From positions 2,307,154-2,371,153 of the forward strand of contig OY762064.1 of assembly GCA_963665145.1 (NCBI GenBank): a stretch of 64,000 bases of DNA, in the 5' to 3' direction. The notes beneath the pieces were generated by a model that worked only from the letters and a program-made list of their open reading frames with translations, made no database searches and had not been told where the DNA came from. Shown piece after piece: positions 1 through 64,000 of the stretch (within the stretch, counting starts at the first letter, position 1; each line of letters starts with the position of its first letter). Both the position numbers and the translations under genes were made by a program. The DNA is from Gammaproteobacteria bacterium (GTDB taxonomy: Bacteria; Pseudomonadota; Gammaproteobacteria; Steroidobacterales; Foliamicaceae).

Positions 1-1
1 C

Positions 2-1291
2 CCCTACGGGATCGCCCTGGCGCATAACGGCAACCTCACCAATGCCCATGAACTGGCCGGCGAGATGCGTCTCAGGGACCGCCGCTATCTCAACACCAAC
101 TCCGACAGCGAGTTGCTGCTGAACGTGTTTGCGCACGAACTGCTGCGCACCACGCGCCGTGGTATGGACACCGAGGCCGTGTTCCGCGCCATTCGCGGCG
201 TTCACAAGCGCTGCAAGGGCGCCTACTCGGTGGTTTGTCTGATCCTGGGCTACGGCCTGGTGGCATTTCGCGACCCCTACGGCATACGGCCCATGGTGAT
301 CGGGCGCAGGGAAGGAAAGAAAGGCCCGGAATACCTGGTGGCGTCCGAGAGCGTGGCCCTGCAGCAACTCGGATTCGAACTGGTGCGCGACGTCCTGCCC
401 GGCGAGGCATGGTATTTCGGCTACGGTGAAGAAGCGGTCACCAAGCAGTGCGCGCCACGCAAGCAATACACGCCCTGCATCTTCGAGTATGTCTATTTCG
501 CGCGCCCCGATTCGCTGATGGACCGGATTTCCGTCCACAAGGCACGCCTTCGGATGGGTGAGCGTCTGGCGGACAAGATACTGCGCGATTACGACACCTC
601 CGATGTGGACGTGGTGATCCCGATCCCGGACACCAGCCGCACCAGTGCCCTGGAAGTGGCCAATCGGCTCAACGTCAAGTACCGCGAGGGTTTTATCAAG
701 AACCGCTATATCGGCCGCACCTTCATCATGCCCGGGCAGGATGAACGCGCCCGCTCGGTGCGCCAGAAGCTCAACCCGATCAACCTGGAGTTTCGCGGCA
801 AGAACGTGCTGCTGGTGGACGATTCCATCGTGCGCGGCACGACCTCGCGGAAGATCGTGGAAATGGCCCGCGAAGCGGGAGCAAAAAAGGTTTATTTCGC
901 TTCGGCCGCGCCACCGGTTCGCTACCAGAACGTCTATGGGATCGACATGCCGGCGCCCGACGAGCTGATCGCAGCCAATCGCAGCGTGGAAGAAGTCCAG
1001 GAGTCGATCGGCGCCGACTGGCTGGTTTACCAGGACCTGGGTGACCTGATATCCGCGGTGAATTTCCGGCATGCGGAAATCACCGGCTTCGATGTGTCCT
1101 GTTTCAACGGCCAGTACGTCACCGGCGGCGTGGACCGCAAGCTGCTGAAGCGGGTTGCGCAGGAACGCTCCGACGGCGTGCGTTCCAAGCGCCGTTCGCG
1201 CAAGCGCAAGGCGAAACGCGCCAATCCGGTCGCGGCCGCCCAGCCCGTCAAGATGGCTGAATTGCCCGCCCTGGAAGCCAAGAGCACCTAG
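2..1291 (+). CDS. purF: amidophosphoribosyltransferase, 5' end cut by window edge
   Basis: Frame is open from nt 2 (PYGIALAHNGNLTNAHELA precedes the listed ORF). PRPP-binding loop VLLVDDSIVRGTTSRKIV. Overall PurF-like sequence with a basic C-terminal tail. Confidence 0.9.
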   Translation, partial: PYGIALAHNGNLTNAHELAGEMRLRDRRYLNTNSDSELLLNVFAHELLRTTRRGMDTEAVFRAIRGVHKRCKGAYSVVCLILGYGLVAFRDPYGIRPMVIGRREGKKGPEYLVASESVALQQLGFELVRDVLPGEAWYFGYGEEAVTKQCAPRKQYTPCIFEYVYFARPDSLMDRISVHKARLRMGERLADKILRDYDTSDVDVVIPIPDTSRTSALEVANRLNVKYREGFIKNRYIGRTFIMPGQDERARSVRQKLNPINLEFRGKNVLLVDDSIVRGTTSRKIVEMAREAGAKKVYFASAAPPVRYQNVYGIDMPAPDELIAANRSVEEVQESIGADWLVYQDLGDLISAVNFRHAEITGFDVSCFNGQYVTGGVDRKLLKRVAQERSDGVRSKRRSRKRKAKRANPVAAAQPVKMAELPALEAKST

Positions 1292-2010
1292 AGTCCGAAC
1301 TCCTCCAGCCGAATTCCCTCGGCGCCGCTTTCCAGCACCCACCCCTTCCGAAACCAATCGCCCAGGACAATCCGGGTGGCCGGCTTGCCGCCCAGTGCGA
1401 ACTCATGCACCGCGGGACGGTGTGTGTGGCCGTGGATCAGCCGCCGCACTCCGTTCGCCTGCATTGACTCTGCAACGGCCGCCGCGTTCACGTCCATGAT
1501 CTCCATCGGTTTCCCGCTGGTAGAGATACGGCTGGCGTCGCGGGCCTGCGCCGCCAGCGCACGCCGGGCCATCAACGGCAAGGCCAGAAATTGCGCCTGC
1601 CACTTCGGATCGCGGACCATGGAGCGGAACTCCTGGTAGTCATGGTCGTCGGTGCACAAGCTGTCGCCGTGCATCAGCAGGACAGGCTCGCCCCCGAGAT
1701 CGACGACTTTGCTTTCCGGGAGCAGTTCCACCCCGCTGCGTCGGGAGAAGTCCTCGCCGACCAAAAAATCGCGGTTGCCGTGCGCGAACCACGCCGGAGT
1801 GCCGCCCGAGGTCAGTTGCGCCAGGGCTTCGATTACCTCCTGCGCCAGGGGGTCGTCATCGTCATCGCCCACCCAGGCCTCGAACAGGTCGCCCAGGATG
1901 TACAGGGCATCGGCGTTGCCGGCCCGGTTTTTCAGGAAGTTACGAAAGGCTCGGGTTGCGTCGGGTCGGGTGGCGTCCAGGTGGAGATCGGATATGAACA
2001 GAACGGTCAT
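1288..2010 (-). CDS. lpxH: UDP-2,3-diacylglucosamine hydrolase
   Basis: Calcineurin-like metallophosphoesterase motifs ISDLHLD, GDLFEAWVGDDD, HGNRDFL, HGHTHRP. 240 aa, the length expected for LpxH. Confidence 0.9.
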   Translation of the reverse strand: MTVLFISDLHLDATRPDATRAFRNFLKNRAGNADALYILGDLFEAWVGDDDDDPLAQEVIEALAQLTSGGTPAWFAHGNRDFLVGEDFSRRSGVELLPESKVVDLGGEPVLLMHGDSLCTDDHDYQEFRSMVRDPKWQAQFLALPLMARRALAAQARDASRISTSGKPMEIMDVNAAAVAESMQANGVRRLIHGHTHRPAVHEFALGGKPATRIVLGDWFRKGWVLESGAEGIRLEEFGL

Positions 2011-2615
2011 TGATTCACGCGCAGCACTCGCTCGATGATCACAGGCGCCGCGGGCACGTTCTGGGAGAATTCGCCGCCCGGCCCGGTGGCCCGGTTGCCG
2101 ATTTCATCCACAATCTCCATGCCGCTGACGACACGTCCGAACACCGCGTAGCCCCAACGCCCGGGGCGAGGATTCAGCGCGGGGTTGTCCTGCAGGTTGA
2201 TATAGAACTGGTTCTGCGCCGAGTGAGGGTCGCTGGTGCGGGCCATGGCGATCGTGCCGCGAATATTGGAACGGCCGTTGCCGGACTCGTTGGGCAGCGT
2301 CTCGTCGATCGTCCGTTCCTGGAAATCCACCGACCAGCCGCCGCCCTGGATCACGAAATCCTTGACCACGCGATGAAAGATCGTGCCCTCGTAGAAGCGG
2401 CTGGCCGCCAGGCGCAGGAATTGCGCGGTAGTCAGGGGAGCGTCCAGAGCGTAAAGCTCCAGGGTGAAGGCGCCGGCCGTGGTTTCGATGCGAACCCGCG
2501 GGAAGGGATCCGGCGACTCGTCTGCTTCGGCCGGCTCCTGGGCGTGGAGACTGACGGCCGATAGCGCCGCCAGGCAGAGGATTGCGGCCTGGGTTGTCTT
2601 ACTCGTTCGTTTCAT
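2007..2615 (-). CDS. ppiA: periplasmic cyclophilin-type peptidyl-prolyl cis-trans isomerase
   Basis: [14 protein letters not shown] and [10 protein letters not shown] cyclophilin motifs. Start chosen at [25 protein letters not shown] (signal peptide), internal to the 226-aa ORF. Confidence 0.85.
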
Positions 2616-3516
2616 TTTGAGACTCCTGATAAATCCCGGGGGCGACGCCCTCGTTCCCGGCGTCGGAATTGTTGTGCATTGCGGCATCGAGTGTGTTCTG
2701 CAGCAGCATGGCGACGGTCATCGGACCCACGCCGCCGGGCACCGGCGCAATCCAGGCGGCGCGCTTGCGGGCCTCTTCGAATTCTACGTCGCCGCGCAGC
2801 TTGCCATCGCTCATCCGGGTAATTCCGATGTCCAGCACCACCGCGCCGGGCCGTATCCACGAGCCGCGCACCAAACCCGGCTTGCCGACCGCGCTGGCGA
2901 GGATTTCCGCCTGCCGCACGTGTCCCTCGAGGTCGGTCGTAAAACGGTGGCAAACAGTTACGGTGGCGCCCACCAGCAGCAGCTCCAGCGCCAGGGGGCG
3001 ACCCACCAGATTGGAAGCGCCTACGACCACGCAATGCTTGCCCTTGGGGCTGACGCCGATTCGTTCCAGCATCCGTATTACTCCAACCGCCGTGCACGGA
3101 CGCAGCCTGGGCGCGCGCAACGCCAACAGGCCGAAGGTAAGCGGATGAAAGCCGTCCACGTCCTTGTTCGGATCGATCCGCTGAATCACTTTCAGGGGAT
3201 CGATGTGGCCGGGAAGCGGCAGCTGCACGAGGATCCCGTCAATGTCTTCATCCGCATTGCACCGATCGATCAGCGCAAGCAGTTCCTCTTCGGAGGTTTC
3301 GCCCGGCAGGTTGTGATCAATCGACAGGATTCCGGCCCTTGCACTCGCCAGGCGCTTGTTGCGCACATAGACCTGCGAGGCCGTGTCCTCCCCGACCAGC
3401 ACCGTGGCCAGCGCCGGGGCCCGAATGCCGGAGGCGCTGCGCTGCTCTACGGTCTGGCGGATTTCCTCCCGAATTTCCGCCGCGATGGCCTTGCCGTCAA
3501 TCAGTTGGGCGGTCAT
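2599..3516 (-). CDS. folD: bifunctional methylenetetrahydrofolate dehydrogenase/cyclohydrolase
   Basis: N-terminus [53 protein letters not shown] Rossmann segment, [15 protein letters not shown]. Confidence 0.9.
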
Positions 3517-3752
3517 CTGGACTTGCCGGGCGGTTAATGGAGTGGATGCATCGGGCTAAGGAACGTGCGTGACGTGGGTGCTTGAATTTTCCCTTCCTCC
3601 GTGGAGATTTTACCGGCTGTATGGGGCGCTCACCAATGGGAAACGTTCACGATGTTCCCGGCCCGGCGCTCAGGTGACGGGAGTGTAGAGGGTTGTTATG
3701 ATGCAATGCTGCTTTTGCAGGCTCCGGGATTCCGCGCAAGGGAGAGAATTAC

Positions 3753-6710
3753 ATGCGATTTTCAATCATTCTTTGGGGGATGGTGCAGGCGTTGCGGCTC
3801 ACCGCGCTCCTGTATTCCGCGTTCAGGAACCGCCTCAAGGAAAGAAATGTCATCGCCCAATTCAAGTTGCAGGACAACTCGGAAGGCCGCTGGGTACAGA
3901 CTGACAACGGCAAGGTCCGTTCCGCGAAAGGAATTCACGACAACCCCGATTTCTCGGTCGTGTTCAAGAACAAGGCGATCGCCGAGGAGTTCCTGACGCC
4001 GCCCTTCGATCAACTGGTGCGGGTCGACGCCGCCAAGAACTTCAAGCTCATGGTGGAGGGTTCCGACGAGAAGGCAGTGTGGTTCATGACCCTGCTCAAC
4101 CGCATGCAGCGGGTGCGGTGGCAGAGCGGGACCGACATAAGCGACGGCGTCGTGCGCTACACCAACGGCACCAACGGCGGGCCGATATTCGTCTACGTCA
4201 AGGAAGGCAAGATCATCCGGATCACTCCCATGGACTTCGATGACGAAGACGCTCCGTCCTGGACCATAAAAGCGAGAGGAAAGGAATTTTCGCCGCCCCG
4301 GCGCACCACCCTGGCCGCGCATGGGATGTGCCAGAAGTCCATGGTCTACTCGAAGAACCGGATCCTGTACCCCATGAAGCGGGTGGACTTCGATCCGGAC
4401 GGCGAGCGGAATATCGCCAACCGCGGCAAGTCGGAGTTCGAGCGCATCAGCTGGGACGAGGCGCTGGACATCGTCGAAAAGGAGATCAAGCGCTCCAAGA
4501 AGCATGGCCCCGGGGCCGTGCTGGTGGCGCACGGCTCGCATCACCAGTGGGGCAATCTGGGACATTACCTGAGCGCCTTCAACCGCTTCTGGAACCTCAT
4601 CGGCTGCTCGAAGCTGCACAACAATCCCGACAGCTGGGAAGGCTGGTACTGGGGCGCCATGCACCACTGGGGCAACAGCATGCGGCTCGGGACACCGGAG
4701 TTCTACGGCACCGTGGAGGACTGCCTCAAGGAAGCGGAGCTGATCGTGTTCTGGTCCAGCGACCCGGACGCCAGCTACGGCTACGAGGGCACCGTCCGGC
4801 GCGAATGGGCCAGGGAACTGGGCATCAAGATGGTCCATGTCGATCCGTTTTTGAACCACACGGCGGCCCATCTGGGCGGCAAGTGGATCTCGCCCAAGCC
4901 CGGCACCGACTCCGCTATGGCCCAGGCGCTGTGCTACATCTGGATCACGGAGGACCTTTACGACAAGGAATTCGTGGACAAGCGGACCACGGGTTTCGAC
5001 GAATGGAAGGCCTACATTCTCGGTGAGTCAGACGGCACGCCGAAGACCCCTGAATGGCAGGAGGCGGAAACGAAGGTTCCCGCGCGCGAGGTCCGGGCGC
5101 TGGCCAGGGAATGGGGCAGCAAGAAGACCTATCTCGGCGCCGGCGGCTGGGGTTGCGGCCTCGGCGGCGCCGGCCGCGGTCCCATGGGCATCCAGTGGGC
5201 GCGGATGATGACCATCCTGGGCGCGATGCAGGGCTTTGGCCGGGCGGGAGTGAACTTCGGCAACCTCCAGTTCGGGTCTCCGCTGGACTTCTCCTTCTAC
5301 TTCCCCGGCTATGCCGAAGGCAGCATGTCCGGCGAGCTTGCCTACAGCGCCAATGCCGCCAACAACTATCAGCGCATGCCGCACGTCGTGACCATGAACT
5401 CGTCACGCCAGAACATTCCCAAGATACGGCTGCCCGAGGCGATCATGGAGGGACACGCCATGGGCTTTTTGACCGACGTCGCTTCGGTGCAGGGCCAGTT
5501 CCTGCGCTTCGGTTACCCGGCGCCCGGCCACGCGAAGATCCAGATGATGTACAAGTACGGCAGCTCCAGCTTCGGCACCATGGTCGACTCCAATCGCTGG
5601 GTGCAGATGTATCAGTCGGAGAACCTGCCGTTCGTCGTCAACCAGTCGGTATGGATGGAGGGCGAGACACCCTTCTCGGACGTCATTCTTCCCGCCTGCA
5701 CCGTATTCGAGCGCTGGGACATCGGCGAGTATTACAACGTCGGCGCGGGCTACGTGCATCACATGTTCTCGATGGTCAATCACCGCGTGATCTCGCTGCA
5801 GCACAAGTGCATCGAGCCGCTGGGCGAGTCGAAGTCCGACTACGACATCTTCCTCGCCGTCGCTGAACGCTTGGGTTTGGGCGCGATGTATTCCGAGGGC
5901 GGCAATACCGAGCTGGACTGGTGCAAGCGCGTATTCGATTCGTCGGACCTGGCCAAGCACACCACCTGGAAGAAGTTCCTGAAGAAGGGCTATTTCGTGG
6001 TGCCCGCCGACCCGGAAGACGCGCGCGCTCCCACGGCGAACCGCTGGTTCTACGAGGGCCGCAAGAAGGACACGCCCGAGCCCTATCCGCTGCCCGCGGA
6101 TTACGTGGGCGAGTTCGGCGACGGACTGCAGACGCCTTCCGGCAAATTCGAGTTCCTTCCCGGGACGCTGAAGCAGGTCGAAGACCCGGCGAGGCCGCCG
6201 CTCAACGAGTACCAGAAGAGGTACGAAAATGCCGAAGCCGAACCGAACCTGGCGGGCTTCCCCCTGCAACTGTTGACGCCTCATACGCGGTATCCGTTCC
6301 ACATCATGGGCGACGACGAGGGCTGCACGCTTCAGGACATCCGCGAGCATCGCGTGACGGTAAACGGCCATTCCTACCTGGTGGCGCGCGTTAACCGCCA
6401 GGATGCACAGGAGAGAGGGGTCAGGGACGATGAACTGATACGCCTGTGGAACCACAGGGGTTCGGTGGTCTGCGCCGCCCAGCTGACGGACCGGCTGAGG
6501 CAGGGCGTCGTTAGCGCCTGCACCGGGTCCGCGCAATACCGGCCTGTGGGCGAGCCCGGCAACTCCACCGATCTCGGCGGCTGCGTCAACATGCTCAATC
6601 CCAAAAAGACCATTACCGAGCAGTCCAGCGGCATGGCGCCGAACACGTCCCTGATTCAGTTCGAGAAATGGACCGGCGTTGATACCTGGCAACGCTCGGA
6701 GGCCGCGTGA
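3753..6710 (+). CDS. molybdopterin (bis-MGD) oxidoreductase catalytic subunit, pyrogallol hydroxytransferase large-subunit-like, with ~110-aa N-terminal extension
   Basis: 985-aa ORF resembling DMSO-reductase-family enzymes and lacking an N-terminal CxxCxxxC FeS motif. Overlaps by 4 nt a 4Fe-4S beta subunit of the transhydroxylase type. No twin-arginine signal. Confidence 0.7.
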   Translation: MRFSIILWGMVQALRLTALLYSAFRNRLKERNVIAQFKLQDNSEGRWVQTDNGKVRSAKGIHDNPDFSVVFKNKAIAEEFLTPPFDQLVRVDAAKNFKLMVEGSDEKAVWFMTLLNRMQRVRWQSGTDISDGVVRYTNGTNGGPIFVYVKEGKIIRITPMDFDDEDAPSWTIKARGKEFSPPRRTTLAAHGMCQKSMVYSKNRILYPMKRVDFDPDGERNIANRGKSEFERISWDEALDIVEKEIKRSKKHGPGAVLVAHGSHHQWGNLGHYLSAFNRFWNLIGCSKLHNNPDSWEGWYWGAMHHWGNSMRLGTPEFYGTVEDCLKEAELIVFWSSDPDASYGYEGTVRREWARELGIKMVHVDPFLNHTAAHLGGKWISPKPGTDSAMAQALCYIWITEDLYDKEFVDKRTTGFDEWKAYILGESDGTPKTPEWQEAETKVPAREVRALAREWGSKKTYLGAGGWGCGLGGAGRGPMGIQWARMMTILGAMQGFGRAGVNFGNLQFGSPLDFSFYFPGYAEGSMSGELAYSANAANNYQRMPHVVTMNSSRQNIPKIRLPEAIMEGHAMGFLTDVASVQGQFLRFGYPAPGHAKIQMMYKYGSSSFGTMVDSNRWVQMYQSENLPFVVNQSVWMEGETPFSDVILPACTVFERWDIGEYYNVGAGYVHHMFSMVNHRVISLQHKCIEPLGESKSDYDIFLAVAERLGLGAMYSEGGNTELDWCKRVFDSSDLAKHTTWKKFLKKGYFVVPADPEDARAPTANRWFYEGRKKDTPEPYPLPADYVGEFGDGLQTPSGKFEFLPGTLKQVEDPARPPLNEYQKRYENAEAEPNLAGFPLQLLTPHTRYPFHIMGDDEGCTLQDIREHRVTVNGHSYLVARVNRQDAQERGVRDDELIRLWNHRGSVVCAAQLTDRLRQGVVSACTGSAQYRPVGEPGNSTDLGGCVNMLNPKKTITEQSSGMAPNTSLIQFEKWTGVDTWQRSEAA

Positions 6711-7561
6711 TGGCCAGGAAATGGAACATGATCGTCGATATCGCCCGCTGCGATAACTGCCGCAACTGTTTTCTTGCGACCAAGGACGAGCACATCGGCA
6801 ACGAGTTTCCCGGCTATTCGGCGCCGCAGCCCGAGCGCGGGCATAGCTGGGTGGACATCAAGCGCCAAGAGCGCGGCCGCTTGCCGGCCGTCGAAGCACA
6901 CTTCATGCCGGTGATGTGCAACCATTGCGACGATGCGCCGTGCATGAAGGCCGCCAAAGGTGGGGCTATCACCAAGCGCGCCGACGGCATCGTGCTGATC
7001 GACCCGAACAAAGCCAGGGGCCAGAAGGAAATCGTCGACGCCTGCCCATATGGCGCCATCTACTGGAACGAGGAAGAGCAGGTCCCGCAGGCGTGGTTCT
7101 TTGATGCGCATCTGCTTGACAAGGGTTGGGAGAAGACCCGGGTCGAGCAGAGTTGTCCCACCGACGTGTTCCGTTCGGTCAAGGTCGAAGACAAGGAGAT
7201 GCAGCGCATCAGGGAAGAGGAGGACCTGGCGGTCCGCGAACCGGAACTCGGAACGAAGCCGCGCGTCTATTACAAGAACATGCACCTGATGACCCATTGT
7301 TTTGTTGCCGGATCGGTGGTGGACGATGTGGACGGCGTGGAAGAGTGCGCGGCGGACGCCGAAGTCGTGCTGAGCATGGGCGGCAGCGAAGTGGCGCGAG
7401 CAACGACCGACATGTTCGGCGACTTCCGGTTCGACAAGCTGGAGAAAAACAGCGGCCAGTACCAGATCGCGATTGCTACCGAGTCTTCCGGGCATGCCTC
7501 GGCGCAGTTCGATCTCGCCGAAGAAAGCCTCTATCTCGGAGCGATAGCGCTGGGAGACTGA
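6707..7561 (+). CDS. 4Fe-4S ferredoxin-type beta subunit of the molybdoenzyme (transhydroxylase small-subunit-like) with C-terminal prealbumin/Ig-like domain
   Basis: Cys clusters CDNCRNC, CNHCDDAPC, CPYGAIY, CPTDVF. The C-terminal ~90 aa look like a beta-sandwich domain. ATGA overlap with the upstream gene. Confidence 0.75.
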   Translation: MMARKWNMIVDIARCDNCRNCFLATKDEHIGNEFPGYSAPQPERGHSWVDIKRQERGRLPAVEAHFMPVMCNHCDDAPCMKAAKGGAITKRADGIVLIDPNKARGQKEIVDACPYGAIYWNEEEQVPQAWFFDAHLLDKGWEKTRVEQSCPTDVFRSVKVEDKEMQRIREEEDLAVREPELGTKPRVYYKNMHLMTHCFVAGSVVDDVDGVEECAADAEVVLSMGGSEVARATTDMFGDFRFDKLEKNSGQYQIAIATESSGHASAQFDLAEESLYLGAIALGD

Positions 7562-7618
7562 GCGCTCACCCGGCGCAGGGCGTTCCGCGCACAGTATTGG
7601 GAGGAACAGCACACGCGC

Positions 7619-8512
7619 ATGAAAACCAGAACCCGGCGTGCGTTCATCAGTTCAGCGGTGGCAACCGGGGTGGCCGCTTCGGTCCCGGGAAACGCAAACG
7701 CCAACGCCAACCGGCGGCCTCTTGACCTGGAGGACCCGCGCGACAATCTCGACGCCTACATCAAGGCACGCTCCGACGTATCGGGCGCCGACGCGCCGTT
7801 ATGGAGCACGGGGCAGGTCTGGAGTTACATTCCCGGGCAGCGCAGCAAGCTGCTGTTCAGGACCACCGGTCTCGCCATCTCCCGTACAGTCACCGACGAG
7901 GCCGGGTATTTCTGGCTGAACCGCGAGTGTTTGTATTTCCAGGACCCGGAGACCGGCGAGGTGATCGACCGCTGGACCAACCCCTTCACGGAAAAGGAAG
8001 TGCAGGTCTTCCACATCCGCAATATCCACGTCAACAGCCGGTTCGATTACGAAGGCGGGAACGGGCCCGGCCTCAAACCGTATATGGAGCACATGGGCGA
8101 CGTGACCTTCTATTCGGACCTCATGTTCTTCGGCCCATCGCCGCTGAGCATGGAGGAATATCCGGCCTATGTGGGAAGCCCGTATTACCAGGGCGCCTCG
8201 GTGTACAACCACCACGTCAAGCGCGCCGATCTTGAGAACCTGGACCTGGGCGCCGCCCCGGCGATCGTGTCCTGGATCTCCAATCGTCAATGGGCGCCGT
8301 GGATGGAAATGGGCAGCTGGGCAGGCGGCATGGTGATTTCAACCCGCGGCAAGAAGCTTGCGAAGGTCACCGACCTCCCCGAAGACATTCTCGGCTACAT
8401 GGAAAAGAACGATCCCGAATACTTAAGGTCTCCGGAGGAGGTCACGGGAGACACAACGTCCTTCTACGAGGAATTCAGGAAGTACGTGGACGGAAAACGC
8501 GCCGGCCAGTGA
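7619..8512 (+). CDS. Tat-signal secreted protein of unknown function (possibly DUF1838-like)
   Basis: N-terminus MKTRTRRAFISSAVATGVAASVPGNANA is a near-consensus twin-arginine signal. The DUF1838 assignment is a weak recollection only. Confidence 0.6.
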   Translation: MKTRTRRAFISSAVATGVAASVPGNANANANRRPLDLEDPRDNLDAYIKARSDVSGADAPLWSTGQVWSYIPGQRSKLLFRTTGLAISRTVTDEAGYFWLNRECLYFQDPETGEVIDRWTNPFTEKEVQVFHIRNIHVNSRFDYEGGNGPGLKPYMEHMGDVTFYSDLMFFGPSPLSMEEYPAYVGSPYYQGASVYNHHVKRADLENLDLGAAPAIVSWISNRQWAPWMEMGSWAGGMVISTRGKKLAKVTDLPEDILGYMEKNDPEYLRSPEEVTGDTTSFYEEFRKYVDGKRAGQ

Positions 8513-8584
8513 TTGACGAGCCCACTGGTACGGCCATGGCGCGCAGATTTTCAACCGGGCTCGCTTGAGGAGAAACAGACGACC

Positions 8585-9718
8585 ATGACAAACCAGATGA
8601 CACGCCGCAGCCTGCTGTCGACAAGCGCAGGCGCTCTGGCGGGGCTGGCGGCATTGCCCGCGGTTCCCGCGGTGGCTGCTTCGGAGTCTTCCGCCGACGC
8701 TTCGGCCGGCAAGACGGACGGCACCTATCCCACGGCGCCGCTGCGCAGCGACACCGTGAACTTCGGCGTCGTGCAGACCCGCGTTCATCCCGTCGATGCC
8801 GCCAACACGAAGCAGACGCTCAAGAAAAACCTCGACCACATGCTGTGGGCGATCGACCGGGCGCAATACTACGGCGGCCACAAGGACTTTCTGGCCTTCC
8901 ACGAGTTCCCGCTGACCGGCTGGGACCGGTGGACACGCTCGGAAATACTGAGCTTCGCCCCGGAACTGCCGGGTGAAGAAACCGAAGCCATCGGCGCCAA
9001 GGCCCGCGAGCACAACTGCTACATCTCCTTCGGCACCTATGCGCAGTACAAGGAATGGCCGCGCCACATCATGAGCGTGGCGGTGGTGATCGGGCCGGAC
9101 GGGAAGATCGTTTCCGAACAGTGGAAGGCGCGCAACATTCACGGCGTATTCGTCGGCTTTGAACTCTTCACCACTTCGGTCTACGAGGTGCTGGAGCGCT
9201 ACGTCGAAATGTATGGCTGGGACGCCGTGATCCCCGTGGCGCGGACCTCGGTGGGCAACATCTGCATCTCGCCGTGCAAGATGGAGCCGGAACTCTATCG
9301 GGCCATGGCGATCAAGGGCGCCGAGATCATCATCCGGACGTCCACGGGCGGCTACAACCACCTCGACATGCGCAACGTCTGCCAGGGGAACAAGGTGTAC
9401 GGCGCGCTGTCCAATAACGCCGTGTCGCCGGGCAACAAGAGTTTTCTCGAGACTGCGGGCGGCGGCGGCAGCGTCATCATCGGCCCGGACGGAAAGATCC
9501 TCGCCGAGGCGGAGGGCCATCATGAGGAACTACTGACCTACCGGATCCCGATGGCCGATTTCCGCAGCCGGCACCGGATTCCGGATGTCCACACCGAGCT
9601 GTACGAGCATGTGATGGACGGCTACAAGTCCCGCTACGCCCCGGGTGCATTCCTGGATTCGTTGCCCGAAGGGCTCGACGAAGCCTACGAGCAGTTCAAG
9701 GACAACGCCCGCTGGTAG
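8585..9718 (+). CDS. Tat-signal carbon-nitrogen hydrolase (nitrilase superfamily) protein
   Basis: Start at MTNQMTRRSLLSTSAGALAGLAALPAVPAVA, preceded by GAGGAG. Candidate Glu-Lys-Cys triad contexts FHEFPLTGW, QWKARNIH, GNICISPCKMEPE. Confidence 0.75.
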   Translation: MTNQMTRRSLLSTSAGALAGLAALPAVPAVAASESSADASAGKTDGTYPTAPLRSDTVNFGVVQTRVHPVDAANTKQTLKKNLDHMLWAIDRAQYYGGHKDFLAFHEFPLTGWDRWTRSEILSFAPELPGEETEAIGAKAREHNCYISFGTYAQYKEWPRHIMSVAVVIGPDGKIVSEQWKARNIHGVFVGFELFTTSVYEVLERYVEMYGWDAVIPVARTSVGNICISPCKMEPELYRAMAIKGAEIIIRTSTGGYNHLDMRNVCQGNKVYGALSNNAVSPGNKSFLETAGGGGSVIIGPDGKILAEAEGHHEELLTYRIPMADFRSRHRIPDVHTELYEHVMDGYKSRYAPGAFLDSLPEGLDEAYEQFKDNARW

Positions 9719-9729
9719 TGCGTCAGGAC

Positions 9730-10080
9730 ATGGCTCCGCGGCCCTTCGCCTTTTTGCTGACACTCGCCGCCGCCAGCCTGGCCGGCTGCGCCACGAGTGT
9801 CCCGGCGGCTCGCCTTCCGCACCCTCCCGGGCCGCCCTTGTACTGGTATGTGCATGATTCGTCCGAAGAGGAAGGGAAGATCACGTTTCGGTGCATTGAC
9901 GCCGGTACCATGAATTGCGCCGACAAAGTGGACAGAAATATCATGGTTCTGGAGGCTGCAAGAATATGCCGCGACTGGGGCTACGCCAGCCTCAAGACCG
10001 TAGGCCCTAATATCTTCTGGACACGGCCGACCAAGGAAGGCATGAAGGTAGAGCATCAATCCACGTTTCGGTGCAGGTAA
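9730..10080 (+). CDS. small Cys-containing lipoprotein, unknown function
   Basis: MAPRPFAFLLTLAAASLAGC lipobox. An alternative GTG start lies at 9718, overlapping the upstream stop. Confidence 0.5.
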   Translation: MAPRPFAFLLTLAAASLAGCATSVPAARLPHPPGPPLYWYVHDSSEEEGKITFRCIDAGTMNCADKVDRNIMVLEAARICRDWGYASLKTVGPNIFWTRPTKEGMKVEHQSTFRCR

Positions 10081-10328
10081 CCGAAGAGTAAACAGCTATA
10101 GCCGGAGGGGCGGCAGAGTTGTCGAGAATGACCCCCTGCATACAAACGCAGGTTGGGCAAATCCTGCACCAAAGCCGCAAGAAGAGCTTGATCAGCAACG
10201 GCTCCATCCGCGCATGCGTCGCCTCTCAGGATTGAAATCCTAAGGACAGCCAGCATCCCTCCGGCCGTTGGCCGAGGTCGGTGCGATGCTATATTCCCTG
10301 TAATTGAAACCGCGTACAAGCGAAACTA

Positions 10329-11381
10329 ATGAGCTTGAATGCACGACCTGTCAATCGCGCTGCCGGGCGCGTGGTTCCCGACCACGTGCTTGAGGCTCAC
10401 CGCAAAGTTCCTGTATTGCTTCGGGCAATTTGGCTTGCCGCCTGTGCCGGTATCGCCGTCGCGTTTCTTTCCGGCTGCATGGCGCAGGCAGCAAGAATGC
10501 AGCTGGAAGAGACGATCGTTGCCAAGAAAGCACAGAGCCTCAAGGGCTGGGAAACTGTCACACTGGACGGCGTTCCTATACTGGAAATCCTTGGTGAAAG
10601 GACAGCCATTGTTTTTTGTAATTTTGAGTCCATCTCGGTGTGGATCGACGATTCAGGATTCACCGGCGAGGGGACACCCAGAGCTAATGCACAAACCAGC
10701 ACGGCCGCGCCCATATCGACAGATGGCTATTTCTTGACTGCGGCCCACAGCGTAGAGGATGCTGAAACCTTGAACCTGTCGGTGGCCGTCCGGCAGGAAG
10801 ATGGTCACCTCCAAATCAAGACAGTAACTGCCCGCGTTGTCTGGAGGTCAGAAGGCCATGCTGTTGTGGACTGGCATCGTGCCGATCCCAAGCTCCTACA
10901 GGATTTCGCAATTATTCATGCGGACGTAGGACCATTAGCACCGTTCAAGCTCGCCGAGGAACTTCCGCAGATCGACGAACCAATTATTGGCGCTGGCTGG
11001 CCGCTTGAGCACTTTGACAGTTTTCCAGCCGGGGCAATCTTGGCCGCAGGCCACATTCTGTCTATAGTCAGACTGGATGCCGGCGAGTCCACCCCGGCAG
11101 GCGTGGCTATTCTTATCGACACGCCGCTTGTTAGTGGCGACAGCGGGGGTCCGGTACTTGACCGCAAGGGCAACCTTATCGGGATTCATTCCCAGGTGAG
11201 AATAAGGATGTCCCATTTCGAAGGCGTAGCAATGTTATTCGGCCATGCACCAAGCGAGTTCGAAGACTTTGAGTACTCTGCTGTGGCCTATTTGGCGGAC
11301 CCGAACTGGATCAACGAAGTAATCGAAATAGATCGCAAGAGCAGAAGCGCAAGTCCGGGAAGTTCCACGCCAAAGCCGTAG
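10329..11381 (+). CDS. lipoprotein trypsin-like (S1/chymotrypsin fold) serine protease, paralog 1
   Basis: Lipobox AFLSGC. Triad contexts TAAHSVED (His), DFAIIHAD (Asp), SGDSGGPVLD (Ser). Conserved C-terminal DPNWINEVIEIDR. Confidence 0.8.
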   Translation: MSLNARPVNRAAGRVVPDHVLEAHRKVPVLLRAIWLAACAGIAVAFLSGCMAQAARMQLEETIVAKKAQSLKGWETVTLDGVPILEILGERTAIVFCNFESISVWIDDSGFTGEGTPRANAQTSTAAPISTDGYFLTAAHSVEDAETLNLSVAVRQEDGHLQIKTVTARVVWRSEGHAVVDWHRADPKLLQDFAIIHADVGPLAPFKLAEELPQIDEPIIGAGWPLEHFDSFPAGAILAAGHILSIVRLDAGESTPAGVAILIDTPLVSGDSGGPVLDRKGNLIGIHSQVRIRMSHFEGVAMLFGHAPSEFEDFEYSAVAYLADPNWINEVIEIDRKSRSASPGSSTPKP

Positions 11382-11407
11382 GAAGGGCTTGATTAGAAGC
11401 GAATACC

Positions 11408-12460
11408 ATGAGCTTGACAGGCCTTACCGCTGCCGGGCGCCTTGATCCGGGACTGAGGGCTGCAGCCCCCAGCAATCTCCAACTCCTGATCCGGACAATT
11501 TGGCTTGTCTTTGCCGGCGGGATTGCCCTTGCGCTTCTATCCGGCTGCATGGCACAGGCAAGTGTGCAACTGGAACGGGAGGCCCGCGCCAGGAAGGCTG
11601 AAAGCCTAAAGGGCTGGGAAAGCGTAACGCTGGACGGCGCTCCCATACTTGAGGCTTTGCTCAATAGAACCCCCAGTTTGTGGCGCAACGCCGAATTCGG
11701 CCCTTCAAAGAATCCGGACCAAGACTTATCCGCAAAGCTAAACGAGAAATCCGGTCTGGCCAGCGTCGTTCCGATCACTGGAGACGGCTATTTCTTGATC
11801 GCGGCTCACACCCTGAGAGATGCGGAGACTTTGGACGTGGTTTTCTCCTCTCATGACAACGAAGGCCGCCCAAAAATCAAATCGGCCACCGCCCGCATAG
11901 TCTGGAAGCCGGAAGACGAGTTTGGTTCTGGATGGAATCGTGGCGATCCCAAGCTTTTGCCAGATTTCGCCATTCTCCATGCGGACGTGGGTCCACTAAT
12001 GCCGTTCAGGCTCTCCAGCGAGCCACGCATCGACGAACCGGTCCTCGGCGCTGGTTGGTCGATTGTGCAAGAGGCAGGGTCCTCTTCTACGGTTCAGTTG
12101 ACGGCGGGACACGTGTTGTCTGTCCAGAAGCAGGATCCCCCTGGGGCATCGATCGCGTGGCTGATCGTGCTGCATGATGCTCCGGTCATTGGTGGCGACA
12201 GCGGGGGGCCGTTACTCAATCGCAGCGGCGACCTCGTAGGGATCAACTGTAAGTCGCGTCTTGTTTATTCTTTTTGGGCAGGGGTAGGGGTGCGTCTCGG
12301 TCGGGTACCGGAAGACTATGAACGCTCATCTGTGGCAATTCTGCCGGACCCGGACTGGATTGGGGAAGTAATTGACCAGGACCGCCAAAACAGGAACGCA
12401 GGTCCTGATGAATTCCTTGGCAGTGAATCCGAGTTGAAACCAACTAACGGGCATGACTGA
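11408..12460 (+). CDS. lipoprotein trypsin-like serine protease, paralog 2
   Basis: Lipobox ALLSGC. IAAHTLRD, DFAILHAD, GGDSGGPLLN, DPDWIGEVIDQDR. Start context AAGCGAA-N4-ATGAGCTTGA is shared with paralog 1. Confidence 0.8.
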   Translation: MSLTGLTAAGRLDPGLRAAAPSNLQLLIRTIWLVFAGGIALALLSGCMAQASVQLEREARARKAESLKGWESVTLDGAPILEALLNRTPSLWRNAEFGPSKNPDQDLSAKLNEKSGLASVVPITGDGYFLIAAHTLRDAETLDVVFSSHDNEGRPKIKSATARIVWKPEDEFGSGWNRGDPKLLPDFAILHADVGPLMPFRLSSEPRIDEPVLGAGWSIVQEAGSSSTVQLTAGHVLSVQKQDPPGASIAWLIVLHDAPVIGGDSGGPLLNRSGDLVGINCKSRLVYSFWAGVGVRLGRVPEDYERSSVAILPDPDWIGEVIDQDRQNRNAGPDEFLGSESELKPTNGHD

Positions 12461-13526
12461 ACGATCCATCAAAATCGCTACCAAGCGCCTGCATGCCAAC
12501 CCGGGGCAAATGTTCCGGAGCAAGTTCCAGGTTTTGCTCCGCGTATTCGGGCTTGCCTTCGCTACCGCTATCGCGCTCGTACTTCTGTCCGGATGCACGA
12601 ACTTCCTCTATTCGCGAGTGTCAGACTGGCTTGCTGATAGTAAGGCGGAAAGCCTGAAGGGCTGGGAAACGGCAACAGTCGGTGGCAAACCGCTGATGGA
12701 ATCCTTGGAGCCACGTGTCGCCATGCTGATGATCAACTTCGATTACGTCTCAGTTGAAATCGATGAATCAGGGCTCTTCATCAACGGAGAAGGGACAGGA
12801 GAGCGTGGCTTTGGTTCGGCCGTTCCTGTTTCGGATGATGGTTACTTCCTGACTGCCTCCCACAACATAGAGGACGGTGAGAATCTGCACCTGATTGTGG
12901 GACTATCCAGGGACGACGGCCCTGGGCAAGCCGAGGGGGTGCCAGCTCGCTTGATCTGGAAATCAAAAGTTGCCTATTGGGCCGATGGCGATTGGTCGCC
13001 CGCGGAACCCCTGCCGGCGACGGACTTTGCCGTTATTCATGCCGTAGTGGAATCACTGCCCTCGTTCACGCCATTCAGGCTGGCCGGCAGAGTTCCTCAG
13101 GACGACGAACCGGTTCTCATCGCTGGCTGGTCGTTGGAAAATTCCGAAGATTTTCGGTTTGGGGTGCGCCTGGCGGCGGGCAGGACCATGTCTGTTTCCA
13201 GGCGGGATGCCCTTGCGTTCTCACCTGCGTTCGTGACTGTGCACCACGACGCACCTCTTGGCGGTGGCGATAGCGGAGGCCCGCTTTTGGATCGCACAGG
13301 CGACCTTCTTGGGATCAATTCTGGCGCCCGTATCAATAGTTCCCTTTGGCAACAGGTCGCGATCAGCCTGGGCTATAGACCGAATGAGCTTCGAGACATC
13401 GGATACATTGCCACCGCAACGATCCCCGATCCCGAGTGGTTATGGGAAGTGATTGACCAGGACCGCCAGCGAAGAAACGCGGGTACGGCAACCTCAACAG
13501 CACAACCACAGGGTGGGATTCACTAG
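12453..13526 (+). CDS. lipoprotein trypsin-like serine protease, paralog 3
   Basis: Lipobox VLLSGC. TASHNIED, DFAVIHAV, GGDSGGPLLD, DPEWLWEVIDQDR. Overlaps paralog 2 by 8 nt. Confidence 0.8.
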   Translation: MTERSIKIATKRLHANPGQMFRSKFQVLLRVFGLAFATAIALVLLSGCTNFLYSRVSDWLADSKAESLKGWETATVGGKPLMESLEPRVAMLMINFDYVSVEIDESGLFINGEGTGERGFGSAVPVSDDGYFLTASHNIEDGENLHLIVGLSRDDGPGQAEGVPARLIWKSKVAYWADGDWSPAEPLPATDFAVIHAVVESLPSFTPFRLAGRVPQDDEPVLIAGWSLENSEDFRFGVRLAAGRTMSVSRRDALAFSPAFVTVHHDAPLGGGDSGGPLLDRTGDLLGINSGARINSSLWQQVAISLGYRPNELRDIGYIATATIPDPEWLWEVIDQDRQRRNAGTATSTAQPQGGIH

Positions 13527-13537
13527 TTACAACGCCG

Positions 13538-14839
13538 CTACGGCTGCTTGTAAACGACTCCGCCCTTCATGACGAACACGACCTGCTCCAGGATGCCGAT
13601 CTCCTGGTAGGGATTCCCGGCAACCGCGACCAGGTCCGCCTGAAGTCCTTCGGCGATCCGGCCGGTCTGATCACCGACCCCCAATAGGTCGGCCGCGCCG
13701 ACGGTTGCTGCCCGGATCGCCTCGGCCGGCGTCATACCGAATTCCACCATGCGCGCAAACTGCCTGGCATTGTCGCCATGTGGGAACACGCCGCTGTCGG
13801 TGCCGAAGACCATCTGCACGCCCGCGTCATGGGCCCTTCTGAAGTTGTCCCGCTGGATCTGGCCGACTTCGCGCTCTTTTTCCAGCGACTCCGGCAATAT
13901 GCCGCTCTTTTCGCCTTCCGAGAGAATGTGCTCGGTGACGTAGATGTCCATGACGAAGGTCGTACCGTGCTCCTTCGCCAGTTCGATGACGTCACGGTCA
14001 AGGAAACTCGCGTGTTCCACCGAGTCGGCGCCGGCAAGGATCGCGTTTCGGATGCCTGCGGTTCCATGGGCGTGGACCGCGACCTTTCGTCCATGTGCAT
14101 GTGCTTCGTCAACCAGCGCCTCCACTTCCTCGAGCGTGTACTGCACTGCGTCGAGTTTCGTTCCCTTGGACAAGACCCCGCCGGTCGTGCACGTCTTGAT
14201 CAGGTCCACACCGAATTTCACGTTTTCGCGCACCTTCTGCCGGACCTGCCAGGGTCCATCGGCGACCCCGGTCCCCGTAACGCCGTACTCGTGCGGCAAC
14301 AGGTTCCTGTCGCTGCAATGCCCGCCGGTGATGCCTATGGGCGGGCCGGAAACCAGCATTCTCGGCCCCGCCACTTCTCCGGCGGCGATCGCGTCCCGAA
14401 GAGCAACGTCCGCATAGCCGGGCGCGCCCACGTTTCGCACCGTGGTGAATCCCGACTGCAAGGTAGCCGCCGCGTTCTTGACGCCATTGATCGTTGCTTC
14501 GGGAAGTGACACGACCAGTGTTTTCAATCCATGGTCGTCCGAGTCGTGCAACAAATGGGTATGCGCGTCGATCAGGCCGGGCAGCAGCGTGTAGTCAGAC
14601 AGGTCGATGAGTTCGGAACCCGCCGGAATCGGCGTGTCGCCCGACCGGGCAATGGCGACAATCATTCCATCCTCGATGGCGATGGTCCGGTCCTCGAGGA
14701 TCTCCCCCGCTTCAACGTCGACGATTGCGCCCGCCCGAACGTAGGTATCCGGTTCCGCGTTGCCGGCCTGGCCAAACAGCAATGCGACCGCAAGGAACCC
14801 TGTGTTGCGAAAGACAGCCGGAATTTTCGATAGCCTCAT
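13538..14839 (-). CDS. secreted metal-dependent amidohydrolase family protein
   Basis: LLPGLIDAHTHLL metal-binding motif, VAVHAHG, FGTDSGV. Start chosen at MRLSKIPAVFRNTGFLAVALLFGQAGNA (signal peptide), internal to the 457-aa ORF. Confidence 0.8.
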   Translation of the reverse strand: MRLSKIPAVFRNTGFLAVALLFGQAGNAEPDTYVRAGAIVDVEAGEILEDRTIAIEDGMIVAIARSGDTPIPAGSELIDLSDYTLLPGLIDAHTHLLHDSDDHGLKTLVVSLPEATINGVKNAAATLQSGFTTVRNVGAPGYADVALRDAIAAGEVAGPRMLVSGPPIGITGGHCSDRNLLPHEYGVTGTGVADGPWQVRQKVRENVKFGVDLIKTCTTGGVLSKGTKLDAVQYTLEEVEALVDEAHAHGRKVAVHAHGTAGIRNAILAGADSVEHASFLDRDVIELAKEHGTTFVMDIYVTEHILSEGEKSGILPESLEKEREVGQIQRDNFRRAHDAGVQMVFGTDSGVFPHGDNARQFARMVEFGMTPAEAIRAATVGAADLLGVGDQTGRIAEGLQADLVAVAGNPYQEIGILEQVVFVMKGGVVYKQP

Positions 14840-15220
14840 CTTGTATTCATCCATTTGCAATTGAACACTCGCTGCATCGGCATGATAGTCCTTCTCTTTA
14901 ATCCGAGACATTGATAGACGGCCTGAGCATCAAGTAAGCCTGTGAGGGTCTTTCCGGCGAAGTTGCCCCGGACTACGGCGGCCGTCTTGCGCTCACGCCG
15001 GCCTACGACCTTTGCCCGCAACCCGGGACAGGCCGCGAATCCTCGCAAGCCATGCGCATCCACGGCCAGGAACGGCGCGCCCAAGTTTCTGCTTTCCGAA
15101 GAACGGGCGCTTGAGATCATGCGCCGGCAGTTCCTGAACGATCTGGCTTTCGAGGTGCTGGAGGACCGTCTCCCCGGGGCAACGCCGTACCCGTCATACC
15201 CTTGAGCCGAAAAAGAGGCC

Positions 15221-15287
15221 TATTCAGATCATACAATTGCGGTAATCAGCAATAATATGATGCGAATAGAGGTATTATTCAGATCAT
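15221..15287. repeat. 12-nt perfect direct repeat TATTCAGATCAT (15221-15232 and 15276-15287) in the AT-rich leader of the fic gene
   Basis: Read directly. Copies are 55 nt apart start to start, each contains a GATC, and the second lies about 30 nt upstream of the fic ATG. Confidence 0.6.
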
Positions 15288-15317
15288 TCCTATCGAATCA
15301 GAACGGAAAGATCTTTC

Positions 15318-16418
15318 ATGCCCTACATCTGGGAACTCAAAGACTGGCCGCATTTCACATGGAATGCGGGGGTTGTCCAGGACAATAGCTATCGCTACGC
15401 GCTAACCGTCAGCCGGCTGGCCAGCGAGGTGCGAGCGCTTTCCGACCAGGAGCGCACCAACTCGATGATTGATCTGATGGTCGCCGAGGCCCGGATGACA
15501 TCGCGGATTGAGGGCGAGACTGTTGATCCCGAAGCCGTTCGCTCATCCATCCTCAAGCAACTGGGCCTGGCCGAAGAGGATCGATGGCAAGATCCATACG
15601 CTCGCGGAATCGCCCGTCTGATGGTTCTGTGCCTCCAGGATTTTGCCGAACCGCTGACCGTTGAGGGCCTATGCTCCTGGCACCGTCAATTCCTGGGCGA
15701 AAGGATGCGCAACGCTGGGCGCTGGCGTACCGAGCCGATCTGGATCGTCTCCGGCGTTGCCGGGAAAGAAAAAGTGCACTTTGAGGGGCCTCCGGCTTCG
15801 CGGGTTGCCGGCGAAATGGAAGCCTTTGTCGAGTGGTTCAACGCCAGCAGTTCATTGCCGGGACCGGTGCGCTCCGGTGTGGCCCATTTGTATTTCGAGT
15901 CCATTCATCCATTTGCGGACGGAAATGGGCGCATGGGGAGGGCAATTGCCGAGATCGCGCTGTCGCAGGAATTGGGTTACCCGGCATTGCTGAGCTTGTC
16001 CGCCGCTATTGATCGGCAACGCAAGGAGTACTACCAGATGCTCAACGAGGCCAGCCGGCAAAGCAGTATGGACATTACCGGCTGGTTGGAATGGTGGGCA
16101 CAGTGCGTCCTGAATTCCCAGGAACAGGCCAGGGAACAGATCGCGTTTGTGATTCGCAAGGCGGAGTTCTGGCGCAGCTATGAGAATCGCGTCAACGACC
16201 GCCAGGAGAAGGTGTTGGCCCGCATGTTGCGCGAAGGGCCCGAGGGCTTCAAGGGTGGCATGAGTGCCCGCAAATACGTAGGACTGACGGGTTGCTCAGG
16301 TGCAACGGCCACCCGGGATCTGTCCTTGCTCACGAAAATCGGGGCGCTCGAACGGCTGCCCGCCGGCGGGCGCAGCACGCGCTATGTGCTGCGCTTTCCG
16401 GGATCACACGCGACATAA
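15318..16418 (+). CDS. Fic family protein (DUF4172-type N-terminus, C-terminal wHTH)
   Basis: Fic motif HPFADGNGRMGRA. N-terminus YIWELKDWPHFTW is typical of the long Fic family. Confidence 0.9.
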   Translation: MPYIWELKDWPHFTWNAGVVQDNSYRYALTVSRLASEVRALSDQERTNSMIDLMVAEARMTSRIEGETVDPEAVRSSILKQLGLAEEDRWQDPYARGIARLMVLCLQDFAEPLTVEGLCSWHRQFLGERMRNAGRWRTEPIWIVSGVAGKEKVHFEGPPASRVAGEMEAFVEWFNASSSLPGPVRSGVAHLYFESIHPFADGNGRMGRAIAEIALSQELGYPALLSLSAAIDRQRKEYYQMLNEASRQSSMDITGWLEWWAQCVLNSQEQAREQIAFVIRKAEFWRSYENRVNDRQEKVLARMLREGPEGFKGGMSARKYVGLTGCSGATATRDLSLLTKIGALERLPAGGRSTRYVLRFPGSHAT

Positions 16419-16604
16419 TCGATCAGGAAGTCTGGACGATTCCGCAGGCGTGAACTGATGGAAATGCCATCTGAATACAAAGAGGGCTATGGGAAAGCGT
16501 GCCTGATCGATAAAGAGGCCGCTGAATCAGAGGGAAGAATGGGATCACGACGCCTGGGGGATGCCGCTCAGCGCCGCGCATTCCAGGGGCGACAGCCCAT
16601 GATC

Positions 16605-17270
16605 TCAAGACAGCTGGTCCTGGCGTTCGATCAATTCTCGCTGAACCAATTCGTCAACGATATCCAGTAGCTCCGACATGCTGCTTTCCGGAGTGCCACG
16701 GACAACGTACTTGCCGTTCACAATAAACATTGGAACCGTCAGGATTCGATAACGGATCATTAGATCCTTGCTGCGCTTCAATTGCGATTCCACTCCGAAA
16801 GAACGGTAGGCCTTGCGGAAATCCTCGGCGGAGACGCCGAATCGCTTCGCGAAGCGTTCCTGATCGGCCAATCTCAGGAGCAGGCGATTCTCAGTGTGAA
16901 TTGCACGGAATGCAGCCCGGTGCGCAGACTCGAGTACGCCAGTGGCCTGCAGCGTTAGAAAAAGGCGTGCATGAATTTCGTGTATTGGATCTCCAACAGA
17001 CGGAATGTGCAGGAATTTCACTTCCGCAGGCTGCTTCTTCCGCCATTCTTCCACGTAGGAGTCCATCCGGTAGCAGTAGGGACAACCGTAGGTAAAGAAC
17101 TCCGCTACTTCGATCTTGTCTTGCGGGCTGGACGTGCCTTGTGCCGTCACCAGGCGTTCGTAGTGGACACCCTCCCGAAATTTCCAGTTGGGCGATTCCT
17201 GGGCGTGGGCGAGCGGAGCGGCTACGAGAACGAGAGCCGAGAGCAGAAGATATCGATATTTGGAATTCAT
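16605..17270 (-). CDS. dsbA: thiol:disulfide interchange protein, DsbA family
   Basis: Signal peptide MNSKYRYLLLSALVLVAAPLAHA. Thioredoxin-fold active site FFTYGCPYCY. Conserved VPMFIVNGKY (cis-Pro region). Confidence 0.8.
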   Translation of the reverse strand: MNSKYRYLLLSALVLVAAPLAHAQESPNWKFREGVHYERLVTAQGTSSPQDKIEVAEFFTYGCPYCYRMDSYVEEWRKKQPAEVKFLHIPSVGDPIHEIHARLFLTLQATGVLESAHRAAFRAIHTENRLLLRLADQERFAKRFGVSAEDFRKAYRSFGVESQLKRSKDLMIRYRILTVPMFIVNGKYVVRGTPESSMSELLDIVDELVQRELIERQDQLS

Positions 17271-17422
17271 TGTGCGTTGAGGTTTTCGACTAGTGTACGC
17301 GTGTGGTTCGATTGTCCCCATCATTGTGCTGGTTCCAGGCGTGCTGAAAACGCACCCGTAAAATTGTTATTGGAATAGGAGTCCTCCCAAAATAAAGCAG
17401 TGGCAGCAGGGCAACCTGACAA

Positions 17423-18072
17423 ATGAAGAAACCGATCGTAGCCTCAAGCTTTGCCACTGTTGCATTGATGCTCTCCGGCTGCATGGCAGGCCAGATGCTT
17501 CAGCCTGGCAACACCTTTTCGGACCCACTCCGGTCCGGCGGTCGTGGTCCCGAGATGGTGGTGATTCCGGCAGGCAGTTTCCAGATGGGCTGCCTGTCGC
17601 GTGGCTGTCCTCGCAGACGGGACAGGAATACCGCCTGTTGACGGAAGCCGAATGGGAATTTGTGGCCCGTGCGGGCTCCACCACCAAGTATCACTTCGGG
17701 AACCTTGAGTCGCAGATGTGCCGTTACGCCAATTTTGGGGACATGACTGCCGGTAGAGAAGGCGGGCCTTGTTCGGATGGAGTTGGGAGACAAACGGCCG
17801 TTGTGGGCCGCTATGCGGCCAATGCCTTTGGTCTGCACGACATGCACGGCAATGTGTCCGAGTGGGTGGAGGATTGCTGGAACGACAACTATTCCGGCGC
17901 TCCCTCGGATGGCAGTTCTTGGCTCAGCGGCGTTTGTTCCCAGCGCGTTATTCGCGGCGGCTGTTGGTTCCACGGCCCCAGTTTCCAACGCTCCGCGTTT
18001 CGCAGCTGGTCAACCCCCGACTGGGTCGACATACGCGTCGGGTTCCGTGTTGCCCGGACACTCGATCCGTGA
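17423..18072 (+). pseudogene. formylglycine-generating-enzyme (SUMF1/FGE-sulfatase) family lipoprotein gene with internal deletion and frameshift
   Basis: ORF 17423-17641 (lipobox LSGC, MVVIPAGSFQMGC) and ORF 17638-18072 (LTEAEWEFVARAG, GLHDMHGNVSEWVEDCW, RVIRGGCWF) are in different frames. Reading the second frame upstream gives WLSSQTGQEYRLLTEAEWE, so the usual ~70-90 aa between the MG motif and WLS are missing. Confidence 0.7.
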
Positions 18073-18125
18073 ATGCCACCCTCATAGCTGCCTTGCCAAG
18101 CGTCAATGAAACAGCACGCTTAGGC

Positions 18126-18425
18126 TTACCGGCTCCTGAATCGGCGAGCACAGAATGATCTAATGTCCGACCACAATTCCCTGTAGTCTTCGTAAACTCT
18201 GTAATTGTCCTGGGCCTTCTGTGATTTCTTGTGCATGAGCCTAACCAGCGCGACATACAGAATTAAGACTGCCGCTGGCGCCCAAAGAGCGGTCACAAAG
18301 TCTCCGTCCAGCAAGACCGCAGTGGATATATAGATGGCAGACACGCTAAGAGTCACCCCGACGAGACTCATTACTGCGTTACTGCGATTGGACATGCTCG
18401 CTTTCTCCTGCATGGTTTCAATCAA
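18126..18425 (-). CDS. small two-TM membrane protein, hypothetical
   Basis: Two hydrophobic segments only (VMSLVGVTLSVSAIYISTAVLL and LWAPAAVLILYVALV). No recognisable family. Confidence 0.35.
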   Translation of the reverse strand: MIETMQEKASMSNRSNAVMSLVGVTLSVSAIYISTAVLLDGDFVTALWAPAAVLILYVALVRLMHKKSQKAQDNYRVYEDYRELWSDIRSFCARRFRSR

Positions 18426-18507
18426 TCCAACAATCAGGTCTATCCTGTACTGCGCGCAATTTGATTCGGTTCACACTCATGGGTGAACTATAGCCGAGGG
18501 ACGTTCG

Positions 18508-19479
18508 CTATCGTCGCTCCGCCAGCCAATCCTGAATCTTGTCGATGCGGTTCGTCTGTATCGCCCCGCCGTATCCGCGAGGAATAAGCTCCGCGTACTC
18601 GGAGGTCTCCGGCAAATCGTGAACTGACTCCGTCTGGTACGGATGCGTCAGAATCACCGTCGTATCGACACTGTGCATTCGGGCTACAAATCGGTGCGGC
18701 CAACCCCAAAGCACCCACGCGTAGTTGACGTACATTCCGACTGCGCCGTTTCGACACTTGTCCGGCACGTAGCCGGACCAGCCAACGATCATGTAGTCCC
18801 GGAGGCATCTCGTGACTGTTTTTCGTGAGAATGCGCGAACCGTTGGATGAGCATTCCGAATCGCATCCACGGCATCCGATCCGCCGAATATCAGCAGCCG
18901 CTTGAGCTCCTGTGGACCGCGCGCAACAAGAAAATCGCCCAGCCGGACTGCTTCATTCCGATCGTTGCTTTTGACATTGACTACGAACCCCTTGAGCGGG
19001 AAGTGGTCAAGAACCTCTTCCAGCGAAGGCATCAGGCCAATGCCCTTGCCTCTTAGCGGATACCTGTCGCTCTCCGTGTAGTAGCCGTAACCGATATCCA
19101 GGGCCTTGAGTTCCGCCATCGAATAGTCGATCAGGCGCCCTGTGGCGTCTGTCTTGCAGTCGAGGACATCGTCATGGAATACCGCAAACTTTCCGTCCGC
19201 GGTCGCACGAACGTCGAACTCAACGTAGTCGGCGCCGAGATCGAAAGCGGCTTCGATGGAAGGAATCGTGTTTTCCATGTAGCTGTGTTCGCTGGCGTGA
19301 ATACGGCTGATGCATGCGAGGTAATCCTCGTGTTCCGGATGCATCTCCGGCGCCAATCCACGATGCGCAATCAGGAGAGGCTTGGCGTCGCCCGGTGAAA
19401 ACAGCGAAGTATTGTTGAGCCAGACCAGCCCCGCGAAGGCAGTCAGGAAAAGCACCACGTATCGCGCTCGTCTCTTCAC
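18508..19479 (-). CDS. membrane-anchored glycerophosphodiester phosphodiesterase family protein
   Basis: GDPD motifs LLIAHRGLAPE, ENTIPSIEAAFDLGADYVEFDVRATADGKFAVFHDD. Start placed at in-frame GTG 19479 (VKRRARYVVLFLTAFAGLVW), because the longer ORF overlaps the MORN gene and has no family-like N-terminus. Confidence 0.7.
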   Translation of the reverse strand: MKRRARYVVLFLTAFAGLVWLNNTSLFSPGDAKPLLIAHRGLAPEMHPEHEDYLACISRIHASEHSYMENTIPSIEAAFDLGADYVEFDVRATADGKFAVFHDDVLDCKTDATGRLIDYSMAELKALDIGYGYYTESDRYPLRGKGIGLMPSLEEVLDHFPLKGFVVNVKSNDRNEAVRLGDFLVARGPQELKRLLIFGGSDAVDAIRNAHPTVRAFSRKTVTRCLRDYMIVGWSGYVPDKCRNGAVGMYVNYAWVLWGWPHRFVARMHSVDTTVILTHPYQTESVHDLPETSEYAELIPRGYGGAIQTNRIDKIQDWLAERR

Positions 19480-19558
19480 GCCTTCAATCCGCTCAATCCG
19501 CTCATTTTGATCATGGTAGGTTAGCTTGCCTTCAAGCCCAAACCCACGAGGTATTGAA

Positions 19559-20245
19559 ATGAAATATGCCGCACCCTTTCTTCTGGCGTTCTTCTTCAGT
19601 CTCCCGGCCTTTGCTGAGTGCGTCGACGGTGATTGCACCAATGGCCAGGGCAGCATGAAATATGAGGACGGCTCCCGGTACATCGGCCAGTGGAAAGACG
19701 GAAAGCGCCATGGCAATGGAACATTGAAGCTCGCAAACGGTGGTGAATTCGTTGGCAATTGGCAAAACGATGAAGGCAAGGGGCACGCTGTATACACCTT
19801 CGTGAACCGTGCCAAGTACGCGATCGAGTGGACCGGTGATGAACCTCAGACCAATGGCCCCTGGGCATGGTCGAACGGAGGCAAATACGTTGGATTGCAT
19901 GACGATCGCGAGCATGGGCACGGCACCGTCATGTACAACGACGGCGGCACTTATGTCGGCGGTTACAACCACGGCGACAAACAGGGCAAGGGCACGTTTG
20001 TTTATCCCAGCGGCGGGATCTACTTCGGCGATTGGTTCGAAGGCAAACCCGGCGGCCTGGGCCGTTTCATCCTGCCCGACGGCGGTGTGTTTTACGGAGA
20101 ATGGAAAGACGGCATGCCCAATGGCCAGGGACGGCTGACCAATCCGGATACGTCCACAAAAGAAGGACTCTGGGAAAATGGCCAGTTCGTTGACGGTGAT
20201 TCATCACCGCGCAAATCCTCGGGTGATGCGAGCAGAAGGAACTGA
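19559..20245 (+). CDS. secreted MORN-repeat protein
   Basis: Signal peptide MKYAAPFLLAFFFSLPAFA. Repeated YxGxWxxGKxHGxG units (YIGQWKDGKRHGNG, YVGGYNHGDKQGKG, YFGDWFEGKPGGLG, FYGEWKDGMPNGQG). Confidence 0.8.
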   Translation: MKYAAPFLLAFFFSLPAFAECVDGDCTNGQGSMKYEDGSRYIGQWKDGKRHGNGTLKLANGGEFVGNWQNDEGKGHAVYTFVNRAKYAIEWTGDEPQTNGPWAWSNGGKYVGLHDDREHGHGTVMYNDGGTYVGGYNHGDKQGKGTFVYPSGGIYFGDWFEGKPGGLGRFILPDGGVFYGEWKDGMPNGQGRLTNPDTSTKEGLWENGQFVDGDSSPRKSSGDASRRN

Positions 20246-20818
20246 CTACGCTGTCGGCCAGGCTTGGTCCCGCCGAAAGTCAATTACTCCATGACTTCTC
20301 ACAATGTTCTTGCTTATTTCCGTGTCCTGTTCACAGAAGACGATCAGGTTCATCGAACCCGTGTGTCGTGCGCTGGGCACCAGTATTCCGTCAGCGCCCA
20401 GGAAGGCGCTCGCTTCGGCCACTTGCTGAGACCGTGTGTACTCTCCGTATCGCTTCACATAGGTCAGGCGCCCAATGGATGCAGCATCCAGACTCACGGC
20501 GGCTAAAGCCCCTACGTCGGGGAAACGAATCACTGCGCTTAGAGAGACACTCAGTTCGAACAGCTCGTAATTGATGTCGATAGGCGGAATCGGCTGCCCC
20601 TGGTAGAGGTGATATCGTCGTTCCGCAATCGCCGCCTCGCGGGTTTCTGACGTGTACAGGACGTCAAACGTCCCATCGTCCCATCGTCCTCCGGAGCGCG
20701 AGCAAATGAGTGGATCGCGGCCCTCTTTGACGGAACGCCAAACGATTCCCTCGTAGGACTCCTGGGCAACAGACTCCAGGGCGTCCAGCAATCGTTGGTC
20801 GCGAATCTGCGGATCCAT
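20246..20818 (-). CDS. RES-domain toxin (MbcT/ParT-like)
   Basis: RES-domain contexts GGRWDDGTFDVLYTSETREAAIAE and ILVPSARH. Sits immediately downstream of the cognate-type antitoxin. Confidence 0.85.
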   Translation of the reverse strand: MDPQIRDQRLLDALESVAQESYEGIVWRSVKEGRDPLICSRSGGRWDDGTFDVLYTSETREAAIAERRYHLYQGQPIPPIDINYELFELSVSLSAVIRFPDVGALAAVSLDAASIGRLTYVKRYGEYTRSQQVAEASAFLGADGILVPSARHTGSMNLIVFCEQDTEISKNIVRSHGVIDFRRDQAWPTA

Positions 20819-20844
20819 ACGTAGGTTGTCGGCTCGAAGGCGCG

Positions 20845-21195
20845 TCAGATATAAGCGTCTGCGTCAAGACGATCCAGAATCGCAATGACTTCTTCTGTTT
20901 GTTTGTTTCTTATGAGATCTATTGCGCGCTTGCCCTCGAGCTGGGGATGCGGTGCGTAAAGCCACGCGCGGACTTGCTCCTGGCGGTAGTACTCGCCAAG
21001 CCGCATGACTACGTATGCCAGGTCGGAAATAATGAGTTGCGTCAGTGGGCGAGGCGATTTGTGGCCATTCACCCAGCGGGAAACCGTGGCCTTGGAGACC
21101 CCGGTGAAGTTCGCGATATCGGTTCCCTTGAGTCCGCCCGTTTCCTTCATCTGGTCGAGGAATAGATTGACCGGCCTCGTGTATGCGGTGTTCAC
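20845..21195 (-). CDS. Xre-family antitoxin with DUF2384 (MbcA/ParS-like) C-terminal domain
   Basis: HTH segment GTDIANFTGVSKATVSRWVNG. C-terminal WLYAPHPQLEGKRAIDLIRNKQTEEVIAILDRLDA is typical of RES-system antitoxins. Confidence 0.85.
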   Translation of the reverse strand: MNTAYTRPVNLFLDQMKETGGLKGTDIANFTGVSKATVSRWVNGHKSPRPLTQLIISDLAYVVMRLGEYYRQEQVRAWLYAPHPQLEGKRAIDLIRNKQTEEVIAILDRLDADAYI

Positions 21196-21511
21196 GATGA
21201 ACGCCCTTTGATCGTTGCTGTCATTGCGTTGCCCTAAAGGTTACACACAGAGTATCAAGTGAAACTGTTATGTCAACAATATGTGATTGTCTCACCGAAC
21301 GCTTCAGCTGAAGGGTCATTCTCGCGCACCACTTCAAAGTCCAGGTTCGGCGTGCGATCCGATACGGACGAGCCGGAGCGTGTGTGCGTCCGGCTTCTGG
21401 CAGATGTTTCCGCGCTTCTATGGGCAATCCCAACATCAGTGTTCCTTTGCGCAAGCTAGAATTGTGTGTCGATCACCATTTTTGATTGTTTTGAGACCCG
21501 TCCCGCCTCCC

Positions 21512-22570
21512 ATGAAAAATTCCGCAAGGATCACAAGTACTGCAATCCGCCCACTGCCGGCCATGTTGCTCGTGCTTGCAGCCGCAAGTCCTGTCAGCTT
21601 CGTGTTCGGACAGGATATGGAACGCAGCTTCACTGTCGCGGAAGGAGAGTGGGTAGTTCTGGATGTCGAGCGCGCGCACATTTCAGTAAGTACCTGGGAT
21701 CGTACCGAGGTCGCCTTTTCGGCAAAGAGGGCTGAACATCTCACATTCGAGCTGAGCCAGGAGGATGGAGCCATAACCATCCATGGCAGCGACGAGTTCA
21801 GTGAGGGAAATGGAGATGTATCCGTCAGCGGTCTCCGAGCAGGTGGAATTGTGATTATCAATGGCCGGGTCGTTACTCCCGACAATTACTCCGACAAATG
21901 GGTGAAGACGCCGCCGGCTCAAATCGTCCTGAACGTGCCCTACCGTCAAAACCTGAACTTGCGCACAAGCGGAGGCAATATCAGGATTGATCGGCTACAG
22001 GGACAATTCAATGCGCGCGCGTCCGGCGGCGACATTGAAGCTGACGATGTTGACGGTTCGGTCGAAGTGCGGACTGCCGGCGGCGGGATTCGTCTGCAGC
22101 ATGCCAGCGGTTCCGTTGATGCAACAACGTCCGGGGGCTCGATCCAGCTCGGCAACGTATCCGGAGAGATCAAGTCGAGAACATCCGGTGGCAGCATACG
22201 CATTGGCGAGGCGCACGGCACACTGGAAGCTCGAGCTTCGGGCGGTTCCATTGCGGTAGGCAGCGCTAGCGGTGCAGTACATGCCAGCACCGCGGGCGGC
22301 TCGGTCGAAGTGCGCATGGCTGACCAGCCGAAATTGGATAGCGAACTGCGCGCCACTGGTGGCAACGTTACGGTCTATCTGCGCGATGATCTCCAGCTTG
22401 ATCTGTCAGCGAACAGCACCGGCGGCAGGATCAGGTCTGATTTTCCCGATCTCGCGCCCGAAAACACTGCCGGACGTGCAAGGGTCGAGAAACCTCTGAA
22501 CGGAGGCGGACCTGATTTGGTTGTGCGAACCACCGGGGGGTCGATTCGAATTCGACGCTTGGACGACTAG
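21512..22570 (+). CDS. secreted DUF4097-like beta-strand repeat protein (putative adhesin fold)
   Basis: Start at MKNSARITSTAIRPLPAMLLVLAAASPVSFVFG. About ten repeats of the TSGGSIxx/ASGGxI unit (SGGNIRI, SGGDIEA, AGGGIRL, SGGSIQL, SGGSIRI, SGGSIAV, AGGSVEV, TGGNVTV, TGGRIRS, TGGSIRI). Confidence 0.7.
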   Translation: MKNSARITSTAIRPLPAMLLVLAAASPVSFVFGQDMERSFTVAEGEWVVLDVERAHISVSTWDRTEVAFSAKRAEHLTFELSQEDGAITIHGSDEFSEGNGDVSVSGLRAGGIVIINGRVVTPDNYSDKWVKTPPAQIVLNVPYRQNLNLRTSGGNIRIDRLQGQFNARASGGDIEADDVDGSVEVRTAGGGIRLQHASGSVDATTSGGSIQLGNVSGEIKSRTSGGSIRIGEAHGTLEARASGGSIAVGSASGAVHASTAGGSVEVRMADQPKLDSELRATGGNVTVYLRDDLQLDLSANSTGGRIRSDFPDLAPENTAGRARVEKPLNGGGPDLVVRTTGGSIRIRRLDD

Positions 22571-22714
22571 AAGCAGCAAGAGAATCCGAGTCCAAACGTT
22601 TGGACGCGACCCGCTACTCCAATTTATGGGATTGCCGGCTCAGAAAACGTCAGACTGCCGACAGCAGCGCAGTCCTGGCGAGAATTGAGAGTGAAAAACA
22701 TAGATGAGCGCAAC

Positions 22715-23338
22715 ATGAAAACACCCAGATTGAAGGAGTTCAGAATTGATGCATCTACGCGGCTGCGCGAATTGACCGGCGAGGATGCCGGCTCCCTTTA
22801 TGCGCTGGTCAATAGCAATCGGAAATACCTGAGGCAGTGGCTACCCTGGGTCGACATGCAGCAAGGGCCACATGATTCCGGGCAGTTCATCGAAGGCGCA
22901 AGAAAGGACAATCAGGCGGGAGTTGCTTTGATTCTGGGTATTGAGCACCAGGGCGATATCGCAGGAACAATCGGATTCCATGAATTCGACGATGACAACC
23001 GTCAAGCTTCAGTTTCATACTGGATTTCTTCCTCCCATCAGGGGAAGGGAATCGTCTCGAGCAGCTGCGAGAGGTTGATTGAATACGCATTCACGGATCT
23101 CAGGCTGAACCGAGTGGAAATGAAAATCGCTGAAGACAATATTCGAAGCCGACGAGTGGCAGAACGCAATGGACTCGTCTACGAGGGAACTTGCAGGCAG
23201 TCAGAATGGTTATACGACCACTTCGTGAATCTGGTCATTTACGCAACGGTGGTGGATGAGTGGTTTACTGACCGAGGACAGGCTCGGAATTCTGGTGGAT
23301 GCGGCGAACGAGGCGCTGGCGAAGATTCGGGCAAATGA
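22715..23338 (+). CDS. GNAT family N-acetyltransferase (RimJ/RimL-like)
   Basis: RLRELTGEDAGSLYALVNSN, SYWISSSHQGKGIVSSSCERLIEYAF (acetyl-CoA Q/RxxGxG/A region), RSRRVAERNGLVYEG. The start among 22685/22691/22715 is uncertain. Confidence 0.8.
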   Translation: MKTPRLKEFRIDASTRLRELTGEDAGSLYALVNSNRKYLRQWLPWVDMQQGPHDSGQFIEGARKDNQAGVALILGIEHQGDIAGTIGFHEFDDDNRQASVSYWISSSHQGKGIVSSSCERLIEYAFTDLRLNRVEMKIAEDNIRSRRVAERNGLVYEGTCRQSEWLYDHFVNLVIYATVVDEWFTDRGQARNSGGCGERGAGEDSGK

Positions 23339-23419
23339 TTAACGGAAGTGAAGATGCCAATTAAGGTTTCGGCTACTTGCAAGCCCACTCCTTTGCTACG
23401 TTAACCGAGATAAGACTCG

Positions 23420-24268
23420 ATGAAGATCATCTCTTGGAACATGCAGCAAAAGCACGTCTCGTGGCGTCACCTTCTGCAAATGGATATCGACCTCGCGCTT
23501 CTCCAAGAGGCCGGCAAGCCGCCTCAAGATGTTGCAGAGCGAATCCAGGCCGACCCTGCAATCGAGATCAATTCGGCACCATGGCAGACCAGGACCGTTG
23601 GCGGCACAACCTCCTACAGAACTGCAATAGCCAAACTCTCTGACCGCATCGAAGTCGAGTGGATCGAAACGAGACCGATAGAGAAGGCTAACTCCGGAGA
23701 TTTAGTCGTCAGTTGGCCCGGTACGCTTACTGCGGCGATCGTTCATCCGGCTTCAGGCGCCCCTGTACTGGCTGTCTCGATGTATGCGCAGTGGCTTAGC
23801 ACGCATGCTTTGTCAGCAAGGAACCTCATATTTTCGGATAGCTCCGCTCACCGCGCTATTTCCGACTTGTCCGTTTTCATTGCGAAGGAGGATGGGCATC
23901 GCGTTCTGGCCGCCGGCGATCTGAATATCCTGCGCGGTTACGGCGAACATGGCAACGCCTACTGGGCCGCCCGCTACAACACTGTGTTTGATCGGATGGA
24001 GGCTTTGGGGCTGCCTTGCATCGGTCCGGAATATCCGAACGGCCGCCAGGCCGATCCGTGGCCGGACGAATTGCCGCGGGACAGTCGAAACGTTCCCACA
24101 TTTCATTCCAACCGCCAATCGCCGGCAACCGCTGCACGCCAATTGGACTACGTCTTTGCCTCAAAGGGACTCGCTGACTCGCTTGAAGTGCGCGCCCTCA
24201 ACAGGCCAGAGGAGTGGGGGCCAAGCGATCACTGTCGGATCGAGATTGAGCTTGCAGAAGGCAATTGA
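23420..24268 (+). CDS. endonuclease/exonuclease/phosphatase (EEP) family protein
   Basis: EEP catalytic contexts IISWNMQ, LALLQEAG, AAGDLNIL, GPSDHCRIEIEL. Confidence 0.75.
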   Translation: MKIISWNMQQKHVSWRHLLQMDIDLALLQEAGKPPQDVAERIQADPAIEINSAPWQTRTVGGTTSYRTAIAKLSDRIEVEWIETRPIEKANSGDLVVSWPGTLTAAIVHPASGAPVLAVSMYAQWLSTHALSARNLIFSDSSAHRAISDLSVFIAKEDGHRVLAAGDLNILRGYGEHGNAYWAARYNTVFDRMEALGLPCIGPEYPNGRQADPWPDELPRDSRNVPTFHSNRQSPATAARQLDYVFASKGLADSLEVRALNRPEEWGPSDHCRIEIELAEGN

Positions 24269-24374
24269 GTTGATGGAGATCCATGAGGTTGCCGACAATC
24301 AATTGGCAGAGCTTGAGCGCCCGTTGCGTCGTCGTCGCCTGATGTAACATTTGCGGCCATGGAGGATCACACTC

Positions 24375-24674
24375 ATGAATGAACTTTTGCTCGGCATGCT
24401 GGGCGTGTTGCTTGGCTGCAGCTTCGGTCTTGCAGGCATCTTCCTCGGCGTGCGTTACAGCAAGGTCAATTCGTTTGGCCCGCTGTCCAAGCGTCTTTAT
24501 CTGGGCATCGCCTCGGGCGTGATGTTCGGTGTCGTGTTTCCGGCATTCACGCTCAGCATCGCGTTCCCTGATGCGTCCTGGGTATCCACAAGGCGGTGGA
24601 TCGCGCTGCTTGCCCTTGCCTTGGTATTCCTGATGCCGATTGGCTTCCGCTGGTGGGCATCCAGGAAAAGCTGA
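24375..24674 (+). CDS. small three-TM membrane protein, hypothetical
   Basis: GGAGGA 8 nt upstream of ATG 24375. Three hydrophobic segments. No family recognised. Confidence 0.45.
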   Translation: MNELLLGMLGVLLGCSFGLAGIFLGVRYSKVNSFGPLSKRLYLGIASGVMFGVVFPAFTLSIAFPDASWVSTRRWIALLALALVFLMPIGFRWWASRKS

Positions 24675-24697
24675 CTCAGGCGGAAAGAACCCCCCAG

Positions 24698-25301
24698 CTA
24701 CCTGCTCAGCAGAATCCGCACGCCCAAGGCGCCGAGCACGGCCGCACCCACGCGGTCAATATGGATTTTCGCCCGCATGTAACGCTTCGCGACGGCTTGC
24801 GTGCTCATGCCGAAGGCGAGCGCCGTTTAGAAAGCGATTTCCACCAGGAAGTGGTTGGCGACGATGACGATGCTGTCGGCCAGGGCTGGTCCCGCCGGGT
24901 AAACGGTGACCAGAACGGCGGCGCCGAACAGCACGGATTTCGGATTGAGGAGATTCACCAGAAACCCCTGCCGGAATGCGCGCCCGGTCGGCCTGATCAC
25001 GGCCCTGGCAGGGACGCCGGCACTCCTCCACATCCTGTACGCGATGTACAAGAGATAAACAGCCCCTGCGGCCCTGGCGCCGACATACAAGAAAGGGAAC
25101 AGCTCGAAGACCACGCCGAAACCGAGCAGCGCCATCATCGTCCAGATCGCGGCCATCAGACCGAGTCCAGCACCAACCGCGATTCCGGCAGCGCGTCCCG
25201 CGCTCAACGACGTTTGAGGCGCCATCAGCATCTGCCGGTCCGGGGCTCGCAATAGCGGCTATCAGGACAATGTTGAAGGTTGCGAGTTGGGCCCAAGTCA
25301 T
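24698..25301 (-). pseudogene. LysE/RhtB-family amino-acid exporter gene with one frameshift and one in-frame TAA
   Basis: N-terminus MTWAQLATFNIVLIAAIASPGP is in one frame. The body (SLSAGRAAGIAVGAGLG...LNPKSVLFGAAVL...HFLVEIAF) is in another, with the shift at about 25230-25240. TAA at 24827-24829 is followed in frame by TALAFGMSTQAVAKRYMRAKIHIDRVGAAVLGALGVRILLSR and a stop at 24698. Confidence 0.7.
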
Positions 25302-25308
25302 GCTGGAC

Positions 25309-27417
25309 CTACTTGACTTTCGCTTCGTCGAATGGGACTTGAAAGACCAGCGGTCGCTCAGACCTTATCCATTTCCCAAAAGCCACTGCGTGGAGTCTAG
25401 GTAGATTTGGTATCAGTTCTATATGCTCTGGGCCATAAATATTTTTCAGGAAGCCCAGGCTCGTATCGTCATAGCACGAAAAAGTGACTATGGTGTTGCA
25501 TTGCGTAAGAACAGTCTTGCTGACTGTCGCAGTTCTTTGAGCGAGGACAAGAAGGCCTACTCCATACTTCCGACCCTGGAGGGCAATTTGCGCTATCTTT
25601 CCTACAAGGCCTCTTGATTCAAAGTCACCTAAGCCCATCGTACTAGCCTCAGGCATAACCGTATGCGCCTCTTCCACGACAATCAGTGTCGGTGGGCTAC
25701 TTCCCAGCCTTTCCCTAGCGTAACGAAGCAAACACGTCATGTAGAGCTCCGTAATCCATAGTGTAGCCCTTGTGTTTGATATCTCCTCCAGTTGAATTAG
25801 CCCTACTTTCGCCTCACAAGCTGCATCCATAAACTCTGAGATCGAATCATTGACGTTTTGGCGCACACGTTCCGCAAACTCTTCGAGTGCTCTCTTTTCC
25901 GCTCCCGCTCCATACGCGCCTGTTTCTACCTCAAACAGTTTCTGTCCTAATTCGTGTGCCGTTTCTTCTTCGATTGAAAGATCTTGAGGATTAAGATCGC
26001 TGAGTCGCCCAGCGTAATGAGATGTTAGGTCGATACAAACCACTTTAAGCCCCTGCTTCACGGAGTGACGAATCAAGTCAAATGCGAGTTCAGTCTTTCC
26101 CGATCCGGTAACGCCAAGAATCGCCGTGTGGTGGTTGTAATCAGTTGAAAAAGAGCCTCCGACCTCAATCCCTGTCCTTGGTATCGTCCCCAGCACGAAA
26201 TCATTTTCAGTGACAGCAGTTGTTGAGATCTGGTCTTCATCGCGTGCGGAAAACACCGGCGAATTCATCGCAGGCAGCCAATCAACCTTTGTAAAGCCTT
26301 GTTCATGCACCAATTTTCCCAGCTGCGTGGCCGTTGCGACTTGAAAGCCATGCTTGTCAGTTGAAAAAGTCTCTTCCTTGGTCTCCCCGGATACAACTTG
26401 GTAGTGAACTTTTTCTCCAGTCACGTTTGCCCATACCAACATGCCATCATGGCAGGTGGCGCTATCGAGTGTCTCAAATCGTATTGATCCAATCGTAGAG
26501 CCCTCGACGACAAACCCTCGCAGGACCGCCCCTTCACCACCTTCGAGTGCGGCGCTTATTTCCTCAGGACTCGGAATGTCCGTGGTTTTGTCAGGATCTA
26601 TTACACAATTCCTTCTTGCGGTGAGTACTTCCGCTTCCAATTCAGTCAATAGTCCTGTCGCCAGAAGTCTGCCTTCCTGAAACTGAGAGAACAGAGGCTG
26701 AACCCAATGCGCTCGTCCATTCGGAAGAAGAGCCACTTGCGGGCATGAGTGCTCCCATACCGCCTCGCCATGCAGGGCAACTCGCAGTATGTTCGGGCTG
26801 TCTACCCTTACAATTTCGCCTATAGTTCCCGCCTCCGGTTCTGTTCTGGAGAACCATGCTGTTAACAGCTCTGGCACCCTTAGCGGCCAAATTGCAAGAA
26901 ACAATCCCCAAAAGACAATTAGAGCCAAAGTAATGGGGTCTTGCGTGTCATAGAAAAACCAAAGGGCAGAGAGAAATACCACCGAAAACAGTGTCCTTGA
27001 TCTTCCAAGAACAACTGATGGTCTATACGTAAACTTGGCCACTCTTGCTCGCCAGCCGTCGATGCTAGGGGAAGAGCTAACAGATACACAGGCTATGCTC
27101 AGTACAAGAACGACCGCGCAGAAGCCGGCAATTACATTCCATGGAACAACGGGGGCAATTCCTCGCACTGTTAGCAAAGTTATGAGTCCCATCAGCGAGT
27201 TGACGACAGAATCCGCTGGCTTGGTGTAGTGCTTCTCTAGCAGTGCTGACCCAAGCACTATTAACAACAAAGCGTTCTGAAAGAGGACCGCTTCCTTTGC
27301 ATCTGTTGGCAAATACGATCCCGTGTAAGCTTTTGCAATTAGACCGCACGTAGCGGTGGCAAACACAAGAATCAGTATGCGAACCCATGGCGCTACTGCA
27401 TTTTTCATTCTAGACAT
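25309..27417 (-). CDS. membrane-anchored HerA/FtsK-superfamily (DUF87-like) ATPase
   Basis: N-terminal ~190 aa with about six hydrophobic helices. Central beta-barrel-like region (GFVVEGSTIGSIRFE...VHYQVVSGE). Walker A ILGVTGSGKTELAFDL, Walker B TLIVVEEAHTVMPE, then LQGRKYGVGLLVLAQRTATVSKTVLTQCNTIVTF. Confidence 0.8.
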   Translation of the reverse strand: MSRMKNAVAPWVRILILVFATATCGLIAKAYTGSYLPTDAKEAVLFQNALLLIVLGSALLEKHYTKPADSVVNSLMGLITLLTVRGIAPVVPWNVIAGFCAVVLVLSIACVSVSSSPSIDGWRARVAKFTYRPSVVLGRSRTLFSVVFLSALWFFYDTQDPITLALIVFWGLFLAIWPLRVPELLTAWFSRTEPEAGTIGEIVRVDSPNILRVALHGEAVWEHSCPQVALLPNGRAHWVQPLFSQFQEGRLLATGLLTELEAEVLTARRNCVIDPDKTTDIPSPEEISAALEGGEGAVLRGFVVEGSTIGSIRFETLDSATCHDGMLVWANVTGEKVHYQVVSGETKEETFSTDKHGFQVATATQLGKLVHEQGFTKVDWLPAMNSPVFSARDEDQISTTAVTENDFVLGTIPRTGIEVGGSFSTDYNHHTAILGVTGSGKTELAFDLIRHSVKQGLKVVCIDLTSHYAGRLSDLNPQDLSIEEETAHELGQKLFEVETGAYGAGAEKRALEEFAERVRQNVNDSISEFMDAACEAKVGLIQLEEISNTRATLWITELYMTCLLRYARERLGSSPPTLIVVEEAHTVMPEASTMGLGDFESRGLVGKIAQIALQGRKYGVGLLVLAQRTATVSKTVLTQCNTIVTFSCYDDTSLGFLKNIYGPEHIELIPNLPRLHAVAFGKWIRSERPLVFQVPFDEAKVK

Positions 27418-27576
27418 CCCCGGCTAGTTTCTAGTCTCCAGTTGGCTAGCGGTCACCACATATGGCACCGTAGTAGAAGTTGCTTGCGGAACTATAGTAC
27501 CCACTAGATTGAAGGGACTTTTTGCACACAGTTGAGCTGTTGCAGCCCCAGAGTATTCCAACTGGCATAGGTGTAA

Positions 27577-28605
27577 ATGGGTAATCTCCAATGGTGTCAC
27601 CAAATGAGCAATACAGGCAAATGCAAGCTTTGTAAACGGAATGGGCCACTCCAAATGAGCCATGTCATTCCGCGGTTTGTCAGGAAACAAACTAGAGCGA
27701 CTAGCGCTGTGGAGAACCCTAGGTACTACACAGTAGAGGGAGGTGAGTTCCAGAAGTTGGAGCAAGATTTCTCAAAGAGAGCTTGGCTTTGTCAACAATG
27801 CTAACAACTGCTCTCGCGTAGCGAGAAGAGGTTTTCGGAAGATGTCTACCAAGGCTTTTGGGCAGGCCGGGCCGGAAGCGCCGCGATCCATGGAGAGCAT
27901 GTTCATAGATTCCTGGTATTAACGACTTGGCGTGCGTGGCACTGGTACGACCAGCACCCCAAAAAGCCCTTTAGTAGGGTTTCAAATCAGGATCGCCTCA
28001 AGGAAGCTGAGCAAGCATGGAGAAACTATCTCCTTGGTGAGCGCGCCGATGTTGGAGAGTTCAAGCAACATATGCTGGCGCAAAGCAGGCAGATAGCTAG
28101 CGCTGGTGGATATTCAGTCACATTGGATGGCTACTACTGGGTTCGCGGTGTCAACTTGGATATGTTGAGTCGTGGGGAATCAACGGAAGAGATTCTCATG
28201 GTCTATACAAAGATCCCCAAGATCGCGATTTTTGGCGTAGTGGAGCGTGAGAAGATAGGTTTTTGGCGCGGCACACTCGTAGAACCACGTATGGGAGACA
28301 CATGGACAAGCCGAGATCCGATAGTTCCGGACCCGATTCTTCAATACATGAGTTATCAGAGCCATAAAATGCTCGCGAGTTTAGACACCGTTCCCGAGGA
28401 AGTTAAGAGAAAGACTAGGCAGAAGATGGAATCCCTCATCCAGAAGGAAGGCGACGAATACTTAGAGAGGGACGCAGTGCAATCCTTGGTGACAGACGAC
28501 CTGATGGAATTACCAGGAGAAAGCATCGTATCCGATGCAATTGGCTGGTTAGCAAAGTCCTTGGATCCGCGAGCCCAGAAAATGGGGAGCTACTCGGCAA
28601 CCTAA
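27577..28605 (+). pseudogene. Cys4 (zinc-ribbon-like) protein gene of unknown function interrupted by a single in-frame TAA at 27802-27804
   Basis: ORFs 27577-27804 and 28072-28605 are in the same frame. I translated 27805-28071 codon by codon and found no further stop (QLLSRSEKRFSEDVYQGFWAGR...EFKQHM). CKLC...SHVIPRFV...CQQC lies at the N-terminus. Confidence 0.6.
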
Positions 28606-28652
28606 CAGAACCGGAATTGAGATCCCTTCACAAGGAAACGAACAGGATTGGA

Positions 28653-28904
28653 ATGCGATGTAAAGTACTAGATTGTGAAGAGCGGTTTAGTTTCCTAGCC
28701 GATGGTACAGAGGAATCTAGGGAGCCGGGCACGGCGATCCTAGTTGGCGTTGAAGTCTATCGGACGCCAGAGCGTGCCGAGCAGAGATCGCGATTACCAT
28801 TGAATTTCCGAGTGGAATCGGAAGAGGTAACACTAGCCTTGGGTGCGCAAGTTGTGTCGGCTCCTCGGGGCCATAGCGAGCGGGGCATTAGGTACCTTGC
28901 GTAA
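28653..28904 (+). CDS. hypothetical small protein
   Basis: ATG preceded by AGGA. No recognisable motif. Lies between convergent genes. Confidence 0.3.
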   Translation: MRCKVLDCEERFSFLADGTEESREPGTAILVGVEVYRTPERAEQRSRLPLNFRVESEEVTLALGAQVVSAPRGHSERGIRYLA

Positions 28905-29046
28905 CCTTTGCAGATGGCCGACCGGAACGTTTCTGCGTGGCCGGTATCATTTTCTTGGCTCGCCTTCCCCTGAGCACGTAAGTATTTCTCCGCTGATCCT
29001 CGCACATGTAGGGTTGCTGGGATCCAGAGGAACGATCAGGAGATTC

Positions 29047-29667
29047 TCAGTTACTTTGGATTGAATGACTTTCGAGTTGCGGCTTATGATGCGCATAAAA
29101 AATACTCTCCGCACGCTGAATAATGTCCGGTCTAACTAGCCGATGATAGGAGAGCTTTGGAAAGTTGTGTTCAATGGGCAGAGGATCTAATGGAAACATC
29201 CCAGTCTGCCTTGAAGTAAATGGTGTAATTCGGAAATCCCTGCAGAGTAGCTTGAGACCCTCTTTCTTCAGGAAGTCTTCAATTTTTTCAGCAAGTATGC
29301 GATCCGATCCGATATACAGCGAAATGTGCGGATTAAAGCCGTACTCTTCAATTGGATAGTCTGGTTTCCACCAAAGCCTATTTAGCCATTTGCTCCACAC
29401 TCGAATGTACACCACATAATTTCCTTGATTTTCGAACATACCAATACCATGAATCAAAAGCGGCTGATTGCCCGGCATCGCACTGAATGTTTTGAGTTTT
29501 TCTCTGGAAATTGTTTTGTTGTACGGTCCGCGAACTGTGATGTGAATATTTGTATGCCGCTCTTCGTCCGAGAACGCGGCTCGTAATCCACACAGCAAAC
29601 CGTTTATTTCAGGGTCCAATAACTCTAGGAATAAGAATTGCATTAACTTCGGTGACTTATGTCTCAT
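29047..29667 (-). CDS. 2H phosphoesterase superfamily protein (LigT/CPDase/2',5'-PDE-like)
   Basis: Two H-x-T/S-x tetrapeptides, NIHITVRG (His42) and NPHISLYIG (His114), with hydrophobic flanks and spacing typical of the 2H fold. 4-nt overlap with the upstream NTase gene. Confidence 0.7.
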   Translation of the reverse strand: MRHKSPKLMQFLFLELLDPEINGLLCGLRAAFSDEERHTNIHITVRGPYNKTISREKLKTFSAMPGNQPLLIHGIGMFENQGNYVVYIRVWSKWLNRLWWKPDYPIEEYGFNPHISLYIGSDRILAEKIEDFLKKEGLKLLCRDFRITPFTSRQTGMFPLDPLPIEHNFPKLSYHRLVRPDIIQRAESIFYAHHKPQLESHSIQSN

Positions 29668-30647
29668 AGCACCAAGTATTTCTTCATGTCAGATTTAACA
29701 CCGTTGTGCATTAGTGCCGAGTAAATGAAATCCGAGAATCTGCGCGCCGCCTCCCTTGAAACCTTGCCCAATTCCTCGGCCGGAATCTGTTCTGTTGTTC
29801 CATCCACATCCTTCCAAGACAGAAAGGACTCGTAATCATCAAGAAATTGCGTGTAGTCCTTGAGCATGCCTGAGTCGTTGAGCGCGTCTAGTCCACGTGA
29901 GAGTCTTTCAAGTGGAGTTAGGCGAACAAGGTCGAAGATGCAGTCCGCACTATGCATTTGTTCTACGAGAATTGGCAATATCGCTCCAAATACGGTTAGC
30001 TTCCGACTAAACTTCAAATTGATGTTCTTCTTTCTCCATGGTCGAGATTGATCAGATCGGATTTGTTCATAGTTCAAACAAAGCGTTCTCCAATACCTCA
30101 ATAGGTCATTTAGAAGAAATAGTGGCCGGAAGGATTGTTTCCCACTGCTGTCTCTGAAGTAGTGCGTAATAGTGCGACTCAGAGCGTCGTTGTATAGCTG
30201 CTCCCCTAAGATGCATTTGCTTTCTAAGAGCAAGAGCATTCTCGCTGTGAATAAGTTCTCGCTGTCGTCGTATGGAGCCCCAACTACTCGGAGCATTTCG
30301 TCGAGTGAATATACCTTTAGGAATTGTCCATCGTTGCTAAACGGCTCAAATTCCAGTAGCTCATTTATCTCGATGGCTGAGCTTTGTAATCGAATCTCAA
30401 TTAGACTCTCTGTCTCTTCTTCCGGACGGGTTGTTACCAAGAACAAGTCGAGATCAGATTGGGCTCCAATTTCGCCGCGTGCAAGTGAACCAGCGCAAAA
30501 GACAAACGCATCATAGTTGTTATAGATGTCAGCACGATTTGCGAATGCCTCTCGGACATCGTTTAGTCTTTTTCCTGCTTCCTCTTGTCTTTCGGATAAC
30601 CCAGGGTGTTGCCGAAGGCATTGCGTGTAAGTCGATTTTGCTGTCAT
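29664..30647 (-). CDS. Pol-beta-superfamily nucleotidyltransferase with long helical C-terminal domain
   Basis: NTase signature FVFCAGSLARGEIGAQSDLDLFLV (G-S...D-x-D), followed by ~230 aa of predicted helices. An in-frame TAA three codons upstream fixes the start. Confidence 0.75.
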   Translation of the reverse strand: MTAKSTYTQCLRQHPGLSERQEEAGKRLNDVREAFANRADIYNNYDAFVFCAGSLARGEIGAQSDLDLFLVTTRPEEETESLIEIRLQSSAIEINELLEFEPFSNDGQFLKVYSLDEMLRVVGAPYDDSENLFTARMLLLLESKCILGEQLYNDALSRTITHYFRDSSGKQSFRPLFLLNDLLRYWRTLCLNYEQIRSDQSRPWRKKNINLKFSRKLTVFGAILPILVEQMHSADCIFDLVRLTPLERLSRGLDALNDSGMLKDYTQFLDDYESFLSWKDVDGTTEQIPAEELGKVSREAARRFSDFIYSALMHNGVKSDMKKYLVL

Positions 30648-31075
30648 TTGGTGATCTTATGTTGTCGCGAACACGAAATGTCCAGTGCTGGAGGACCACA
30701 TCAGCGCAATTCTGCGGGTCCAACGGTTCCTCCAACACGTTGGTGACATTGTAGTTTCGCCTGTCCGGCTCTGGGTTTGACTGTTTCTTCATTTCCGAGC
30801 CGTGTTTGCTCCGGATGCCGCTACATGGGAAAATCCTCAGCCCGAAGGGAAGGGTTTACGGGGAAAGATCAGCCGTGCTCAACTTGCCAGTTAGCATGTT
30901 TTCGCCGCGCACGCCTATGCGCAGCGTCGCGGAATCCGTTTTTGGCGTGAAATTTCCACCTACAGGCTCGCAAAGTCAAATAGGCATCCTCGCCCTGAGG
31001 CGGCAAGCCAATCTAGCCGTGTATCAGCTCTCCTACTGACTAGCACAGGCTTGCCATACCCCGGAACAATCTATT

Positions 31076-33058
31076 ATGACCAACGGCAACGTTAACTGGA
31101 TCGCGAACTACATTTGGGGCATTTGCGACGATGTCCTCCGCGACCTCTACAGCCGCGGCAAATATCGTGACGTAATTCTGCCGATGACGGTGCTACGCCG
31201 GCTCGATGTCGTTCTTGAAAGCACCAAGCAGGCCGTCCTGGACTTGAAAGAGATGCTAGACCAAGCTGGGGTGGTCGACCAGGATGCAGCCCTTTGTCAA
31301 GCATCCGGACAGGCTTTCTACAATACCTCGAAATTCACGTTGAGCGACCTTCGTGCAAGGGCCAGTCAGGCGCAACTGAAGGCAGATTTCGAAGCCTACC
31401 TCGACGGATTTTCCTCAAACGTGCAGGAGATCCTCGACAACTTTGAGTTCCGTAACCAGATCCCACGGCTCAGCAAGGGCGACGCGCTTGGAGCCCTGAT
31501 CGAGAAGTTAACGTCCCCTGCGGTGAACCTGAGCCCCAAGCCGGTGAAGGACGCTCAAGGAAACATCAAGCTCCCCGGTCTAGACAACCATGCGATGGGT
31601 ACGATGTTCGAAGAACTCGTTCGCCGCTTCAACGAAGAGAACAACGAAGAAGCCGGCGAGCACTGGACTCCGCGCGATGCGGTCCGGCTCATGGCGAAAC
31701 TGGTGTTTCTGCCCATTGCTGACCAGATCCAGTCCACCACATACGCCCTCTATGATGGTGCTTGCGGAACCGGGGGAATGCTAACCCTCGCGGAAGAGAC
31801 GCTGGAGGAATTGGCGGCGGAACAAGGCAAAAGGGTTTCCACGGTCCTGTACGGCCAAGAAATCAACGCCGAGACCGCCGCCATATGCAAAGCTGACCTG
31901 ATGCTCAAGGGTGAGGGCGAGGCCGCCAAGAACATCGTCGGCGGGCCCGAGCACTCGACCCTGGCCAATGACGCGTTTCCGTCTCGCACTTTCGACTTCA
32001 TGCTTTCCAACCCGCCCTACGGCAAGAGTTGGAAGACCGATCTAGAGCGGATGGGCGGTAAAAAAGACATGCACGATCCGCGGTTCGTAATTGAGCACAA
32101 TGGAAGTCCCGAGTACTCGTTGGTCACCCGGTCGAGCGATGGTCAGATGTTGTTCCTAGTCAACAAGCTCTCTAGGATGAAGCAGGACACGCTGCTCGGC
32201 AGCCGCATCGCCGAGGTCCATAACGGCAGTGCACTCTTTACCGGAGCTGCTGGCCAGGGTGAGAGCAACATTCGCCGCTGGATTATCGAGAACGACTGGT
32301 TAGAAGCCATCGTCGCCCTGCCGCTTAACCTGTTCTATAACACGGGCATTGCCACCTACGTGTGGGTGCTAACGAACCGGAAGCCGGAGCACCGCAGGGG
32401 CAAGGTACAGTTGATCGACGCGACCCAATGGTTCCAGCCATTGCGCAAAAGCCTAGGGAAGAAGAATTGCGTGCTCGGCGAGGATGACATCGCGCGGATT
32501 AGCCGTACGTTCTTGGATTTCGAGGAGACTGAGCAGAGCATGATCTTCGAAAACGACACTTTCGGGTACTGGAAGGTACCAGTCGAGCGACCCCTTCGCG
32601 TTGATGGTGCTGAACTGGAACGCGCCTACACAGCGGCAGAGATCAAGGCGCTCAAAGAAAGTGGCGAATGCAGCGAAAATGCCCCGCCGGTCATCCGCAA
32701 GATTCACAAGCGCGGGGTTAAGGCCGACCCGATTCACGGGCTACATGAGACGACGATTGGCGGCCAGCTGGTTGTCGTGGAATACGAACCGGACCGTCAA
32801 TTGCGGGACACTGAGCAGGTTCCGCTTCAGGAGGAAGGAGGGATTAAGGCATTCCTGGAGCGCGAGGTTCTTCCCTACGCTGAGGACGCCTGGTACAAGC
32901 CGAACGCCGTCAAGATCGGTTATGAAATTAGCTTCACGCGTTATTTTTATAAGCCGAAGCTAATGCGCACGCTAGATGAGATTCGGGCCGATCTCCTCGC
33001 GTTGGAAGAGGAGACAGAAGGGGTGCTCGGAGATATTTTGGGAAGCGCCAACACATGA
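31076..33058 (+). CDS. hsdM: type I restriction-modification system DNA methyltransferase subunit
   Basis: AdoMet motif YDGACGTGGML and catalytic LSNPPYGKSW. HsdM-type N-terminal helical domain. 660 aa. Confidence 0.92.
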   Translation: MTNGNVNWIANYIWGICDDVLRDLYSRGKYRDVILPMTVLRRLDVVLESTKQAVLDLKEMLDQAGVVDQDAALCQASGQAFYNTSKFTLSDLRARASQAQLKADFEAYLDGFSSNVQEILDNFEFRNQIPRLSKGDALGALIEKLTSPAVNLSPKPVKDAQGNIKLPGLDNHAMGTMFEELVRRFNEENNEEAGEHWTPRDAVRLMAKLVFLPIADQIQSTTYALYDGACGTGGMLTLAEETLEELAAEQGKRVSTVLYGQEINAETAAICKADLMLKGEGEAAKNIVGGPEHSTLANDAFPSRTFDFMLSNPPYGKSWKTDLERMGGKKDMHDPRFVIEHNGSPEYSLVTRSSDGQMLFLVNKLSRMKQDTLLGSRIAEVHNGSALFTGAAGQGESNIRRWIIENDWLEAIVALPLNLFYNTGIATYVWVLTNRKPEHRRGKVQLIDATQWFQPLRKSLGKKNCVLGEDDIARISRTFLDFEETEQSMIFENDTFGYWKVPVERPLRVDGAELERAYTAAEIKALKESGECSENAPPVIRKIHKRGVKADPIHGLHETTIGGQLVVVEYEPDRQLRDTEQVPLQEEGGIKAFLEREVLPYAEDAWYKPNAVKIGYEISFTRYFYKPKLMRTLDEIRADLLALEEETEGVLGDILGSANT

Positions 33059-34386
33059 ATCCTGTACTAAGGCCCTACCTGAAGAAAAGAAGCTCTGGGA
33101 TCGAATGGTTGGGGGACATTCCTAGTCATTGGAACGTAGTGAAGGGAAAGCACTTGTTTCGGTGCGTAGATGAACGATCGTTGACTGGCGGCGAAGAGTT
33201 GTTGACCGTATCTTCAGATCGTGGCGTGGTTCCTCGGGCGTCCGCCTCGGTGACAATGTTCAAGGCAGATTCTTACGTCGGGCACAAGCTGTGTTGGCCG
33301 GGAGATTTGGTCATCAACAGCTTGTGGGCTTGGGGAGGAGGACTCGGGTTTTCAAAGTACCATGGACTCGTTAGCTCTGCGTACGGCGTTTATCGTTTGC
33401 GCAACTCTGCTGCCCATGACACCGCTTATTTTCATAGACTTCTTCGGTCACTCCCGTTCAACTTCGAATTACGGGTTCGTTCGAAAGGGATATGGACGTC
33501 ACGGCTGCAGTTGACTAATGGAGCGTTTCTTGCTGCACCGATACTCCTACCTCCTTACCCCGAACAAACTGCTATCGCTGGCTTTCTTGACCATGTAGAC
33601 CGCCGGATCCAGAAATACATCCGCGCTAAGGAAAAGCTGATTGCATTACTGAAGGAACATCGTTTGGCAGCGACGGCAGAAACGATGCAGCAACGAAACG
33701 CGCCAAGACTAAGACTAGGCGTTGTCGCTGAGCCAATCAAGAGACCCGTTTCTCGCGTCAGTGACAAATCGTATGTTCCTATTGGTCTTTTTAATCGCGG
33801 CAGAGGGATTTTCAAAAAACAACCTCGACGTGGTAACGAACTGGGTGACTCCGATTTTTTTTGGGTACGGGAGGGGGACCTCGTCATTAGTGGTCAATTT
33901 GCGTGGGAAGGGGCGGTGGCCTTAGCCGGCAAGGCAGAGGATGGATGCGTAGCAACTCACCGTTATCCAATACTACGCGGCAGGGCCGGAGTTCTCGAAA
34001 CTGGATACTTGCTGTCTTTTCTCCAAACTGATTGGGGGCAATTGCTTCTTGACCATCATTCACGGGGTGCAGCAGGCAGAAACCGGCCACTCAATGCCCG
34101 GACTCTTGCGAAAGAGAAGATTCCAATTCCACTGCTTGATCACCAGACCATAATCAAATGCATGTTGCAGCACGAAACCGGCATTCGCTCGCAGGTGCAG
34201 CGTTGGAAGTTGTTGTTTGAGGAATTCCGTACCCGGCTCATTGCCGATGCTGTAACTGGCAAACTCGATGTCCGCGAAGTAGCCGCAAACCTTCCTAAGC
34301 TAGATTATCTTGACGACGATGGCGCCAGTGACGTCTTGAACAGCGAGGGCATGCTTGACCTAGACGAGGCAACTGCTAGGACGTAG
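33055..34386 (+). CDS. hsdS: type I restriction-modification system specificity subunit
   Basis: Two target-recognition halves, each followed by a conserved helix (LPPYPEQTAIAGFLDHVDRRIQKYI and IPIPLLDHQTIIKCMLQHETGIRSQV...AVTGKLDVRE). ATGA overlap with hsdM. Confidence 0.85.
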   Translation: MNPVLRPYLKKRSSGIEWLGDIPSHWNVVKGKHLFRCVDERSLTGGEELLTVSSDRGVVPRASASVTMFKADSYVGHKLCWPGDLVINSLWAWGGGLGFSKYHGLVSSAYGVYRLRNSAAHDTAYFHRLLRSLPFNFELRVRSKGIWTSRLQLTNGAFLAAPILLPPYPEQTAIAGFLDHVDRRIQKYIRAKEKLIALLKEHRLAATAETMQQRNAPRLRLGVVAEPIKRPVSRVSDKSYVPIGLFNRGRGIFKKQPRRGNELGDSDFFWVREGDLVISGQFAWEGAVALAGKAEDGCVATHRYPILRGRAGVLETGYLLSFLQTDWGQLLLDHHSRGAAGRNRPLNARTLAKEKIPIPLLDHQTIIKCMLQHETGIRSQVQRWKLLFEEFRTRLIADAVTGKLDVREVAANLPKLDYLDDDGASDVLNSEGMLDLDEATART

Positions 34387-34397
34387 TCTGCCAGCCC

Positions 34398-37300
34398 ATG
34401 ACCACAGACACCTCCGAACGTGGCCTCGAACGCCTGATATGCATGGCGTTGGCTGGGGATTCATGCGAGCCCCCCAAAGGGCCGACTGTCGCCGAACCTG
34501 TTGCTGCTTGGGGCGGCATTGGCTGGAGCCCGGGCAACTTTCATCACTACGACCGCGAGTTTTGCATCGATCTGCTCCAACTCGCCGCGTTTCTGGAACT
34601 TACTCAATCTCGTACTATGAGTTCGCTCAACCTTGCCGAAGACAGCCCTACACGGCGCAAGTTTCTGGCACGGCTGCAGCGTGAGGTCAGCAAGCGGGGC
34701 AGCATTGATATCTTGCGCCATGGCATCAAACATGGCCCGCACCACCTGGATCTCTTCTACGGTACGCCTTCTCCCGGCAACGAGAAAGCAAAGAAACGAT
34801 TCGAGAAGAATCGATTCACCGTTACCCGGCAACTGCGCTACAGTCGCGACGAGGCACAGCGTGCTCTGGACATCGTGCTGTTCATCAACGGCCTGCCGAT
34901 ACTCACGTTCGAACTGAAGAACAGCCTTACCAAGCAGACTGTCGATGACGCTATCGAGCAGTACAAACGAGACCGAAATCCACGCGAAAAGCTGTTCGAG
35001 TTCGGCCGCTGCGTGGCTCATTTCGCGGTGGACGACCACGAGGTACGCTTCTGCACGCACCTGAAGGGTAAAGGATCTTGGTTTCTACCCTTCAATCTAG
35101 GCTGGAACGATGGGGCCGGAAATCCGCCTAACTCTATGGGAATCAAGTCTGACTACCTGTGGCGCAAGGTGCTCGCCCGCGAGAGTTTGACAAACATCCT
35201 GGAAAACTACGCCCAGGTGGTCGAGTCTAAGGACGAAAAGACCGGTCGCAAGAAAAAAACCCAAATCTGGCCCCGCTATCACCAACTGGACGTGGTGCAG
35301 CATCTGCTCTCCAATGTCGCGGAAAACGGTGCAGGAAAGCGTTACCTCATCCAGCATTCCGCCGGCAGCGGTAAGAGCTACTCGATTGCCTGGCTGGCCC
35401 ATCAACTGATCGGTCTGAAGCATGGAGGGTTTACGGCTTTCGATTCCATAATTGTCGTGACCGACCGGCGCATCCTCGACAAGCAGATTCGCGACACGAT
35501 CAAGCAGTACGCTCAGGTTGGCGCGACGGTCGGGCATGCCAAACGATCTGGCGATCTCCGCCGGTTCCTTGAGGACGGCAAGAAGATCATCGTATCGACG
35601 GTGCAGAAGTTTCCCTTCATCCTCAATGAGATCGGAAACGAGCAGCGCGGACGTCGGTTCGCGATCATTATCGATGAGGCTCATTCCAGTCAAGGCGGTC
35701 GCACCAGCGCGGCTATGTCAGGGGCGCTTTCCGAAGCCGGCCGGGTCGACGAGGAAGAAACCTATGAAGACCGCATCAACAAGCTGATGGAGTCCCACAA
35801 GCTCCTGTTCAACGCGAGCTATTTTGCGTTCACTGCGACTCCCAAGAATAAGACACTGGAGATTTTTGGTGATGCAGATCCGCAGGCGGACGGCAGAGTA
35901 GAGCATCGAGCCTTCCACAGCTACACCATGAAACAGGCCGTCCAGGAGGGGTTCATTCTGGACGTGCTGACCCACTACACGCCGATATCGAGTTACTACA
36001 AGCTCACCAAGACCATCGAAGAAGACCCCAAGTTCGACACCCAAAAGGCGCAGAAGAAGCTGCGTCGCTTCGTCGAAGGGCACGAGCACGCAATCCGAGC
36101 CAAGGCCGAGATCATGGTTGACCACTTTCACGATCAGGTGATTCGGCAGAACAAGATCGGCGGCGAGGCACGGGCGATGGTCGTTACCAACGGCATCGAA
36201 AGGGCCGTCCAGTACTTCCACGCCATACGCGACTACCTCAAAGAGCGCAAGAGCCCGTTTAAGGCGATCGTAGCCTTTTCCGGGGAGCACGAGTTTGGCG
36301 GGAAGTCCGAGACCGAGGCCAGTTTGAACGGTTTTCCGTCCGCAAAGATTGCGGAGCGCTTCCGGGAACACCCCTACCGGTTCCTGGTTTGCGCCGACAA
36401 GTTTCAGACTGGCTACGACGAGCCGCTATTGCACACCATGTATGTGGACAAGACGCTCGCCGGCATCAAGGCAGTGCAGACGCTGTCTAGGTTGAACCGG
36501 GCCCGTCCCAACAAGCACGATGTATTCGTATTGGACTTCCTCAACGATTCTGAAACCATCCAGATCGCTTTCGAACCCTTCTACCGTGGAACGGTACTCG
36601 CCGACCAGACGGACCCCAACAAGCTGCACGACCTAGTGGCCGATTTGGACGGCGCGCAGGTTTACTCCGATGAGCAAATCGACAGCTTGGTTTCCCAGTA
36701 TCTCGACGGAGCGGACCGGGACCGGCTCGATCCGATCCTCAACGATTGCGTGGCTTCCTATAAGAGCGATCTCGACGAAGACGGCCAGATCCGCTTCAAA
36801 GGTAAAGCAAAGGCGTTCGTGCGGACCTATGCGTTTCTCGGTTGCGTGCTCCCCTACAACAACCCTGGGTGGGAAAAGCGCTCCATCTTCCTGAATTTCC
36901 TGATCCCCAAACTTCCGTCACCGGAGGAAGACGATCTCTCCAGGGGCATTCTCGAAGCGATTGACATGGACAGCTACCGCGTCGAGAAGCGCGCAACGCA
37001 AACGATCCTTCTAGAGGACGAAGAAGGCGAGATCGGACCTGTGCCCACATCTGGCATGGGTGGACGGCCGGAGCCCGAGATGGACCCGTTATCGGAGATT
37101 TTGCGGGATTTCAACGATCGGTTCGGCGACATCGAATGGGAAGATGCAGATCGCGTCCGCGCTTTGATCGCCGAGACCATCCGCTCACGAGTAGCCGACG
37201 ACGAAGCTTACCGAAACGCCCGGGAAAACTCCGACAAGGAAAACGCCCGCGTGGAGCACGACCGCGCTCTGCTCCGCGTGATGACTTCGCTAATGAAGGA

Positions 37301-37400
37301 CGATACGCAGCTGTTCAAACTGTTCATGGACGATCCAGGGTTCAAGCGGTGGCTGACGGAAAAGATTTTCCATCTGACCTACTACGAAGCCGGTGTCTAA
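34398..37400 (+). CDS. hsdR: type I restriction endonuclease R subunit (SF2 helicase/translocase)
   Basis: Walker A IQHSAGSGKS, DEAH box IIIDEAHSSQGG, FTATPKN, motif VI QTLSRLNR. 1000 aa. Confidence 0.92.
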   Translation: MTTDTSERGLERLICMALAGDSCEPPKGPTVAEPVAAWGGIGWSPGNFHHYDREFCIDLLQLAAFLELTQSRTMSSLNLAEDSPTRRKFLARLQREVSKRGSIDILRHGIKHGPHHLDLFYGTPSPGNEKAKKRFEKNRFTVTRQLRYSRDEAQRALDIVLFINGLPILTFELKNSLTKQTVDDAIEQYKRDRNPREKLFEFGRCVAHFAVDDHEVRFCTHLKGKGSWFLPFNLGWNDGAGNPPNSMGIKSDYLWRKVLARESLTNILENYAQVVESKDEKTGRKKKTQIWPRYHQLDVVQHLLSNVAENGAGKRYLIQHSAGSGKSYSIAWLAHQLIGLKHGGFTAFDSIIVVTDRRILDKQIRDTIKQYAQVGATVGHAKRSGDLRRFLEDGKKIIVSTVQKFPFILNEIGNEQRGRRFAIIIDEAHSSQGGRTSAAMSGALSEAGRVDEEETYEDRINKLMESHKLLFNASYFAFTATPKNKTLEIFGDADPQADGRVEHRAFHSYTMKQAVQEGFILDVLTHYTPISSYYKLTKTIEEDPKFDTQKAQKKLRRFVEGHEHAIRAKAEIMVDHFHDQVIRQNKIGGEARAMVVTNGIERAVQYFHAIRDYLKERKSPFKAIVAFSGEHEFGGKSETEASLNGFPSAKIAERFREHPYRFLVCADKFQTGYDEPLLHTMYVDKTLAGIKAVQTLSRLNRARPNKHDVFVLDFLNDSETIQIAFEPFYRGTVLADQTDPNKLHDLVADLDGAQVYSDEQIDSLVSQYLDGADRDRLDPILNDCVASYKSDLDEDGQIRFKGKAKAFVRTYAFLGCVLPYNNPGWEKRSIFLNFLIPKLPSPEEDDLSRGILEAIDMDSYRVEKRATQTILLEDEEGEIGPVPTSGMGGRPEPEMDPLSEILRDFNDRFGDIEWEDADRVRALIAETIRSRVADDEAYRNARENSDKENARVEHDRALLRVMTSLMKDDTQLFKLFMDDPGFKRWLTEKIFHLTYYEAGV

Positions 37401-38146
37401 TGGGCGCCAGTTATCCAACCAAACTGACCCTTGCATTTCGTAGTGGTGACCGATGCGCCTTTCCGGTCTGCGATCGAGCACTTTCCGCTGGCGGGGAAGG
37501 ATCAAGCCCCATAGTGACGGGTGTTGCCGCACACATTGTGGGAGAAAAACCAGGGTCTGCTCGCTTCGATGCTGCGATGCCCGCAGAGCAACGCAATAGT
37601 CATGACAACTTGATCTACCTATGCAGAGATCACCATGACTTAATTGATAAGAGAGAAGAAGAGTTCCCTGTCGAAAGGCTACGCCGCATGAAGCAGGAGC
37701 ATGAGGCGAGGGTGCTTGAGGCAGTAACCCAGGCATTCGCCTCTGTGGGCTTTTCGGAACTCGAAGTAGCGACTCACGCTTTGTTGCAGTCGGAACTAGG
37801 AGAAGTGAGTCGGGATTTCTCGCTGACTGCATTGAATAACAAGATCAAGAAAAACGCACTGGGAATCAATTCGCGGATCATCATAACGTCGGGACTAAGC
37901 TTGTCGGGAGAAATTCAAAACTTCATTGAGTGCGTTGCACAAACCGACGAGCATTTCGCAGAGAGACTTAAGCTAGGATTTCTCAGCGAATACCATCGCC
38001 TTAGAAAAGAAGGCCACTTTGGCGACGTGCTTTTCGAACTAATGTGCCGCTTCGCTCAAGAAGGATTTAGCGAACAGGCGAGTCGATCTGCTGCACTTGC
38101 AATCTTGATCTACTTATTCGAGACTTGCGAAGTATTCGAGAAATGA
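37400..38146 (+). CDS. HNH endonuclease fused to an ABC-three-component-system-type C-terminal domain (effector component)
   Basis: CAFPVCDR...AAHIVGEKPGSARFD...HDNLIYLCRDHHDLIDK (CxxC...H...N...CxxHH). Helical C-terminal domain ending LIYLFETCEVFEK. Start ATG shares its A with the hsdR TAA (TAATG). Confidence 0.7.
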   Translation: MGASYPTKLTLAFRSGDRCAFPVCDRALSAGGEGSSPIVTGVAAHIVGEKPGSARFDAAMPAEQRNSHDNLIYLCRDHHDLIDKREEEFPVERLRRMKQEHEARVLEAVTQAFASVGFSELEVATHALLQSELGEVSRDFSLTALNNKIKKNALGINSRIIITSGLSLSGEIQNFIECVAQTDEHFAERLKLGFLSEYHRLRKEGHFGDVLFELMCRFAQEGFSEQASRSAALAILIYLFETCEVFEK

Positions 38147-38370
38147 TTTTACCGTCAAAGCACATCTCAGAGGATCAGACAGTTCTGGGAATTGGTGCCC
38201 TCCTTTTGCAGTACCTAGATCGGCCACAGACGGTCACTAGTCTTTGGAACAAAGTACGGAATGAGCGCGTGGTGGGCACATTCGAACGATTTGTTGTGAC
38301 GCTAGACTTTCTCTATATCATCGGATTGGTCGTGTTATCCCATGGCACGATTCGCAAGTTGGTGCCATGA
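38143..38370 (+). CDS. small middle-component-like protein of the ABC-three-component module
   Basis: 75 aa. ATGA overlaps at both ends. Position between effector and ABC ATPase matches the described ABC-3C gene order. The sequence itself is not diagnostic. Confidence 0.55.
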   Translation: MILPSKHISEDQTVLGIGALLLQYLDRPQTVTSLWNKVRNERVVGTFERFVVTLDFLYIIGLVVLSHGTIRKLVP

Positions 38371-40127
38371 TCCACGGCATAACCGCCAACCACGACTCCT
38401 TTCATGCCGTGGAATTCACAACGGGTCTCAACGTAATCCTCGCTGAGCGCTCGGCTGCGGCAACGGAGAAAGACACGAGGAACGGGCTTGGGAAATCCAC
38501 GCTCATAGAGATTATCCACTTTTGTCTTGGCAGCCGTGCTGATAAAGGCAAGGGTCTCTCGATTGATGCTTTGAATGACTGGACTTTCACGGTTGATCTC
38601 ACGCTGTCCGGCAATCGAGTTAGAGCTACCAGGGCCGTAGCCGATCCCAATCGGGTTCTGATTGAAGGCCCCACCGGAGGCTGGATTGAGCAACCGGAAA
38701 GTGACGACTTGTTGCGTCAGCGTTCGTTCAAAGTTGAACGATGGCGAACTCTACTTGGATGGTCGCTGTTCGGCTTGCATCCGTTGGAAGGTAAGAGCTC
38801 CTATCGACCTAAGTATCGTAGTTTGATTTCGTATTTCATCCGACGTGGACCCGATGCCTACGTTAGCCCCTTTCGACACTTTCGACAGCAAAACACCTGG
38901 GACATACAGCTTCACATTGCTTATCTGCTAGGTATGAACTGGGAATATGCGGCCCAATGGCAGAAATTGAAGGATAGAGCAGCTGCAATCAGCGCAGTTC
39001 AAAAGGCCAAAAAAACAGGCGCCTTGGATGGTTCAATTAGCAGTATCGGAGAATTAGAGACTCAGGTAATTCAGCTCGAACAACAGGCCAGCGTGGCAAG
39101 GAACGCGTTGGACAATTTCAAAGTCCATCCACAATATGAAGCACTGCAAAGGGATGCCGATGGCCTGACCAGTCAGGTACATGAGTCAACTAACCGTAAT
39201 GTTGCTGATCGGCGGCGACTAACACGATACAAAGAGTCAATCAGGGAGGAGAAGCCGCCAAGCAGAATTTCTTTGAAGAAAATATACGAGGAATGCGGCG
39301 TGGTGTTTTCTGCAACTTTGCAGCGGTCGCTGGATCAAGCAAGAACCTTTCATGACGAGATCATTTCCAATAGGCGCGCGTTCTTGAGCGCTGAGATCAA
39401 GAATCTACGCGAAACCATTAGACAGCGAAACGGCAAGATCAAGACACTTACCGATAAGCGCGCGGAAGTCTTGCAGGTACTTGAGACACACGGCGCCCTA
39501 CAGGAGATGACCAGTTTGCGTGAGCAGTTCGTTAAACAGCAAGAGTCGCTTGAGCGAGCCCGAACTCACTTAAGTGAATTGAAGGAGTTAAATTCGTCTA
39601 AACGCGACATCAAGAAAAACACAGAAGAATTGTTGCGATTGGCGGAGCAAGATCATGAGGATAGAAGACAAGTTTGGTCTGAGGCCGTCCGCCTGTTCAA
39701 CGAGTATTCTCAGGTACTCTATGAGTCTCCCGGGAAGCTGGTCATTGACGTTAGCGATACAGGATACAAGTATCGGGTTGATATAGAAAGAAGCGGTAGC
39801 GAAGGCATCGAGAAAATGAAGGTATTCTGTTTTGACTTGTTGGCATTACGTTTGCGAAGAAAGGCGAGTAACGGCTTAAATTTCCTTATTCACGACTCTT
39901 TGGTTTACGACTCTGTAGACAGCAGACAACGCGCACTAGCGTTGGAGCAAGCGCATCGCATTACGACTGCGGTAGGTGGACAGTACATCTGTGCAATTAA
40001 TTCAGACATGGTCCCCAGCAAGGACTTTAGTGATGAATTCGAATTCAATCGGCATGTGCGCCTTACCCTATCCGATGCGAAGCCAGCAGGGAGCTTACTG
40101 GGCATACGATTTGAGGCGTCGATTTGA
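38367..40127 (+). CDS. ABC/SMC-like ATPase with coiled-coil insert (DUF2326/YydD-like, ABC-3C ATPase component)
   Basis: N-terminal FTTGLNVILAERSAAATEKDTRNGLGKSTLIEIIHFCLG (Walker A). ~200 aa of heptad-like coiled coil. C-terminal FLIHDSLVYDSVD (Walker B/D-loop). Confidence 0.75.
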   Translation: MIHGITANHDSFHAVEFTTGLNVILAERSAAATEKDTRNGLGKSTLIEIIHFCLGSRADKGKGLSIDALNDWTFTVDLTLSGNRVRATRAVADPNRVLIEGPTGGWIEQPESDDLLRQRSFKVERWRTLLGWSLFGLHPLEGKSSYRPKYRSLISYFIRRGPDAYVSPFRHFRQQNTWDIQLHIAYLLGMNWEYAAQWQKLKDRAAAISAVQKAKKTGALDGSISSIGELETQVIQLEQQASVARNALDNFKVHPQYEALQRDADGLTSQVHESTNRNVADRRRLTRYKESIREEKPPSRISLKKIYEECGVVFSATLQRSLDQARTFHDEIISNRRAFLSAEIKNLRETIRQRNGKIKTLTDKRAEVLQVLETHGALQEMTSLREQFVKQQESLERARTHLSELKELNSSKRDIKKNTEELLRLAEQDHEDRRQVWSEAVRLFNEYSQVLYESPGKLVIDVSDTGYKYRVDIERSGSEGIEKMKVFCFDLLALRLRRKASNGLNFLIHDSLVYDSVDSRQRALALEQAHRITTAVGGQYICAINSDMVPSKDFSDEFEFNRHVRLTLSDAKPAGSLLGIRFEASI

Positions 40128-40263
40128 ACTGTTGACATGGTCGGTAATGCTTCAAGCGCGATTCTAAGGGTTGTAGAGTTTTCTTGTTGATTCGGCAGTA
40201 ACTTTAGCCGAAGCCAGAAGCGTCTAGATGGTCTTGCTGAATACAGCAACTTCACGTGAGTGA

Positions 40264-40337
40264 TGGGCCGTGAGGGAATCGAACCCGCAACCAATGGATT
40301 AAGAGTCCACTGCTCTACCTAGTTGAGCTAACGGCCC
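40264..40337 (-). tRNA. tRNA-Lys (anticodon CTT), no encoded CCA, one T-stem mismatch
   Basis: Hand-folded cloverleaf: GGGCCGT/ACGGCCC acceptor, GCTC/GAGC D-stem, anticodon loop CTCTTAA, T-loop TTCGATT. C50:T64 is unpaired. The 3' flank is TCA, not CCA. Confidence 0.8.
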
Positions 40338-40443
40338 GTTGTGTGCAGGAAGTGCTCCTGCGGAAGGGGTGCAATATTGCCACAGGATTGCTCGTGCGGA
40401 GCGGTTCAAGTGAGGGCGGGGCGACCTCTTTCCCAGGAAAAGG

Positions 40444-40520
40444 TGGGGTGGACGATGGGATTCGAACCCACGACGACCAGATCCACAATCTGGGGCTCTA
40501 CCAACTGAGCTACGCCCACC
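40444..40520 (-). tRNA. tRNA-His (anticodon GTG) with G-1 and encoded CCA
   Basis: Hand-folded. Extra 5' G pairing with discriminator C, anticodon loop TTGTGGA, T-loop TTCGAAT, terminal CCA. Confidence 0.9.
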
Positions 40521-40569
40521 ACGGTTGATGCTTGCCGCCCGGCACGCCGCTTCGTGCCGTTTCGGCCGA

Positions 40570-40646
40570 TGGCGCGCCTGGCAGGACTCGAACCTGCAAC
40601 CACCGGCTTAGAAGGCCGATGCTCTATCCGGTTGAGCTACAGGCGC
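40570..40646 (-). tRNA. tRNA-Arg (anticodon TCT) with encoded CCA
   Basis: Hand-folded. GCGCCTG/CAGGCGC acceptor, anticodon loop CTTCTAA, T-loop TTCGAGT, terminal GCCA. Confidence 0.9.
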
Positions 40647-40689
40647 ATCGACTGGTTAATCCGGGAATGCGGCGGCCCGTTTAGCGCAG

Positions 40690-40766
40690 TGGTCGGGGTA
40701 AACGGATTTGAACCGTTGACCTTCTGCTCCCAAAGCAGACGCGCTACCAGACTGCGCCATACCCCG
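40690..40766 (-). tRNA. tRNA-Pro (anticodon TGG) with encoded CCA
   Basis: Hand-folded. CGGGGTA/TACCCCG acceptor, anticodon stem-loop TCTGC-TTTGGGA-GCAGA, T-loop TTCAAAT, terminal ACCA. Confidence 0.9.
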
Positions 40767-40812
40767 CCGCCATGCCGAGCCAGCGGTGGGGATGATAACA
40801 CTTGGGGGATAT

Positions 40813-42261
40813 TCAGGCGTTGGTGGCGGGTTCGGCGTAGGCGTCGATGTTGCGGGGATCGGGGGAGCGGTCGGAGAGGATGAGCTTGTGGCGGTAGAAG
40901 CGATCGACGCCCGGAGGTCCCATGCGGGAACGGCCGAGTCCGGAGAGGTTGAAGGGGTCCTGCTCGAATTCGTGGACGGTGCCGGACAGCGACGCTTCGT
41001 TGACGCTGATTACGCCGCCATTCATACGGCTGGCAACCTGAAGGCCTTCTTCCTCGGTCCCGGAAAACACGCTTGCGCTCAATCCGTAGCGTGAGTCGTT
41101 GGCGAGTTCGACGGCCTCGTCGATGCTGTCGAAGGGCATGACGGGCAGCACCGGCCCGAAGGTCTCGTCGGTCATGATGCGCATAGTGTGGTTGACGCCG
41201 CTCAATACGGTGGCCGGATACCAGGTCCCGCCTTCTTCGATGGCCTTGCCGCCGCAATGCACGGTGGCGCCTTTCTCGACGGCCTCGTCGATGTGCGACT
41301 GGATGGTGGCCAGTTGCTTTTCGAAGATCAGCGGGCCGATGTGGCCCTTGTCGGGCGCTTCGGTATTGGTGGTGACCTTCGCGGCCAGTTCCGCGAGGCG
41401 CGCAACCAGCGCGTCGTGCAGGGGGCGGGCGACGTAGATGCGCTCGACCGATTGGCAGGCCTGGCCGGTGGCGGCCACCGAACCGCGCAGGAGCACCTGG
41501 GCGGTGCGTTCCAGGTCGGCCGATTCCATCACGATGGCCGGGTCCTTGCCGCCCATTTCCAGGAACGCGGGAATGAAGTTGCTTGCCGCGCGTTCGCCGA
41601 CCAGGCGGCCGGTACGCACGCTGCCGGTGAAACAGACGGCGTCCACGTTGTCGATCACCGCCTCCCCGGTCGCGCCGGCGCCCATCGCGTAGTCCACGAC
41701 ATCGGCAAGTCCGGGAACCTGGGCGAAACACTCGCGCACCGGGTCCGCGTGCCTCGGCGTGATCTCGCTGGGCTTGTAGAGGATCGCGCTGCCCGCGATC
41801 AACGCCGGAACCGAGTCGATCATTCCCAGCAGGAAGGGGAAGTTCCAGGGCGAAATAATGCCGACCAGGGGAAAGGGAACGAGCTGCGTGCGCGCCATGA
41901 TGGTGGGTATCGAGCTGTTGCGGGCGGCTTCGTTCTTGACCAGCTCGCGGGCGAAACCGGCCATGCGGTCGGTCATGTGCCGGAGGTTGTCGATCTCGAT
42001 GTGGGTGATCAGGACCCTTCCAGTGTCGGCGACCAGCGCGTCGAAGATCGCCTGGCGGTTGTCCTGGACGGCATCGGCGAAGGCGTTCAGCGCCTCGACC
42101 CGCTTTTCCAGGCCGAGGTCCAGCCATGCGGGCTGGTTCATGCGCAGGCGGTCGGCGGTCGACGCCACCTCGTCGGGGGTGGCGGGCTTGAGCAGGTAGT
42201 CGCGCTCGCCGGTGCGGGGGTTTCTTACCTTAATCGGGGCGAAAGATGCGGGTGCGGACAT
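40813..42261 (-). CDS. NAD(P)-dependent aldehyde dehydrogenase family protein
   Basis: FTGSVRTG, FLEMGGKDPAIV, catalytic-Cys context GQACQSVERIYV. Start at MSAPASF, preceded by AAGGAAAC. Confidence 0.85.
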   Translation of the reverse strand: MSAPASFAPIKVRNPRTGERDYLLKPATPDEVASTADRLRMNQPAWLDLGLEKRVEALNAFADAVQDNRQAIFDALVADTGRVLITHIEIDNLRHMTDRMAGFARELVKNEAARNSSIPTIMARTQLVPFPLVGIISPWNFPFLLGMIDSVPALIAGSAILYKPSEITPRHADPVRECFAQVPGLADVVDYAMGAGATGEAVIDNVDAVCFTGSVRTGRLVGERAASNFIPAFLEMGGKDPAIVMESADLERTAQVLLRGSVAATGQACQSVERIYVARPLHDALVARLAELAAKVTTNTEAPDKGHIGPLIFEKQLATIQSHIDEAVEKGATVHCGGKAIEEGGTWYPATVLSGVNHTMRIMTDETFGPVLPVMPFDSIDEAVELANDSRYGLSASVFSGTEEEGLQVASRMNGGVISVNEASLSGTVHEFEQDPFNLSGLGRSRMGPPGVDRFYRHKLILSDRSPDPRNIDAYAEPATNA

Positions 42262-42314
42262 GGGTGGGTTTCCTTCGGGCTGGCGTGAGGCGGGCATTTT
42301 GCCATGTTTGCGAT

Positions 42315-44927
42315 TTAGTGCGTCCGGATTCGCACCCCAAGGAAAACGCGGCGGCCGCGGGGGTCGGACGAGCGGGGGTCGTAGCTGCCGGCTACGGCTA
42401 CGTAGGGCGGGTCTTGGTCGAGGAGGTTGGCTACGCCTAGTGTGATGGTGGTTTCCTGGCCGGCGCCGGGGAAACTGTCGAAGGACCAGCCTGCATTGGC
42501 ATCCAGCGTGGTGAAGCTGTTGATGGAGCCGCCGCCGTCGTCTTCATAGCCGCCCACGTGGCGCAGCAGGCCGTTGAGTTCCCAGGGCCCCGTGGCCCAG
42601 GACAGGCCGGCTGTGGCCCGGAACTCCTGGTTGGGCACGCCGACGTTGGCGCGATTGAGCTTGCCCAAGGCATCGATCTCGACACCTGCGTTGGTCACGT
42701 CGTAACTCAGAAGCCAGGTCGCCTCGACCCATCCCGAGAGCAGTCCCGCGCCGGCAGCCACGCTGGCGCGCGCCGAGAGGTCGATGCCTGTGGTTTCGAT
42801 CCGGTCGGCGTTGATGAACGCCACGTTGACGATGGAGATGGTGCCGGCGGACGTTCTTTCGATGCGCGCATCGAACGGGTCGGCATTGACGATTGCCTGG
42901 GCGTTCTCCTTGCGCAGCACGTCCTCGAACTCATAGCGCCAGTAGTCGGCGTTCAGCGCCCAGGATTCGCTTTCCTGCCAGGTGACGCCCACGTTGTATG
43001 CGGTGGACGTTTCCGGTTGCAGCGTGGGGTCGCCCAGGGTGCGGCGCCCGGCGAAGGTCCTGGATCCGTCGTGATCGACGATATTGCTGAAATTGGTTTG
43101 CGCGCCGCGGGTCTGAAACGGCGAGGGCGCCCTGAAGGAGGTGCTGTAGGAAGCCCGTAGCGACAACCTGTCCGCGGGCTGGAACAGGAACGTGACTTTC
43201 GGGTCCAGCGTATTGCCCACGCCGGATCCGTAGTCCTCGTAGCGCAAGGCGCCGGTCACCTCAAGCGCGTCGCCCAGCGGCAGCCAGACCTCGCCATAAA
43301 CGGCATAGACATCGTTCTCCGCGTCGAAGTCGGGGTTGCCGATCAGAAACGCCCAGCCGTCCTGGCGGGTCACGGTGTCGTAGCGGAAATCCAGCGACTG
43401 TTGCCGGTGCTGGACACCGACGGCATAGCCGCCCCGGATACCGGACAGATCGCCGGCGATGTTGGCTTCAACGGTAGTCAGTTGCGACTTTCCGAGACCA
43501 ATGTAGTCGCCGATGATGAACTCGTACAGTTCCGGGCCGTTGGCAAGTGGCGAGCCGGAGGCCGCCGCGAAGTTCGAACTGAAGGGGTTGAAGAACAGGC
43601 AGCCGTCCTGTCCGGGCGTCCGGTCCGGGCCGGACGCGCAGCCGGTGCCGCCGAAGCCGTTCAGCGCGGCCTGGAAGTTCGCCGCGTGCACGTCGCGCGG
43701 GTTGAGCACGGCGTCGTTGGCGCCGTAGACCACGGAGAGGTTCCAGGACGCGGAATCGGTGAGCTCGCCTTCCAGGCCGGCGGCGATCCTCAGGGTTTCG
43801 TGCTCGTAGTAGTTGAACTCCGGCGGATGCCCGTAACCGTACGGCCGTCCCTGGAAGAACACGTCTTCCTGGTAGGGATTGGCCGGGTGATACGCCGGCA
43901 CCACAGGTGTGTTCAGCACCGGAAAGCTCGGCGATACCTCGCGGTTGATGTCGTTTTGCGCATAGCCGAATTCGGCCCAGAAGTCCGCTTTCCCGCCGCC
44001 GCGCCAGTCGCCCTGGCCCCACAGCTGCAGGCGCCGTTCGTTGGGCACGGACGTGAGTTGCGGGCCGTAATCGAAGCGGCAAATCTCGCTGCCTCCGGAA
44101 AGTTGCTGCAGGAGCCCCTCGTATTGCGCGCAGCCCGGATCAGCCAGCGTGCGTCCCAGGGACGGCACGTTGAAGCTGCCCGGATTGCCGAAACCGCTGG
44201 TGGCGGGCTGCAGCCAATCGACCTCGGCCAGCAGCAGGCTGGTGCGGTTCAGGTAGCTGGCGGCGACCAGGAACTCGCCGTCGCCCCCGCCGAAGTCGCC
44301 GCCATAGACCGCATCGACGGTCAGGTCGTCCTGGGAGCCGTTGTTGGTGCGCGAGCGGTACTCGGTTTGGAACTCGAATCCGGTAAAGCCGCTGCGGGTG
44401 ATGAAGTTGACCACGCCGGCCACCGCCTCGGAGCCGTAAATCGCGGCGGCGCCGTCCTTCAGGATCTCCACGCGCTCGACGGCGAGCATGGGCGCCAGGC
44501 CCGCCAGATCCACGAAACTCGAACCGTCGTCGGTCTGCGCCGAAGAAAGCACCTGCCGTCTGCCGTTCACCAGCACCAGCGTGGAGGCGACGCCCAGTCC
44601 GCGCAGATTGACGTTGGCCGTGCCCACCGTGTAGTTCTGCGTCAGGTTGTCGGAATTGTTCTCCGAGCCCGCGTTGATCGAGAGGACCCCCACCATGTCG
44701 CGAATGTCATTGAGCCCTGCATCCAGCAGGTCCTGACCCTGGTAACTGGACAGCGGCGACGGAGAATCGCTCTGCCGGCTGATCCGGCTGCCGGTCCGGG
44801 CGGTGACGACGATTTCATCAAGCGCTTCGTCCTGGTCGGTTTGCGCCGCGCCATTGGAGGCAGCCAGGGCGGATGCCAGCGCCAGCATCAGCGCGAAACC
44901 TGTCGAATTTTTCTTCCCCCGCAACAT
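42315..44927 (-). CDS. TonB-dependent outer-membrane receptor
   Basis: Signal peptide MLRGKKNSTGFALMLALASALAASNGAAQ. Plug start DEIVVTARTGS...VLVNGRR...ERVEILKDGAAAIYGSEAVAGVVNFIT. Long beta-barrel region. Confidence 0.85.
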   Translation of the reverse strand: MLRGKKNSTGFALMLALASALAASNGAAQTDQDEALDEIVVTARTGSRISRQSDSPSPLSSYQGQDLLDAGLNDIRDMVGVLSINAGSENNSDNLTQNYTVGTANVNLRGLGVASTLVLVNGRRQVLSSAQTDDGSSFVDLAGLAPMLAVERVEILKDGAAAIYGSEAVAGVVNFITRSGFTGFEFQTEYRSRTNNGSQDDLTVDAVYGGDFGGGDGEFLVAASYLNRTSLLLAEVDWLQPATSGFGNPGSFNVPSLGRTLADPGCAQYEGLLQQLSGGSEICRFDYGPQLTSVPNERRLQLWGQGDWRGGGKADFWAEFGYAQNDINREVSPSFPVLNTPVVPAYHPANPYQEDVFFQGRPYGYGHPPEFNYYEHETLRIAAGLEGELTDSASWNLSVVYGANDAVLNPRDVHAANFQAALNGFGGTGCASGPDRTPGQDGCLFFNPFSSNFAAASGSPLANGPELYEFIIGDYIGLGKSQLTTVEANIAGDLSGIRGGYAVGVQHRQQSLDFRYDTVTRQDGWAFLIGNPDFDAENDVYAVYGEVWLPLGDALEVTGALRYEDYGSGVGNTLDPKVTFLFQPADRLSLRASYSTSFRAPSPFQTRGAQTNFSNIVDHDGSRTFAGRRTLGDPTLQPETSTAYNVGVTWQESESWALNADYWRYEFEDVLRKENAQAIVNADPFDARIERTSAGTISIVNVAFINADRIETTGIDLSARASVAAGAGLLSGWVEATWLLSYDVTNAGVEIDALGKLNRANVGVPNQEFRATAGLSWATGPWELNGLLRHVGGYEDDGGGSINSFTTLDANAGWSFDSFPGAGQETTITLGVANLLDQDPPYVAVAGSYDPRSSDPRGRRVFLGVRIRTH

Positions 44928-44934
44928 TTTCGGC

Positions 44935-45582
44935 CTATAGGGCGTAGGTGCCTTGCGGGGTGCCGACAATCACGGCCTCGGGGCGCTGCCGGGCGAACAG
45001 GCCCACGGTCACGACGCCGGGGACCTGGTTGATCTCGCTTTCCATTTCCTCGGGGTCCAGTATCTTGAGGTTGTGCACGTCGAGGATCTCGTTGCCGTAG
45101 TCGGTGACCACGCCTTCGCGATACTGGGGTTGGCCGCCCAGCTGGATCAGTTTGCGCGCCACGGCGGAGCGCGCCATCGGTATGACCTCGACCGGCAGCG
45201 GGAATTTGCCCAGCAGTTTGACCTTCTTGCTTTCGTCGACGATGCAGATGAAGCGGCGCGACGAGAACACAAGGATTTTTTCGCCCGTGAGCGCAGCGCC
45301 GCCGCCCTTGATCAGGCGCCGGTGCTGGTCGGTTTCGTCGGCGCCGTCCACATACAGATCAAGCGTCCCGCACTGGCTCAACGGCAGCACTTCGAAATCG
45401 AGACCGCGGAGCAAATCGGTCGTCGCCCGGGAACTGGAAACGACCTTCGAGATGCGTTCGCGGATGTTCGGAAGCAGGGCGATGAACTCGTTGGTGGTAC
45501 TGCCGGTGCCCACTCCCAACAGGCAATCCTGGGGGACCCCTTCAATCGCGGCCTCGGCGGCGTTGCGCTTGGCCGTCAGCAT
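44935..45582 (-). CDS. rpiA: ribose-5-phosphate isomerase A
   Basis: [33 protein letters not shown]. An alternative upstream start lies at 45612. Confidence 0.88.
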
Positions 45583-45694
45583 GCCCTCCCTGTCGGCAGT
45601 TTTCGATCGCAATCGACTGTTCCTTATGCGGCGCGAGAAACCGACTCGCGGGTTGCTTGGCTACGCCATTATAAGGAGCGAGGCTGCGCGCCGG

Positions 45695-46276
45695 TCAGGG
45701 CCGAAAATCGTAGACTTGCCGTTCCGTGACGACTGCGTCCAGCGGAACGTCGGTGGGCTTGACGGGGAGGGCCTCGACCCGCTGAAAATCATGGGCCAGC
45801 CCGACCAGCAGCGGGCGGCGCCAACAGCCCGCGTATCTGCGGAAGGCGAACATGCGATCGTAGTAGCCGCCGCCCTGGCCAAGACGGTTTCCCGAAGAGT
45901 CAAAGGCCACCAAGGGCACAAACACAACGCCGGGATATCTCGCTCCCACCCACTTGCGCGGCTGCCACTCCGGTTCCTGTATTCCCCAGCGGTTCAGGAC
46001 CAGTCGGCCACGGAAATGCTGCGGCGCGAACCGCATTCGATTGCCGGTAACCACCGGCAGCAGCACTTCCTTGCCGTGTTCGTGGGCCCATTCCATCAGG
46101 GGCGCACAGGACATCTCTCCCTGGTAGGCCATGTAAAAGGCGATCGATCGCGCGCGCCGGACCCTTTCAAGTTGCAGCGCAAGGTGCCCGCAATGGATTG
46201 ATGCAGCTTCCTGCCGGGATGGGTCCAGGTAGCGACGCGCCCTGCGCATCGACAAGCGCAAGTCATCGACCGGCAT
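45695..46276 (-). CDS. ygfA: 5-formyltetrahydrofolate cyclo-ligase
   Basis: IAFYMAYQGE, LLPVV, WGIQEP, GNRLGQGGGYYDR. Sits downstream of zapA, as in other gammaproteobacteria. Confidence 0.85.
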   Translation of the reverse strand: MPVDDLRLSMRRARRYLDPSRQEAASIHCGHLALQLERVRRARSIAFYMAYQGEMSCAPLMEWAHEHGKEVLLPVVTGNRMRFAPQHFRGRLVLNRWGIQEPEWQPRKWVGARYPGVVFVPLVAFDSSGNRLGQGGGYYDRMFAFRRYAGCWRRPLLVGLAHDFQRVEALPVKPTDVPLDAVVTERQVYDFRP

Positions 46277-46297
46277 GATGGGCTCGATTGAAGCGGT

Positions 46298-46633
46298 TCA
46301 GCTTGCGGCAGGCAACTTGGCGCCGTTGGTCTTGGCCTTCTCCAGGCGCCGCTCCAGCCGCCGCCTGACACTGCGGACATTGTCGATGGTTTCCGAAGTG
46401 CCGCGCTCGTCGTCGCGTTGCGCCTGCAGCAGATTGCTCGCGAGTTTCAGTGCCGCAAGCATGAACACGTTGGTGGTGTCCAGCATCGGATCCTGGCGCT
46501 GGACCGCTTCGATATGCTCGTCGAGAAGAGGGGCGGCGTTCTTGAGAAGTTCGCGGTCTTCCGGTTCGCAGGCCAAGGTGTAGTCCTCTCCCAGGATACG
46601 AAGCCGTACCGTTGCGAACTTCTTTTTGGTCAC
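46298..46633 (-). CDS. zapA: cell division protein ZapA
   Basis: VRLRILGEDYTLACEPEDRELLKNAAPLLDEHI followed by a coiled-coil tail. Conserved neighbourhood. Confidence 0.85.
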   Translation of the reverse strand: MTKKKFATVRLRILGEDYTLACEPEDRELLKNAAPLLDEHIEAVQRQDPMLDTTNVFMLAALKLASNLLQAQRDDERGTSETIDNVRSVRRRLERRLEKAKTNGAKLPAAS

Positions 46634-46854
46634 ACGCTGCGTTCCATGCTACGCAGCCGCTGAACCATCTCAGCTACACGCTGGCGTGCTTCCTCCCGAG
46701 TGTTGAACAGCTTCGAACGCTCGCCCTGCAGTTTCTCGCATTGGGCGAGCAGGGCGGCATTCTCGCGGCGCAACTGATCGTTGAGATCCAGCAGCTCGTC
46801 CACGCGCTCGGACAGCAGCTCGACCTCTTCTCGCAGTGCTTGTTCCTGTTTCAT
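46630..46854 (-). CDS. small coiled-coil protein (TIGR02449/ZapB-like)
   Basis: 74-aa leucine-heptad sequence MKQEQALREEVELLSERVDELLDLNDQLRRENAAL. 4-nt overlap with zapA. Confidence 0.6.
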   Translation of the reverse strand: MKQEQALREEVELLSERVDELLDLNDQLRRENAALLAQCEKLQGERSKLFNTREEARQRVAEMVQRLRSMERSV

Positions 46855-46928
46855 AGGGCGCGAATATAGCACGGACGCGGTTTGCACAGGGGCGCCTCGG
46901 GAATTGCCCGAACGGCTAAAATCGTGAA

Positions 46929-48239
46929 ATGCCTACTCAAGAAGAATTCGCCCGGCGACGCGCAAACCTGCTTTCGGCGCTGGGAACCGGCTGCGCTGCA
47001 GTGGTTCCGTCCAGCCCGGAAAAGCCCCGCAGCCGGGATGTCGACTACCCCTACCGGCCGGACAGCAATCTGCTTTATCTGACCGGATTTTCTGAGCCCG
47101 AGGCGGTTGCCGTACTGATTCCCGGGCGCTCCGATGGCGAGTTCGTGCTGTTCTGCCGCGAGCGCGATCCGAAACGCGAGCTGTGGGACGGAAAACGCGC
47201 CGGTCCCGAGGGGGCGATGGAGGACTACGGCGCCGACAGCGCCTATCCCGTTGCCAAGATGGATGAGGTCATGCCGAAGTTGCTCACCGGCTGCGACACC
47301 GTGCATTACGACCTCGGCAACAACCCGGCGTTCGAAGCCCGGCTGGGCCGCTGGCTCAAGAAGCTGAGGGACCGGACCAAGGAGCGCAACAAGGCTCCGG
47401 TCCAGCTTGCCGCGCTCGACTACTACCTGCACGAGATGCGCCTTTGCAAGGGGGCCGAGGAACTGGACTGCATGCGTCGTTCCGCGGTGGTGGCGGTCGA
47501 GGCCCACAAGCGGGCGATGGGGCGCACCCGTCCGGACATGTACGAGTACCAGGTCGAAGCGGAGCTGATCTACCGCTTCAAGCAGAGCGGCGGCACCGAG
47601 TCGTATCCGTCGATCGTGGCCTCGGGCGCCAATGCCTGCGTCCTGCATTACACGGAAAACACAAGCCGCATGAGCTCGGGCGACCTGTTGCTGGTGGACG
47701 CGGGCTGCGAACTGGACGGCTATGCCTCGGACATCACCCGCACCTGGCCGGTCAACGGCAGCTACTCGCCCGAGCAGCGCGCCGTCTACGAAATCGTGCT
47801 CGAAGCCCAGCGGGCGGCCATCGGCGCCATCGAGCCCGGTGTTTCGATCCTTGACCCGCACCACGCTTCAATCGACACGATTACGCGCGGTCTGCGGCGC
47901 ATCGGCCTGCTCAAGGGCAAGGTCTCCGAGTTGGTGCGCGACAAGGCGTACCACGAATTTTTCATGCACCGCACCTCGCACTGGCTGGGCATGGACGTTC
48001 ATGACGTCGGCGACTATGAGGCCGACGGAGAGCCGAGGAAGCTGGAGCCCGGCATGTGCTGCACGGTGGAGCCGGGCATTTACATATCGCCGGACAACCA
48101 GGACGTGCCGGCCTCGTTCCGCGGAATCGGCATAAGGATCGAGGACGACGTGGCGGTGACGCCGGAAGGGCACGAAGTACTGACGGCCGCGCTGCCGAAG
48201 GACCCCGACAAGATCGAAGCGCTGGTCGGGTCCGGCTGA
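46929..48239 (+). CDS. pepP: Xaa-Pro aminopeptidase (aminopeptidase P)
   Basis: VLHYTEN, LLLVDAGCELDGYASDITRTWPVNG, HWLGMDVHD, TVEPGIY, IRIEDD metal-ligand contexts. Confidence 0.9.
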   Translation: MPTQEEFARRRANLLSALGTGCAAVVPSSPEKPRSRDVDYPYRPDSNLLYLTGFSEPEAVAVLIPGRSDGEFVLFCRERDPKRELWDGKRAGPEGAMEDYGADSAYPVAKMDEVMPKLLTGCDTVHYDLGNNPAFEARLGRWLKKLRDRTKERNKAPVQLAALDYYLHEMRLCKGAEELDCMRRSAVVAVEAHKRAMGRTRPDMYEYQVEAELIYRFKQSGGTESYPSIVASGANACVLHYTENTSRMSSGDLLLVDAGCELDGYASDITRTWPVNGSYSPEQRAVYEIVLEAQRAAIGAIEPGVSILDPHHASIDTITRGLRRIGLLKGKVSELVRDKAYHEFFMHRTSHWLGMDVHDVGDYEADGEPRKLEPGMCCTVEPGIYISPDNQDVPASFRGIGIRIEDDVAVTPEGHEVLTAALPKDPDKIEALVGSG

Positions 48240-49450
48240 TGCTTGACGTCCTGGTCGCCGGGGGCGGGCTGACGGGCGCCAGTCTCGCAGCGGCCCTGGG
48301 CGCTCAGGGCCTCAAGGTGGCGGTGGTCGAGGCCGTTCCGCCCGAAAGTCCGGGGCAACCGAGCCTGGACGAGCGAACCAGCGCGATTGCCCGCACCGGT
48401 GTTCGAATCCTGAGGAAGCTGGACGTATGGCCGCGGCTGAGTGAGGCGCCCAGCCCGATCCATGCGGTAGAGATTTCCGAGCGCGGATGTTACGGAGCGG
48501 CGCGCATCGATGCGGCATCGCAGGGTCTGGACAGCCTGGGCAGCGTGGTCCGAAACCGGGTGCTGGGGCAAGCGCTTTGGGAAAAGTTGGGCGAACTTGA
48601 ATCCGTGGAACTCCACTGTCCGGCCCGGGTGCGTTCGGTGGCCGTTCAATCCGGTCATGTGCTCGCGAGCCTTGAAGGCGAGTCCGGCGGCAAGGAAAAG
48701 AAGATCAAGGCCCGGCTGCTCGCCGTGGCCGAGGGCGCCCGGTCGCCGCTGCGCGCCGAGTTCGACATCCCCGCGCAGCAGAAGGACTACTCGCAAGTTG
48801 CGGTAACCGGCCTGGTGGAGGTTCGCAAGGTCGTAAGGCCGGACACCGCCTGGGAACGATTCACCGCCCAGGGCCCACTGGCGCTTTTGCCCGCGGGCGG
48901 GAGACGCTATGGCTTCGTGATCGTGACGGGAGGCGATGGCCGGGAGCTTCTTGAAATGGACGACGCTTGCTTGCTTGCCCGGCTGCAGGAGCTCGTCGGT
49001 TATCGGACCGGGGAGTTCGTGGCGGTCGGCCGGCGCGCAAGTTACCCGCTGGCGCTGAGCCGGGCGGCGAAGGTGACGGCCCGGCGGGCCGTTCTGGTGG
49101 GGGCCGCGGCCAACAACGTTCATCCGCTGGCGGCGCAGGGGTTCAATCTTGCGCTCCGGGACAATGCCGGGCTTGGCGAAACGCTGGCCGACGGCGGCTG
49201 TCCGGGCGCCGATCCCGGCGACGAGGGCCTCCTGTCGCGCTACGCTGACTGGCGCCGCCGCGACCAGGCCAGCGTCGTTCAGTTTACCGACGGCCTCGCG
49301 CGCCTGAGCCAACATGCCTGGCTGCGCCCGCTGCGCGGTTTGGGTTTGCAGGCGTTCGACCTCGCGCCGCAGGCCAAGCCCATGCTGGCGCGCTTTGCCC
49401 TGGGGCAGGGCGGCCGCATGTCCCGCCTGGCGCGCGGACTGCCGCTGTGA
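48239..49450 (+). CDS. ubiH: 2-octaprenyl-6-methoxyphenol hydroxylase (FAD monooxygenase)
   Basis: MLDVLVAGGGLTGASLAAAL dinucleotide fold, NVHPLAAQGFNLALRD. TGATG overlap with pepP. pepP-ubiH-ubiI order. Confidence 0.85.
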   Translation: MLDVLVAGGGLTGASLAAALGAQGLKVAVVEAVPPESPGQPSLDERTSAIARTGVRILRKLDVWPRLSEAPSPIHAVEISERGCYGAARIDAASQGLDSLGSVVRNRVLGQALWEKLGELESVELHCPARVRSVAVQSGHVLASLEGESGGKEKKIKARLLAVAEGARSPLRAEFDIPAQQKDYSQVAVTGLVEVRKVVRPDTAWERFTAQGPLALLPAGGRRYGFVIVTGGDGRELLEMDDACLLARLQELVGYRTGEFVAVGRRASYPLALSRAAKVTARRAVLVGAAANNVHPLAAQGFNLALRDNAGLGETLADGGCPGADPGDEGLLSRYADWRRRDQASVVQFTDGLARLSQHAWLRPLRGLGLQAFDLAPQAKPMLARFALGQGGRMSRLARGLPL

Positions 49451-50613
49451 AACCCGATTTCCAGGCCGCGGTCGCCGGAGGGGGGACCGTCGGCCTGGTC
49501 TGCGCGCTTCTGATGAACCGCCGCTGCGGCTGGGACGTGGCGCTGGTCGAGCGCTCGGCGCCTGGGAAAGGCGAGAGTAAAGGGCCGCAACGCGCCCTGA
49601 CCCTTTCACCCGGCGCCCACGCGGTGTTGTCCGAGTGCGGCGTATGGGGCGACGGGGAAGGCGAGTGCCACTCCTTTTCCCGCATGGTCGTATGGCGGGG
49701 CGAAGGAGCTCCCACACCCGAAAACGCCATCATCTTCGATGCCGCCGAACAGGGCGTGGCTGCGCTCGGTCACGTCGCGCGCGAAGCCCCGTTGCGACGC
49801 GCGCTCTGGCTCCTGGCGGAAGAATGCCGGGGAATACGCGTTCACTCCGGAGCATCGCTGGCGGCCGTACAGATTGAAGAGGAATGCGGAAAGCTGGGGC
49901 TGGAAGACAATGGTGAAATCACCGCGGAGCTGCTGGTCGGCGCGGACGGGGCGCGATCGAAGTTCCGCGAGGCCCTGGGCATTCAATTTGAATCGCAGGG
50001 TTACGGTCAGACCGGGCTGGTATGCGAAGTGGAGTGCAGCGAAGCGGGCGGCGACACGGCATGGCAACGGTTCGTGGAGGGCAGCACGCTGGCGCTTCTG
50101 CCGCTGGAGGAAAGTCGGTTCAGCATCGTCTGGAGCCTTCCGGATGCGCAGGCGGAGCGTTTGCAACAGCTGGACGACACGGGCTTTGCCGCCGCCCTGA
50201 ACGAAGCCTCCGCTTCGGTCGCGGGCGATCTGTCTCCCGTTACGCCGATTGCCTCGTTTCCGCTGCGCCGCGGTCTTGCCGCGAGCACCTCCGGCGAGCG
50301 CTACGCGCTGGTGGGGGAGGCGGCGCGAATGGTGCATCCCCTGGCCGGACAGGGATTGAACCTGGGGCTTGGCGACGCACAAGCCCTTGCCCGCGTGTGC
50401 CGAGAGCAGGACGATGCTGTGATCGGCGACGCCCGCGTGCTGGGCCGGTTCGCGCGCGAGCGGGCACGTTACGGACAGGAAATGTCATTCGGGATTCACG
50501 TTATTGACGCGGCCTTCGCCGGCCCGGCGGCGTCAATGGCCGCGCGTGCGCTCGGGGCCGTGAACCAGATTCCGCCGCTCAAGCGCTGGCTGGCGGCGCG
50601 CGCCATGCGCTAG
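49447..50613 (+). CDS. ubiI: UbiH/UbiF/VisC/COQ6-family FAD monooxygenase (UbiI-like)
   Basis: AVAGGGTVGLVCALLM, MVHPLAGQGLNLGLGD. GTG start overlaps the ubiH stop. Confidence 0.75.
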   Translation: MKPDFQAAVAGGGTVGLVCALLMNRRCGWDVALVERSAPGKGESKGPQRALTLSPGAHAVLSECGVWGDGEGECHSFSRMVVWRGEGAPTPENAIIFDAAEQGVAALGHVAREAPLRRALWLLAEECRGIRVHSGASLAAVQIEEECGKLGLEDNGEITAELLVGADGARSKFREALGIQFESQGYGQTGLVCEVECSEAGGDTAWQRFVEGSTLALLPLEESRFSIVWSLPDAQAERLQQLDDTGFAAALNEASASVAGDLSPVTPIASFPLRRGLAASTSGERYALVGEAARMVHPLAGQGLNLGLGDAQALARVCREQDDAVIGDARVLGRFARERARYGQEMSFGIHVIDAAFAGPAASMAARALGAVNQIPPLKRWLAARAMR

Positions 50614-50622
50614 GGGTTGCGG

Positions 50623-53451
50623 TCAGTCAGTCAGGCTGGCGCGTTCCCATGTTTCGTCATTGAAGTGCAGCCGCGAACTCGGCCAATAGCCGGGGTCCAG
50701 CTTGATCGTTGCGATCCTCGTGGCGCCGGTCGAAACAATTCCCTCTACCCGCATGATTCTCTCGTCTCCCGCAAGCCGCAGCATTTCCGCGAAGTCATCC
50801 AGACTGCGGGTGGGTTGGCCGTTTACGCTCGTGATCTGCAGGAACCGGATCGGCAGCAGGTAGCGGTGCGCCGGTGAACCAAAGGTGTAGTGCTGGATGG
50901 TTACGCCCCGAGGCTCGATGGCCATCTGGGCCGCCATTCCGCGCGGCGGGTTCTGCAGCAGCGCGCCGCCCCAGAACAACACTTCGCGCAATCCCTGCCA
51001 GCCGAGTTCTACGGTGTCGAAGGTCAATTCGACCTCCTGGTTGTCGCGCCAGACCTGCACCATCGCCTCGAGGCTGCCCGCAACGGCGCGCTCGACGTCC
51101 TGCGGACGAGTGGCCAGCTTGCCGTTGATGGAAAGCAGGAGGTCACCGGGGCGCATTTCCGTGGCGCCCGGAGTGCCCGCCACCGTTCGCGATACCGTGA
51201 GCAATTGACGCCGCTCCTTGTCGTGCTCTTCCACCCGCTCGCGCCAGCTTTCGGGCAAGCCCCGGCGCAGGGCGACCGAAAGCGGCGTGCGTTGCCACTG
51301 CACCTCGATTGAACGCCAGGGAACCTCGCGCCGGAGGTGGTCGAGCATGATCTCCACATGTTCGATCGGAAGTCCGCCGACGATTTCGCTGGCGCGGTTT
51401 CCCGACCCGGTGGCGAAGCTGCTCCACAGTGCGCTTACCCGTCCCCGCGAGTCGAGCAATACGCCGGAAATCTGCTCATCGGCATTGTCGATCTCCAGAA
51501 TCTCGAGATTCGATTCACGGAAGGGGCCGAAGTTCGCGGGCGGCAGATTGATCGGATTGAGGTCACCCGCCTCGTAAGAGCGGATCACCGGTTCCAGGTC
51601 CGGGCGAAAGCCGGCCAGGTAGATTTCTTCGCCGGTTCGAGGCGGCCGGGGCGCGAACGAGGCGGCGCGCAGCGGCGTATCGCCCAGCAGGGCGGGGTCG
51701 TAGCGGAGCAGCGCCAGGTTATGCACCGGGTGGATATAGGCCACTTCGGCGGTGACCTCCAGCGTGCCGTTGAAGGTCAGCACCGCATCGCCGACGGTTT
51801 CGGGCACCGTGTTCCTGTCCACGACAACCCAGCCCCGCTCCGTGTCCACGATCAGCCCGGCGCCGTAGTAATGCTGCCCGTTTACCGCGGATACGACGTA
51901 CGGCATGTCGAAGCGCACGTGCACCAGCGAAGGCGCGATGCGGCGCAGCCGCGTATCGTCGAATGCCCGTGGCTGGGTCATGCGCACTTCGTCCTGATCG
52001 CCCGGCCGGGCCGCGGCCAGCGCCCGGCAGGACCACACTTCGTCGCCGGCCACCGGTTTGCAGCGCTCCGCCGCAAACCAGCGCCTGCCGGTCCTGGCGC
52101 TGCGCAGCTGGGTGGCCCGCGGGTTGCGCGGAGTGCTGTAACGGAACTGGGCGACGTCGTCGTGGCCGAGTACCGCCAGCGCATTCTCGACGTCATCCAG
52201 GGTCTCCAGGGGCGCGCCGTTGATCTCTCTCAGGATCGCGCCGTTGGGTATGGAGGCCAGTCCCAGCATGTAGCCGGGCTGTGCAACGTAGATGGCATTG
52301 AGCGGCACGTTGAAGTGCCGGGCCTGCTGGTAGGAAATCGGGTGCAGGTAGGTTCCGCCGAAGGAGACGTACTCGGCGGGCGTGACCTTGTGCAGGTCGG
52401 CCACTTCGATGGCGACTTCGACAATCCCGCCCTGGCGCTCTATCAGCAGCGAAACGGTCTGTCCGACGCTCTCGTCGAGAACACTTTCCATGCGCACGAA
52501 ATCCGGGAAGTCTTCATCCTTGACGCGCAAAAGGATGTCGCCCGGCGTCAGTTCGGATGCCGCCGGCGAGCCCTTGAGCATGGAGCGCACCACCAGCAGA
52601 CCGGCGCTCTCCGGGTAAGAGGCGCGCGCATCGGCTTCGGACTCTTCTCCAAGTCCCAGCCGGCGCAATTCGTCATACGGCAGTTGCTCGAATGTCGTAA
52701 GCAGTCCGCCGCGTGGAACCGGCTGGTCCTGGAGCACGAGGTCCAGCGCTCGCCGGACGCGGTCCAGCGGCAGGAAATAGCTGGTTGCGGCGCGAACCTG
52801 GGCGCCGGCGTTCAGCGCAACGGCGCGGCCGTGGATATCGATAACCGGGCTGCCGGATGAACCGCCGGAAGTACTGGAAGCCGCCTGGATATAGAAGGTG
52901 TTGAAGTCGTTGTAGCGTCCAAAACCGTAATTGGGCGCCGTGCGGTCCAGCCGCGCGATGGTGCCGGCAAGTATCGAGAACCGTTCGCCCGCGTCGTTGC
53001 CCACCACGCGTATCTCCCGCCCCAGTTGCGCGGCCTGGGGCGCCAGTGGCAGGCCTTCGGGGGAAATATGCCGAAGGCTGGCCGGGTCGTAGCGCAGGAA
53101 ACCGAAATCATGCACGGGGTCCGCGTAGACCCGCTCCAGTTCGATTTCTTCCTGGTTCGCGAACAGGGCCTCGCCGCGGATCGGGCCGGTCGACACGATG
53201 TGGCGGTTGGTCAGGATGATGCCCCGCTCGGCATCCACCACGAAGCCGGTGCCGTCAAGCAGCGTATTGGATTCGGTATCGAAAGGGCGGGTCTTGTTGA
53301 TCCTCAGGGACACCACCGAAGGGCGGATCTTCTCCAGGGTTTCCCGCCAGGCAGCTTCGTTGTCCTGGGCCTGAAGGCTAAGGCTGAGCAGCGCCAGCGC
53401 CGCTGCGGTCAAGGTCGATCTCATAGCCATAGTTCTCTTTGAATGTTTCAT
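50623..53451 (-). CDS. secreted Nma111-like double-domain trypsin-fold/PDZ serine protease
   Basis: Signal peptide. First protease domain has GTGFVVDAERGIILTNRHIV and TSGGSSGSPVIDIHG. The second half repeats the fold (GAGLIVDTERGWVVVDRNTV ... SGVLLDSRGRV) without His/Ser. PDZ-like segments lie between. Confidence 0.8.
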   Translation of the reverse strand: MKHSKRTMAMRSTLTAAALALLSLSLQAQDNEAAWRETLEKIRPSVVSLRINKTRPFDTESNTLLDGTGFVVDAERGIILTNRHIVSTGPIRGEALFANQEEIELERVYADPVHDFGFLRYDPASLRHISPEGLPLAPQAAQLGREIRVVGNDAGERFSILAGTIARLDRTAPNYGFGRYNDFNTFYIQAASSTSGGSSGSPVIDIHGRAVALNAGAQVRAATSYFLPLDRVRRALDLVLQDQPVPRGGLLTTFEQLPYDELRRLGLGEESEADARASYPESAGLLVVRSMLKGSPAASELTPGDILLRVKDEDFPDFVRMESVLDESVGQTVSLLIERQGGIVEVAIEVADLHKVTPAEYVSFGGTYLHPISYQQARHFNVPLNAIYVAQPGYMLGLASIPNGAILREINGAPLETLDDVENALAVLGHDDVAQFRYSTPRNPRATQLRSARTGRRWFAAERCKPVAGDEVWSCRALAAARPGDQDEVRMTQPRAFDDTRLRRIAPSLVHVRFDMPYVVSAVNGQHYYGAGLIVDTERGWVVVDRNTVPETVGDAVLTFNGTLEVTAEVAYIHPVHNLALLRYDPALLGDTPLRAASFAPRPPRTGEEIYLAGFRPDLEPVIRSYEAGDLNPINLPPANFGPFRESNLEILEIDNADEQISGVLLDSRGRVSALWSSFATGSGNRASEIVGGLPIEHVEIMLDHLRREVPWRSIEVQWQRTPLSVALRRGLPESWRERVEEHDKERRQLLTVSRTVAGTPGATEMRPGDLLLSINGKLATRPQDVERAVAGSLEAMVQVWRDNQEVELTFDTVELGWQGLREVLFWGGALLQNPPRGMAAQMAIEPRGVTIQHYTFGSPAHRYLLPIRFLQITSVNGQPTRSLDDFAEMLRLAGDERIMRVEGIVSTGATRIATIKLDPGYWPSSRLHFNDETWERASLTD

Positions 53452-54379
53452 GCAATGTCTGTCTGTCGAAATGATGATTCTGGGTGCCTGCACTGCCTAC
53501 CTTGATGGCGCCGAGCAGGGCGGCAAGCCTGCCTGTGTCAGCCCAATTCCAACCCCTAACCATACCGTAAACGAGACCGGCGCGGTACGCATCGCCGCAG
53601 CCCGTGGGGTCTGCGATTTTTTGCGCTTTCGCGGGGGGAATGCGTTCGCAATTCTCCGAATGGTAAATGCGCGAACCTTCGGCGCCCTCAGTCACGATGA
53701 ATGCCTGCGTTTCCCGGCAGATGCGCTTCTCGTTCCAGCCCGTCTTGCGCATCAGCATTTCCGCTTCGTAACTGTTCACCGCAACCCAGTTCGCCATGCG
53801 GATGAACTCGCGCAATTCCTTGCCGCTGAACTTGGGCATGCCCTGGCCGGGATCAAAAAGAAACGGCATGCCTTGCTGGTGCATCTGCAAGGCGTGCTCC
53901 AGCATGGCCTGCCGTCCGTCCGGAGAAATCAGCCCCAGCGTCGCACCGGTATCGCCGGGCAAACGGCGCCCGTGCGCGTGATCCATGGCGCCGGGGTGAA
54001 AGGCGGTGATCTGGTTGTCGTCCAGGTCGGTGATGATGTAGGCCTGAGCCGTGAGTTGGTCAGGCAGTTCGCTGATCAGGGCAGTATCCATGCCCAGCTG
54101 CTCCATGCGCGAGCGGTAAGGCGCGAAGTCGCTGCCGGCGCTGGCCAGCATCAGCGGCCGGTCGCCCAGCAGCGCCAGGTTGTAGGCGATGTTTCCGGCG
54201 CAGCCGCCGAACTCGCGCCTCAAGTCGGGAACATCGAACGCGACGTTGAGGATGTGTACCTTGTCGGGCAGGATGTGCTCGCCGAATCGGCCCTTGAACA
54301 GCATGATGTTGTCATAGGCGAGCGAGCCGCAAACGACGGTCGTGTGGGCTGCCTGCGAATGCACGGCGCCCGTTTTCAT
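53378..54379 (-). CDS. PfkB-family carbohydrate/adenosine kinase
   Basis: VVCGSLAYDNIM, FGGCAGNIAYNLALLG, DPTGCGDAYRAGLVYG (ATP/anion-hole motif). Its 3' end overlaps the protease start region. Confidence 0.8.
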   Translation of the reverse strand: MKTGAVHSQAAHTTVVCGSLAYDNIMLFKGRFGEHILPDKVHILNVAFDVPDLRREFGGCAGNIAYNLALLGDRPLMLASAGSDFAPYRSRMEQLGMDTALISELPDQLTAQAYIITDLDDNQITAFHPGAMDHAHGRRLPGDTGATLGLISPDGRQAMLEHALQMHQQGMPFLFDPGQGMPKFSGKELREFIRMANWVAVNSYEAEMLMRKTGWNEKRICRETQAFIVTEGAEGSRIYHSENCERIPPAKAQKIADPTGCGDAYRAGLVYGMVRGWNWADTGRLAALLGAIKVGSAGTQNHHFDRQTLHETFKENYGYEIDLDRSGAGAAQP

Positions 54380-54408
54380 TTTAGACCTGCCCCGGGTGTC
54401 GGCGGGGG

Positions 54409-55200
54409 TCAGGAACCGCTCAAGGAGGCGAAATCCGCGGCGAAGTCCGCCTGCGGTTCCCCGTCCTCGGCGTGAACCTCAAAAACCTTGTTCCGGGCCG
54501 CTTCGTGACTCAGTGCGGAAACGCAGACCCGCGCCACGTCGGCCCGGGTGATCCAGATTCCCTCGGAACGACTGTCGCCCTGCTCGAACACGATCGTCTG
54601 GGTGCCGCCGGGCTCGTCGCTCAAGCCCCCGGGGCGCACGATCGTGTACGGGACACCACTGGCGGCGACCGCTTCCTCGCCCCGGAGCTTCCAGGTCAGC
54701 ACGTTGTTGAACATCTGGTTCAGGTAATGGTCTTCATCCGTGACGCCGCGTGAGGACACCAGCACGTACTGGCCCACTCCGGCTGCGGAGGCTGCCTCGG
54801 CAAGGTTTCGGGCGCCCTCGTAGTCGACCTTCTCCGGCGTGTTGTCCTCGCCGCCGCCAACTCCGGCTCCCGCCGTGTTGATGATCGCCCCCACGCCATC
54901 CAGGGCCGCCGCGATGCTGTCGGGGTCCTTCAGGTCGCCGGCGACCGCCTCGACATCGGTTCCCAGCCGCTCAGCCGCCTTGGCCGTATTCCGCACGAAC
55001 GCGCGGACCGTGTAGCCCTGTTTCTGCAGCTCCGCGACCACCAGGGATCCGGTTCCGCCGGTAGCGCCCGCCACCAGGACCAGGGGCTTTGACTGCTCCT
55101 GGGGAGCGGCCTCTTCAACCGGGGCCTCGCTGCCTTGTTCGCAAGCGGAAGTAATCAACGAGGCGGCTGCAAGCAGGCCGATCATTCTCAATGGGCGCAT
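54409..55200 (-). CDS. lipoprotein-signal NAD(P)H-binding (atypical SDR, NmrA-like) protein, paralog A
   Basis: MRPLRMIGLLAAASLITSAC lipobox. VLVAGATGGTGSLVV Rossmann motif. YVLVSS, TIVRPGGL. Confidence 0.75.
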   Translation of the reverse strand: MRPLRMIGLLAAASLITSACEQGSEAPVEEAAPQEQSKPLVLVAGATGGTGSLVVAELQKQGYTVRAFVRNTAKAAERLGTDVEAVAGDLKDPDSIAAALDGVGAIINTAGAGVGGGEDNTPEKVDYEGARNLAEAASAAGVGQYVLVSSRGVTDEDHYLNQMFNNVLTWKLRGEEAVAASGVPYTIVRPGGLSDEPGGTQTIVFEQGDSRSEGIWITRADVARVCVSALSHEAARNKVFEVHAEDGEPQADFAADFASLSGS

Positions 55201-55266
55201 AGGGTTTCTCCCCGGGACGTCAGGCGGCGTATCTTACCAATGTTGGCTCGCGCGGCAGCGCCGGAC

Positions 55267-56058
55267 TCAGGAGCCGGCAAGCGCGGCAAACTCCGCGGCG
55301 AAGTCCGTCTCGGCCTCGACGCCTGCCCCGTGGATTTCGAACACCTTGTTGCGGGCGTCGTCGTGCTCCAGGGCGGCCACGCAGACGCGCGCGACATCGG
55401 TGCGGCTGATGATTCTCCCCTGCTCGGACTTGTCGCCCTGGTCAAAGGCGATCTTCTGAATTCCGCCGGGCTCGTCGTTCAGGCCACCCGGACGAACGAT
55501 CGTATAGGCCACGCCACTGGCCGTGACCGCTTCCTCGCCCTTGCGCTTCCACACCAGGATGTTGTTGAACATGCGGTTGAGAGCGTGATCGTCGTGGGTG
55601 ACTCCCTGCGATGACACCAGGACATGCTGGTCCACGCCGGCCGCCGCTGCGGCCTCGGCAAGGTTCCGGGCGCCTTCAAAATCGACATGTTCCGGCATAT
55701 TGTCGTCCGCTGCGGGGACGCCGGAACCCGCCGCGTTGATGATCGCGCCGACCCCATCCAGCGCGGCGGCGATGCTGGCCGGGTCCCTGAGGTCGCCGAC
55801 CGCGACCTCGACTTCGGGCCCCAGCCGCTCGGCGGCCTTGGCTGCGTTGCGAACGAAGGCGCGAACGGGGAATCCGCTGGCCTGCAATTCGGCCACCACC
55901 CTGGATCCCGTCTTGCCCGTGGCGCCCGCCACCAGTACCAGCGGCCTGGAGTTCGACGCCGGCGCGGCCGTGTCGTCGGAGGCTTCACCGGTCTGGCTGA
56001 AACCGGCGGCCAGCGCCGCGGTGGCGAAAAGGGTTGCGAGGGTCTTGAGTGCTTGCAC
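55267..56058 (-). CDS. signal-peptide NAD(P)H-binding (atypical SDR, NmrA-like) protein, paralog B
   Basis: MQALKTLATLFATAALAAG signal-like N-terminus. VLVAGATGKTGSRVV. Colinear with paralog A over the full 263 aa. Confidence 0.75.
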   Translation of the reverse strand: MQALKTLATLFATAALAAGFSQTGEASDDTAAPASNSRPLVLVAGATGKTGSRVVAELQASGFPVRAFVRNAAKAAERLGPEVEVAVGDLRDPASIAAALDGVGAIINAAGSGVPAADDNMPEHVDFEGARNLAEAAAAAGVDQHVLVSSQGVTHDDHALNRMFNNILVWKRKGEEAVTASGVAYTIVRPGGLNDEPGGIQKIAFDQGDKSEQGRIISRTDVARVCVAALEHDDARNKVFEIHGAGVEAETDFAAEFAALAGS

Positions 56059-56123
56059 GGAGCGTCTCCAGGAATGATGAGGCGCAGTATCTTACCTTCG
56101 CCTTTGCGGCGGTGCGGGAGGCA

Positions 56124-57146
56124 CTAGCCGCCGAGTGAACGCAGGCCGACCGCTGCCCGGATTTTCTGCATCAGCGGTTCGCTGACCTGGCGCGCCCGCT
56201 CCGCTCCACGGCGCAGTTCGGCCTCGACGTCGCCGGGGTTGGCGAGCAGCCGCTCGTATTCGGCACGCCCCGGCGCCAGAAGCGCGTCCAGGTACTCGAA
56301 CAATTCGTTCTTCATTTCCGCCCAGCCGATGCCGGCGGCGTAGCGTTCGCGCATTGCCGCGGTCTCCTCGTTGCCGGCTACCGAGCGGTACATGTCGAAC
56401 AGAACGCTTTCATCCGGGTCCTTGGGTTCGCCCGGCGTCTGCGAGTTGGTCTTGACCCGCATGATGAGTTTGCGCAGTCGTTTTGCCGGGCAGTAGAGCG
56501 GGATGATGTTGCCGTAGCTCTTGGACATCTTGCGGCCGTCGGGACCCAGCAAGACCGCGCGGTGTTCGTCGATGTCGGCCTCGGGCACCGTCAGCAGCGC
56601 TCCGTAGTGGTGGTTGAACCGTTGGGCGATGTCGCGCGCCATTTCCACGTGTTGCCGCTGGTCCTTGCCTACCGGGACCCGGTCGGCATTGAACATCAGG
56701 ATGTCGGCGGCCATCAATATGGGGTAGCAGAACAGGCCCATCGTGATGCCGCGATCCGGGTCCGCCGCTTCCGCGTTACGGTTGGCGTCGACGGCGGCCT
56801 TGTAGGCATGCGAACGGTTCATCAGGCCCTTGGCGGTGAGCGTGGTGAGCACCCAGGTGAGTTCGGGGATTTCGGGAATGTCCGACTGCCGGTAGAACAC
56901 CGCCCGTTCCGTATCCAGGCCTGCCGCCAGCCATGCCGCGGCCACTTCCAGGCTGGAGCGCGCCACTTCCTGCGGGCTCCGGTTCTTGACCAGCGCATGC
57001 AGGTCGGCCAGGAAAAAGAAGCTGCCGCCGGCGGATGCGCTGCGGCTGGCCGTTACCGCCGGGCGAATCGCTCCCACGTAGTTGCCCAGGTGCGGCGTGC
57101 CGGTGGTGGTGATCCCGGTCAATGTGATGAGTGTCTTGTCGTTCAT
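56124..57146 (-). CDS. trpS: tryptophan--tRNA ligase
   Basis: TGITTTGTPHLGNYVGAI (HIGH-type) and KMSKSYGN (KMSKS). 340 aa. Confidence 0.92.
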   Translation of the reverse strand: MNDKTLITLTGITTTGTPHLGNYVGAIRPAVTASRSASAGGSFFFLADLHALVKNRSPQEVARSSLEVAAAWLAAGLDTERAVFYRQSDIPEIPELTWVLTTLTAKGLMNRSHAYKAAVDANRNAEAADPDRGITMGLFCYPILMAADILMFNADRVPVGKDQRQHVEMARDIAQRFNHHYGALLTVPEADIDEHRAVLLGPDGRKMSKSYGNIIPLYCPAKRLRKLIMRVKTNSQTPGEPKDPDESVLFDMYRSVAGNEETAAMRERYAAGIGWAEMKNELFEYLDALLAPGRAEYERLLANPGDVEAELRRGAERARQVSEPLMQKIRAAVGLRSLGG

Positions 57147-57158
57147 GATCGAAATGGA

Positions 57159-58811
57159 CTATAGCCCCGCTGCCTGTCCGTCCTTGCGAGGGTCGGAGGC
57201 GCCGGTCAGTATGCCTTCTTCCGGTTCGTGCATCACCGCCTGGTATCCGCCGAACACTCCCCGGGCCGATGCCATCTGGTGGCCCATCTCCGACAGCTGC
57301 TTGCGCACTTCCGGACCGAACCCCGGCTCCAGCGAGAGTCTTCCGCCATCGGCTGCGGCAGGCCGCCCGGTGGGCTGACTGGAACCGCCGTGGTACGCGC
57401 GCGGGGCGTCGCCGGCCGCCTGAAGATCCATGCCGAAGTCCACTACATTGGTGATCACCTGCGCCTGCGCCTGCGGCTGCATGTCGCCGCCCATCACGCC
57501 GAAGGCCAGGCGCGCGCCGGAAGCAAAGCGCGCGAATCCCGGGATGATGGTGTGAAACGGCCGTTTGCCGGGGGCGAGGACGTTCGGGTGATCGGGGTCG
57601 AGGCTGAACAACTGGCCCCGGTTGTGCAATATGAAGCCCAGGTCCCCGGGAGTCATGCCGGAACCCATGCCCCTGTAGTTCGACTGGATCAGCGATACCA
57701 GCATTCCGTCGCAATCGGCCGCGGCCAGGTAGACGGTCTGCGGCGCATCCAGCACCGGGTCGCCGTGGCGGACAGCGGTGGCCGCACGCGCCGGATCGAT
57801 CAAGCGGCCCCTTTGAAGGGCGTATTCCCTGGATATCAGCGCCTCGACGGGCGAGGCAACGAATGACGGATCGGCGTAGAAGCGAGCGCGGTCCTCAAAC
57901 GCCAGTTTCTTGGCTTCGGTGAGCAGATGCAGGTGCTCCGTCGAGCCGAAGCCCGCGGACGCCAGGTCGTGCTGCTCCAGGAGGTTGAGTATCTGGAGCG
58001 TGGCGATGCCTTGTGTATTGGGCGGCAGGGCGTAGACGTCGTGGCCCCGGTAGCTTGACGACACCGGCCTGACCCACTCGGATCGGTGCGAAGCGAGGTC
58101 GGCCTCGTCCAGGTAGCCGCCGTGCTCGCGCATGTAGGCCGCGATCTTCCAGGCAATCTCGCCTCGATAGAAGGCTTCCCTGCCGCCGGAGGCGAGCAGC
58201 CGGTAGGTTGCGGCCAGGCGGGGATTTAAGAATTTCTGCCCCTTCGCCGGCGCTGCGCCGCCGGGCATGAAGGTGTCGGCAAAGCCGGGGAGGTCGCCGA
58301 GTGCGCGGGCATTGGCGGCCCACGCGCCGGCCGTCAACTGGGCAACCGGAAACCCTTCTTCCGCCGCCCGGATGGCGGGCTGCAGCAGCTCGGCAAATTC
58401 CTTGCGCCCGTAGCGTGCGTGCAACTCGAACCAGCCATCCACGGCACCCGGTGTGGATACCGGCAAGGGCCCGCGGGAAGGAATGGTCTCCAGTCCGCGC
58501 TGGCGAAAGGCTTCAAGATTCAGTGAACGCGGAGCCCGGCCGCTTGCGTTAAGACCGGTGGGCCCTTCTTTTCCTTCTTCCCACACCATGGCGAACAGGT
58601 CGCCGCCGATTCCGCAGCCGGTGGGTTCGGTAAGGCCCAGCATGGCGTTGGCGGCGATCGCCGCATCGACCGCCGTGCCGCCGGACCGCAGTATCTCAAG
58701 CGCTGCCTGGGTGGCGAAGACCTGGCTGGTCGCCACCATGGCGCGGGTGCCCAGGGCCTCGGAACGCGAGGCGAATGGCAGCCCGGCCCCGCGCTCGTAG
58801 ACGGCTCTCAC
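57159..58811 (-). CDS. ggt: gamma-glutamyltransferase family protein
   Basis: MVATSQVFATQAALEILRSGGTAVDAAIAAN. Catalytic-Thr context GKRPFHTIIPGF. Start set at GTG 58811, which overlaps the phhB stop (GTGA). The longer ORF would overlap phhB. Confidence 0.82.
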   Translation of the reverse strand: MRAVYERGAGLPFASRSEALGTRAMVATSQVFATQAALEILRSGGTAVDAAIAANAMLGLTEPTGCGIGGDLFAMVWEEGKEGPTGLNASGRAPRSLNLEAFRQRGLETIPSRGPLPVSTPGAVDGWFELHARYGRKEFAELLQPAIRAAEEGFPVAQLTAGAWAANARALGDLPGFADTFMPGGAAPAKGQKFLNPRLAATYRLLASGGREAFYRGEIAWKIAAYMREHGGYLDEADLASHRSEWVRPVSSSYRGHDVYALPPNTQGIATLQILNLLEQHDLASAGFGSTEHLHLLTEAKKLAFEDRARFYADPSFVASPVEALISREYALQRGRLIDPARAATAVRHGDPVLDAPQTVYLAAADCDGMLVSLIQSNYRGMGSGMTPGDLGFILHNRGQLFSLDPDHPNVLAPGKRPFHTIIPGFARFASGARLAFGVMGGDMQPQAQAQVITNVVDFGMDLQAAGDAPRAYHGGSSQPTGRPAAADGGRLSLEPGFGPEVRKQLSEMGHQMASARGVFGGYQAVMHEPEEGILTGASDPRKDGQAAGL

Positions 58812-59098
58812 AGACTTTCGGCCAATTCGTTCATGGCTTGCGCCAGCTGAAAGTCGAGCTCGGTGATTCCTCCGGCCGAGTGGGTGCTCAGATGCACGTC
58901 CACCTTCGACCACACATTGAACCACTCCGGGTGGTGATCGAGGCGCTCTGCCGCCAGTGCCGCGCCCGACATGAACGCGAACGCCCTGCGGAAATCCGCG
59001 AAACGGAAGGAGCGGTGAAGTTTGTGGTCGTCCAGGCTCCAGCCCGGAAGGTCGTCAAGTCTTGCTGCGGCCTCTTCCGCGGAAAGCAAATCAGCCAT
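58808..59098 (-). CDS. phhB: 4a-hydroxytetrahydrobiopterin (pterin-4-alpha-carbinolamine) dehydratase
   Basis: LPGWSL, FRFADFRRAFAFM, ERLDHHPEWFNVWSKVDVHLSTHSAGGIT. Confidence 0.9.
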   Translation of the reverse strand: MADLLSAEEAAARLDDLPGWSLDDHKLHRSFRFADFRRAFAFMSGAALAAERLDHHPEWFNVWSKVDVHLSTHSAGGITELDFQLAQAMNELAESL

Positions 59099-59437
59099 GG
59101 GATCCTCTCAGGTAAGCGGTGTTGATGTGAGGGAATTTCTCACGCCCGTAAGTCTATCTCCAATGCTTCAAGCACGGCGAATCGCGGGAAACTTGATTTA
59201 TGCGCCGCTTTTTGGAAAGCTAGGCGGTTGGCGTTTCAACACGAAGCGCCGGTTTGCTCGCATTTCAAGCCACCAACAGCGGATCGGTTGCGGGAGTGCC
59301 GCTTGTTCGGCGCCGGTCCCGGATCAGCGGTTGCCCGGCAGTACAGCAAGCGGACGCTTATTTGGTGGTGCTTCCCGCGTCGGTATGGCGGCCGGCGCAG
59401 CAAGGGCGGCACTGCAATTCGGATTGAGGATAGGCCC

Positions 59438-64000
<4,563 letters not shown>

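Follow-up and report, generated by a model that had tools for sequence, protein, structure and literature searches.

A membrane-embedded HerA-type ATPase at the edge of a bacterial defence island: a candidate one-gene defence module

The known defence systems built around HerA ATPases consist of two genes and, to our knowledge, the HerA rings in the recently solved anti-phage complexes always drive a separate enzymatic effector. A gene at the edge of a gammaproteobacterial defence island raises the question of what a HerA-type ATPase does when it carries its own membrane domain and has no such effector gene at its side. The gene lies in a contiguous stretch of 64,000 nucleotides, in the following referred to as the window, to which all coordinates refer. 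A full-text literature search turned up no account of a HerA family embedded in the membrane, and PADLOC v2.0.0 holds no distinct model for it; the protein and its homologues are called TM-HerA here.

The gene is complete, runs on the minus strand (25309..27417) and encodes 702 amino acids from an ATG start, as judged from the open reading frame and its translation. A scan for promoters and terminators around it gave no candidates above shuffled expectation. The order of domains is six transmembrane helices, a beta domain, a HAS barrel and the HerA ATPase, with intact catalytic motifs; all coordinates that follow are on the minus strand. The six-helix membrane domain (aa 1-190; 26848..27417) is delineated by hydropathy, AF2 models and invariant alignment columns, and the first beta domain (aa ~195-275; 26593..26835) by conservation and by AF2 strands at 198-273 with a pLDDT of 80-91; it carries the invariant motif G200..R204.D206.P208-N209..R212. 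The HAS-barrel domain (aa ~292-400; 26218..26544) is recognized by profile alignment, AF2 strands and Foldseek: query positions 292-452 align to residues 6-174 of the HerA chain 8yho in a profile/HMM alignment, the predicted strands form a beta barrel at 298-390, and the Foldseek matches span both barrel and ATPase. The RecA-like HerA ATPase core (aa ~405-702; 25312..26205), which contains a helical insert, is identified by Pfam DUF87, the PADLOC HerA models, the PDB profile search and Foldseek. The protein ends directly after this core and has no C-terminal gamma/wHTH domain according to Pfam and AF2. The 'central barrel-like region' described in a first-pass annotation of this DNA thus corresponds to two beta domains, and its 'about six' N-terminal hydrophobic helices become six within aa ~10-180 by family-averaged hydropathy and AF2.

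The three sequence motifs read from the translation are present exactly as that annotation gave them in the 702-residue frame. Across 57 homologue sequences, the Walker A motif GVTGSGKT (aa 435-442; 26092..26115) is invariant at G435, T437, G438, G440, K441 and T442, and the Walker B motif LIVVEEAH (aa 578-585; 25663..25686) at E583, A584 and H585. The HerA signature with its conserved Arg-Lys pair, QGRKYGVGLLVLAQR (aa 614-628; 25534..25578), is invariant at Q614, G615, R616 and K617 in the same set; its QGRKYG aligns with the EGRKYG of anti-phage HerAs in the PDB profile search.

Assignment to the HerA clade of the FtsK-HerA superfamily is based on an above-threshold family match, a HAS barrel N-terminal to the ATPase and intact motifs, and four lines of comparison bear out the HerA-type identity proposed earlier. 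PF01935 (DUF87) matches with 33.3 bits, above its cut-off of 23.2 (E 6.7e-8); at least ten PADLOC HerA models match, the best at 5.8e-23, and besides them PADLOC returns only mad8 and a weakly matching AbiO; and Foldseek returns Sulfolobus HerA 4d2i as the top match (1e-20, TM-score 0.62 on target). In the PDB profile search, anti-phage HerAs match at 8e-21 to 4e-10 and repair HerAs more weakly, at 6e-10 and 1e-9. By sequence, TM-HerA is closer to the anti-phage HerAs (8e-21 to 1e-14) than to the repair HerAs.

The membrane domain is the most distinctive part of the protein. AF2 places helices at 10-32, 40-63, 66-82, 90-114, 140-154 and 161-179, with an amphipathic helix at 122-137, and the distribution of Lys and Arg is consistent with an N-in/C-in topology. 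Polar positions are conserved at Q47, E61, T65-K-P-A-D69, N73 and W170-G171, of which Q47, E61, T65, P67 and N73 are invariant in the homologue alignments, and the domain as a whole is conserved as strongly as the ATPase. The invariant polar residues indicate that it is more than an anchor. No Pfam family matches it, and a Foldseek search of the PDB with an AF2 model of the transmembrane part only (pLDDT 81) found no solved structural relative, the best match having an E-value of 0.49 and a TM-score of ~0.38. In the monomer model the linker of aa 180-194 has a pLDDT below 50, so that the orientation of the membrane domain relative to the ring is not fixed by it. The membrane domain noted in the first reading is therefore real, polytopic and conserved, and it is absent from known HerA systems.

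More than 120 full-length homologues, sharing 50-93% identity with the window protein, define a family with fixed architecture. The N-terminal 400 residues recover 476 clusters at 50% identity, the complete members of which are nearly all 680-765 residues long, and an exhaustive phmmer search confines the N-terminal half to TM-HerA proteins of ~700 residues, fragments and a single fusion of 1273 residues (P0259). The C-terminus of this fusion contains two weak PD-(D/E)xK-like regions; the extension has no sequence match in the PDB, and its matches to DUF559 and PDDEXK_1 are weak and below cut-off. These nuclease-like regions give a hint, at most, of a DNA-directed role. TM-HerA loci are rare: 185,579 species genomes yielded 302 of them (~0.16%), patchily distributed over many phyla including CPR, and 60-65% identity is retained across Gammaproteobacteria, Coriobacteriia, Desulfobacterota and Phycisphaerae. 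This pattern is a clear sequence-level indication of horizontal spread between phyla. Of 72,556 plasmids nine carry the gene, four of them typed as conjugative; no match occurs in 50,697 phage records, and a single viral contig in 2.9 million (IMG/VR) carries it. A phage-borne gene or a function in superinfection exclusion was rejected on this absence from phage records and near-absence from IMG/VR.

In the window, the gene stands at the edge of a low-GC defence island of ~15 kb (25.3-40.2 kb), which is bounded on the right by a tRNA-Lys, -His, -Arg, -Pro cluster (40264..40766, minus strand) and carries the NTase PDC-M70A, a type I RM system and an ABC-3C-like pair. On the left, the foreign block ends at a frameshifted remnant of a LysE/RhtB-family exporter (24697..25301, minus strand), which is split over two frames and matches NCBIfam 2A76/RhtC. 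The GC content rises from 49.5% in herA to 62.6% in this remnant, close to the 63-65% of the host; the earlier placement at the 'island edge' is borne out by this step and by the extension of the low-GC block to the tRNA cluster. A LysE gene is likewise located downstream of herA in L081, the locus of the 93%-identical homologue. On the other side lies a divergent Cys4 (CxxC...CxxC) pseudogene (27577..28899, plus strand), the interruption of which had been recognized before: compared with the intact homologue, a GAA codon is changed to TAA at 27802-27804, and a frameshift follows near 28587. The first-pass annotation considered this gene the only nearby partner candidate. It accompanies herA in L081 only and is absent from the 88 remaining of 89 other loci (tblastn against 90 loci), which argues against such a partnership; the intact L081 version of the protein matches no Pfam or PADLOC family. 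The dN/dS of TM-HerA relative to L081 is 0.13, so herA is under purifying selection while both flanking genes have decayed. Full length and this value together indicate that the TM-HerA gene is not a remnant.

A conserved partner, the subject of the comparison of homologue neighbourhoods proposed in the first reading, did not emerge. An all-vs-all BLASTP of the open reading frames of 80 genome loci and the window (E 1e-8 with coverage), repeated at E 1e-3 for the three genes on either side, recovered only spurious antisense frames and small RM-type clusters as recurring neighbours, and none is constant across the 80+ loci. Besides the window, 11 contexts were annotated. Ten of them are defence or mobile islands; in the remaining one (L092) herA is inserted on its own, flanked by clpB and housekeeping genes. 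In the BREX operon of L086, herA is inserted between pglX and pglZ; elsewhere it is found beside type I RM (L085 and L011), beside type III RM and an integrase (L093), near an integrase, methyltransferases and a PLD protein (L091), and near a TA cluster and a helicase/PLD system (L084). Some neighbours are tightly adjacent: in L087, which also has Mrr, a same-strand TIR gene lies 154 nt upstream; in L074 a PLD nuclease gene follows 16 nt downstream; and in the Bradyrhizobium loci L064 and L067 the herA stop overlaps the start of a SIR2 protein gene by 4 nt. On plasmids, herA has a restriction enzyme, an Abi gene, AbiE and reverse transcriptases as neighbours; the two plasmid loci inspected lie amid defence genes and IS elements and not amid genes for transfer. 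Tallies of the immediate neighbours, made without a matched control, are rich in methyltransferases, Mrr, TIR, SIR2, UvrD and PD-(D/E)xK domains, SIR2_2 accounting for only 2 of 137 adjacent open reading frames (79 loci).

Comparison with characterized machines shows which features are shared and which are not. SIR2-HerA (Gao19/Nezha) and DUF4297-HerA (9c1m, 8xau, 8ziq, 8wiv, 8j4u) have the HAS barrel and RecA core in common with TM-HerA, and anti-phage HerAs also share the Walker A, Walker B and (E/Q)GRKYG signatures and the location in defence islands. They are its best profile matches in the PDB and match strongly in Foldseek as well. TM-HerA differs in having ~290 extra N-terminal residues, comprising the six transmembrane helices and a beta domain, which by analogy would lie on the effector-docking face, and it appears to act alone rather than as one of two genes. 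In the window, herA has neither a SIR2 nor a DUF4297 gene at its side; domain searches of the window reading frames agree with the earlier statement that neither these nor NurA adjoin herA. The NCBIfam equivalogs HerA_antiphage and HerA_antiphage_2 score 66.9 vs 800 and 58.1 vs 850 bits and cover only aa ~529-684. Membership in these two systems was rejected for want of an adjacent effector gene and on these scores far under the cut-offs. The HerA-NurA helicase of archaea and bacteria (4d2i, 9x1l) shares the overall fold of HAS barrel and ATPase, whereas TM-HerA is membrane-embedded, patchy and island-borne rather than part of a repair operon, and less similar in sequence to it (6e-10). Membership in HerA-NurA end resection was likewise rejected, with no NurA, Mre11 or Rad50 among the neighbours and equivalog scores well below cut-off (NF040937 43.8 vs 800; NF040819 37.7 vs 970).

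The membrane pumps FtsK/SpoIIIE, Streptomyces TraB, the T4SS coupling proteins TrwB/VirD4 and archaeal CedB resemble TM-HerA in design: an N-terminal transmembrane segment precedes a hexameric P-loop motor of the same superfamily, which acts at the cytoplasmic membrane. In contrast to FtsK/VirD4-type pumps, the TM-HerA core belongs to the HerA clade with a HAS barrel, its transmembrane domain is unrelated and has six helices, and both the gamma/wHTH domain and a context of transfer or division genes are missing. FtsK/SpoIIIE membership was rejected on the lack of this C-terminal domain and of an FtsK motor match, no FtsK family in Pfam matching at E <= 0.01. Ced DNA import was rejected on equivalog scores below cut-off and limited to the Walker A region (CedD 48.8 vs 600, CedB 18.6 vs 700), on the bacterial distribution of the family and on the lack of a conserved partner. 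The component mad8 matches at E 9.3e-15 over the ATPase core only. MADS is an operon of eight genes (mad1-mad8) of which mad8 is a member, unlike the TM-HerA locus (10.1101/2023.03.30.534895). No mad operon surrounds herA in the window or the homologue loci, and the mad2 matches among the neighbours are RM-type methyltransferases; MADS membership was rejected on the missing operon and the confinement of the mad8 match to the core. Closest in concept is Tmn, a transmembrane KAP-family NTPase that reportedly constitutes a one-gene defence system. Like TM-HerA it unites a P-loop NTPase and transmembrane helices in a single gene of defence islands, but its NTPase is of the KAP clade, with the helices inserted inside the NTPase, and not of the HerA clade.

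As a member of a family that is rare, horizontally spread, without fixed partner and usually found among anti-phage genes, TM-HerA is probably a one-gene defence system. We give roughly even odds (a probability of about 0.5) to its being a self-sufficient module that defends against phages or other incoming DNA, a reading that relies on guilt by association in the window, the 11 annotated contexts and the domain tallies of adjacent reading frames. The suggestion in the first-pass annotation of an action against incoming DNA would fit the defence-island contexts. Such a module could operate in the following manner: TM-HerA would form a hexamer, by analogy to other HerAs, and the short linker would seat the HAS-barrel face directly on a ring of 36 transmembrane helices. 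This face is the docking site of the NurA, SIR2 and DUF4297 effectors on other HerAs, and the membrane domain would therefore occupy the effector position. At the inner face of the cytoplasmic membrane, the ATPase ring may engage foreign DNA, and an ATP-driven conformational change may be relayed from the ring to the membrane domain. The latter may then open or perturb the membrane, resulting in abortive infection, or obstruct or expel DNA at its site of entry; in terms of the model, membrane gating is the more likely output. In lineages in which SIR2, TIR or PLD is tightly adjacent, the output may not be confined to the membrane domain. The most specific version, in which the hexameric motor sits coaxially on the 36-helix ring and either seizes DNA, pumping it out or jamming its entry, or opens a lethal pore upon DNA-dependent ATP hydrolysis, is put forward tentatively, as a possibility short of a probable one. 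If true, either seizure of DNA or a lethal pore would be a defence mechanism, and the membrane ring a fold, without described precedent.

It is unlikely that TM-HerA is instead a membrane DNA translocase for mobile-element transfer, a single protein that exports or imports double-stranded DNA, as the membrane pumps named above do, and serves the spread of the island rather than host defence. Established DNA conduits combine a hexameric motor of the FtsK-HerA superfamily with a directly joined polytopic membrane domain, TrwB_AAD_bind, TraG, TraC, CedB and CedD match weakly in the P-loop region, integrases accompany herA in the integrative islands of several loci, and there are the four plasmids typed as conjugative. 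The transfer-family matches, however, are all below curated cut-offs and cover ~45-85 residues around Walker A; those of T4SS type (TrwB_AAD_bind 19.1 vs 20.5, TraG P-loop 15 vs 25.8, TraC 15.3 vs 567) cover the P-loop only, aa ~423-471. Integrases occur at a minority of loci, plasmid carriage is rare, with defence genes and IS elements at both inspected plasmid loci, the wHTH/gamma domain for DNA recognition is missing, and the gene is found alone amid housekeeping genes (L092) and inside a BREX operon (L086). Among 80+ loci, herA has no recurrent neighbour of the relaxase, T4SS, pilus, Rep or Spd type, so the homologues are not consistently embedded in conjugation or T4SS loci, the setting that would have refuted the first reading. 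A conjugation/T4SS origin was rejected on the sub-threshold matches, the neighbourhoods and plasmid rarity; with an intact gene under selection and a fixed family architecture, the 'remnant of a conjugative or secretion ATPase' also proposed in the first reading finds no support.

The tight adjacencies bear on a different possibility: TM-HerA may be the membrane-tethered scaffold and sensor of a two-component system with a variable neighbouring effector, of which the partner is lost or broken here (the Cys4 pseudogene) and the system disabled. The SIR2 overlap, the nearby TIR and PLD genes, the nuclease-like regions fused in cis in P0259, the two-gene constitution of known HerA defence systems and the majority of same-strand neighbours (48 of 73 upstream, 48 of 78 downstream) speak for it. 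Against this, SIR2, TIR or PLD is found at only a few of ~90 loci, and the models matched by the SIR2 and TIR neighbours (PDC-S65 and PycTIR/PDC-S35, respectively) are those of defence candidates that stand alone; most loci have no recognizable effector beside herA, and neighbours are non-homologous. The near-universal absence of the Cys4 gene from other loci, the purifying selection on herA between two decayed genes and the housekeeping genes on both sides in L092 point the same way, which makes this arrangement improbable. Very unlikely is a cellular role outside defence, for instance as ATP-driven membrane transporter or membrane-quality or stress factor riding on islands. The defence role is so far drawn from gene context, one locus lies amid housekeeping genes next to clpB, and the conserved polar residues of the membrane domain are transporter-like; on the other hand, the distribution is patchy, transfer between phyla is clear, and herA is found in defence or mobile islands. 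Moreover, we know of no setting for a HAS barrel with a HerA core other than DNA-handling machines.

In the TM-HerA family, a conserved membrane domain would thus replace the separate effector of known HerA complexes, in a protein that appears to work alone. Should TM-HerA prove to be a defence gene, the catalogue would gain a compact HerA system that consists of one gene and acts at the membrane, and annotation would improve, since members are now labelled only 'DUF87 domain-containing' or 'ATP-binding protein'. HerA scaffolds would then be seen to exchange soluble for membrane effectors, as CBASS, Thoeris and Pycsar do, and the family would provide a tractable model for a DNA motor coupled to a membrane output.

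The open reading frame at 25309-27417 (minus strand), herA, opens with an ATG codon and codes for a 702-aa protein, and the motifs quoted for it in the first-pass annotation lie at aa 435-442 (GVTGSGKT), 578-585 (LIVVEEAH) and 614-628 (QGRKYGVGLLVLAQR). The six hydrophobic N-terminal helices are borne out by family-averaged hydropathy and by two AlphaFold2 models (full-length, pLDDT 81.9; aa 1-195 alone, pLDDT 81.3), both of which place membrane helices at aa 10-32, 40-63, 66-82, 90-114, 140-154 and 161-179 and an amphipathic Arg/Lys-rich helix at aa 122-137. The positive-charge distribution fits an N-in/C-in topology, so that the remainder of the protein would be cytoplasmic. The central region, earlier described as barrel-like, resolves into two beta domains: a first one (aa ~195-275) and a HAS barrel (aa ~292-400). 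The C-terminal 300 residues correspond to a HerA-type RecA ATPase: the Pfam DUF87 match exceeds its threshold, PADLOC HerA models match down to 6e-23, a 57-sequence profile retrieves anti-phage HerAs (8e-21 to 4e-10) and repair HerAs (6e-10 and 1e-9) from the PDB, and Foldseek aligns the model with Sulfolobus HerA (1e-20) and with DUF4297-HerA and SIR2-HerA (~1e-17). Every sequence and fold criterion tested thus places the protein in the HerA clade. In the family alignment, the membrane domain is conserved to the same degree as the ATPase, (near-)invariant positions including Q47, E61, T65-K-P-A-D69, N73, W93, W170-G171 and P182; this domain matches no Pfam family and has no significant counterpart among solved structures (best Foldseek E 0.49).

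The family, referred to as TM-HerA, is widespread but rare, well-defined and uncharacterised. Among the matches listed, at least 120 are full-length homologues of 50-93% identity (542 significant matches in total), from Gammaproteobacteria, Coriobacteriia, Desulfobacterota, Zetaproteobacteria, Ignavibacteria, Chloroflexota and others; in 185,579 genomes, one per species, pattern scanning located 302 loci, also in Actinomycetota, Alphaproteobacteria, Planctomycetota, Acidobacteriota and several CPR lineages. When the N-terminal 400 residues served as query, exhaustive phmmer searching yielded 476 clusters at 50% identity, the members of which, obvious fragments aside, comprise 680-765 aa in identical domain order. 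The one exception, the metagenomic representative P0259 (1273 aa), carries a ~540-aa C-terminal extension with two weak PD-(D/E)xK-type regions, both under Pfam cut-offs (DUF559, E 0.0032; PDDEXK_1, E 0.002). Homologues occur on only 9 of 72,556 plasmids, in none of the cultured phages and in one of 2.9 million viral contigs. Relatives are recorded publicly as 'DUF87 domain-containing protein', 'helicase HerA domain-containing protein' or 'ATP-binding protein'; full-text literature searches turned up no account of a HerA family embedded in the membrane, and PADLOC v2.0.0 holds no dedicated model.

In the window, the GC content of herA is 49.5% against a host background of 62-68%, and the low-GC block extends from herA to a tRNA cluster (Lys-CTT, His-GTG, Arg-TCT, Pro-TGG; 40264-40766, minus strand), exactly where GC steps from ~50% to ~64%. 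This cluster marks the right boundary of a ~15-kb defence island, within which no integrase was seen; given the course of the block, herA forms the distal island edge, as had been proposed. Directly downstream of herA lies a frameshifted LysE/RhtB exporter remnant (24697-25301, minus strand; GC 62.6%). On the other side, a divergently transcribed CxxC...CxxC gene (Cys4; 27577-28899, plus strand) had been noted as interrupted, and comparison with the intact 454-aa homologue at L081, the locus of a 93%-identical herA relative, identifies it as a pseudogene with a nonsense codon (GAA to TAA, 27802-27804) and a frameshift near 28587. While both flanking genes have decayed, herA is intact with a dN/dS of 0.13 relative to the L081 gene, a substitution pattern indicating that it is under purifying selection and maintained rather than a remnant.

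The island further contains genes for a 327-aa nucleotidyltransferase (PADLOC candidate PDC-M70A, 5e-29) and a 206-aa protein, both at 29047-30647 (minus strand) and probably an uncharacterised two-gene defence candidate; their reading frames share 4 nt and show the lowest GC of the window (43-46%), and the 206-aa partner matched no family. A type I RM operon (hsdM 31076-33058, hsdS 33055-34386, hsdR 34398-37400, plus strand) is followed on the same strand by an ABC-3C-like pair (37.1-40.1 kb) of an HNH_2/CTD10 protein (up to 336 aa; ORF 37136-38146, its start overlapping hsdR) and a 586-aa DUF2326 ATPase (38367-40127). To the left of the island, three tandem paralogues (350, 350 and 357 aa; 10329-13526, plus strand) each have a trypsin-like peptidase domain (Trypsin_2), and a region of intermediate GC encodes a Fic/DUF4172 protein (15318-16418, plus strand) and a RES-domain toxin (20246-20818, minus strand), for which the upstream 116-aa ORF (20845-21195) may be the antitoxin.

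An all-vs-all ORF comparison of 80 loci and the window revealed no conserved neighbour at E 1e-8, nor at E 1e-3 within three genes on each side of herA. The Cys4 gene, previously suggested as partner, accompanies herA only at L081, which shares a 4.2-kb block (Cys4, herA, LysE; 92% nucleotide identity) with the window; none of the other 88 loci contains it, so that this suggestion finds no support. The reading as an orphan, membrane-anchored HerA holds. The 137 ORFs directly adjoining herA encode heterogeneous domains, foremost defence types (DNA methylases, Mrr, TIR, SIR2, UvrD-type helicases, PD-(D/E)xK).

According to precomputed Pfam annotation, or the plasmid record's own, TM-HerA is accompanied by NERD, DUF3800 and DUF4268 (L081), a 1711-aa DEAD/UvrD helicase and TA genes (L082/83), a TA cluster and a helicase/PLD/DUF6361 system (L084), an upstream Pycsar-type TIR gene and downstream Mrr (L087), integrase, methylases and PLD (L091), integrase, GIY-YIG and type III RM (L093) or, on plasmids L088 and L089, a restriction enzyme, Abi, Fic, AbiE and two reverse transcriptases. 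It adjoins hsdRSM in Desulfatitalea (L085) and follows hsdR-hsdM-hsdS on the same strand after 22 nt at L011. In a Mariprofundus ferrooxydans BREX operon (L086, 3380-9996; LIGC01000003.1) it lies between pglX and pglZ. PglX appears there as two ORFs, a 598-aa methylase part and a 574-aa part matching the C-terminal half of PglX models (7e-213), TM-HerA lying between the latter and PglZ; inserted between the two parts are a SLFN/AlbA_2-HATPase gene, an ORF of 178 aa and a gene for a Shedu SduA_C protein. TM-HerA is horizontally mobile and has a defence-island habitat. At L092 (JGI 3300003887, Ga0062443_1000149), a 60%-identical TM-HerA stands alone, flanked by clpB and by genes of housekeeping type (periplasmic binding protein, Tsx, RF-1), with no island cargo visible within 8 kb.

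In a few lineages a SIR2, TIR or PLD gene is tightly adjacent. In Bradyrhizobium (L064, 8001-11938; L067), the TM-HerA stop overlaps the start of a 586-aa SIR2 gene by 4 nt, which may represent a lineage-specific pair. This handful of loci would agree with a two-component system with variable effectors that is disabled in the window, but most loci and the lone insertion disagree, making it improbable. The adjacent genes may be mere island neighbours: the SIR2/TIR-type ones match models of the stand-alone candidates PDC-S65 and PDC-S35, the Bradyrhizobium protein over its full length (PDC-S65, single-gene, 8e-206). A TraB-, FtsK- or CedB-like translocase for DNA transfer, which the protein design would suit, is equally doubtful in view of the neighbourhoods, the rarity on plasmids and the family scores. 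No conjugation or T4SS cluster recurs around the loci, and with herA maintained and so seldom plasmid-borne, its interpretation as a conjugative remnant is not upheld. Still less likely is a membrane function outside defence, with which neither the patchy distribution on islands nor the DNA-machine core agrees well. Since their defining features were sought and not found, herA falls outside SIR2-HerA, DUF4297-HerA, HerA-NurA, T4SS ATPases, FtsK/SpoIIIE, Ced and MADS.

We favour herA as an autonomous defence module, at a probability of about 0.5. To our knowledge, every characterised HerA forms a hexamer, and TM-HerA would by analogy do likewise. The membrane domain is N-terminal to the HAS barrel, with a short linker of ~15 residues between it and the beta domains, which would place it on the ring face formed by the HAS barrels. 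In solved HerA complexes this face binds NurA, SIR2 or DUF4297, so that the membrane domain would take the effector's place. DNA engagement and ATP hydrolysis by the ring could then be passed on to a 36-helix membrane assembly, which may either permeabilise the membrane, causing abortive infection, or block or expel DNA at its entry site; this specific output is less certain than the autonomous module itself. The nuclease-like regions of P0259 and the tightly adjacent SIR2, TIR and PLD genes hint at a tie of the family to DNA-directed conflict. On contextual evidence, we rate TM-HerA, with its unprecedented membrane domain, as a HerA-based conflict system in which, in contrast to SIR2-HerA and DUF4297-HerA, a membrane module would replace the enzymatic effector.

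Follow-up and report, generated by a model that had tools for sequence, protein, structure and literature searches.

Several bacterial systems couple an enzyme that installs a modification or product derived from a nucleotide with a dedicated hydrolase, encoded next to it, that reverses the change. DarT-DarG and toxSAS FaRel-SAH are of this kind: an ADP-ribosyltransferase or RelA/SpoT enzyme is matched by a macrodomain or SAH, and the genes are found on mobile islands in defence contexts. MenT and AbiEii embody the concept of a nucleotidyltransferase (NTase) as toxin and add nucleotides to tRNA 3′ ends; we know of no MenT antitoxin that is a phosphodiesterase. In HepT-MntA the NTase gene overlaps a downstream gene for an RNA-acting enzyme, the toxic HEPN RNase (Rx4-6H), while CBASS-like systems join a CD-NTase or OAS enzyme of cGAS/DncV/OAS-like fold to a linked sensing effector. 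Toxin-antitoxin (TA) operons usually run from antitoxin to toxin, and antitoxins usually evolve faster than their toxin partners.

The locus described here – a Pol-beta NTase gene followed by a gene for a 2H phosphoesterase – lies in a stretch of 64,000 nucleotides of gammaproteobacterial DNA (the window). It resembles DarT-DarG and FaRel-SAH in setting a putative writer beside a co-transcribed putative eraser, although here the logic is deduced from partner swapping and asymmetric decay and the enzymes belong to other classes. No named system in PADLOC, Pfam or NCBIfam corresponds to the pair, in agreement with the original prediction, and a literature search for an NTase and 2H pair acting as a TA or defence system found no description; it looks like an undescribed toxin-antidote or defence module. 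The ORFs bear out the two minus-strand genes and their 4-nt overlap (Table 1), an arrangement implying that translation of the 2H gene is probably coupled to that of the NTase.

Table 1. Features of the NTase-2H locus, in window positions (A1 and A2, alignments of 2H and NTase homologues)
Feature	Position	Strand	Remarks
NTase gene	29664..30647	-	327 aa; proposed 'writer'/toxic component (ORF list)
2H phosphoesterase gene	29047..29667	-	206 aa; proposed 'eraser'/antidote (ORF list)
Stop/start overlap ATGA	29664..29667	-	NTase stop TGA and 2H start ATG
Intergenic region common to divergent hsdM	30648..31075	.	Presumed operon promoter region
NTase catalytic motif G53-S54...D65-x-D67 (G-X11-D-X-D)	30447..30491	-	Invariant columns; aligns to DrrA motif
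NTase basic motif P203-WRKKNINLKFS-R215, helical domain	30003..30041	-	Invariant or nearly invariant columns in A2
First 2H motif H42-I-T44, in signature HITVRGPY	29536..29544	-	H42, T44, G47 and P48 invariant in A1
Second 2H motif H114-I-S116, in signature NPHISLY	29320..29328	-	P113 and H114 invariant in A1

The promoter of the operon presumably lies in the intergenic region upstream of the NTase gene, which is 93% identical to that of the closest relative (L144); the figure for the whole common block (29053-31852) is 90.4%. A scan for consensus promoters and terminators around the operon, this region included, gave no signal above chance, and an Rfam search of the same region and the operon's surroundings returned no match. 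Synteny with the closest relative ends just past the 2H stop codon (29047), the common block reaching 29053. A 177-aa ORF further downstream (28072-28605) is not shared with that relative and was rejected as part of the module. The island setting is as predicted: GC content falls to 0.45-0.48 at the pair, from 0.62-0.67 in the flanks, and the neighbours in the window are a HerA-like ATPase, a type I restriction-modification (R-M) system and an ABC-3C-like PDC-M68 pair. This low-GC defence island ends beside a tRNA cluster. Type I R-M genes adjoin the pair in the window and in two further loci (L001, L144). A general functional tie was nevertheless rejected: HsdM/R/S or an Eco57I-like methyltransferase occurred within about 8 kb in only 2 of 55 stand-alone pair loci.

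By motif, Pfam match and fold, the upstream protein is a member of the Pol-beta nucleotidyltransferase superfamily. Its catalytic motif, GSLARGEIGAQSDLDLFLV, spans residues 53-71, with G53, S54, D65 and D67 invariant in 30 homologues (A2). NTP_transf_2 (PF01909) is matched with 25.9 bits, the cut-off being 21. The AF2 model (pLDDT 88) has an alpha/beta core at its N-terminus and helices thereafter, which extend from about residue 125 to 326. The predicted signature and helical domain are both present. A fold search returned Pol-beta NTases exclusively; the best Foldseek matches were DrrA (6yx5_B) and both domains of GlnE (1v4a, 3k7d), with TM scores of 0.46-0.48 and E-values of 2e-4 to 4e-3 over some 340 columns, at an identity of only 12-13%. 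The modelled architecture thus appears closest to the GlnE/DrrA adenylyltransferases, which share the G-X11-D-X-D motif (aligned to that of DrrA in a PDB profile search) and perhaps the succession of core and helical domain. Yet GlnE and DrrA/SidM differ in size and context – our pair comes without GS, PII or Rab substrates – and their known erasers are not 2H enzymes. The family's own signature is a basic stretch in the helical domain, P203-WRKKNINLKFS-R215, which may contact phosphate or nucleic acid. Used as a search pattern, it retrieved 128 genomic relatives; an exhaustive profile search gave 1866 cluster representatives. Pfam lacks the family beyond the generic NTase core, and its sole match in the defence libraries is a remote candidate, PADLOC PDC-M70A (E 4.9e-29, residues 11-278).

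The fold also bears on what the NTase is not. The original prediction had likened it to OAS and CD-NTases, an analogy that fails: no cGAS, OAS or DncV structure is among the top 50 Foldseek matches, and PADLOC's cyclase models gave no match to the window protein. Neither AbiEii/DUF1814 nor MenT appears among its Pfam, PADLOC or Foldseek matches; the NTase is thus without sequence or fold match to these toxins, although AbiEii genes are frequent neighbours of the pair. Nor does it model as MntA or as an antibiotic NTase, the two identities against which the prediction was to be checked (TM 0.2-0.3). MntA proteins are minimal (120-147 residues in the matched solved chains) whereas the window protein has 327 residues and a helical domain; the NCBIfam MntA model is matched at E 0.017 and 15 bits, against a cut-off of 60, and TM scores to MntA structures are 0.24-0.26. 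That the NTase modifies an antibiotic or metabolite, with an unrelated gene as its neighbour, is a very improbable reading. ANT(4′), AadA and ANT(9) are among the weaker Foldseek matches, and a distant Rhizobium homologue has a histidine phosphatase as its neighbour within a glycosyltransferase cluster; but TM scores to the ANT enzymes (0.20-0.32) are below the 0.46-0.48 for GlnE and DrrA, and a conserved, co-evolving, overlapping 2H partner would be left unexplained.

The downstream protein is assigned to the 2H phosphoesterase superfamily, as foreseen, on both motifs and the predicted bilobed alpha+beta fold. All 45 homologues in A1 have H42, T44, G47, P48, P113 and H114. Among genomic homologues the first motif retains its H in 56/57 and its T in 57/57, and the second both its H and its S/T in 57/57. 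The AF2 model (pLDDT 90.3) is a single catalytic domain. With probabilities of 0.98-1.0, Foldseek placed it with phage PDE-9, YjcG and plant CPDase in the PDB (TM 0.35-0.48), and with viral RNA 2′,3′-cyclic PDEs, LigT-like proteins and Acb1 in BFVD (TM up to 0.54). The fold and both HxT/S motifs are shared with Acb1, PDE-9, the coronavirus and rotavirus 2′,5′-PDEs and the LigT/YjcG/CPDase group, at an identity to the window protein of 11-18% and TM scores of 0.35-0.54. The viral enzymes differ in that ours is encoded by a chromosomal gene tied to an NTase. A phage-borne anti-defence origin was dropped because scans of viral contigs found neither protein. Pfam and NCBIfam gave no match to the window 2H protein, while some of its homologues carry precomputed PF13563 matches; sequence-only PDB searches were uninformative, returning ribosomal protein noise. 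The family has features of its own – the signatures HITVRGPY, WWKPDYP and NPHIS, and a C-terminal helix. The pair contains no canonical effector domain, in keeping with the original reading.

A critical issue is whether the two genes belong together. The pairing is obligate, and its recurrence in more than 100 independent loci puts it far beyond chance. A 2H gene lies directly downstream in 55 of the 57 NTase relatives outside a clade paired with an exonuclease (51 of 53 at an identity of at least 39%, and four more distant), and an NTase lies upstream in 41 of 42 testable 2H relatives; the prediction of a dedicated, conserved operon is upheld by this co-occurrence across genomes. The gap between NTase stop and 2H start measures -11 to +19 nt in 66 of 68 intact homologous pairs, with a mode of -4. 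The two proteins have co-evolved (Mantel r=0.76, a value reached in 0 of 2000 permutations), and mean identity in homologous pairs is 29% for the 2H protein versus 40% for the NTase; it is the 2H that evolves faster, as would be expected of an antitoxin. No third gene is conserved among 150 flanking ORFs.

The pair is self-contained and moves between bacteria as one unit. Its hosts include Gamma-, Beta- and Alphaproteobacteria, Acidobacteriota, Binatia, Nitrospirota, Campylobacterota and CPR. The layout is that of TA systems in general: two small, adjacent, co-directional and tightly spaced genes that form one heritable unit of patchy distribution. The genomic surroundings, too, are those usual for TA and defence modules, with HigB, PIN-Phd, HicAB, BrnT, AbiEii, RES, R-M, CBASS, DISARM and BREX helpers among the neighbours across the loci; many other neighbours are housekeeping genes.

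Evidence concerning the role of the 2H protein comes firstly from sister clades in which another enzyme takes its place. In one clade a DEDDh 3′-5′ exonuclease adjoins the NTase in 23/23 loci; it is homologous to Cap18 of E. coli (7T2S, E 7e-29), and in one case (P0316) the two proteins are directly fused. In a third clade the same 2H domain forms one protein with an Eco57I-like methyltransferase, which matches PADLOC MTase_II (E 1e-101 to 1e-121) and is an N6-adenine enzyme of the DNA type, while in a Duganella locus (L042) a 2H-SAK protein replaces the 2H partner. Other enzymes that cleave phosphodiester bonds of nucleotides thus appear able to stand in for the 2H enzyme. A few NTase relatives are fused to a Thoeris-like (ThsB-like) TIR domain, which would make the NTase the effector, or toxic, partner.

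These same partners could be taken to indicate a minimal nucleotide-signalling defence, in which the NTase would sense infection and make a linear or 2′-5′ oligonucleotide; this messenger would switch on the 2H enzyme as a nuclease effector, or the 2H enzyme would be the off-switch for a receptor encoded at another locus. The pair is located in a defence island, the four DEDDh partners that were scanned match 'Effector/Exonuclease' of PADLOC (PDLC00753, E 7e-35 to 6e-48) and are homologous to the CBASS accessory Cap18, TIR fusions occur, and the PDB entry closest to the 2H protein is a phage PDE resembling Acb1, with cyclic dinucleotides as the substrates it cleaves. PDE-9 itself cleaves 3′3′-cGAMP (bioRxiv 10.1101/2025.08.21.671373). 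We nonetheless consider signalling quite unlikely. The NTase is unlike CD-NTases and OAS, the 2H protein consists of one catalytic domain and lacks a sensor module, and the linked sensing effector of CBASS-like systems has no counterpart here: no conserved receptor or effector gene was found nearby. Decay confined to the NTase, described below, is likewise unexpected for a sensor-effector pair. Of the original proposal of a synthase joined to a degrader, the general idea survives and agrees with a writer and its eraser, while 2′-5′ signalling with a built-in off-switch, for which there is no receptor, effector or conserved third gene, is unsupported.

The second line of evidence is the asymmetry with which the two genes decay. 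The NTase is frameshifted, truncated, deleted or interrupted by an insertion sequence in nine loci (L026, L028, L053, L057, L059, L060, L061, L062 and L074), and likewise broken in L123, L138, L139 and a chimera, P0309. The 2H protein beside the broken NTase retains HxT...HxS/T in 9/9 loci of the genome set. The reverse – a broken 2H gene next to an intact NTase – was essentially never seen against some 12 lineages with a broken NTase, the exception being a locus (L022) in which an intact NTase adjoins a 2H protein with Q in place of H42. No intact NTase was seen to lack a 2H-type partner. Given targets of 984 versus 621 nt, 12 of 12 lesions falling in the NTase corresponds, by our own arithmetic, to p ~0.003. 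Two of the frameshifts, in L028 and L059, were seen in long-read MAGs and may reflect sequencing errors.

This asymmetry weighs against the possibility that the roles are reversed, as in a type VII-like TA system: the 2H protein would be an RNase-type toxin, and the NTase an antitoxin that AMPylates it as MntA does HepT, with the DEDDh exonuclease or TIR domain as toxin in the sister clades. The NTase architecture is nearest to the protein-AMPylating DrrA and GlnE, the gene order – NTase first, overlapping partner second – is the customary one of antitoxin then toxin, nucleases and TIR domains are typical toxins, and a family-specific tyrosine, Y49 in HITVRGPY, adjoins the 2H active site. However, a catalytically intact 2H protein stands beside a dead NTase in about 12 lineages, which would be lethal were it a constitutive toxin. 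The NTase is moreover not an MNT, and the partner is a 2H enzyme instead of a HEPN protein. Y49, which only 38 of 57 homologues retain, was rejected as a universal AMPylation site. We regard this arrangement as having a small chance of being correct.

Because partners are swapped and decay is asymmetric, we favour a writer-eraser logic, to which the obligate pairing, the TIR fusions, the genomic context and the faster evolution of the 2H protein add support. We tentatively propose, with a confidence somewhat short of even, that the pair is a horizontally mobile two-gene toxin-antidote module in which the product of the NTase is harmful and the 2H enzyme removes it. The NTase would use NTPs to attach one or more nucleotides by a phosphodiester bond, most likely to an RNA 3′ end (a tRNA-like target) or to another nucleic-acid end; alternatively, its product may be a short free oligonucleotide. 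Accumulation of this product would harm the cell or an infecting phage. The 2H enzyme, made by coupled translation from the same mRNA, would hydrolyse the product and so keep the cell safe, whereas the product would build up if the balance were upset, for instance when the element is lost or a phage shuts down host expression. We infer that the NTase is toxic, what it acts on and what it makes, that the 2H protein serves as antidote, and any part played against phage. Besides the L022 locus, the possible sequencing errors and the many housekeeping neighbours noted above, and a distant NTase homologue on an E. coli plasmid that has no recognisable hydrolase partner, two further considerations speak against the proposal. 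The nearest structural relatives in the models, DrrA and GlnE (TM only 0.46-0.48), modify proteins rather than nucleic acids. In addition, 2H enzymes classically need a ribose 2′/3′ phosphate context, and the products that could be erased are therefore limited.

The enzymes might instead cooperate in healing RNA ends: after a ribotoxin had cut a tRNA or rRNA the 2H enzyme would open the 2′,3′-cyclic phosphate and the NTase would re-add the lost 3′ nucleotides, the DEDDh exonuclease of sister clades trimming the end and the fused methyltransferase marking the repaired molecule in a Pnkp-Hen1-like manner. The nearest folds to the 2H protein are RNA 2′,3′-cyclic phosphodiesterases, LigT/YjcG and plant CPDase, and the exonuclease and methyltransferase partners can be read as end-processing steps. 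The replacement in the Duganella locus belongs to the Pfam family named for the 2H domain of 'Swiss Army Knife' proteins, which we take to be RNA-repair proteins. It is known, too, that 2H enzymes process RNA ends left by metal-independent RNases (PMC5512222). Against repair, the flanking ORFs never include an RNA ligase, kinase or phosphatase. Once a cyclic phosphate has been opened, the 2′- or 3′-phosphate left behind still prevents an NTase from extending the end. Moreover, the methyltransferase in the fusions is of the DNA type, and the TIR fusions do not fit. Mere cooperation also predicts decay of both genes, yet decay is almost exclusively in the NTase. Repair is in our judgement unlikely.

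Should the writer-eraser proposal hold, toxin-antidote and defence modules would gain a new enzyme chemistry, in which a 2H enzyme counters a GlnE/DrrA-like NTase, and four architectures would be united in one family: NTase with 2H, NTase with 2H-methyltransferase, NTase with exonuclease, and TIR-NTase. The proposal would also suggest what Cap18, a CBASS accessory exonuclease so far unexplained, may do, namely erase the products of NTases. A more speculative extension, to which we attach a low probability, is that the pair is the minimal form of an unrecognised immune or addiction principle built around an NTase superfamily of some 1,900 cluster representatives, whose eraser has been swapped repeatedly. 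The NTase, sometimes TIR-fused, would nucleotidylate nucleic-acid ends or make a toxic oligonucleotide, and a dedicated eraser would protect self: a stand-alone 2H enzyme, a 2H-N6-adenine methyltransferase (with a logic like that of restriction-modification) or a Cap18-like 3′-5′ exonuclease. A 2H phosphodiesterase would then act as an antitoxin, and Cap18-type exonucleases would acquire a definite function in erasing what NTases make.

The remote relationship to PDC-M70 extends to one component only. Plasmid homologues of the NTase match component A more strongly (1e-45 to 1e-54), while PDC-M70B was matched neither by the 2H protein nor by any partner scanned, those of plasmid and third-clade homologues included; a literature search found no mention of PDC-M70. 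Among the plasmid-borne relatives, a distant NTase homologue on a 4.5-kb E. coli plasmid has no recognisable hydrolase partner, and one on a Mycobacterium plasmid, a further candidate case of partner replacement, adjoins a HIT hydrolase. Tractable hosts with related genes include, besides E. coli with its plasmid homologue, Neisseria meningitidis (L051), Pseudoxanthomonas and Variovorax.

The two minus-strand genes have the architecture that the original prediction ascribed to them. The stop of the upstream nucleotidyltransferase gene (NTase) and the start of the downstream 2H phosphoesterase gene (2H) share an ATGA at 29664-29667, and the expected Pol-beta signature, GSLARGEIGAQSDLDLFLV, is present at NTase residues 53-71, the protein exceeding the Pfam NTP_transf_2 threshold (25.9 bits against 21). 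The 2H protein, which carries HITV at His42 and HISL at His114, has no match in Pfam or NCBIfam and no meaningful match in PADLOC. Across aligned database homologues, NTase residues G53, S54, D65 and D67 are invariant, as are H42, T44, G47, P48, K101, P113 and H114 of 2H. From these alignments AlphaFold modelled both proteins with confidence (pLDDT 88.1 for NTase, 90.3 for 2H), and Foldseek matches the 2H model, with a probability of ~1, to the 2H phosphodiesterases phage PDE-9 (9Q2Y/9Q2G), B. subtilis YjcG and Arabidopsis CPDase and, in a viral library, to RNA 2',3'-cyclic phosphodiesterases, LigT-like proteins and Acb1. The fold first suggested by the two HxT/Sx motifs is thus borne out, and motifs and model together confirm the downstream protein as a predicted 2H phosphodiesterase.

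Evidence that the two genes form a unit came from both sides of the pair. When 185,579 species genomes were searched with the NTase alignment, 80 loci were found; among the 53 with at least 39% identity to the query a 2H-family gene directly follows NTase in 51, as it does at four further, more distant loci. The exceptions are a fragmented NTase with no 2H (L054) and a Duganella locus (L042). Conversely, a metagenome-contig search anchored on 2H gave 48 loci. Upstream sequence suffices at 42 of these, and 41 have NTase there; the single orphan 2H is N-terminally truncated. Stop-to-start distances fall between -11 and +19 nt in 66 of 68 intact pairs (mode -4), and the pairwise identity matrices of the two proteins are correlated (Mantel r=0.76, reached in 0 of 2000 permutations), NTase being the better conserved (mean identity 40% versus 29%). 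The pairing is conserved, real and obligate. The 150 ORFs scanned around ~40 loci include no family represented more than four times; flanking ORFs are a mix of housekeeping and defence genes (Mrr, HNH, CBASS cyclase/E1-E2, DISARM, BrxH, AbiL), and in annotated contexts toxin-antitoxin (TA) genes lie near the pair (HigB, Phd-PIN, HicAB, BrnT, AbiEii, RES). Identity to the closest relative (L144) is 90.4% over 29053-31852, and synteny breaks at 29047-29053, right after the 2H stop codon; neither protein was found in IMG/VR viral contigs. From the pairing counts, the flank scan, this break and the viral-contig result it follows that NTase and 2H are a self-contained, mobile, two-gene module. The pair is also present in Neisseria meningitidis 1273_NMEN (L051, 3164-4613; NTase 41% identity, 2H short at 157 aa), a culturable pathogen that could be convenient for experiments.

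A critical issue is the kind of nucleotidyltransferase involved. The NTase model aligns over its full length with Legionella DrrA (6yx5_B, E 2e-4) and with the N-terminal (1v4a) and C-terminal (3k7d) domains of E. coli GlnE, at TM 0.46-0.48 over ~340 columns (Foldseek); DrrA was also first in a profile search of PDB sequences, via the G-X11-D-X-D motif. The likeness to OAS and CD-NTases envisaged at the outset did not hold, there being no cGAS, OAS or DncV structure among the best 50 Foldseek matches. A signal synthase paired with an effector or off-switch seems distinctly improbable, given a fold that is not that of a CD-NTase and a pair with neither sensor domain nor receptor. Aminoglycoside nucleotidyltransferases do appear, beside Hailong HalB and MntA, among weaker matches, but at TM 0.2-0.3 the protein models neither as an antibiotic nucleotidyltransferase nor as MntA, and a role in antibiotic modification is very hard to credit. 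The helical domain carries nearly invariant, family-specific basic motifs, NDLLRYWRTLCLNYE and PWRKKNINLKFSR. Of 1.84 billion cluster representatives, an exhaustive profile search recovered 1,866 at E<=1e-3, of which 427 reached E<=1e-30: the family is modest in size and uncharacterised. As anticipated, it matches no named defence system; its sole defence-library match is a remote one, to the PADLOC candidate PDC-M70A (E 4.9e-29), for which a literature search found no paper.

Related NTases differ in their partners. In a more distant clade (32-38% identity to the query; hosts mostly Solirubrobacterales and Acidobacteriota) 2H is absent from 23 of 23 loci (L063, L065, L067-L073, L075, L077-L089), and in all 23 a gene of ~225 aa lies directly upstream of NTase (co-directional in 5, divergent in 18). 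Its product is a DEDDh 3'-5' exonuclease (Pfam RNase_T, Rv2179c-like; PADLOC model 'Effector/Exonuclease') clearly homologous to PDB 7T2S (E 7e-29), which is E. coli Cap18 (PMC12345164); in one representative (P0316) exonuclease and NTase are fused. In a third clade the gene after NTase encodes a ~700-aa fusion of an N-terminal domain of the same 2H family (motifs PHITVRYF and FHITVYDG; 2H-family HMM E 2e-7 to 5e-12) with an Eco57I-like N6-adenine methyltransferase. This fusion adjoins a related NTase in six of six loci examined (L145-L149 and L042), among them the Duganella locus (5541-7679; HMM E 4e-14), where the gene that follows NTase encodes a 2H-SAK protein (151 aa; Pfam PF22547, E 6e-19). 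A few third-clade NTases, including that of L145, bear an N-terminal ThsB-like TIR domain, and distant homologues on plasmids have as neighbour a HIT hydrolase in Mycobacterium and a histidine phosphatase in Rhizobium. A common thread is the coupling of NTase with a nucleotide phosphoester-cleaving enzyme. The 4.5-kb, ColE1-type E. coli plasmid pISHS7_5 (L090) holds little beyond Rop and a distant NTase homologue (711-1706; PDC-M70A E 5e-54), beside which there is no hydrolase partner; an unannotated AT-rich ORF of 157 aa lies just upstream.

The two genes also decay asymmetrically. NTase has lost 110 N-terminal residues (L026), its catalytic core through in-frame deletion (L074; L139 is similar), its continuity through IS insertion (L062), or its frame mid-gene (L028, L053, L057, L059, L060, L061, L123, L138); in P0309 a deletion joins NTase residues 1-205 to 2H. 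2H keeps HxT...HxS/T at nine of nine genome-set loci with a broken NTase, a count outside which L123, L138 and L139 fall. That 12 of 12 disruptions lie in NTase has, by our own arithmetic, p ~0.003 for targets of 984 versus 621 nt. The comparison revealed no intact NTase without a 2H-type partner, the sole blemish being L022 (8971-9549), the only 2H homologue with Gln for the first catalytic His, H42 (PQITVRGPY), beside an intact NTase; counted as a reverse case it raises p to ~0.02. This change, from a long-read MAG, is possibly a sequencing error, as two of the NTase frameshifts in long-read MAGs could be. A type VII-like TA pair, with 2H as toxin and NTase as AMPylating antitoxin, is at odds with the survival of intact 2H genes where NTase is dead and with the poor conservation of Y49, and we give it little credence. 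An RNA-end repair cassette leaves the asymmetry unexplained and would here lack ligase, kinase and phosphatase; it is unlikely. In one sample (ERZ25068511; L004/L005) the NTase beside 2H on the main chromosome lacks its N-terminal part, while a 1x-coverage contig has an identical 2H with full-length NTase, then an IS; the population appears heterogeneous.

Because of the pairing, the partner exchange and the asymmetric decay, the simplest account is a writer-eraser module, a reading we hold tentatively and at somewhat less than even chance. NTase would be a potentially harmful, dispensable writer and 2H an indispensable eraser or antidote; whenever NTase is made, translational coupling would ensure that 2H is made too, and in other lineages a 3'-5' exonuclease or another 2H could replace it. 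The substrates of 2H enzymes and DEDDh exonucleases are nucleotide phosphodiesters at 3' termini or in short oligonucleotides. Since both act on such bonds, the NTase product may be nucleotides added to the 3' end of RNA or another nucleic acid or, alternatively, a free oligonucleotide. The TIR domain fused to the NTase polypeptide would agree with a place for NTase on the killing side.

DarTG and toxSAS-SAH are enzymatic writer-eraser TA pairs; the proposed working of the NTase-2H module would resemble theirs, although the families differ. A 3'-end product would likewise resemble that of MenT in outcome, with different ancestry. The pair lies outside MenT/AbiE, HepT-MntA, CBASS and every PADLOC system, and our literature search found no description of the NTase and 2H combination, nor of partner exchange (2H, 2H-methyltransferase, Cap18-like exonuclease, TIR fusion) within the NTase family. 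The module is of real interest for the defence and TA field.

Coordinates of the paired genes and neighbouring features in the window
Feature	Position	Strand	Remarks
Fic/DUF4172	15318-16418	+	
RES-domain toxin	20246-20818	-	
EEP-family phosphoesterase	23420-24268	+	
HerA-like ATPase	25309-27417	-	702 aa, long hydrophobic N-terminal region; Pfam DUF87, PADLOC HerA (E 6e-23)
Short ORFs	27577-28605	+	75, 59, 54, 177 aa, differing frames
2H ORF	29047-29667	-	206 aa
NTase ORF	29664-30647	-	327 aa
PADLOC candidate PDC-M68 pair	37136-40127	+	HNH/ABC-3C CTD10 protein (E 4e-82) and DUF2326 ABC-type ATPase (E 4e-212)
Four tRNA genes	40264-40766	-	Lys-CTT, His-GTG, Arg-TCT, Pro-TGG; GC step ~0.48 to 0.65 exactly here

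The AT-rich island described from the sequence is real: GC is 0.45-0.48 at the pair versus 0.62-0.67 beyond, and the membrane-anchored HerA-like ATPase on one side and hsdM/S/R with the ABC-3C-like PDC-M68 pair on the other are as originally placed. No Sir2, DUF4297 or NurA partner was recognised adjoining the HerA-like gene; the short ORFs between it and 2H, which have no family match, look like a decayed gene. The HMM match of the PDC-M68 CTD10 protein begins only at residue 89, so that its translation probably starts close to the hsdR stop, at 37400. The tRNA cluster is a likely island boundary or integration site. A moderately low-GC stretch upstream holds further conflict-type genes (Fic/DUF4172, RES and EEP; see table).

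Follow-up and report, generated by a model that had tools for sequence, protein, structure and literature searches.

ABC-three-component (ABC-3C) systems are the same thing as type II Lamassu, whose activity has been validated and whose structures have been solved, and so the premise of the preliminary description of this locus, which took ABC-3C to be purely computational, is outdated. In type II Lamassu (LmuA–LmuC–LmuB; DdmABC), a two-part effector, comprising an enzymatic N-domain and a docking C-terminal domain, is followed by a small middle component and by an SMC/Rad50-like ABC ATPase. The Walker B motif of LmuB has Gln in place of the catalytic Glu, and the solved complexes become active on binding DNA ends. 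HNH is among the effector domains listed for LmuA (PMC10586767).

The candidate system PDC-M68 (cassette CAS_00212; three-gene form CAS_00240) was nominated by "guilt-by-embedding", its members lying inside BREX, DISARM or type I restriction-modification (RM) systems, and was not treated individually (Payne, Hughes, Fineran & Jackson 2024, bioRxiv 10.1101/2024.01.29.577857). The literature searched names PDC-M68 nowhere and contains no experimental report on PDC-M68 or the MC6 branch. The best-known precedent for a defense gene nested in a type I operon is PrrC, an ABC-ATPase-containing anticodon nuclease of a type Ic operon, which EcoprrI keeps latent and a T4 inhibitor of EcoprrI activates (PMC1484252). 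Given PrrC and the cassettes of Payne et al. (2024), the view that type I operons stand alone, also assumed at the outset, no longer holds.

In the window (the whole stretch of 64,000 nucleotides analyzed), six ORFs on the plus strand occupy positions 31076–40127, namely hsdM, hsdS, hsdR, and the genes of an HNH effector, an MC6 middle component, and a DUF2326 ABC ATPase. The ORF list and a base-by-base reading of the raw sequence bear out this gene set and its five junctions as initially described, that is, ATGA at 33055–33058, an 11-nt gap at 34387–34397, TAATG at 37398–37402, and ATGA at 38143–38146 and at 38367–38370; the domain identities first assigned to the six genes agree with the Pfam and PADLOC calls. 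Since 4-base overlaps of stop and start codons are commonplace in bacterial operons, the overlap pattern is real but statistically unremarkable. The genes are indeed packed compactly as one operon, either overlapping or spaced by 11 nt; their co-expression is plausible, and they probably share a single transcript. The operon promoter is presumed to lie in the 428-nt region 5' of hsdM (30648–31075, plus strand), as this is the only sizeable non-coding gap ahead of the cluster. A scan for the sigma-70 consensus found no site in this region, and a weak plus-strand match at 38294–38321 is at chance level. The claim that there is no room for a promoter before the HNH gene stands insofar as the TAATG overlap leaves no intergenic space, but a promoter may lie within the 3' end of hsdR, or else within the cassette formed by the last three genes.

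The cluster ends a low-GC defense island (approximately 50–57% GC over 10–40 kb vs. 62–66% in the flanks), whose right edge is at tRNA-Lys(CTT) (40264–40337, minus strand; ARAGORN), which opens a Lys-His-Arg-Pro tRNA cluster. An att-like direct repeat was searched for at the island, and none was found. The same island also holds SoFic, RES, a HerA-like ATPase, and a PDC-M70A-like gene.

By gene content, hsdM–hsdS–hsdR is a complete, ordinary type I RM system. The methyltransferase subunit (hsdM, 31076–33058, 660 aa) combines an N6-adenine methyltransferase domain with the HsdM N-terminal domain (Pfam N6_Mtase, 1e-49, and HsdM_N, 8e-23; PADLOC MTase_I, 7e-233). The specificity subunit (hsdS, 33055–34386, 443 aa) has two target-recognition regions, as PADLOC Specificity_I matches it at 2e-56 and 5e-53, each time in two stretches spanning both halves; Pfam Methylase_S gives only a weak match (4e-6). 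The restriction/translocase subunit (hsdR, 34398–37400, 1000 aa) carries an N-terminal PD-(D/E)xK nuclease and an SF2 translocase (Pfam HSDR_N, 2e-22; SWI2_SNF2, 2e-28; ResIII; T1R_D3-like), and, as read from the sequence, D...ELK and the QY motif at approximately residues 158–187 leave the nuclease motif intact.

The last three genes constitute the PADLOC candidate PDC-M68 with the ABC-3C/type II Lamassu layout. Two of them match the PDC-M68 profiles over the full length, with residues 1–247 of the effector aligned to positions 1–251 of 253 of PDC-M68A (1e-82), and residues 1–582 of the ATPase, to positions 1–581 of 581 of PDC-M68B (4e-212).

The LmuA-like effector (37400–38146, 248 aa), whose start overlaps the hsdR stop codon, consists of an N-terminal Cap5-like HNH nuclease domain (Pfam HNH_2, 23.1 bits at a cut-off of 21) and a C-terminal all-helical, putative docking domain that is CTD10-like, scoring 21.9 bits, under the 28.1 cut-off. 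Its start is backed by approximately 120 homologues of 248–259 aa aligned from residue 1, the frame upstream of it being open as far as an ATG at 37136. In sequence searches, residues 7–111 match Cap5 and HNH proteins from PDB (7rwk, 2e-8), and the PADLOC SAVED_HNH profile matches at 5e-25; in the alignment of homologues, H45, N70, and H79 are invariant or nearly so. The Foldseek matches of the AF2 model (pLDDT 85) are Cap5 tetramers, covering the HNH part only, and no structural match was found between the modeled C-terminal domain and the C-terminal domains of solved LmuA. Thus, by both sequence and fold, the nearest relative of the HNH domain is in the CBASS effector Cap5 (SAVED–HNH), which is activated by oligomerization. 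Unlike Cap5, the window effector has a helical ABC-3C-type C-terminal domain instead of the SAVED sensor domain, and no cyclase gene lies nearby.

The middle component (38143–38370, 75 aa) is LmuC-like and matches Pfam MC6 (1.3e-14, 54.3 bits at a cut-off of 27.2), and its homologues are labeled "ABC-three component system middle component 6" at NCBI. In nearly all of the 80 species-level loci with a window-type ATPase that we surveyed, its gene, which in the window overlaps by ATGA at both ends, separates the effector gene from the ATPase gene, and the overlapping junctions of the triad are kept as well.

The third component (38367–40127, 586 aa) is an LmuB-like, SMC-like ABC ATPase of the DUF2326/YydD type (Pfam DUF2326, 6e-36), presumed to act as sensor and scaffold of the cassette. 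It also matches PADLOC LmuB, at 9e-17 vs. 4e-212 for PDC-M68B, and, at the sequence level, it resembles solved LmuB only marginally (E = 0.011). In the AF2 model (pLDDT 81), long helices at residues 192–452 form a coiled-coil insert between the N- and C-terminal halves of the head. Foldseek ranks YydD first (6e-27), then LmuB (9uxh, 9hqx, 9hqu, 9nyg, and 9ux7; 3e-14 to 1e-11), and then SMC and Rad50. The Walker A motif is NGLGKST, the signature is SGSEG, and the Walker B motif, FLIHD-S, lacks the catalytic Glu; D510 is invariant, and the consensus of the alignment has Ser or Thr after it (FLIHD-S/T).

Hence, the cassette shares with type II Lamassu the order of the effector, a middle component of a recognized family, and the ATPase; a putative two-part build of the effector, with the CTD10 score here below the cut-off; and an ATPase with a coiled-coil insert, a Walker B motif without the catalytic Glu, and a fold matching solved LmuB. 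The two differ in the ATPase type (DUF2326/YydD here, DUF3732 in LmuB), in the labels of the middle component and C-terminal domain (MC6 and CTD10 vs. MC3 and CTD7/CTD12), in the effector C-terminal domain, for which solved LmuA offers no detectable structural counterpart, and in the residue replacing the catalytic Glu (Ser/Thr vs. Gln), so that the Walker B deviation is analogous, not identical. Structurally, the ATPase is matched best, over the full length, by YydD of Bacillus subtilis YydB–YydD (PDB:9a6c, an integrative model; TM 0.59). The two proteins have the Pfam family in common, and homologues of the window ATPase are named "YydD" by JGI, but the sequence identity is just 18%. The partner of YydD, YydB, is a phosphoesterase rather than an HNH nuclease, and we know of no link between YydB–YydD and a type I RM system.

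The association with type I genes recurs. Within 10 kb of the cassette, type I genes on the same strand are present in 19 of the 80 loci, where hsdS or hsdR often shares 4 nt with the adjoining cassette gene, and in 14 of the 44 loci with full flanks; the proviso in the preliminary description that the adjacency might not be found elsewhere is thereby disposed of. The usual form among the type I-associated loci is hsdM–hsdS–[cassette]–hsdR (10/44 fully flanked loci), with a Methylase_S protein directly upstream and 4-nt overlaps at the hsdS–HNH and ABC–hsdR junctions, and nesting is strict in L002, L003, L004, L006, L009, L019, L026, L048, L049, L054, and L056. Overall, the cassette may follow hsdS, hsdM, or hsdR. 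In the window, it is appended after the last hsd gene and not placed between host genes on the same strand, as embedding is defined by Payne et al. (2024), and the host RM lineage is otherwise devoid of PDC-M68. As PDC-M68 itself was nominated via embedding in RM, BREX, and DISARM systems (Payne et al., 2024), the window is a fresh instance of a catalogued phenomenon, the embedding of defense cassettes in type I operons. In the ATPase clade of the window, approximately two thirds of the assessable members are within type I operons, and one lineage shows co-diversification of the cassette with HsdR that extends across phyla (r = 0.90). Such enrichment and co-diversification exceed casual hitch-hiking and leave room for real functional coupling.

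Other observations point to autonomy of the cassette. It is alone in most loci: at least 30 of the 44 fully flanked ones have no type I genes on the same strand within 10 kb, and stand-alone copies reside on Rhizobium and Pseudomonas plasmids. Elsewhere it adjoins Tiamat TmtA, an HKD–Snf2 helicase, a type IIG enzyme, or a type II/III methyltransferase. The type I hosts of the cassette belong to at least five lineages 23–30% identical to that of the window, HsdR identity between the cassette-hosting lineages being 23–35%. None of the operons of the 80 closest relatives of the window HsdR, metagenomic proteins with 63–76% identity, contains the cassette (0/80); their cargo comprises GmrSD, RhuM–Fic, Macro, ABC ATPases, DruA-like, and Schlafen genes. 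Moreover, GC3 is 0.70–0.71 in hsdM and hsdR (0.70 in hsdM), 0.51 in hsdS, and 0.51–0.55 in the cassette, and this mismatch between hsdM/hsdR and the cassette makes the operon a mosaic of parts of different origin. Judging from GC3 and the HsdR relatives, the cassette is a graft onto this type I operon and not an ancestral unit. The coupling between the type I genes and the cassette is thus loose, and the stand-alone copies, the divergence of the type I hosts, and the HsdR relatives lacking the cassette make a specific HsdR–effector interaction less likely.

These data also separate the cassette from PrrC and RloC. The resemblance lies in an ABC-ATPase-based suicide effector that is genetically nested with hsd genes and serves as a second line upon restriction evasion (PMC1484252, PMC3458546). 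PrrC is one polypeptide, which bears an anticodon-nuclease domain, targets tRNA-Lys, and is always RM-linked, whereas the window module is made up of three genes, includes an HNH DNase-type domain, and is RM-linked in only approximately one third of loci. An assignment to PrrC- or RloC-type nucleases was rejected given the three proteins, the HNH-type nuclease, and no match to PrrC or RloC profiles in Pfam and PADLOC; obligate type I linkage of the PrrC kind was likewise rejected, given the 14 linked loci of 44 and the plasmid copies.

Taking all this into account, we consider it probable that the locus is a compact, likely co-transcribed composite defense operon, in which a Lamassu-like PDC-M68 cassette has been grafted 3' of a complete type I RM system and the two halves work separately. 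This account starts from the observed gene order, junctions, domain identities, ATPase fold, recurrence, and mosaic origin. The type I enzyme is predicted to methylate self DNA and to cut unmodified incoming DNA. By analogy with solved Lamassu complexes, a dimer of the DUF2326 ATPase together with MC6 would hold the HNH effector inactive via its C-terminal domain; aberrant DNA, such as free ends or phage and plasmid replication intermediates, would trigger its release; and the freed effector would oligomerize and degrade DNA indiscriminately, aborting the infection. Such activation is an extrapolation for this cassette, since the effector C-terminal domain has no structural match in LmuA and LmuB is only a distant relative of the ATPase. 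Joining a first-line and a back-up layer of defense in this way may provide shared regulation and joint horizontal transfer, and would need no dedicated HsdR–effector complex.

A tighter arrangement, in which PDC-M68 in the ATPase clade of the window would depend functionally on type I restriction and form its second arm, either sensing DNA ends or stalled HsdR translocation complexes or being restrained by RM as PrrC is by EcoprrI, seems unlikely. If true, it would explain the predominance of type I operons in the clade, the re-association with unrelated type I families (the window and L011), and the co-diversification with HsdR in one lineage.

The cassette might also respond to restriction with no contact between the modules, the SMC-like ATPase sensing double-strand ends made by HsdR or stalled translocation complexes and unleashing HNH-mediated destruction, so that synergy would depend on cleavage. 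The response of solved Lamassu complexes to DNA ends and the intact nuclease motif of the window HsdR are consistent with this relay, as is the long-term linkage in one lineage, and many RM host lineages would be compatible with it, no conserved protein interface being needed. Yet for PDC-M68 it is purely inferential, any chromosomal RM system would do, leaving tight operon linkage unneeded, stand-alone cassettes are common, and self-killing at each successful restriction would squander the benefit of restriction; we therefore regard it as quite improbable.

Nor do we see much chance for a guard of the PrrC type, where the type I enzyme would physically silence the ABC/HNH module and the latter, a dedicated abortive arm, would fire when an Ocr-, ArdA- or Stp-like anti-restriction protein disables or stalls the restriction complex. 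The PrrC precedent, the repeated tight nesting in type I operons, the prevalence of this context in the window clade, and, in one lineage, the co-diversification of the cassette with HsdR across phyla argue for it. Against it stand the many loci without type I genes, the solitary plasmid copies, the absence of the cassette next to the nearest HsdR relatives, and the DNA sensor that Lamassu-type ATPases possess themselves; furthermore, as the host RM families are divergent and the positions of the cassette in operons vary, a conserved RM–cassette interface is unlikely.

Finally, mere clustering of defense genes by a tRNA hotspot, devoid of regulatory or functional meaning, would fit the position at the end of the low-GC island by tRNA-Lys, the other defense genes there, and the GC3 mismatch, but is very improbable given zero intergenic space at the hsdR–effector overlap and recurrence in type I operons of many unrelated taxa, where the junctions again overlap by 4 nt, far above random placement in a neighborhood of approximately 20 kb.

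Regarding the effector gene itself, its public call in the source genome (P0150) is only 152 aa long, and thus the public annotation lacks both the HNH domain and the hsdR overlap. In cyanobacterial loci L062, L069, L074, L078, and L080, the effector is conserved only at approximately residues 95–248 and has a different N-terminus, a pattern that fits swapped N-domains on a constant C-terminal domain, the CTD10 score of the latter being below the cut-off.

The cluster at 31076–40127 consists of six consecutive open reading frames (ORFs), all on the plus strand according to the ORF list and the raw sequence: hsdM, hsdS, hsdR, and genes for an HNH effector, a small protein, and an ATPase. Read base by base, the hsdM/hsdS junction is ATGA (33055–33058), hsdS and hsdR are separated by an 11-nt gap (34387–34397), hsdR and the effector gene share TAATG (37398–37402), and ATGA is again found at the effector/small gene (38143–38146) and small gene/ATPase (38367–38370) junctions, exactly as given, on the same strand, in the preliminary description. 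The junction pattern is genuine but ordinary, as 4-base overlaps are frequent in operons. No obvious Shine–Dalgarno sequence was seen at any of the six starts, which would fit translational coupling. In a promoter and terminator scan of 30–41.5 kb, the counts did not exceed the shuffle expectation, and nothing decisive was found between the genes or after 40127.

The frame of the effector gene is open 5' of 37400 as far back as 37136 (ATG), but approximately 120 homologues support 37400 as the start, being 248–259 aa in length with alignments that begin at residue 1. The public protein record for this gene (P0150; window 37400–38146) has only 152 aa, which cover 61% of the 248-aa ORF at 100% identity; the HNH domain is therefore wholly absent from it, the overlap with hsdR is hidden, and an apparent gap follows hsdR.

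The type I restriction–modification (RM) set is complete according to Pfam and PADLOC. HsdM carries N6_Mtase and HsdM_N (PADLOC MTase_I, 7e-233), HsdS matches PADLOC Specificity_I (2e-56), and HsdR contains the Pfam domains HSDR_N, SWI2_SNF2, ResIII, and T1R_D3, the nuclease motifs D...ELK and QY being intact on reading of its sequence. A nuclease-dead HsdR borrowing the HNH domain was rejected, given the intact PD-(D/E)xK motif.

The last three genes form a cassette (37400–40127) matching the PADLOC candidate PDC-M68 at full length (effector to PDC-M68A, 1e-82; ATPase to PDC-M68B, 4e-212). The effector (248 aa, 37400–38146) matches HNH_2 (23.1 bits) and, below the threshold, CTD10 (21.9 bits); the small protein (75 aa) is the Pfam ABC-3C middle component MC6 (1.3e-14); and the third protein (586 aa, 38367–40127) is a DUF2326 ABC ATPase. 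The ATPase matches PADLOC LmuB weakly (9e-17). Since its sequence profile search against solved structures yielded only a marginal Walker-A match to DUF3732/LmuB (E = 0.011), we compared folds. The predicted structure (pLDDT 81) has a split ABC head and long coiled-coil helices, and Foldseek ranks Bacillus subtilis YydD (6e-27) above LmuB chains (3e-14 to 1e-11) and these above SMC/Rad50. The Walker B motif, FLIHD-S/T, has no catalytic Glu, reminiscent of the deviant Walker B of LmuB. In the effector model (pLDDT 85), a predicted Cap5-like HNH domain is joined to a C-terminal domain that is entirely helical; only Cap5 HNH domains were matched in the fold search, and no solved structure, LmuA C-terminal domains included, matched the C-terminal part.

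The defining features of ABC-3C were taken from Pfam family descriptions and from papers citing its original description. Because ABC-3C is equated in the literature with type II Lamassu (LmuA–LmuC–LmuB), and HNH is among the LmuA effector domains (PMC10586767), the cassette is a Lamassu-like ABC-3C system of the MC6/DUF2326 branch, for which the literature searched contained no experimental report.

The CTD10 model, meant for effector C-termini, also matches the coiled coil of the ATPase (residues 289–385, 3.6e-5) and, according to Pfam annotation, most ATPase homologues; this may be an artefact of helical repeats or point to a helical module common to the tail of the effector and the arm of the ATPase. 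In eight mostly cyanobacterial loci (L057, L062, L065, L069, L074, L077, L078, L080), the gene 5' of MC6 keeps effector residues ~95–248 behind a different N-terminus, and an extra conserved gene of ~237 aa lies upstream, a pattern resembling the exchange of effectors on an unchanging docking domain.

In order to see how often the cassette adjoins type I genes, we sampled 80 species-representative genome loci with 10-kb flanks (L001–L080) from more than 1,400 ATPase homologues. Type I genes were found among all ORFs of these loci by jackhmmer seeded with the HsdM and HsdR of the window, followed by Pfam checks; the window HsdS as a seed had zero matches in the 80 loci, and HsdS was identified there with Pfam instead. 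The effector–MC6–ATPase triad with its overlapping junctions is kept in nearly all 80 loci. Same-strand type I genes lie within 10 kb in 19 out of 80 loci, and in 14 out of the 44 fully flanked ones; these counts are lower bounds, as contigs are often short and type I families that have diverged may escape detection. Thus the adjacency, expected in the preliminary description to recur elsewhere if meaningful, does recur, often more tightly than in the window.

The most frequent arrangement is hsdM–hsdS–cassette–(other cargo)–hsdR, observed in 11 loci (L002, L003, L004, L006, L009, L019, L026, L048, L049, L054, L056). In three loci hsdR is found downstream only (L013, L014, L016), in three more hsdM lies upstream before the contig ends (L010, L053, L060), and two resemble the window in having hsdR upstream, directly adjacent in L011 and ~2.4 kb away in L055. 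A Methylase_S gene directly precedes the HNH gene with a 4-nt overlap in L004, L006, L009, L010, L019, and L026, and the ATPase stop overlaps the hsdR start, also by 4 nt, in L004 and L013.

Several accessory modules are stacked in the related type I operons of L048 and L049, which hold further cargo besides the cassette between hsdM and hsdR: an AAA_13 ABC ATPase (L048, 6675–8945, 5e-184) and a Schlafen/AlbA_2 protein after the cassette in the former, and a HerA/DUF87 ATPase (L049, 7056–8768) in the latter. Signs of decay or traffic within composite operons are seen at two loci. The ATPase of L073 (8144–10001) matches from residue 74 only and is 1.6 kb away from MC6; an ORF of 433 aa separates the two, and an insertion is likely; in L016, an IS110-family transposase (12647–13915) separates the cassette from hsdR.

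Several observations argue against a dedicated partnership of the two modules: divergent hosts, variable position, other genomic contexts, plasmid copies, the relatives of the window HsdR, and mosaic base composition. The RM systems hosting the cassette belong to at least five lineages: one of ten loci with mutual HsdR identity of 63–93%, a second comprising L048, L049, L073, and L011, several singletons, and the system of the window itself, whose HsdR is only 23–30% identical to those of all other hosts. The position of the cassette within the host operon varies. Thirty out of 44 fully flanked loci have no same-strand type I genes within 10 kb, and other defence neighbours among the 80 loci, some partly flanked, include Tiamat TmtA (L027), an HKD-Snf2/DrmD-like helicase (L061), a type IIG enzyme (L022), and a type II/III methyltransferase (L070). 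Plasmids, too, carry the cassette by itself, e.g., one of Rhizobium lusitanum and a conjugative one of Pseudomonas.

The cassette is absent from all 80 of the closest metagenomic relatives of the window HsdR (63–76% identity; L081–L160). Overall, the arrangement given in the preliminary description is confirmed, and its interpretation is supported in part. The operons of these HsdR relatives are rich in cargo of other kinds, placed at M/S, S/R, and post-R positions. Many have a GmrSD-like gene (~600 aa) between hsdM and hsdS (e.g., L091, L100, L101, L119, L129, L143); RhuM-Fic or Macro-domain genes are found between hsdS and hsdR (L084, L106); and directly 3' of hsdR there are DruA-like and Schlafen/AlbA_2 genes as well as ABC ATPases, PHP-ABC among them (L093, L096, L098, L152).

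The chromosome flanks have 62–65% GC. The GC3 values are 0.70 and 0.71 in hsdM and hsdR, 0.51 in the HNH gene, 0.55 in MC6, and 0.53 in the ATPase gene, and show the operon to be a mosaic, onto which the cassette was grafted later. With its GC3 of 0.51, hsdS is therefore as foreign-looking to hsdM and hsdR as the cassette is, perhaps due to specificity-gene swapping. The cassette as an ancestral part of the RM family of the window was rejected, given its absence from the relatives and the differing GC3.

Two observations, clade bias and co-diversification, point the other way, toward a partnership. In the neighbour-joining tree of the ATPases, approximately two-thirds of assessable members of the window clade are in type I operons, and another large clade has zero such members. 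In the ten-member RM family, pairwise identity of the ATPases is strongly correlated with that of the HsdR proteins (Pearson 0.90, Spearman 0.81; the pairs are non-independent, and so the p-value is nominal only), and the correlation persists at identities as low as 52% (ATPase) and 63% (HsdR). This family spans Gammaproteobacteria, Thermodesulfobacteriota, Latescibacterota, and Myxococcota; in it, the cassette and the RM system have long travelled together as a composite unit. A conserved HsdR–effector interface, judged from sequence, seems unlikely.

We consider it probable that the cluster is a composite operon of two autonomous modules, co-regulated and co-transferred, with, by analogy, a Lamassu-type mechanism of the cassette. 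Both modules being held in one operon would provide shared regulation and joint transfer, and the type I enzyme would serve as the first layer, restricting unmodified DNA. If the cassette acts as LmuACB, an ATPase dimer and MC6 would sequester the HNH effector at rest; sensing of aberrant DNA (e.g., free ends or replication intermediates) would release the effector, which would then oligomerise and degrade DNA, aborting the infection.

A relay, in which DNA ends made by HsdR would activate the cassette, is unlikely; the intact HsdR nuclease motifs and the activation of solved Lamassu complexes by DNA ends speak for it, and the frequent occurrence of the cassette away from type I genes speaks against it. 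Silencing of the cassette by the RM complex is about equally unlikely. Its model is PrrC, which is latent under the type Ic enzyme EcoprrI and switched on by a T4 anti-restriction peptide (PMC1484252), the classical functional precedent for an effector nested with a type I RM system; co-diversification in the ten-member family speaks for such a bond, and the divergence of the hosts and the solitary plasmid copies speak against it. Adjacency without any meaning is very unlikely, given the TAATG overlap of hsdR with the effector gene and the recurrence of the cassette in type I operons with 4-nt overlaps.

The phenomenon and the membership of this cassette in it are already catalogued. Guilt-by-embedding nominated 145 phage-defence candidates (Payne et al., 2024, bioRxiv 10.1101/2024.01.29.577857); Table S8 of that study lists PDC-M68 as CAS_00212 (two families; adjacent number 33) and a three-gene CAS_00240 (number 24) below the authors' cut-off, and a figure presents another ABC-3C (MC2) candidate. 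The study does not discuss the association of PDC-M68 with type I systems singly, its clade bias, or co-diversification. The cluster is a new instance of a known arrangement, with an unusual position after hsdR and a host RM lineage that is new. If the halves merely share an operon, this would be a further case of type I operons as landing pads for accessory defence cassettes, of use for annotation. If they cooperate, the PrrC–EcoprrI paradigm would gain a second counterpart, one that targets DNA and links restriction to a Lamassu-type SMC sensor; it would also be a tractable system in which to study the triggers of Lamassu-like complexes. The cross-phylum co-diversification of cassette and HsdR in one lineage is a reason to pursue the question of cooperation, and this lineage-specific link is the part deserving follow-up.

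The cluster forms the end of a low-GC defence island (~10–40.3 kb) abutting four tRNA genes on the minus strand (Lys-CTT, His-GTG, Arg-TCT, Pro-TGG; 40264–40766), which bound the island and where GC content steps from ~48% to ~65%. The low-GC region 5' of the cluster has the look of such an island, encoding a SoFic-like Fic protein (15318–16418; PADLOC 2e-43) and, on the minus strand, a RES-domain toxin (20246–20818), a 702-aa HerA-like ATPase (25309–27417; PADLOC HerA, 6e-23), and a PDC-M70A-like nucleotidyltransferase (5e-29) with an overlapping 206-aa partner matching no family (29047–30647). The island is not definable as an integrative element, since no tRNA-derived direct repeat (att) was found in a search of 9–41 kb and no integrase in the scanned ORFs of the island. 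Three tandem paralogues of the trypsin-like peptidase family Trypsin_2 (350, 350, and 357 aa; 10329–13526), located where the low-GC region has its left edge, form repeats of ~68–87% DNA identity with a period of ~1.06 kb.
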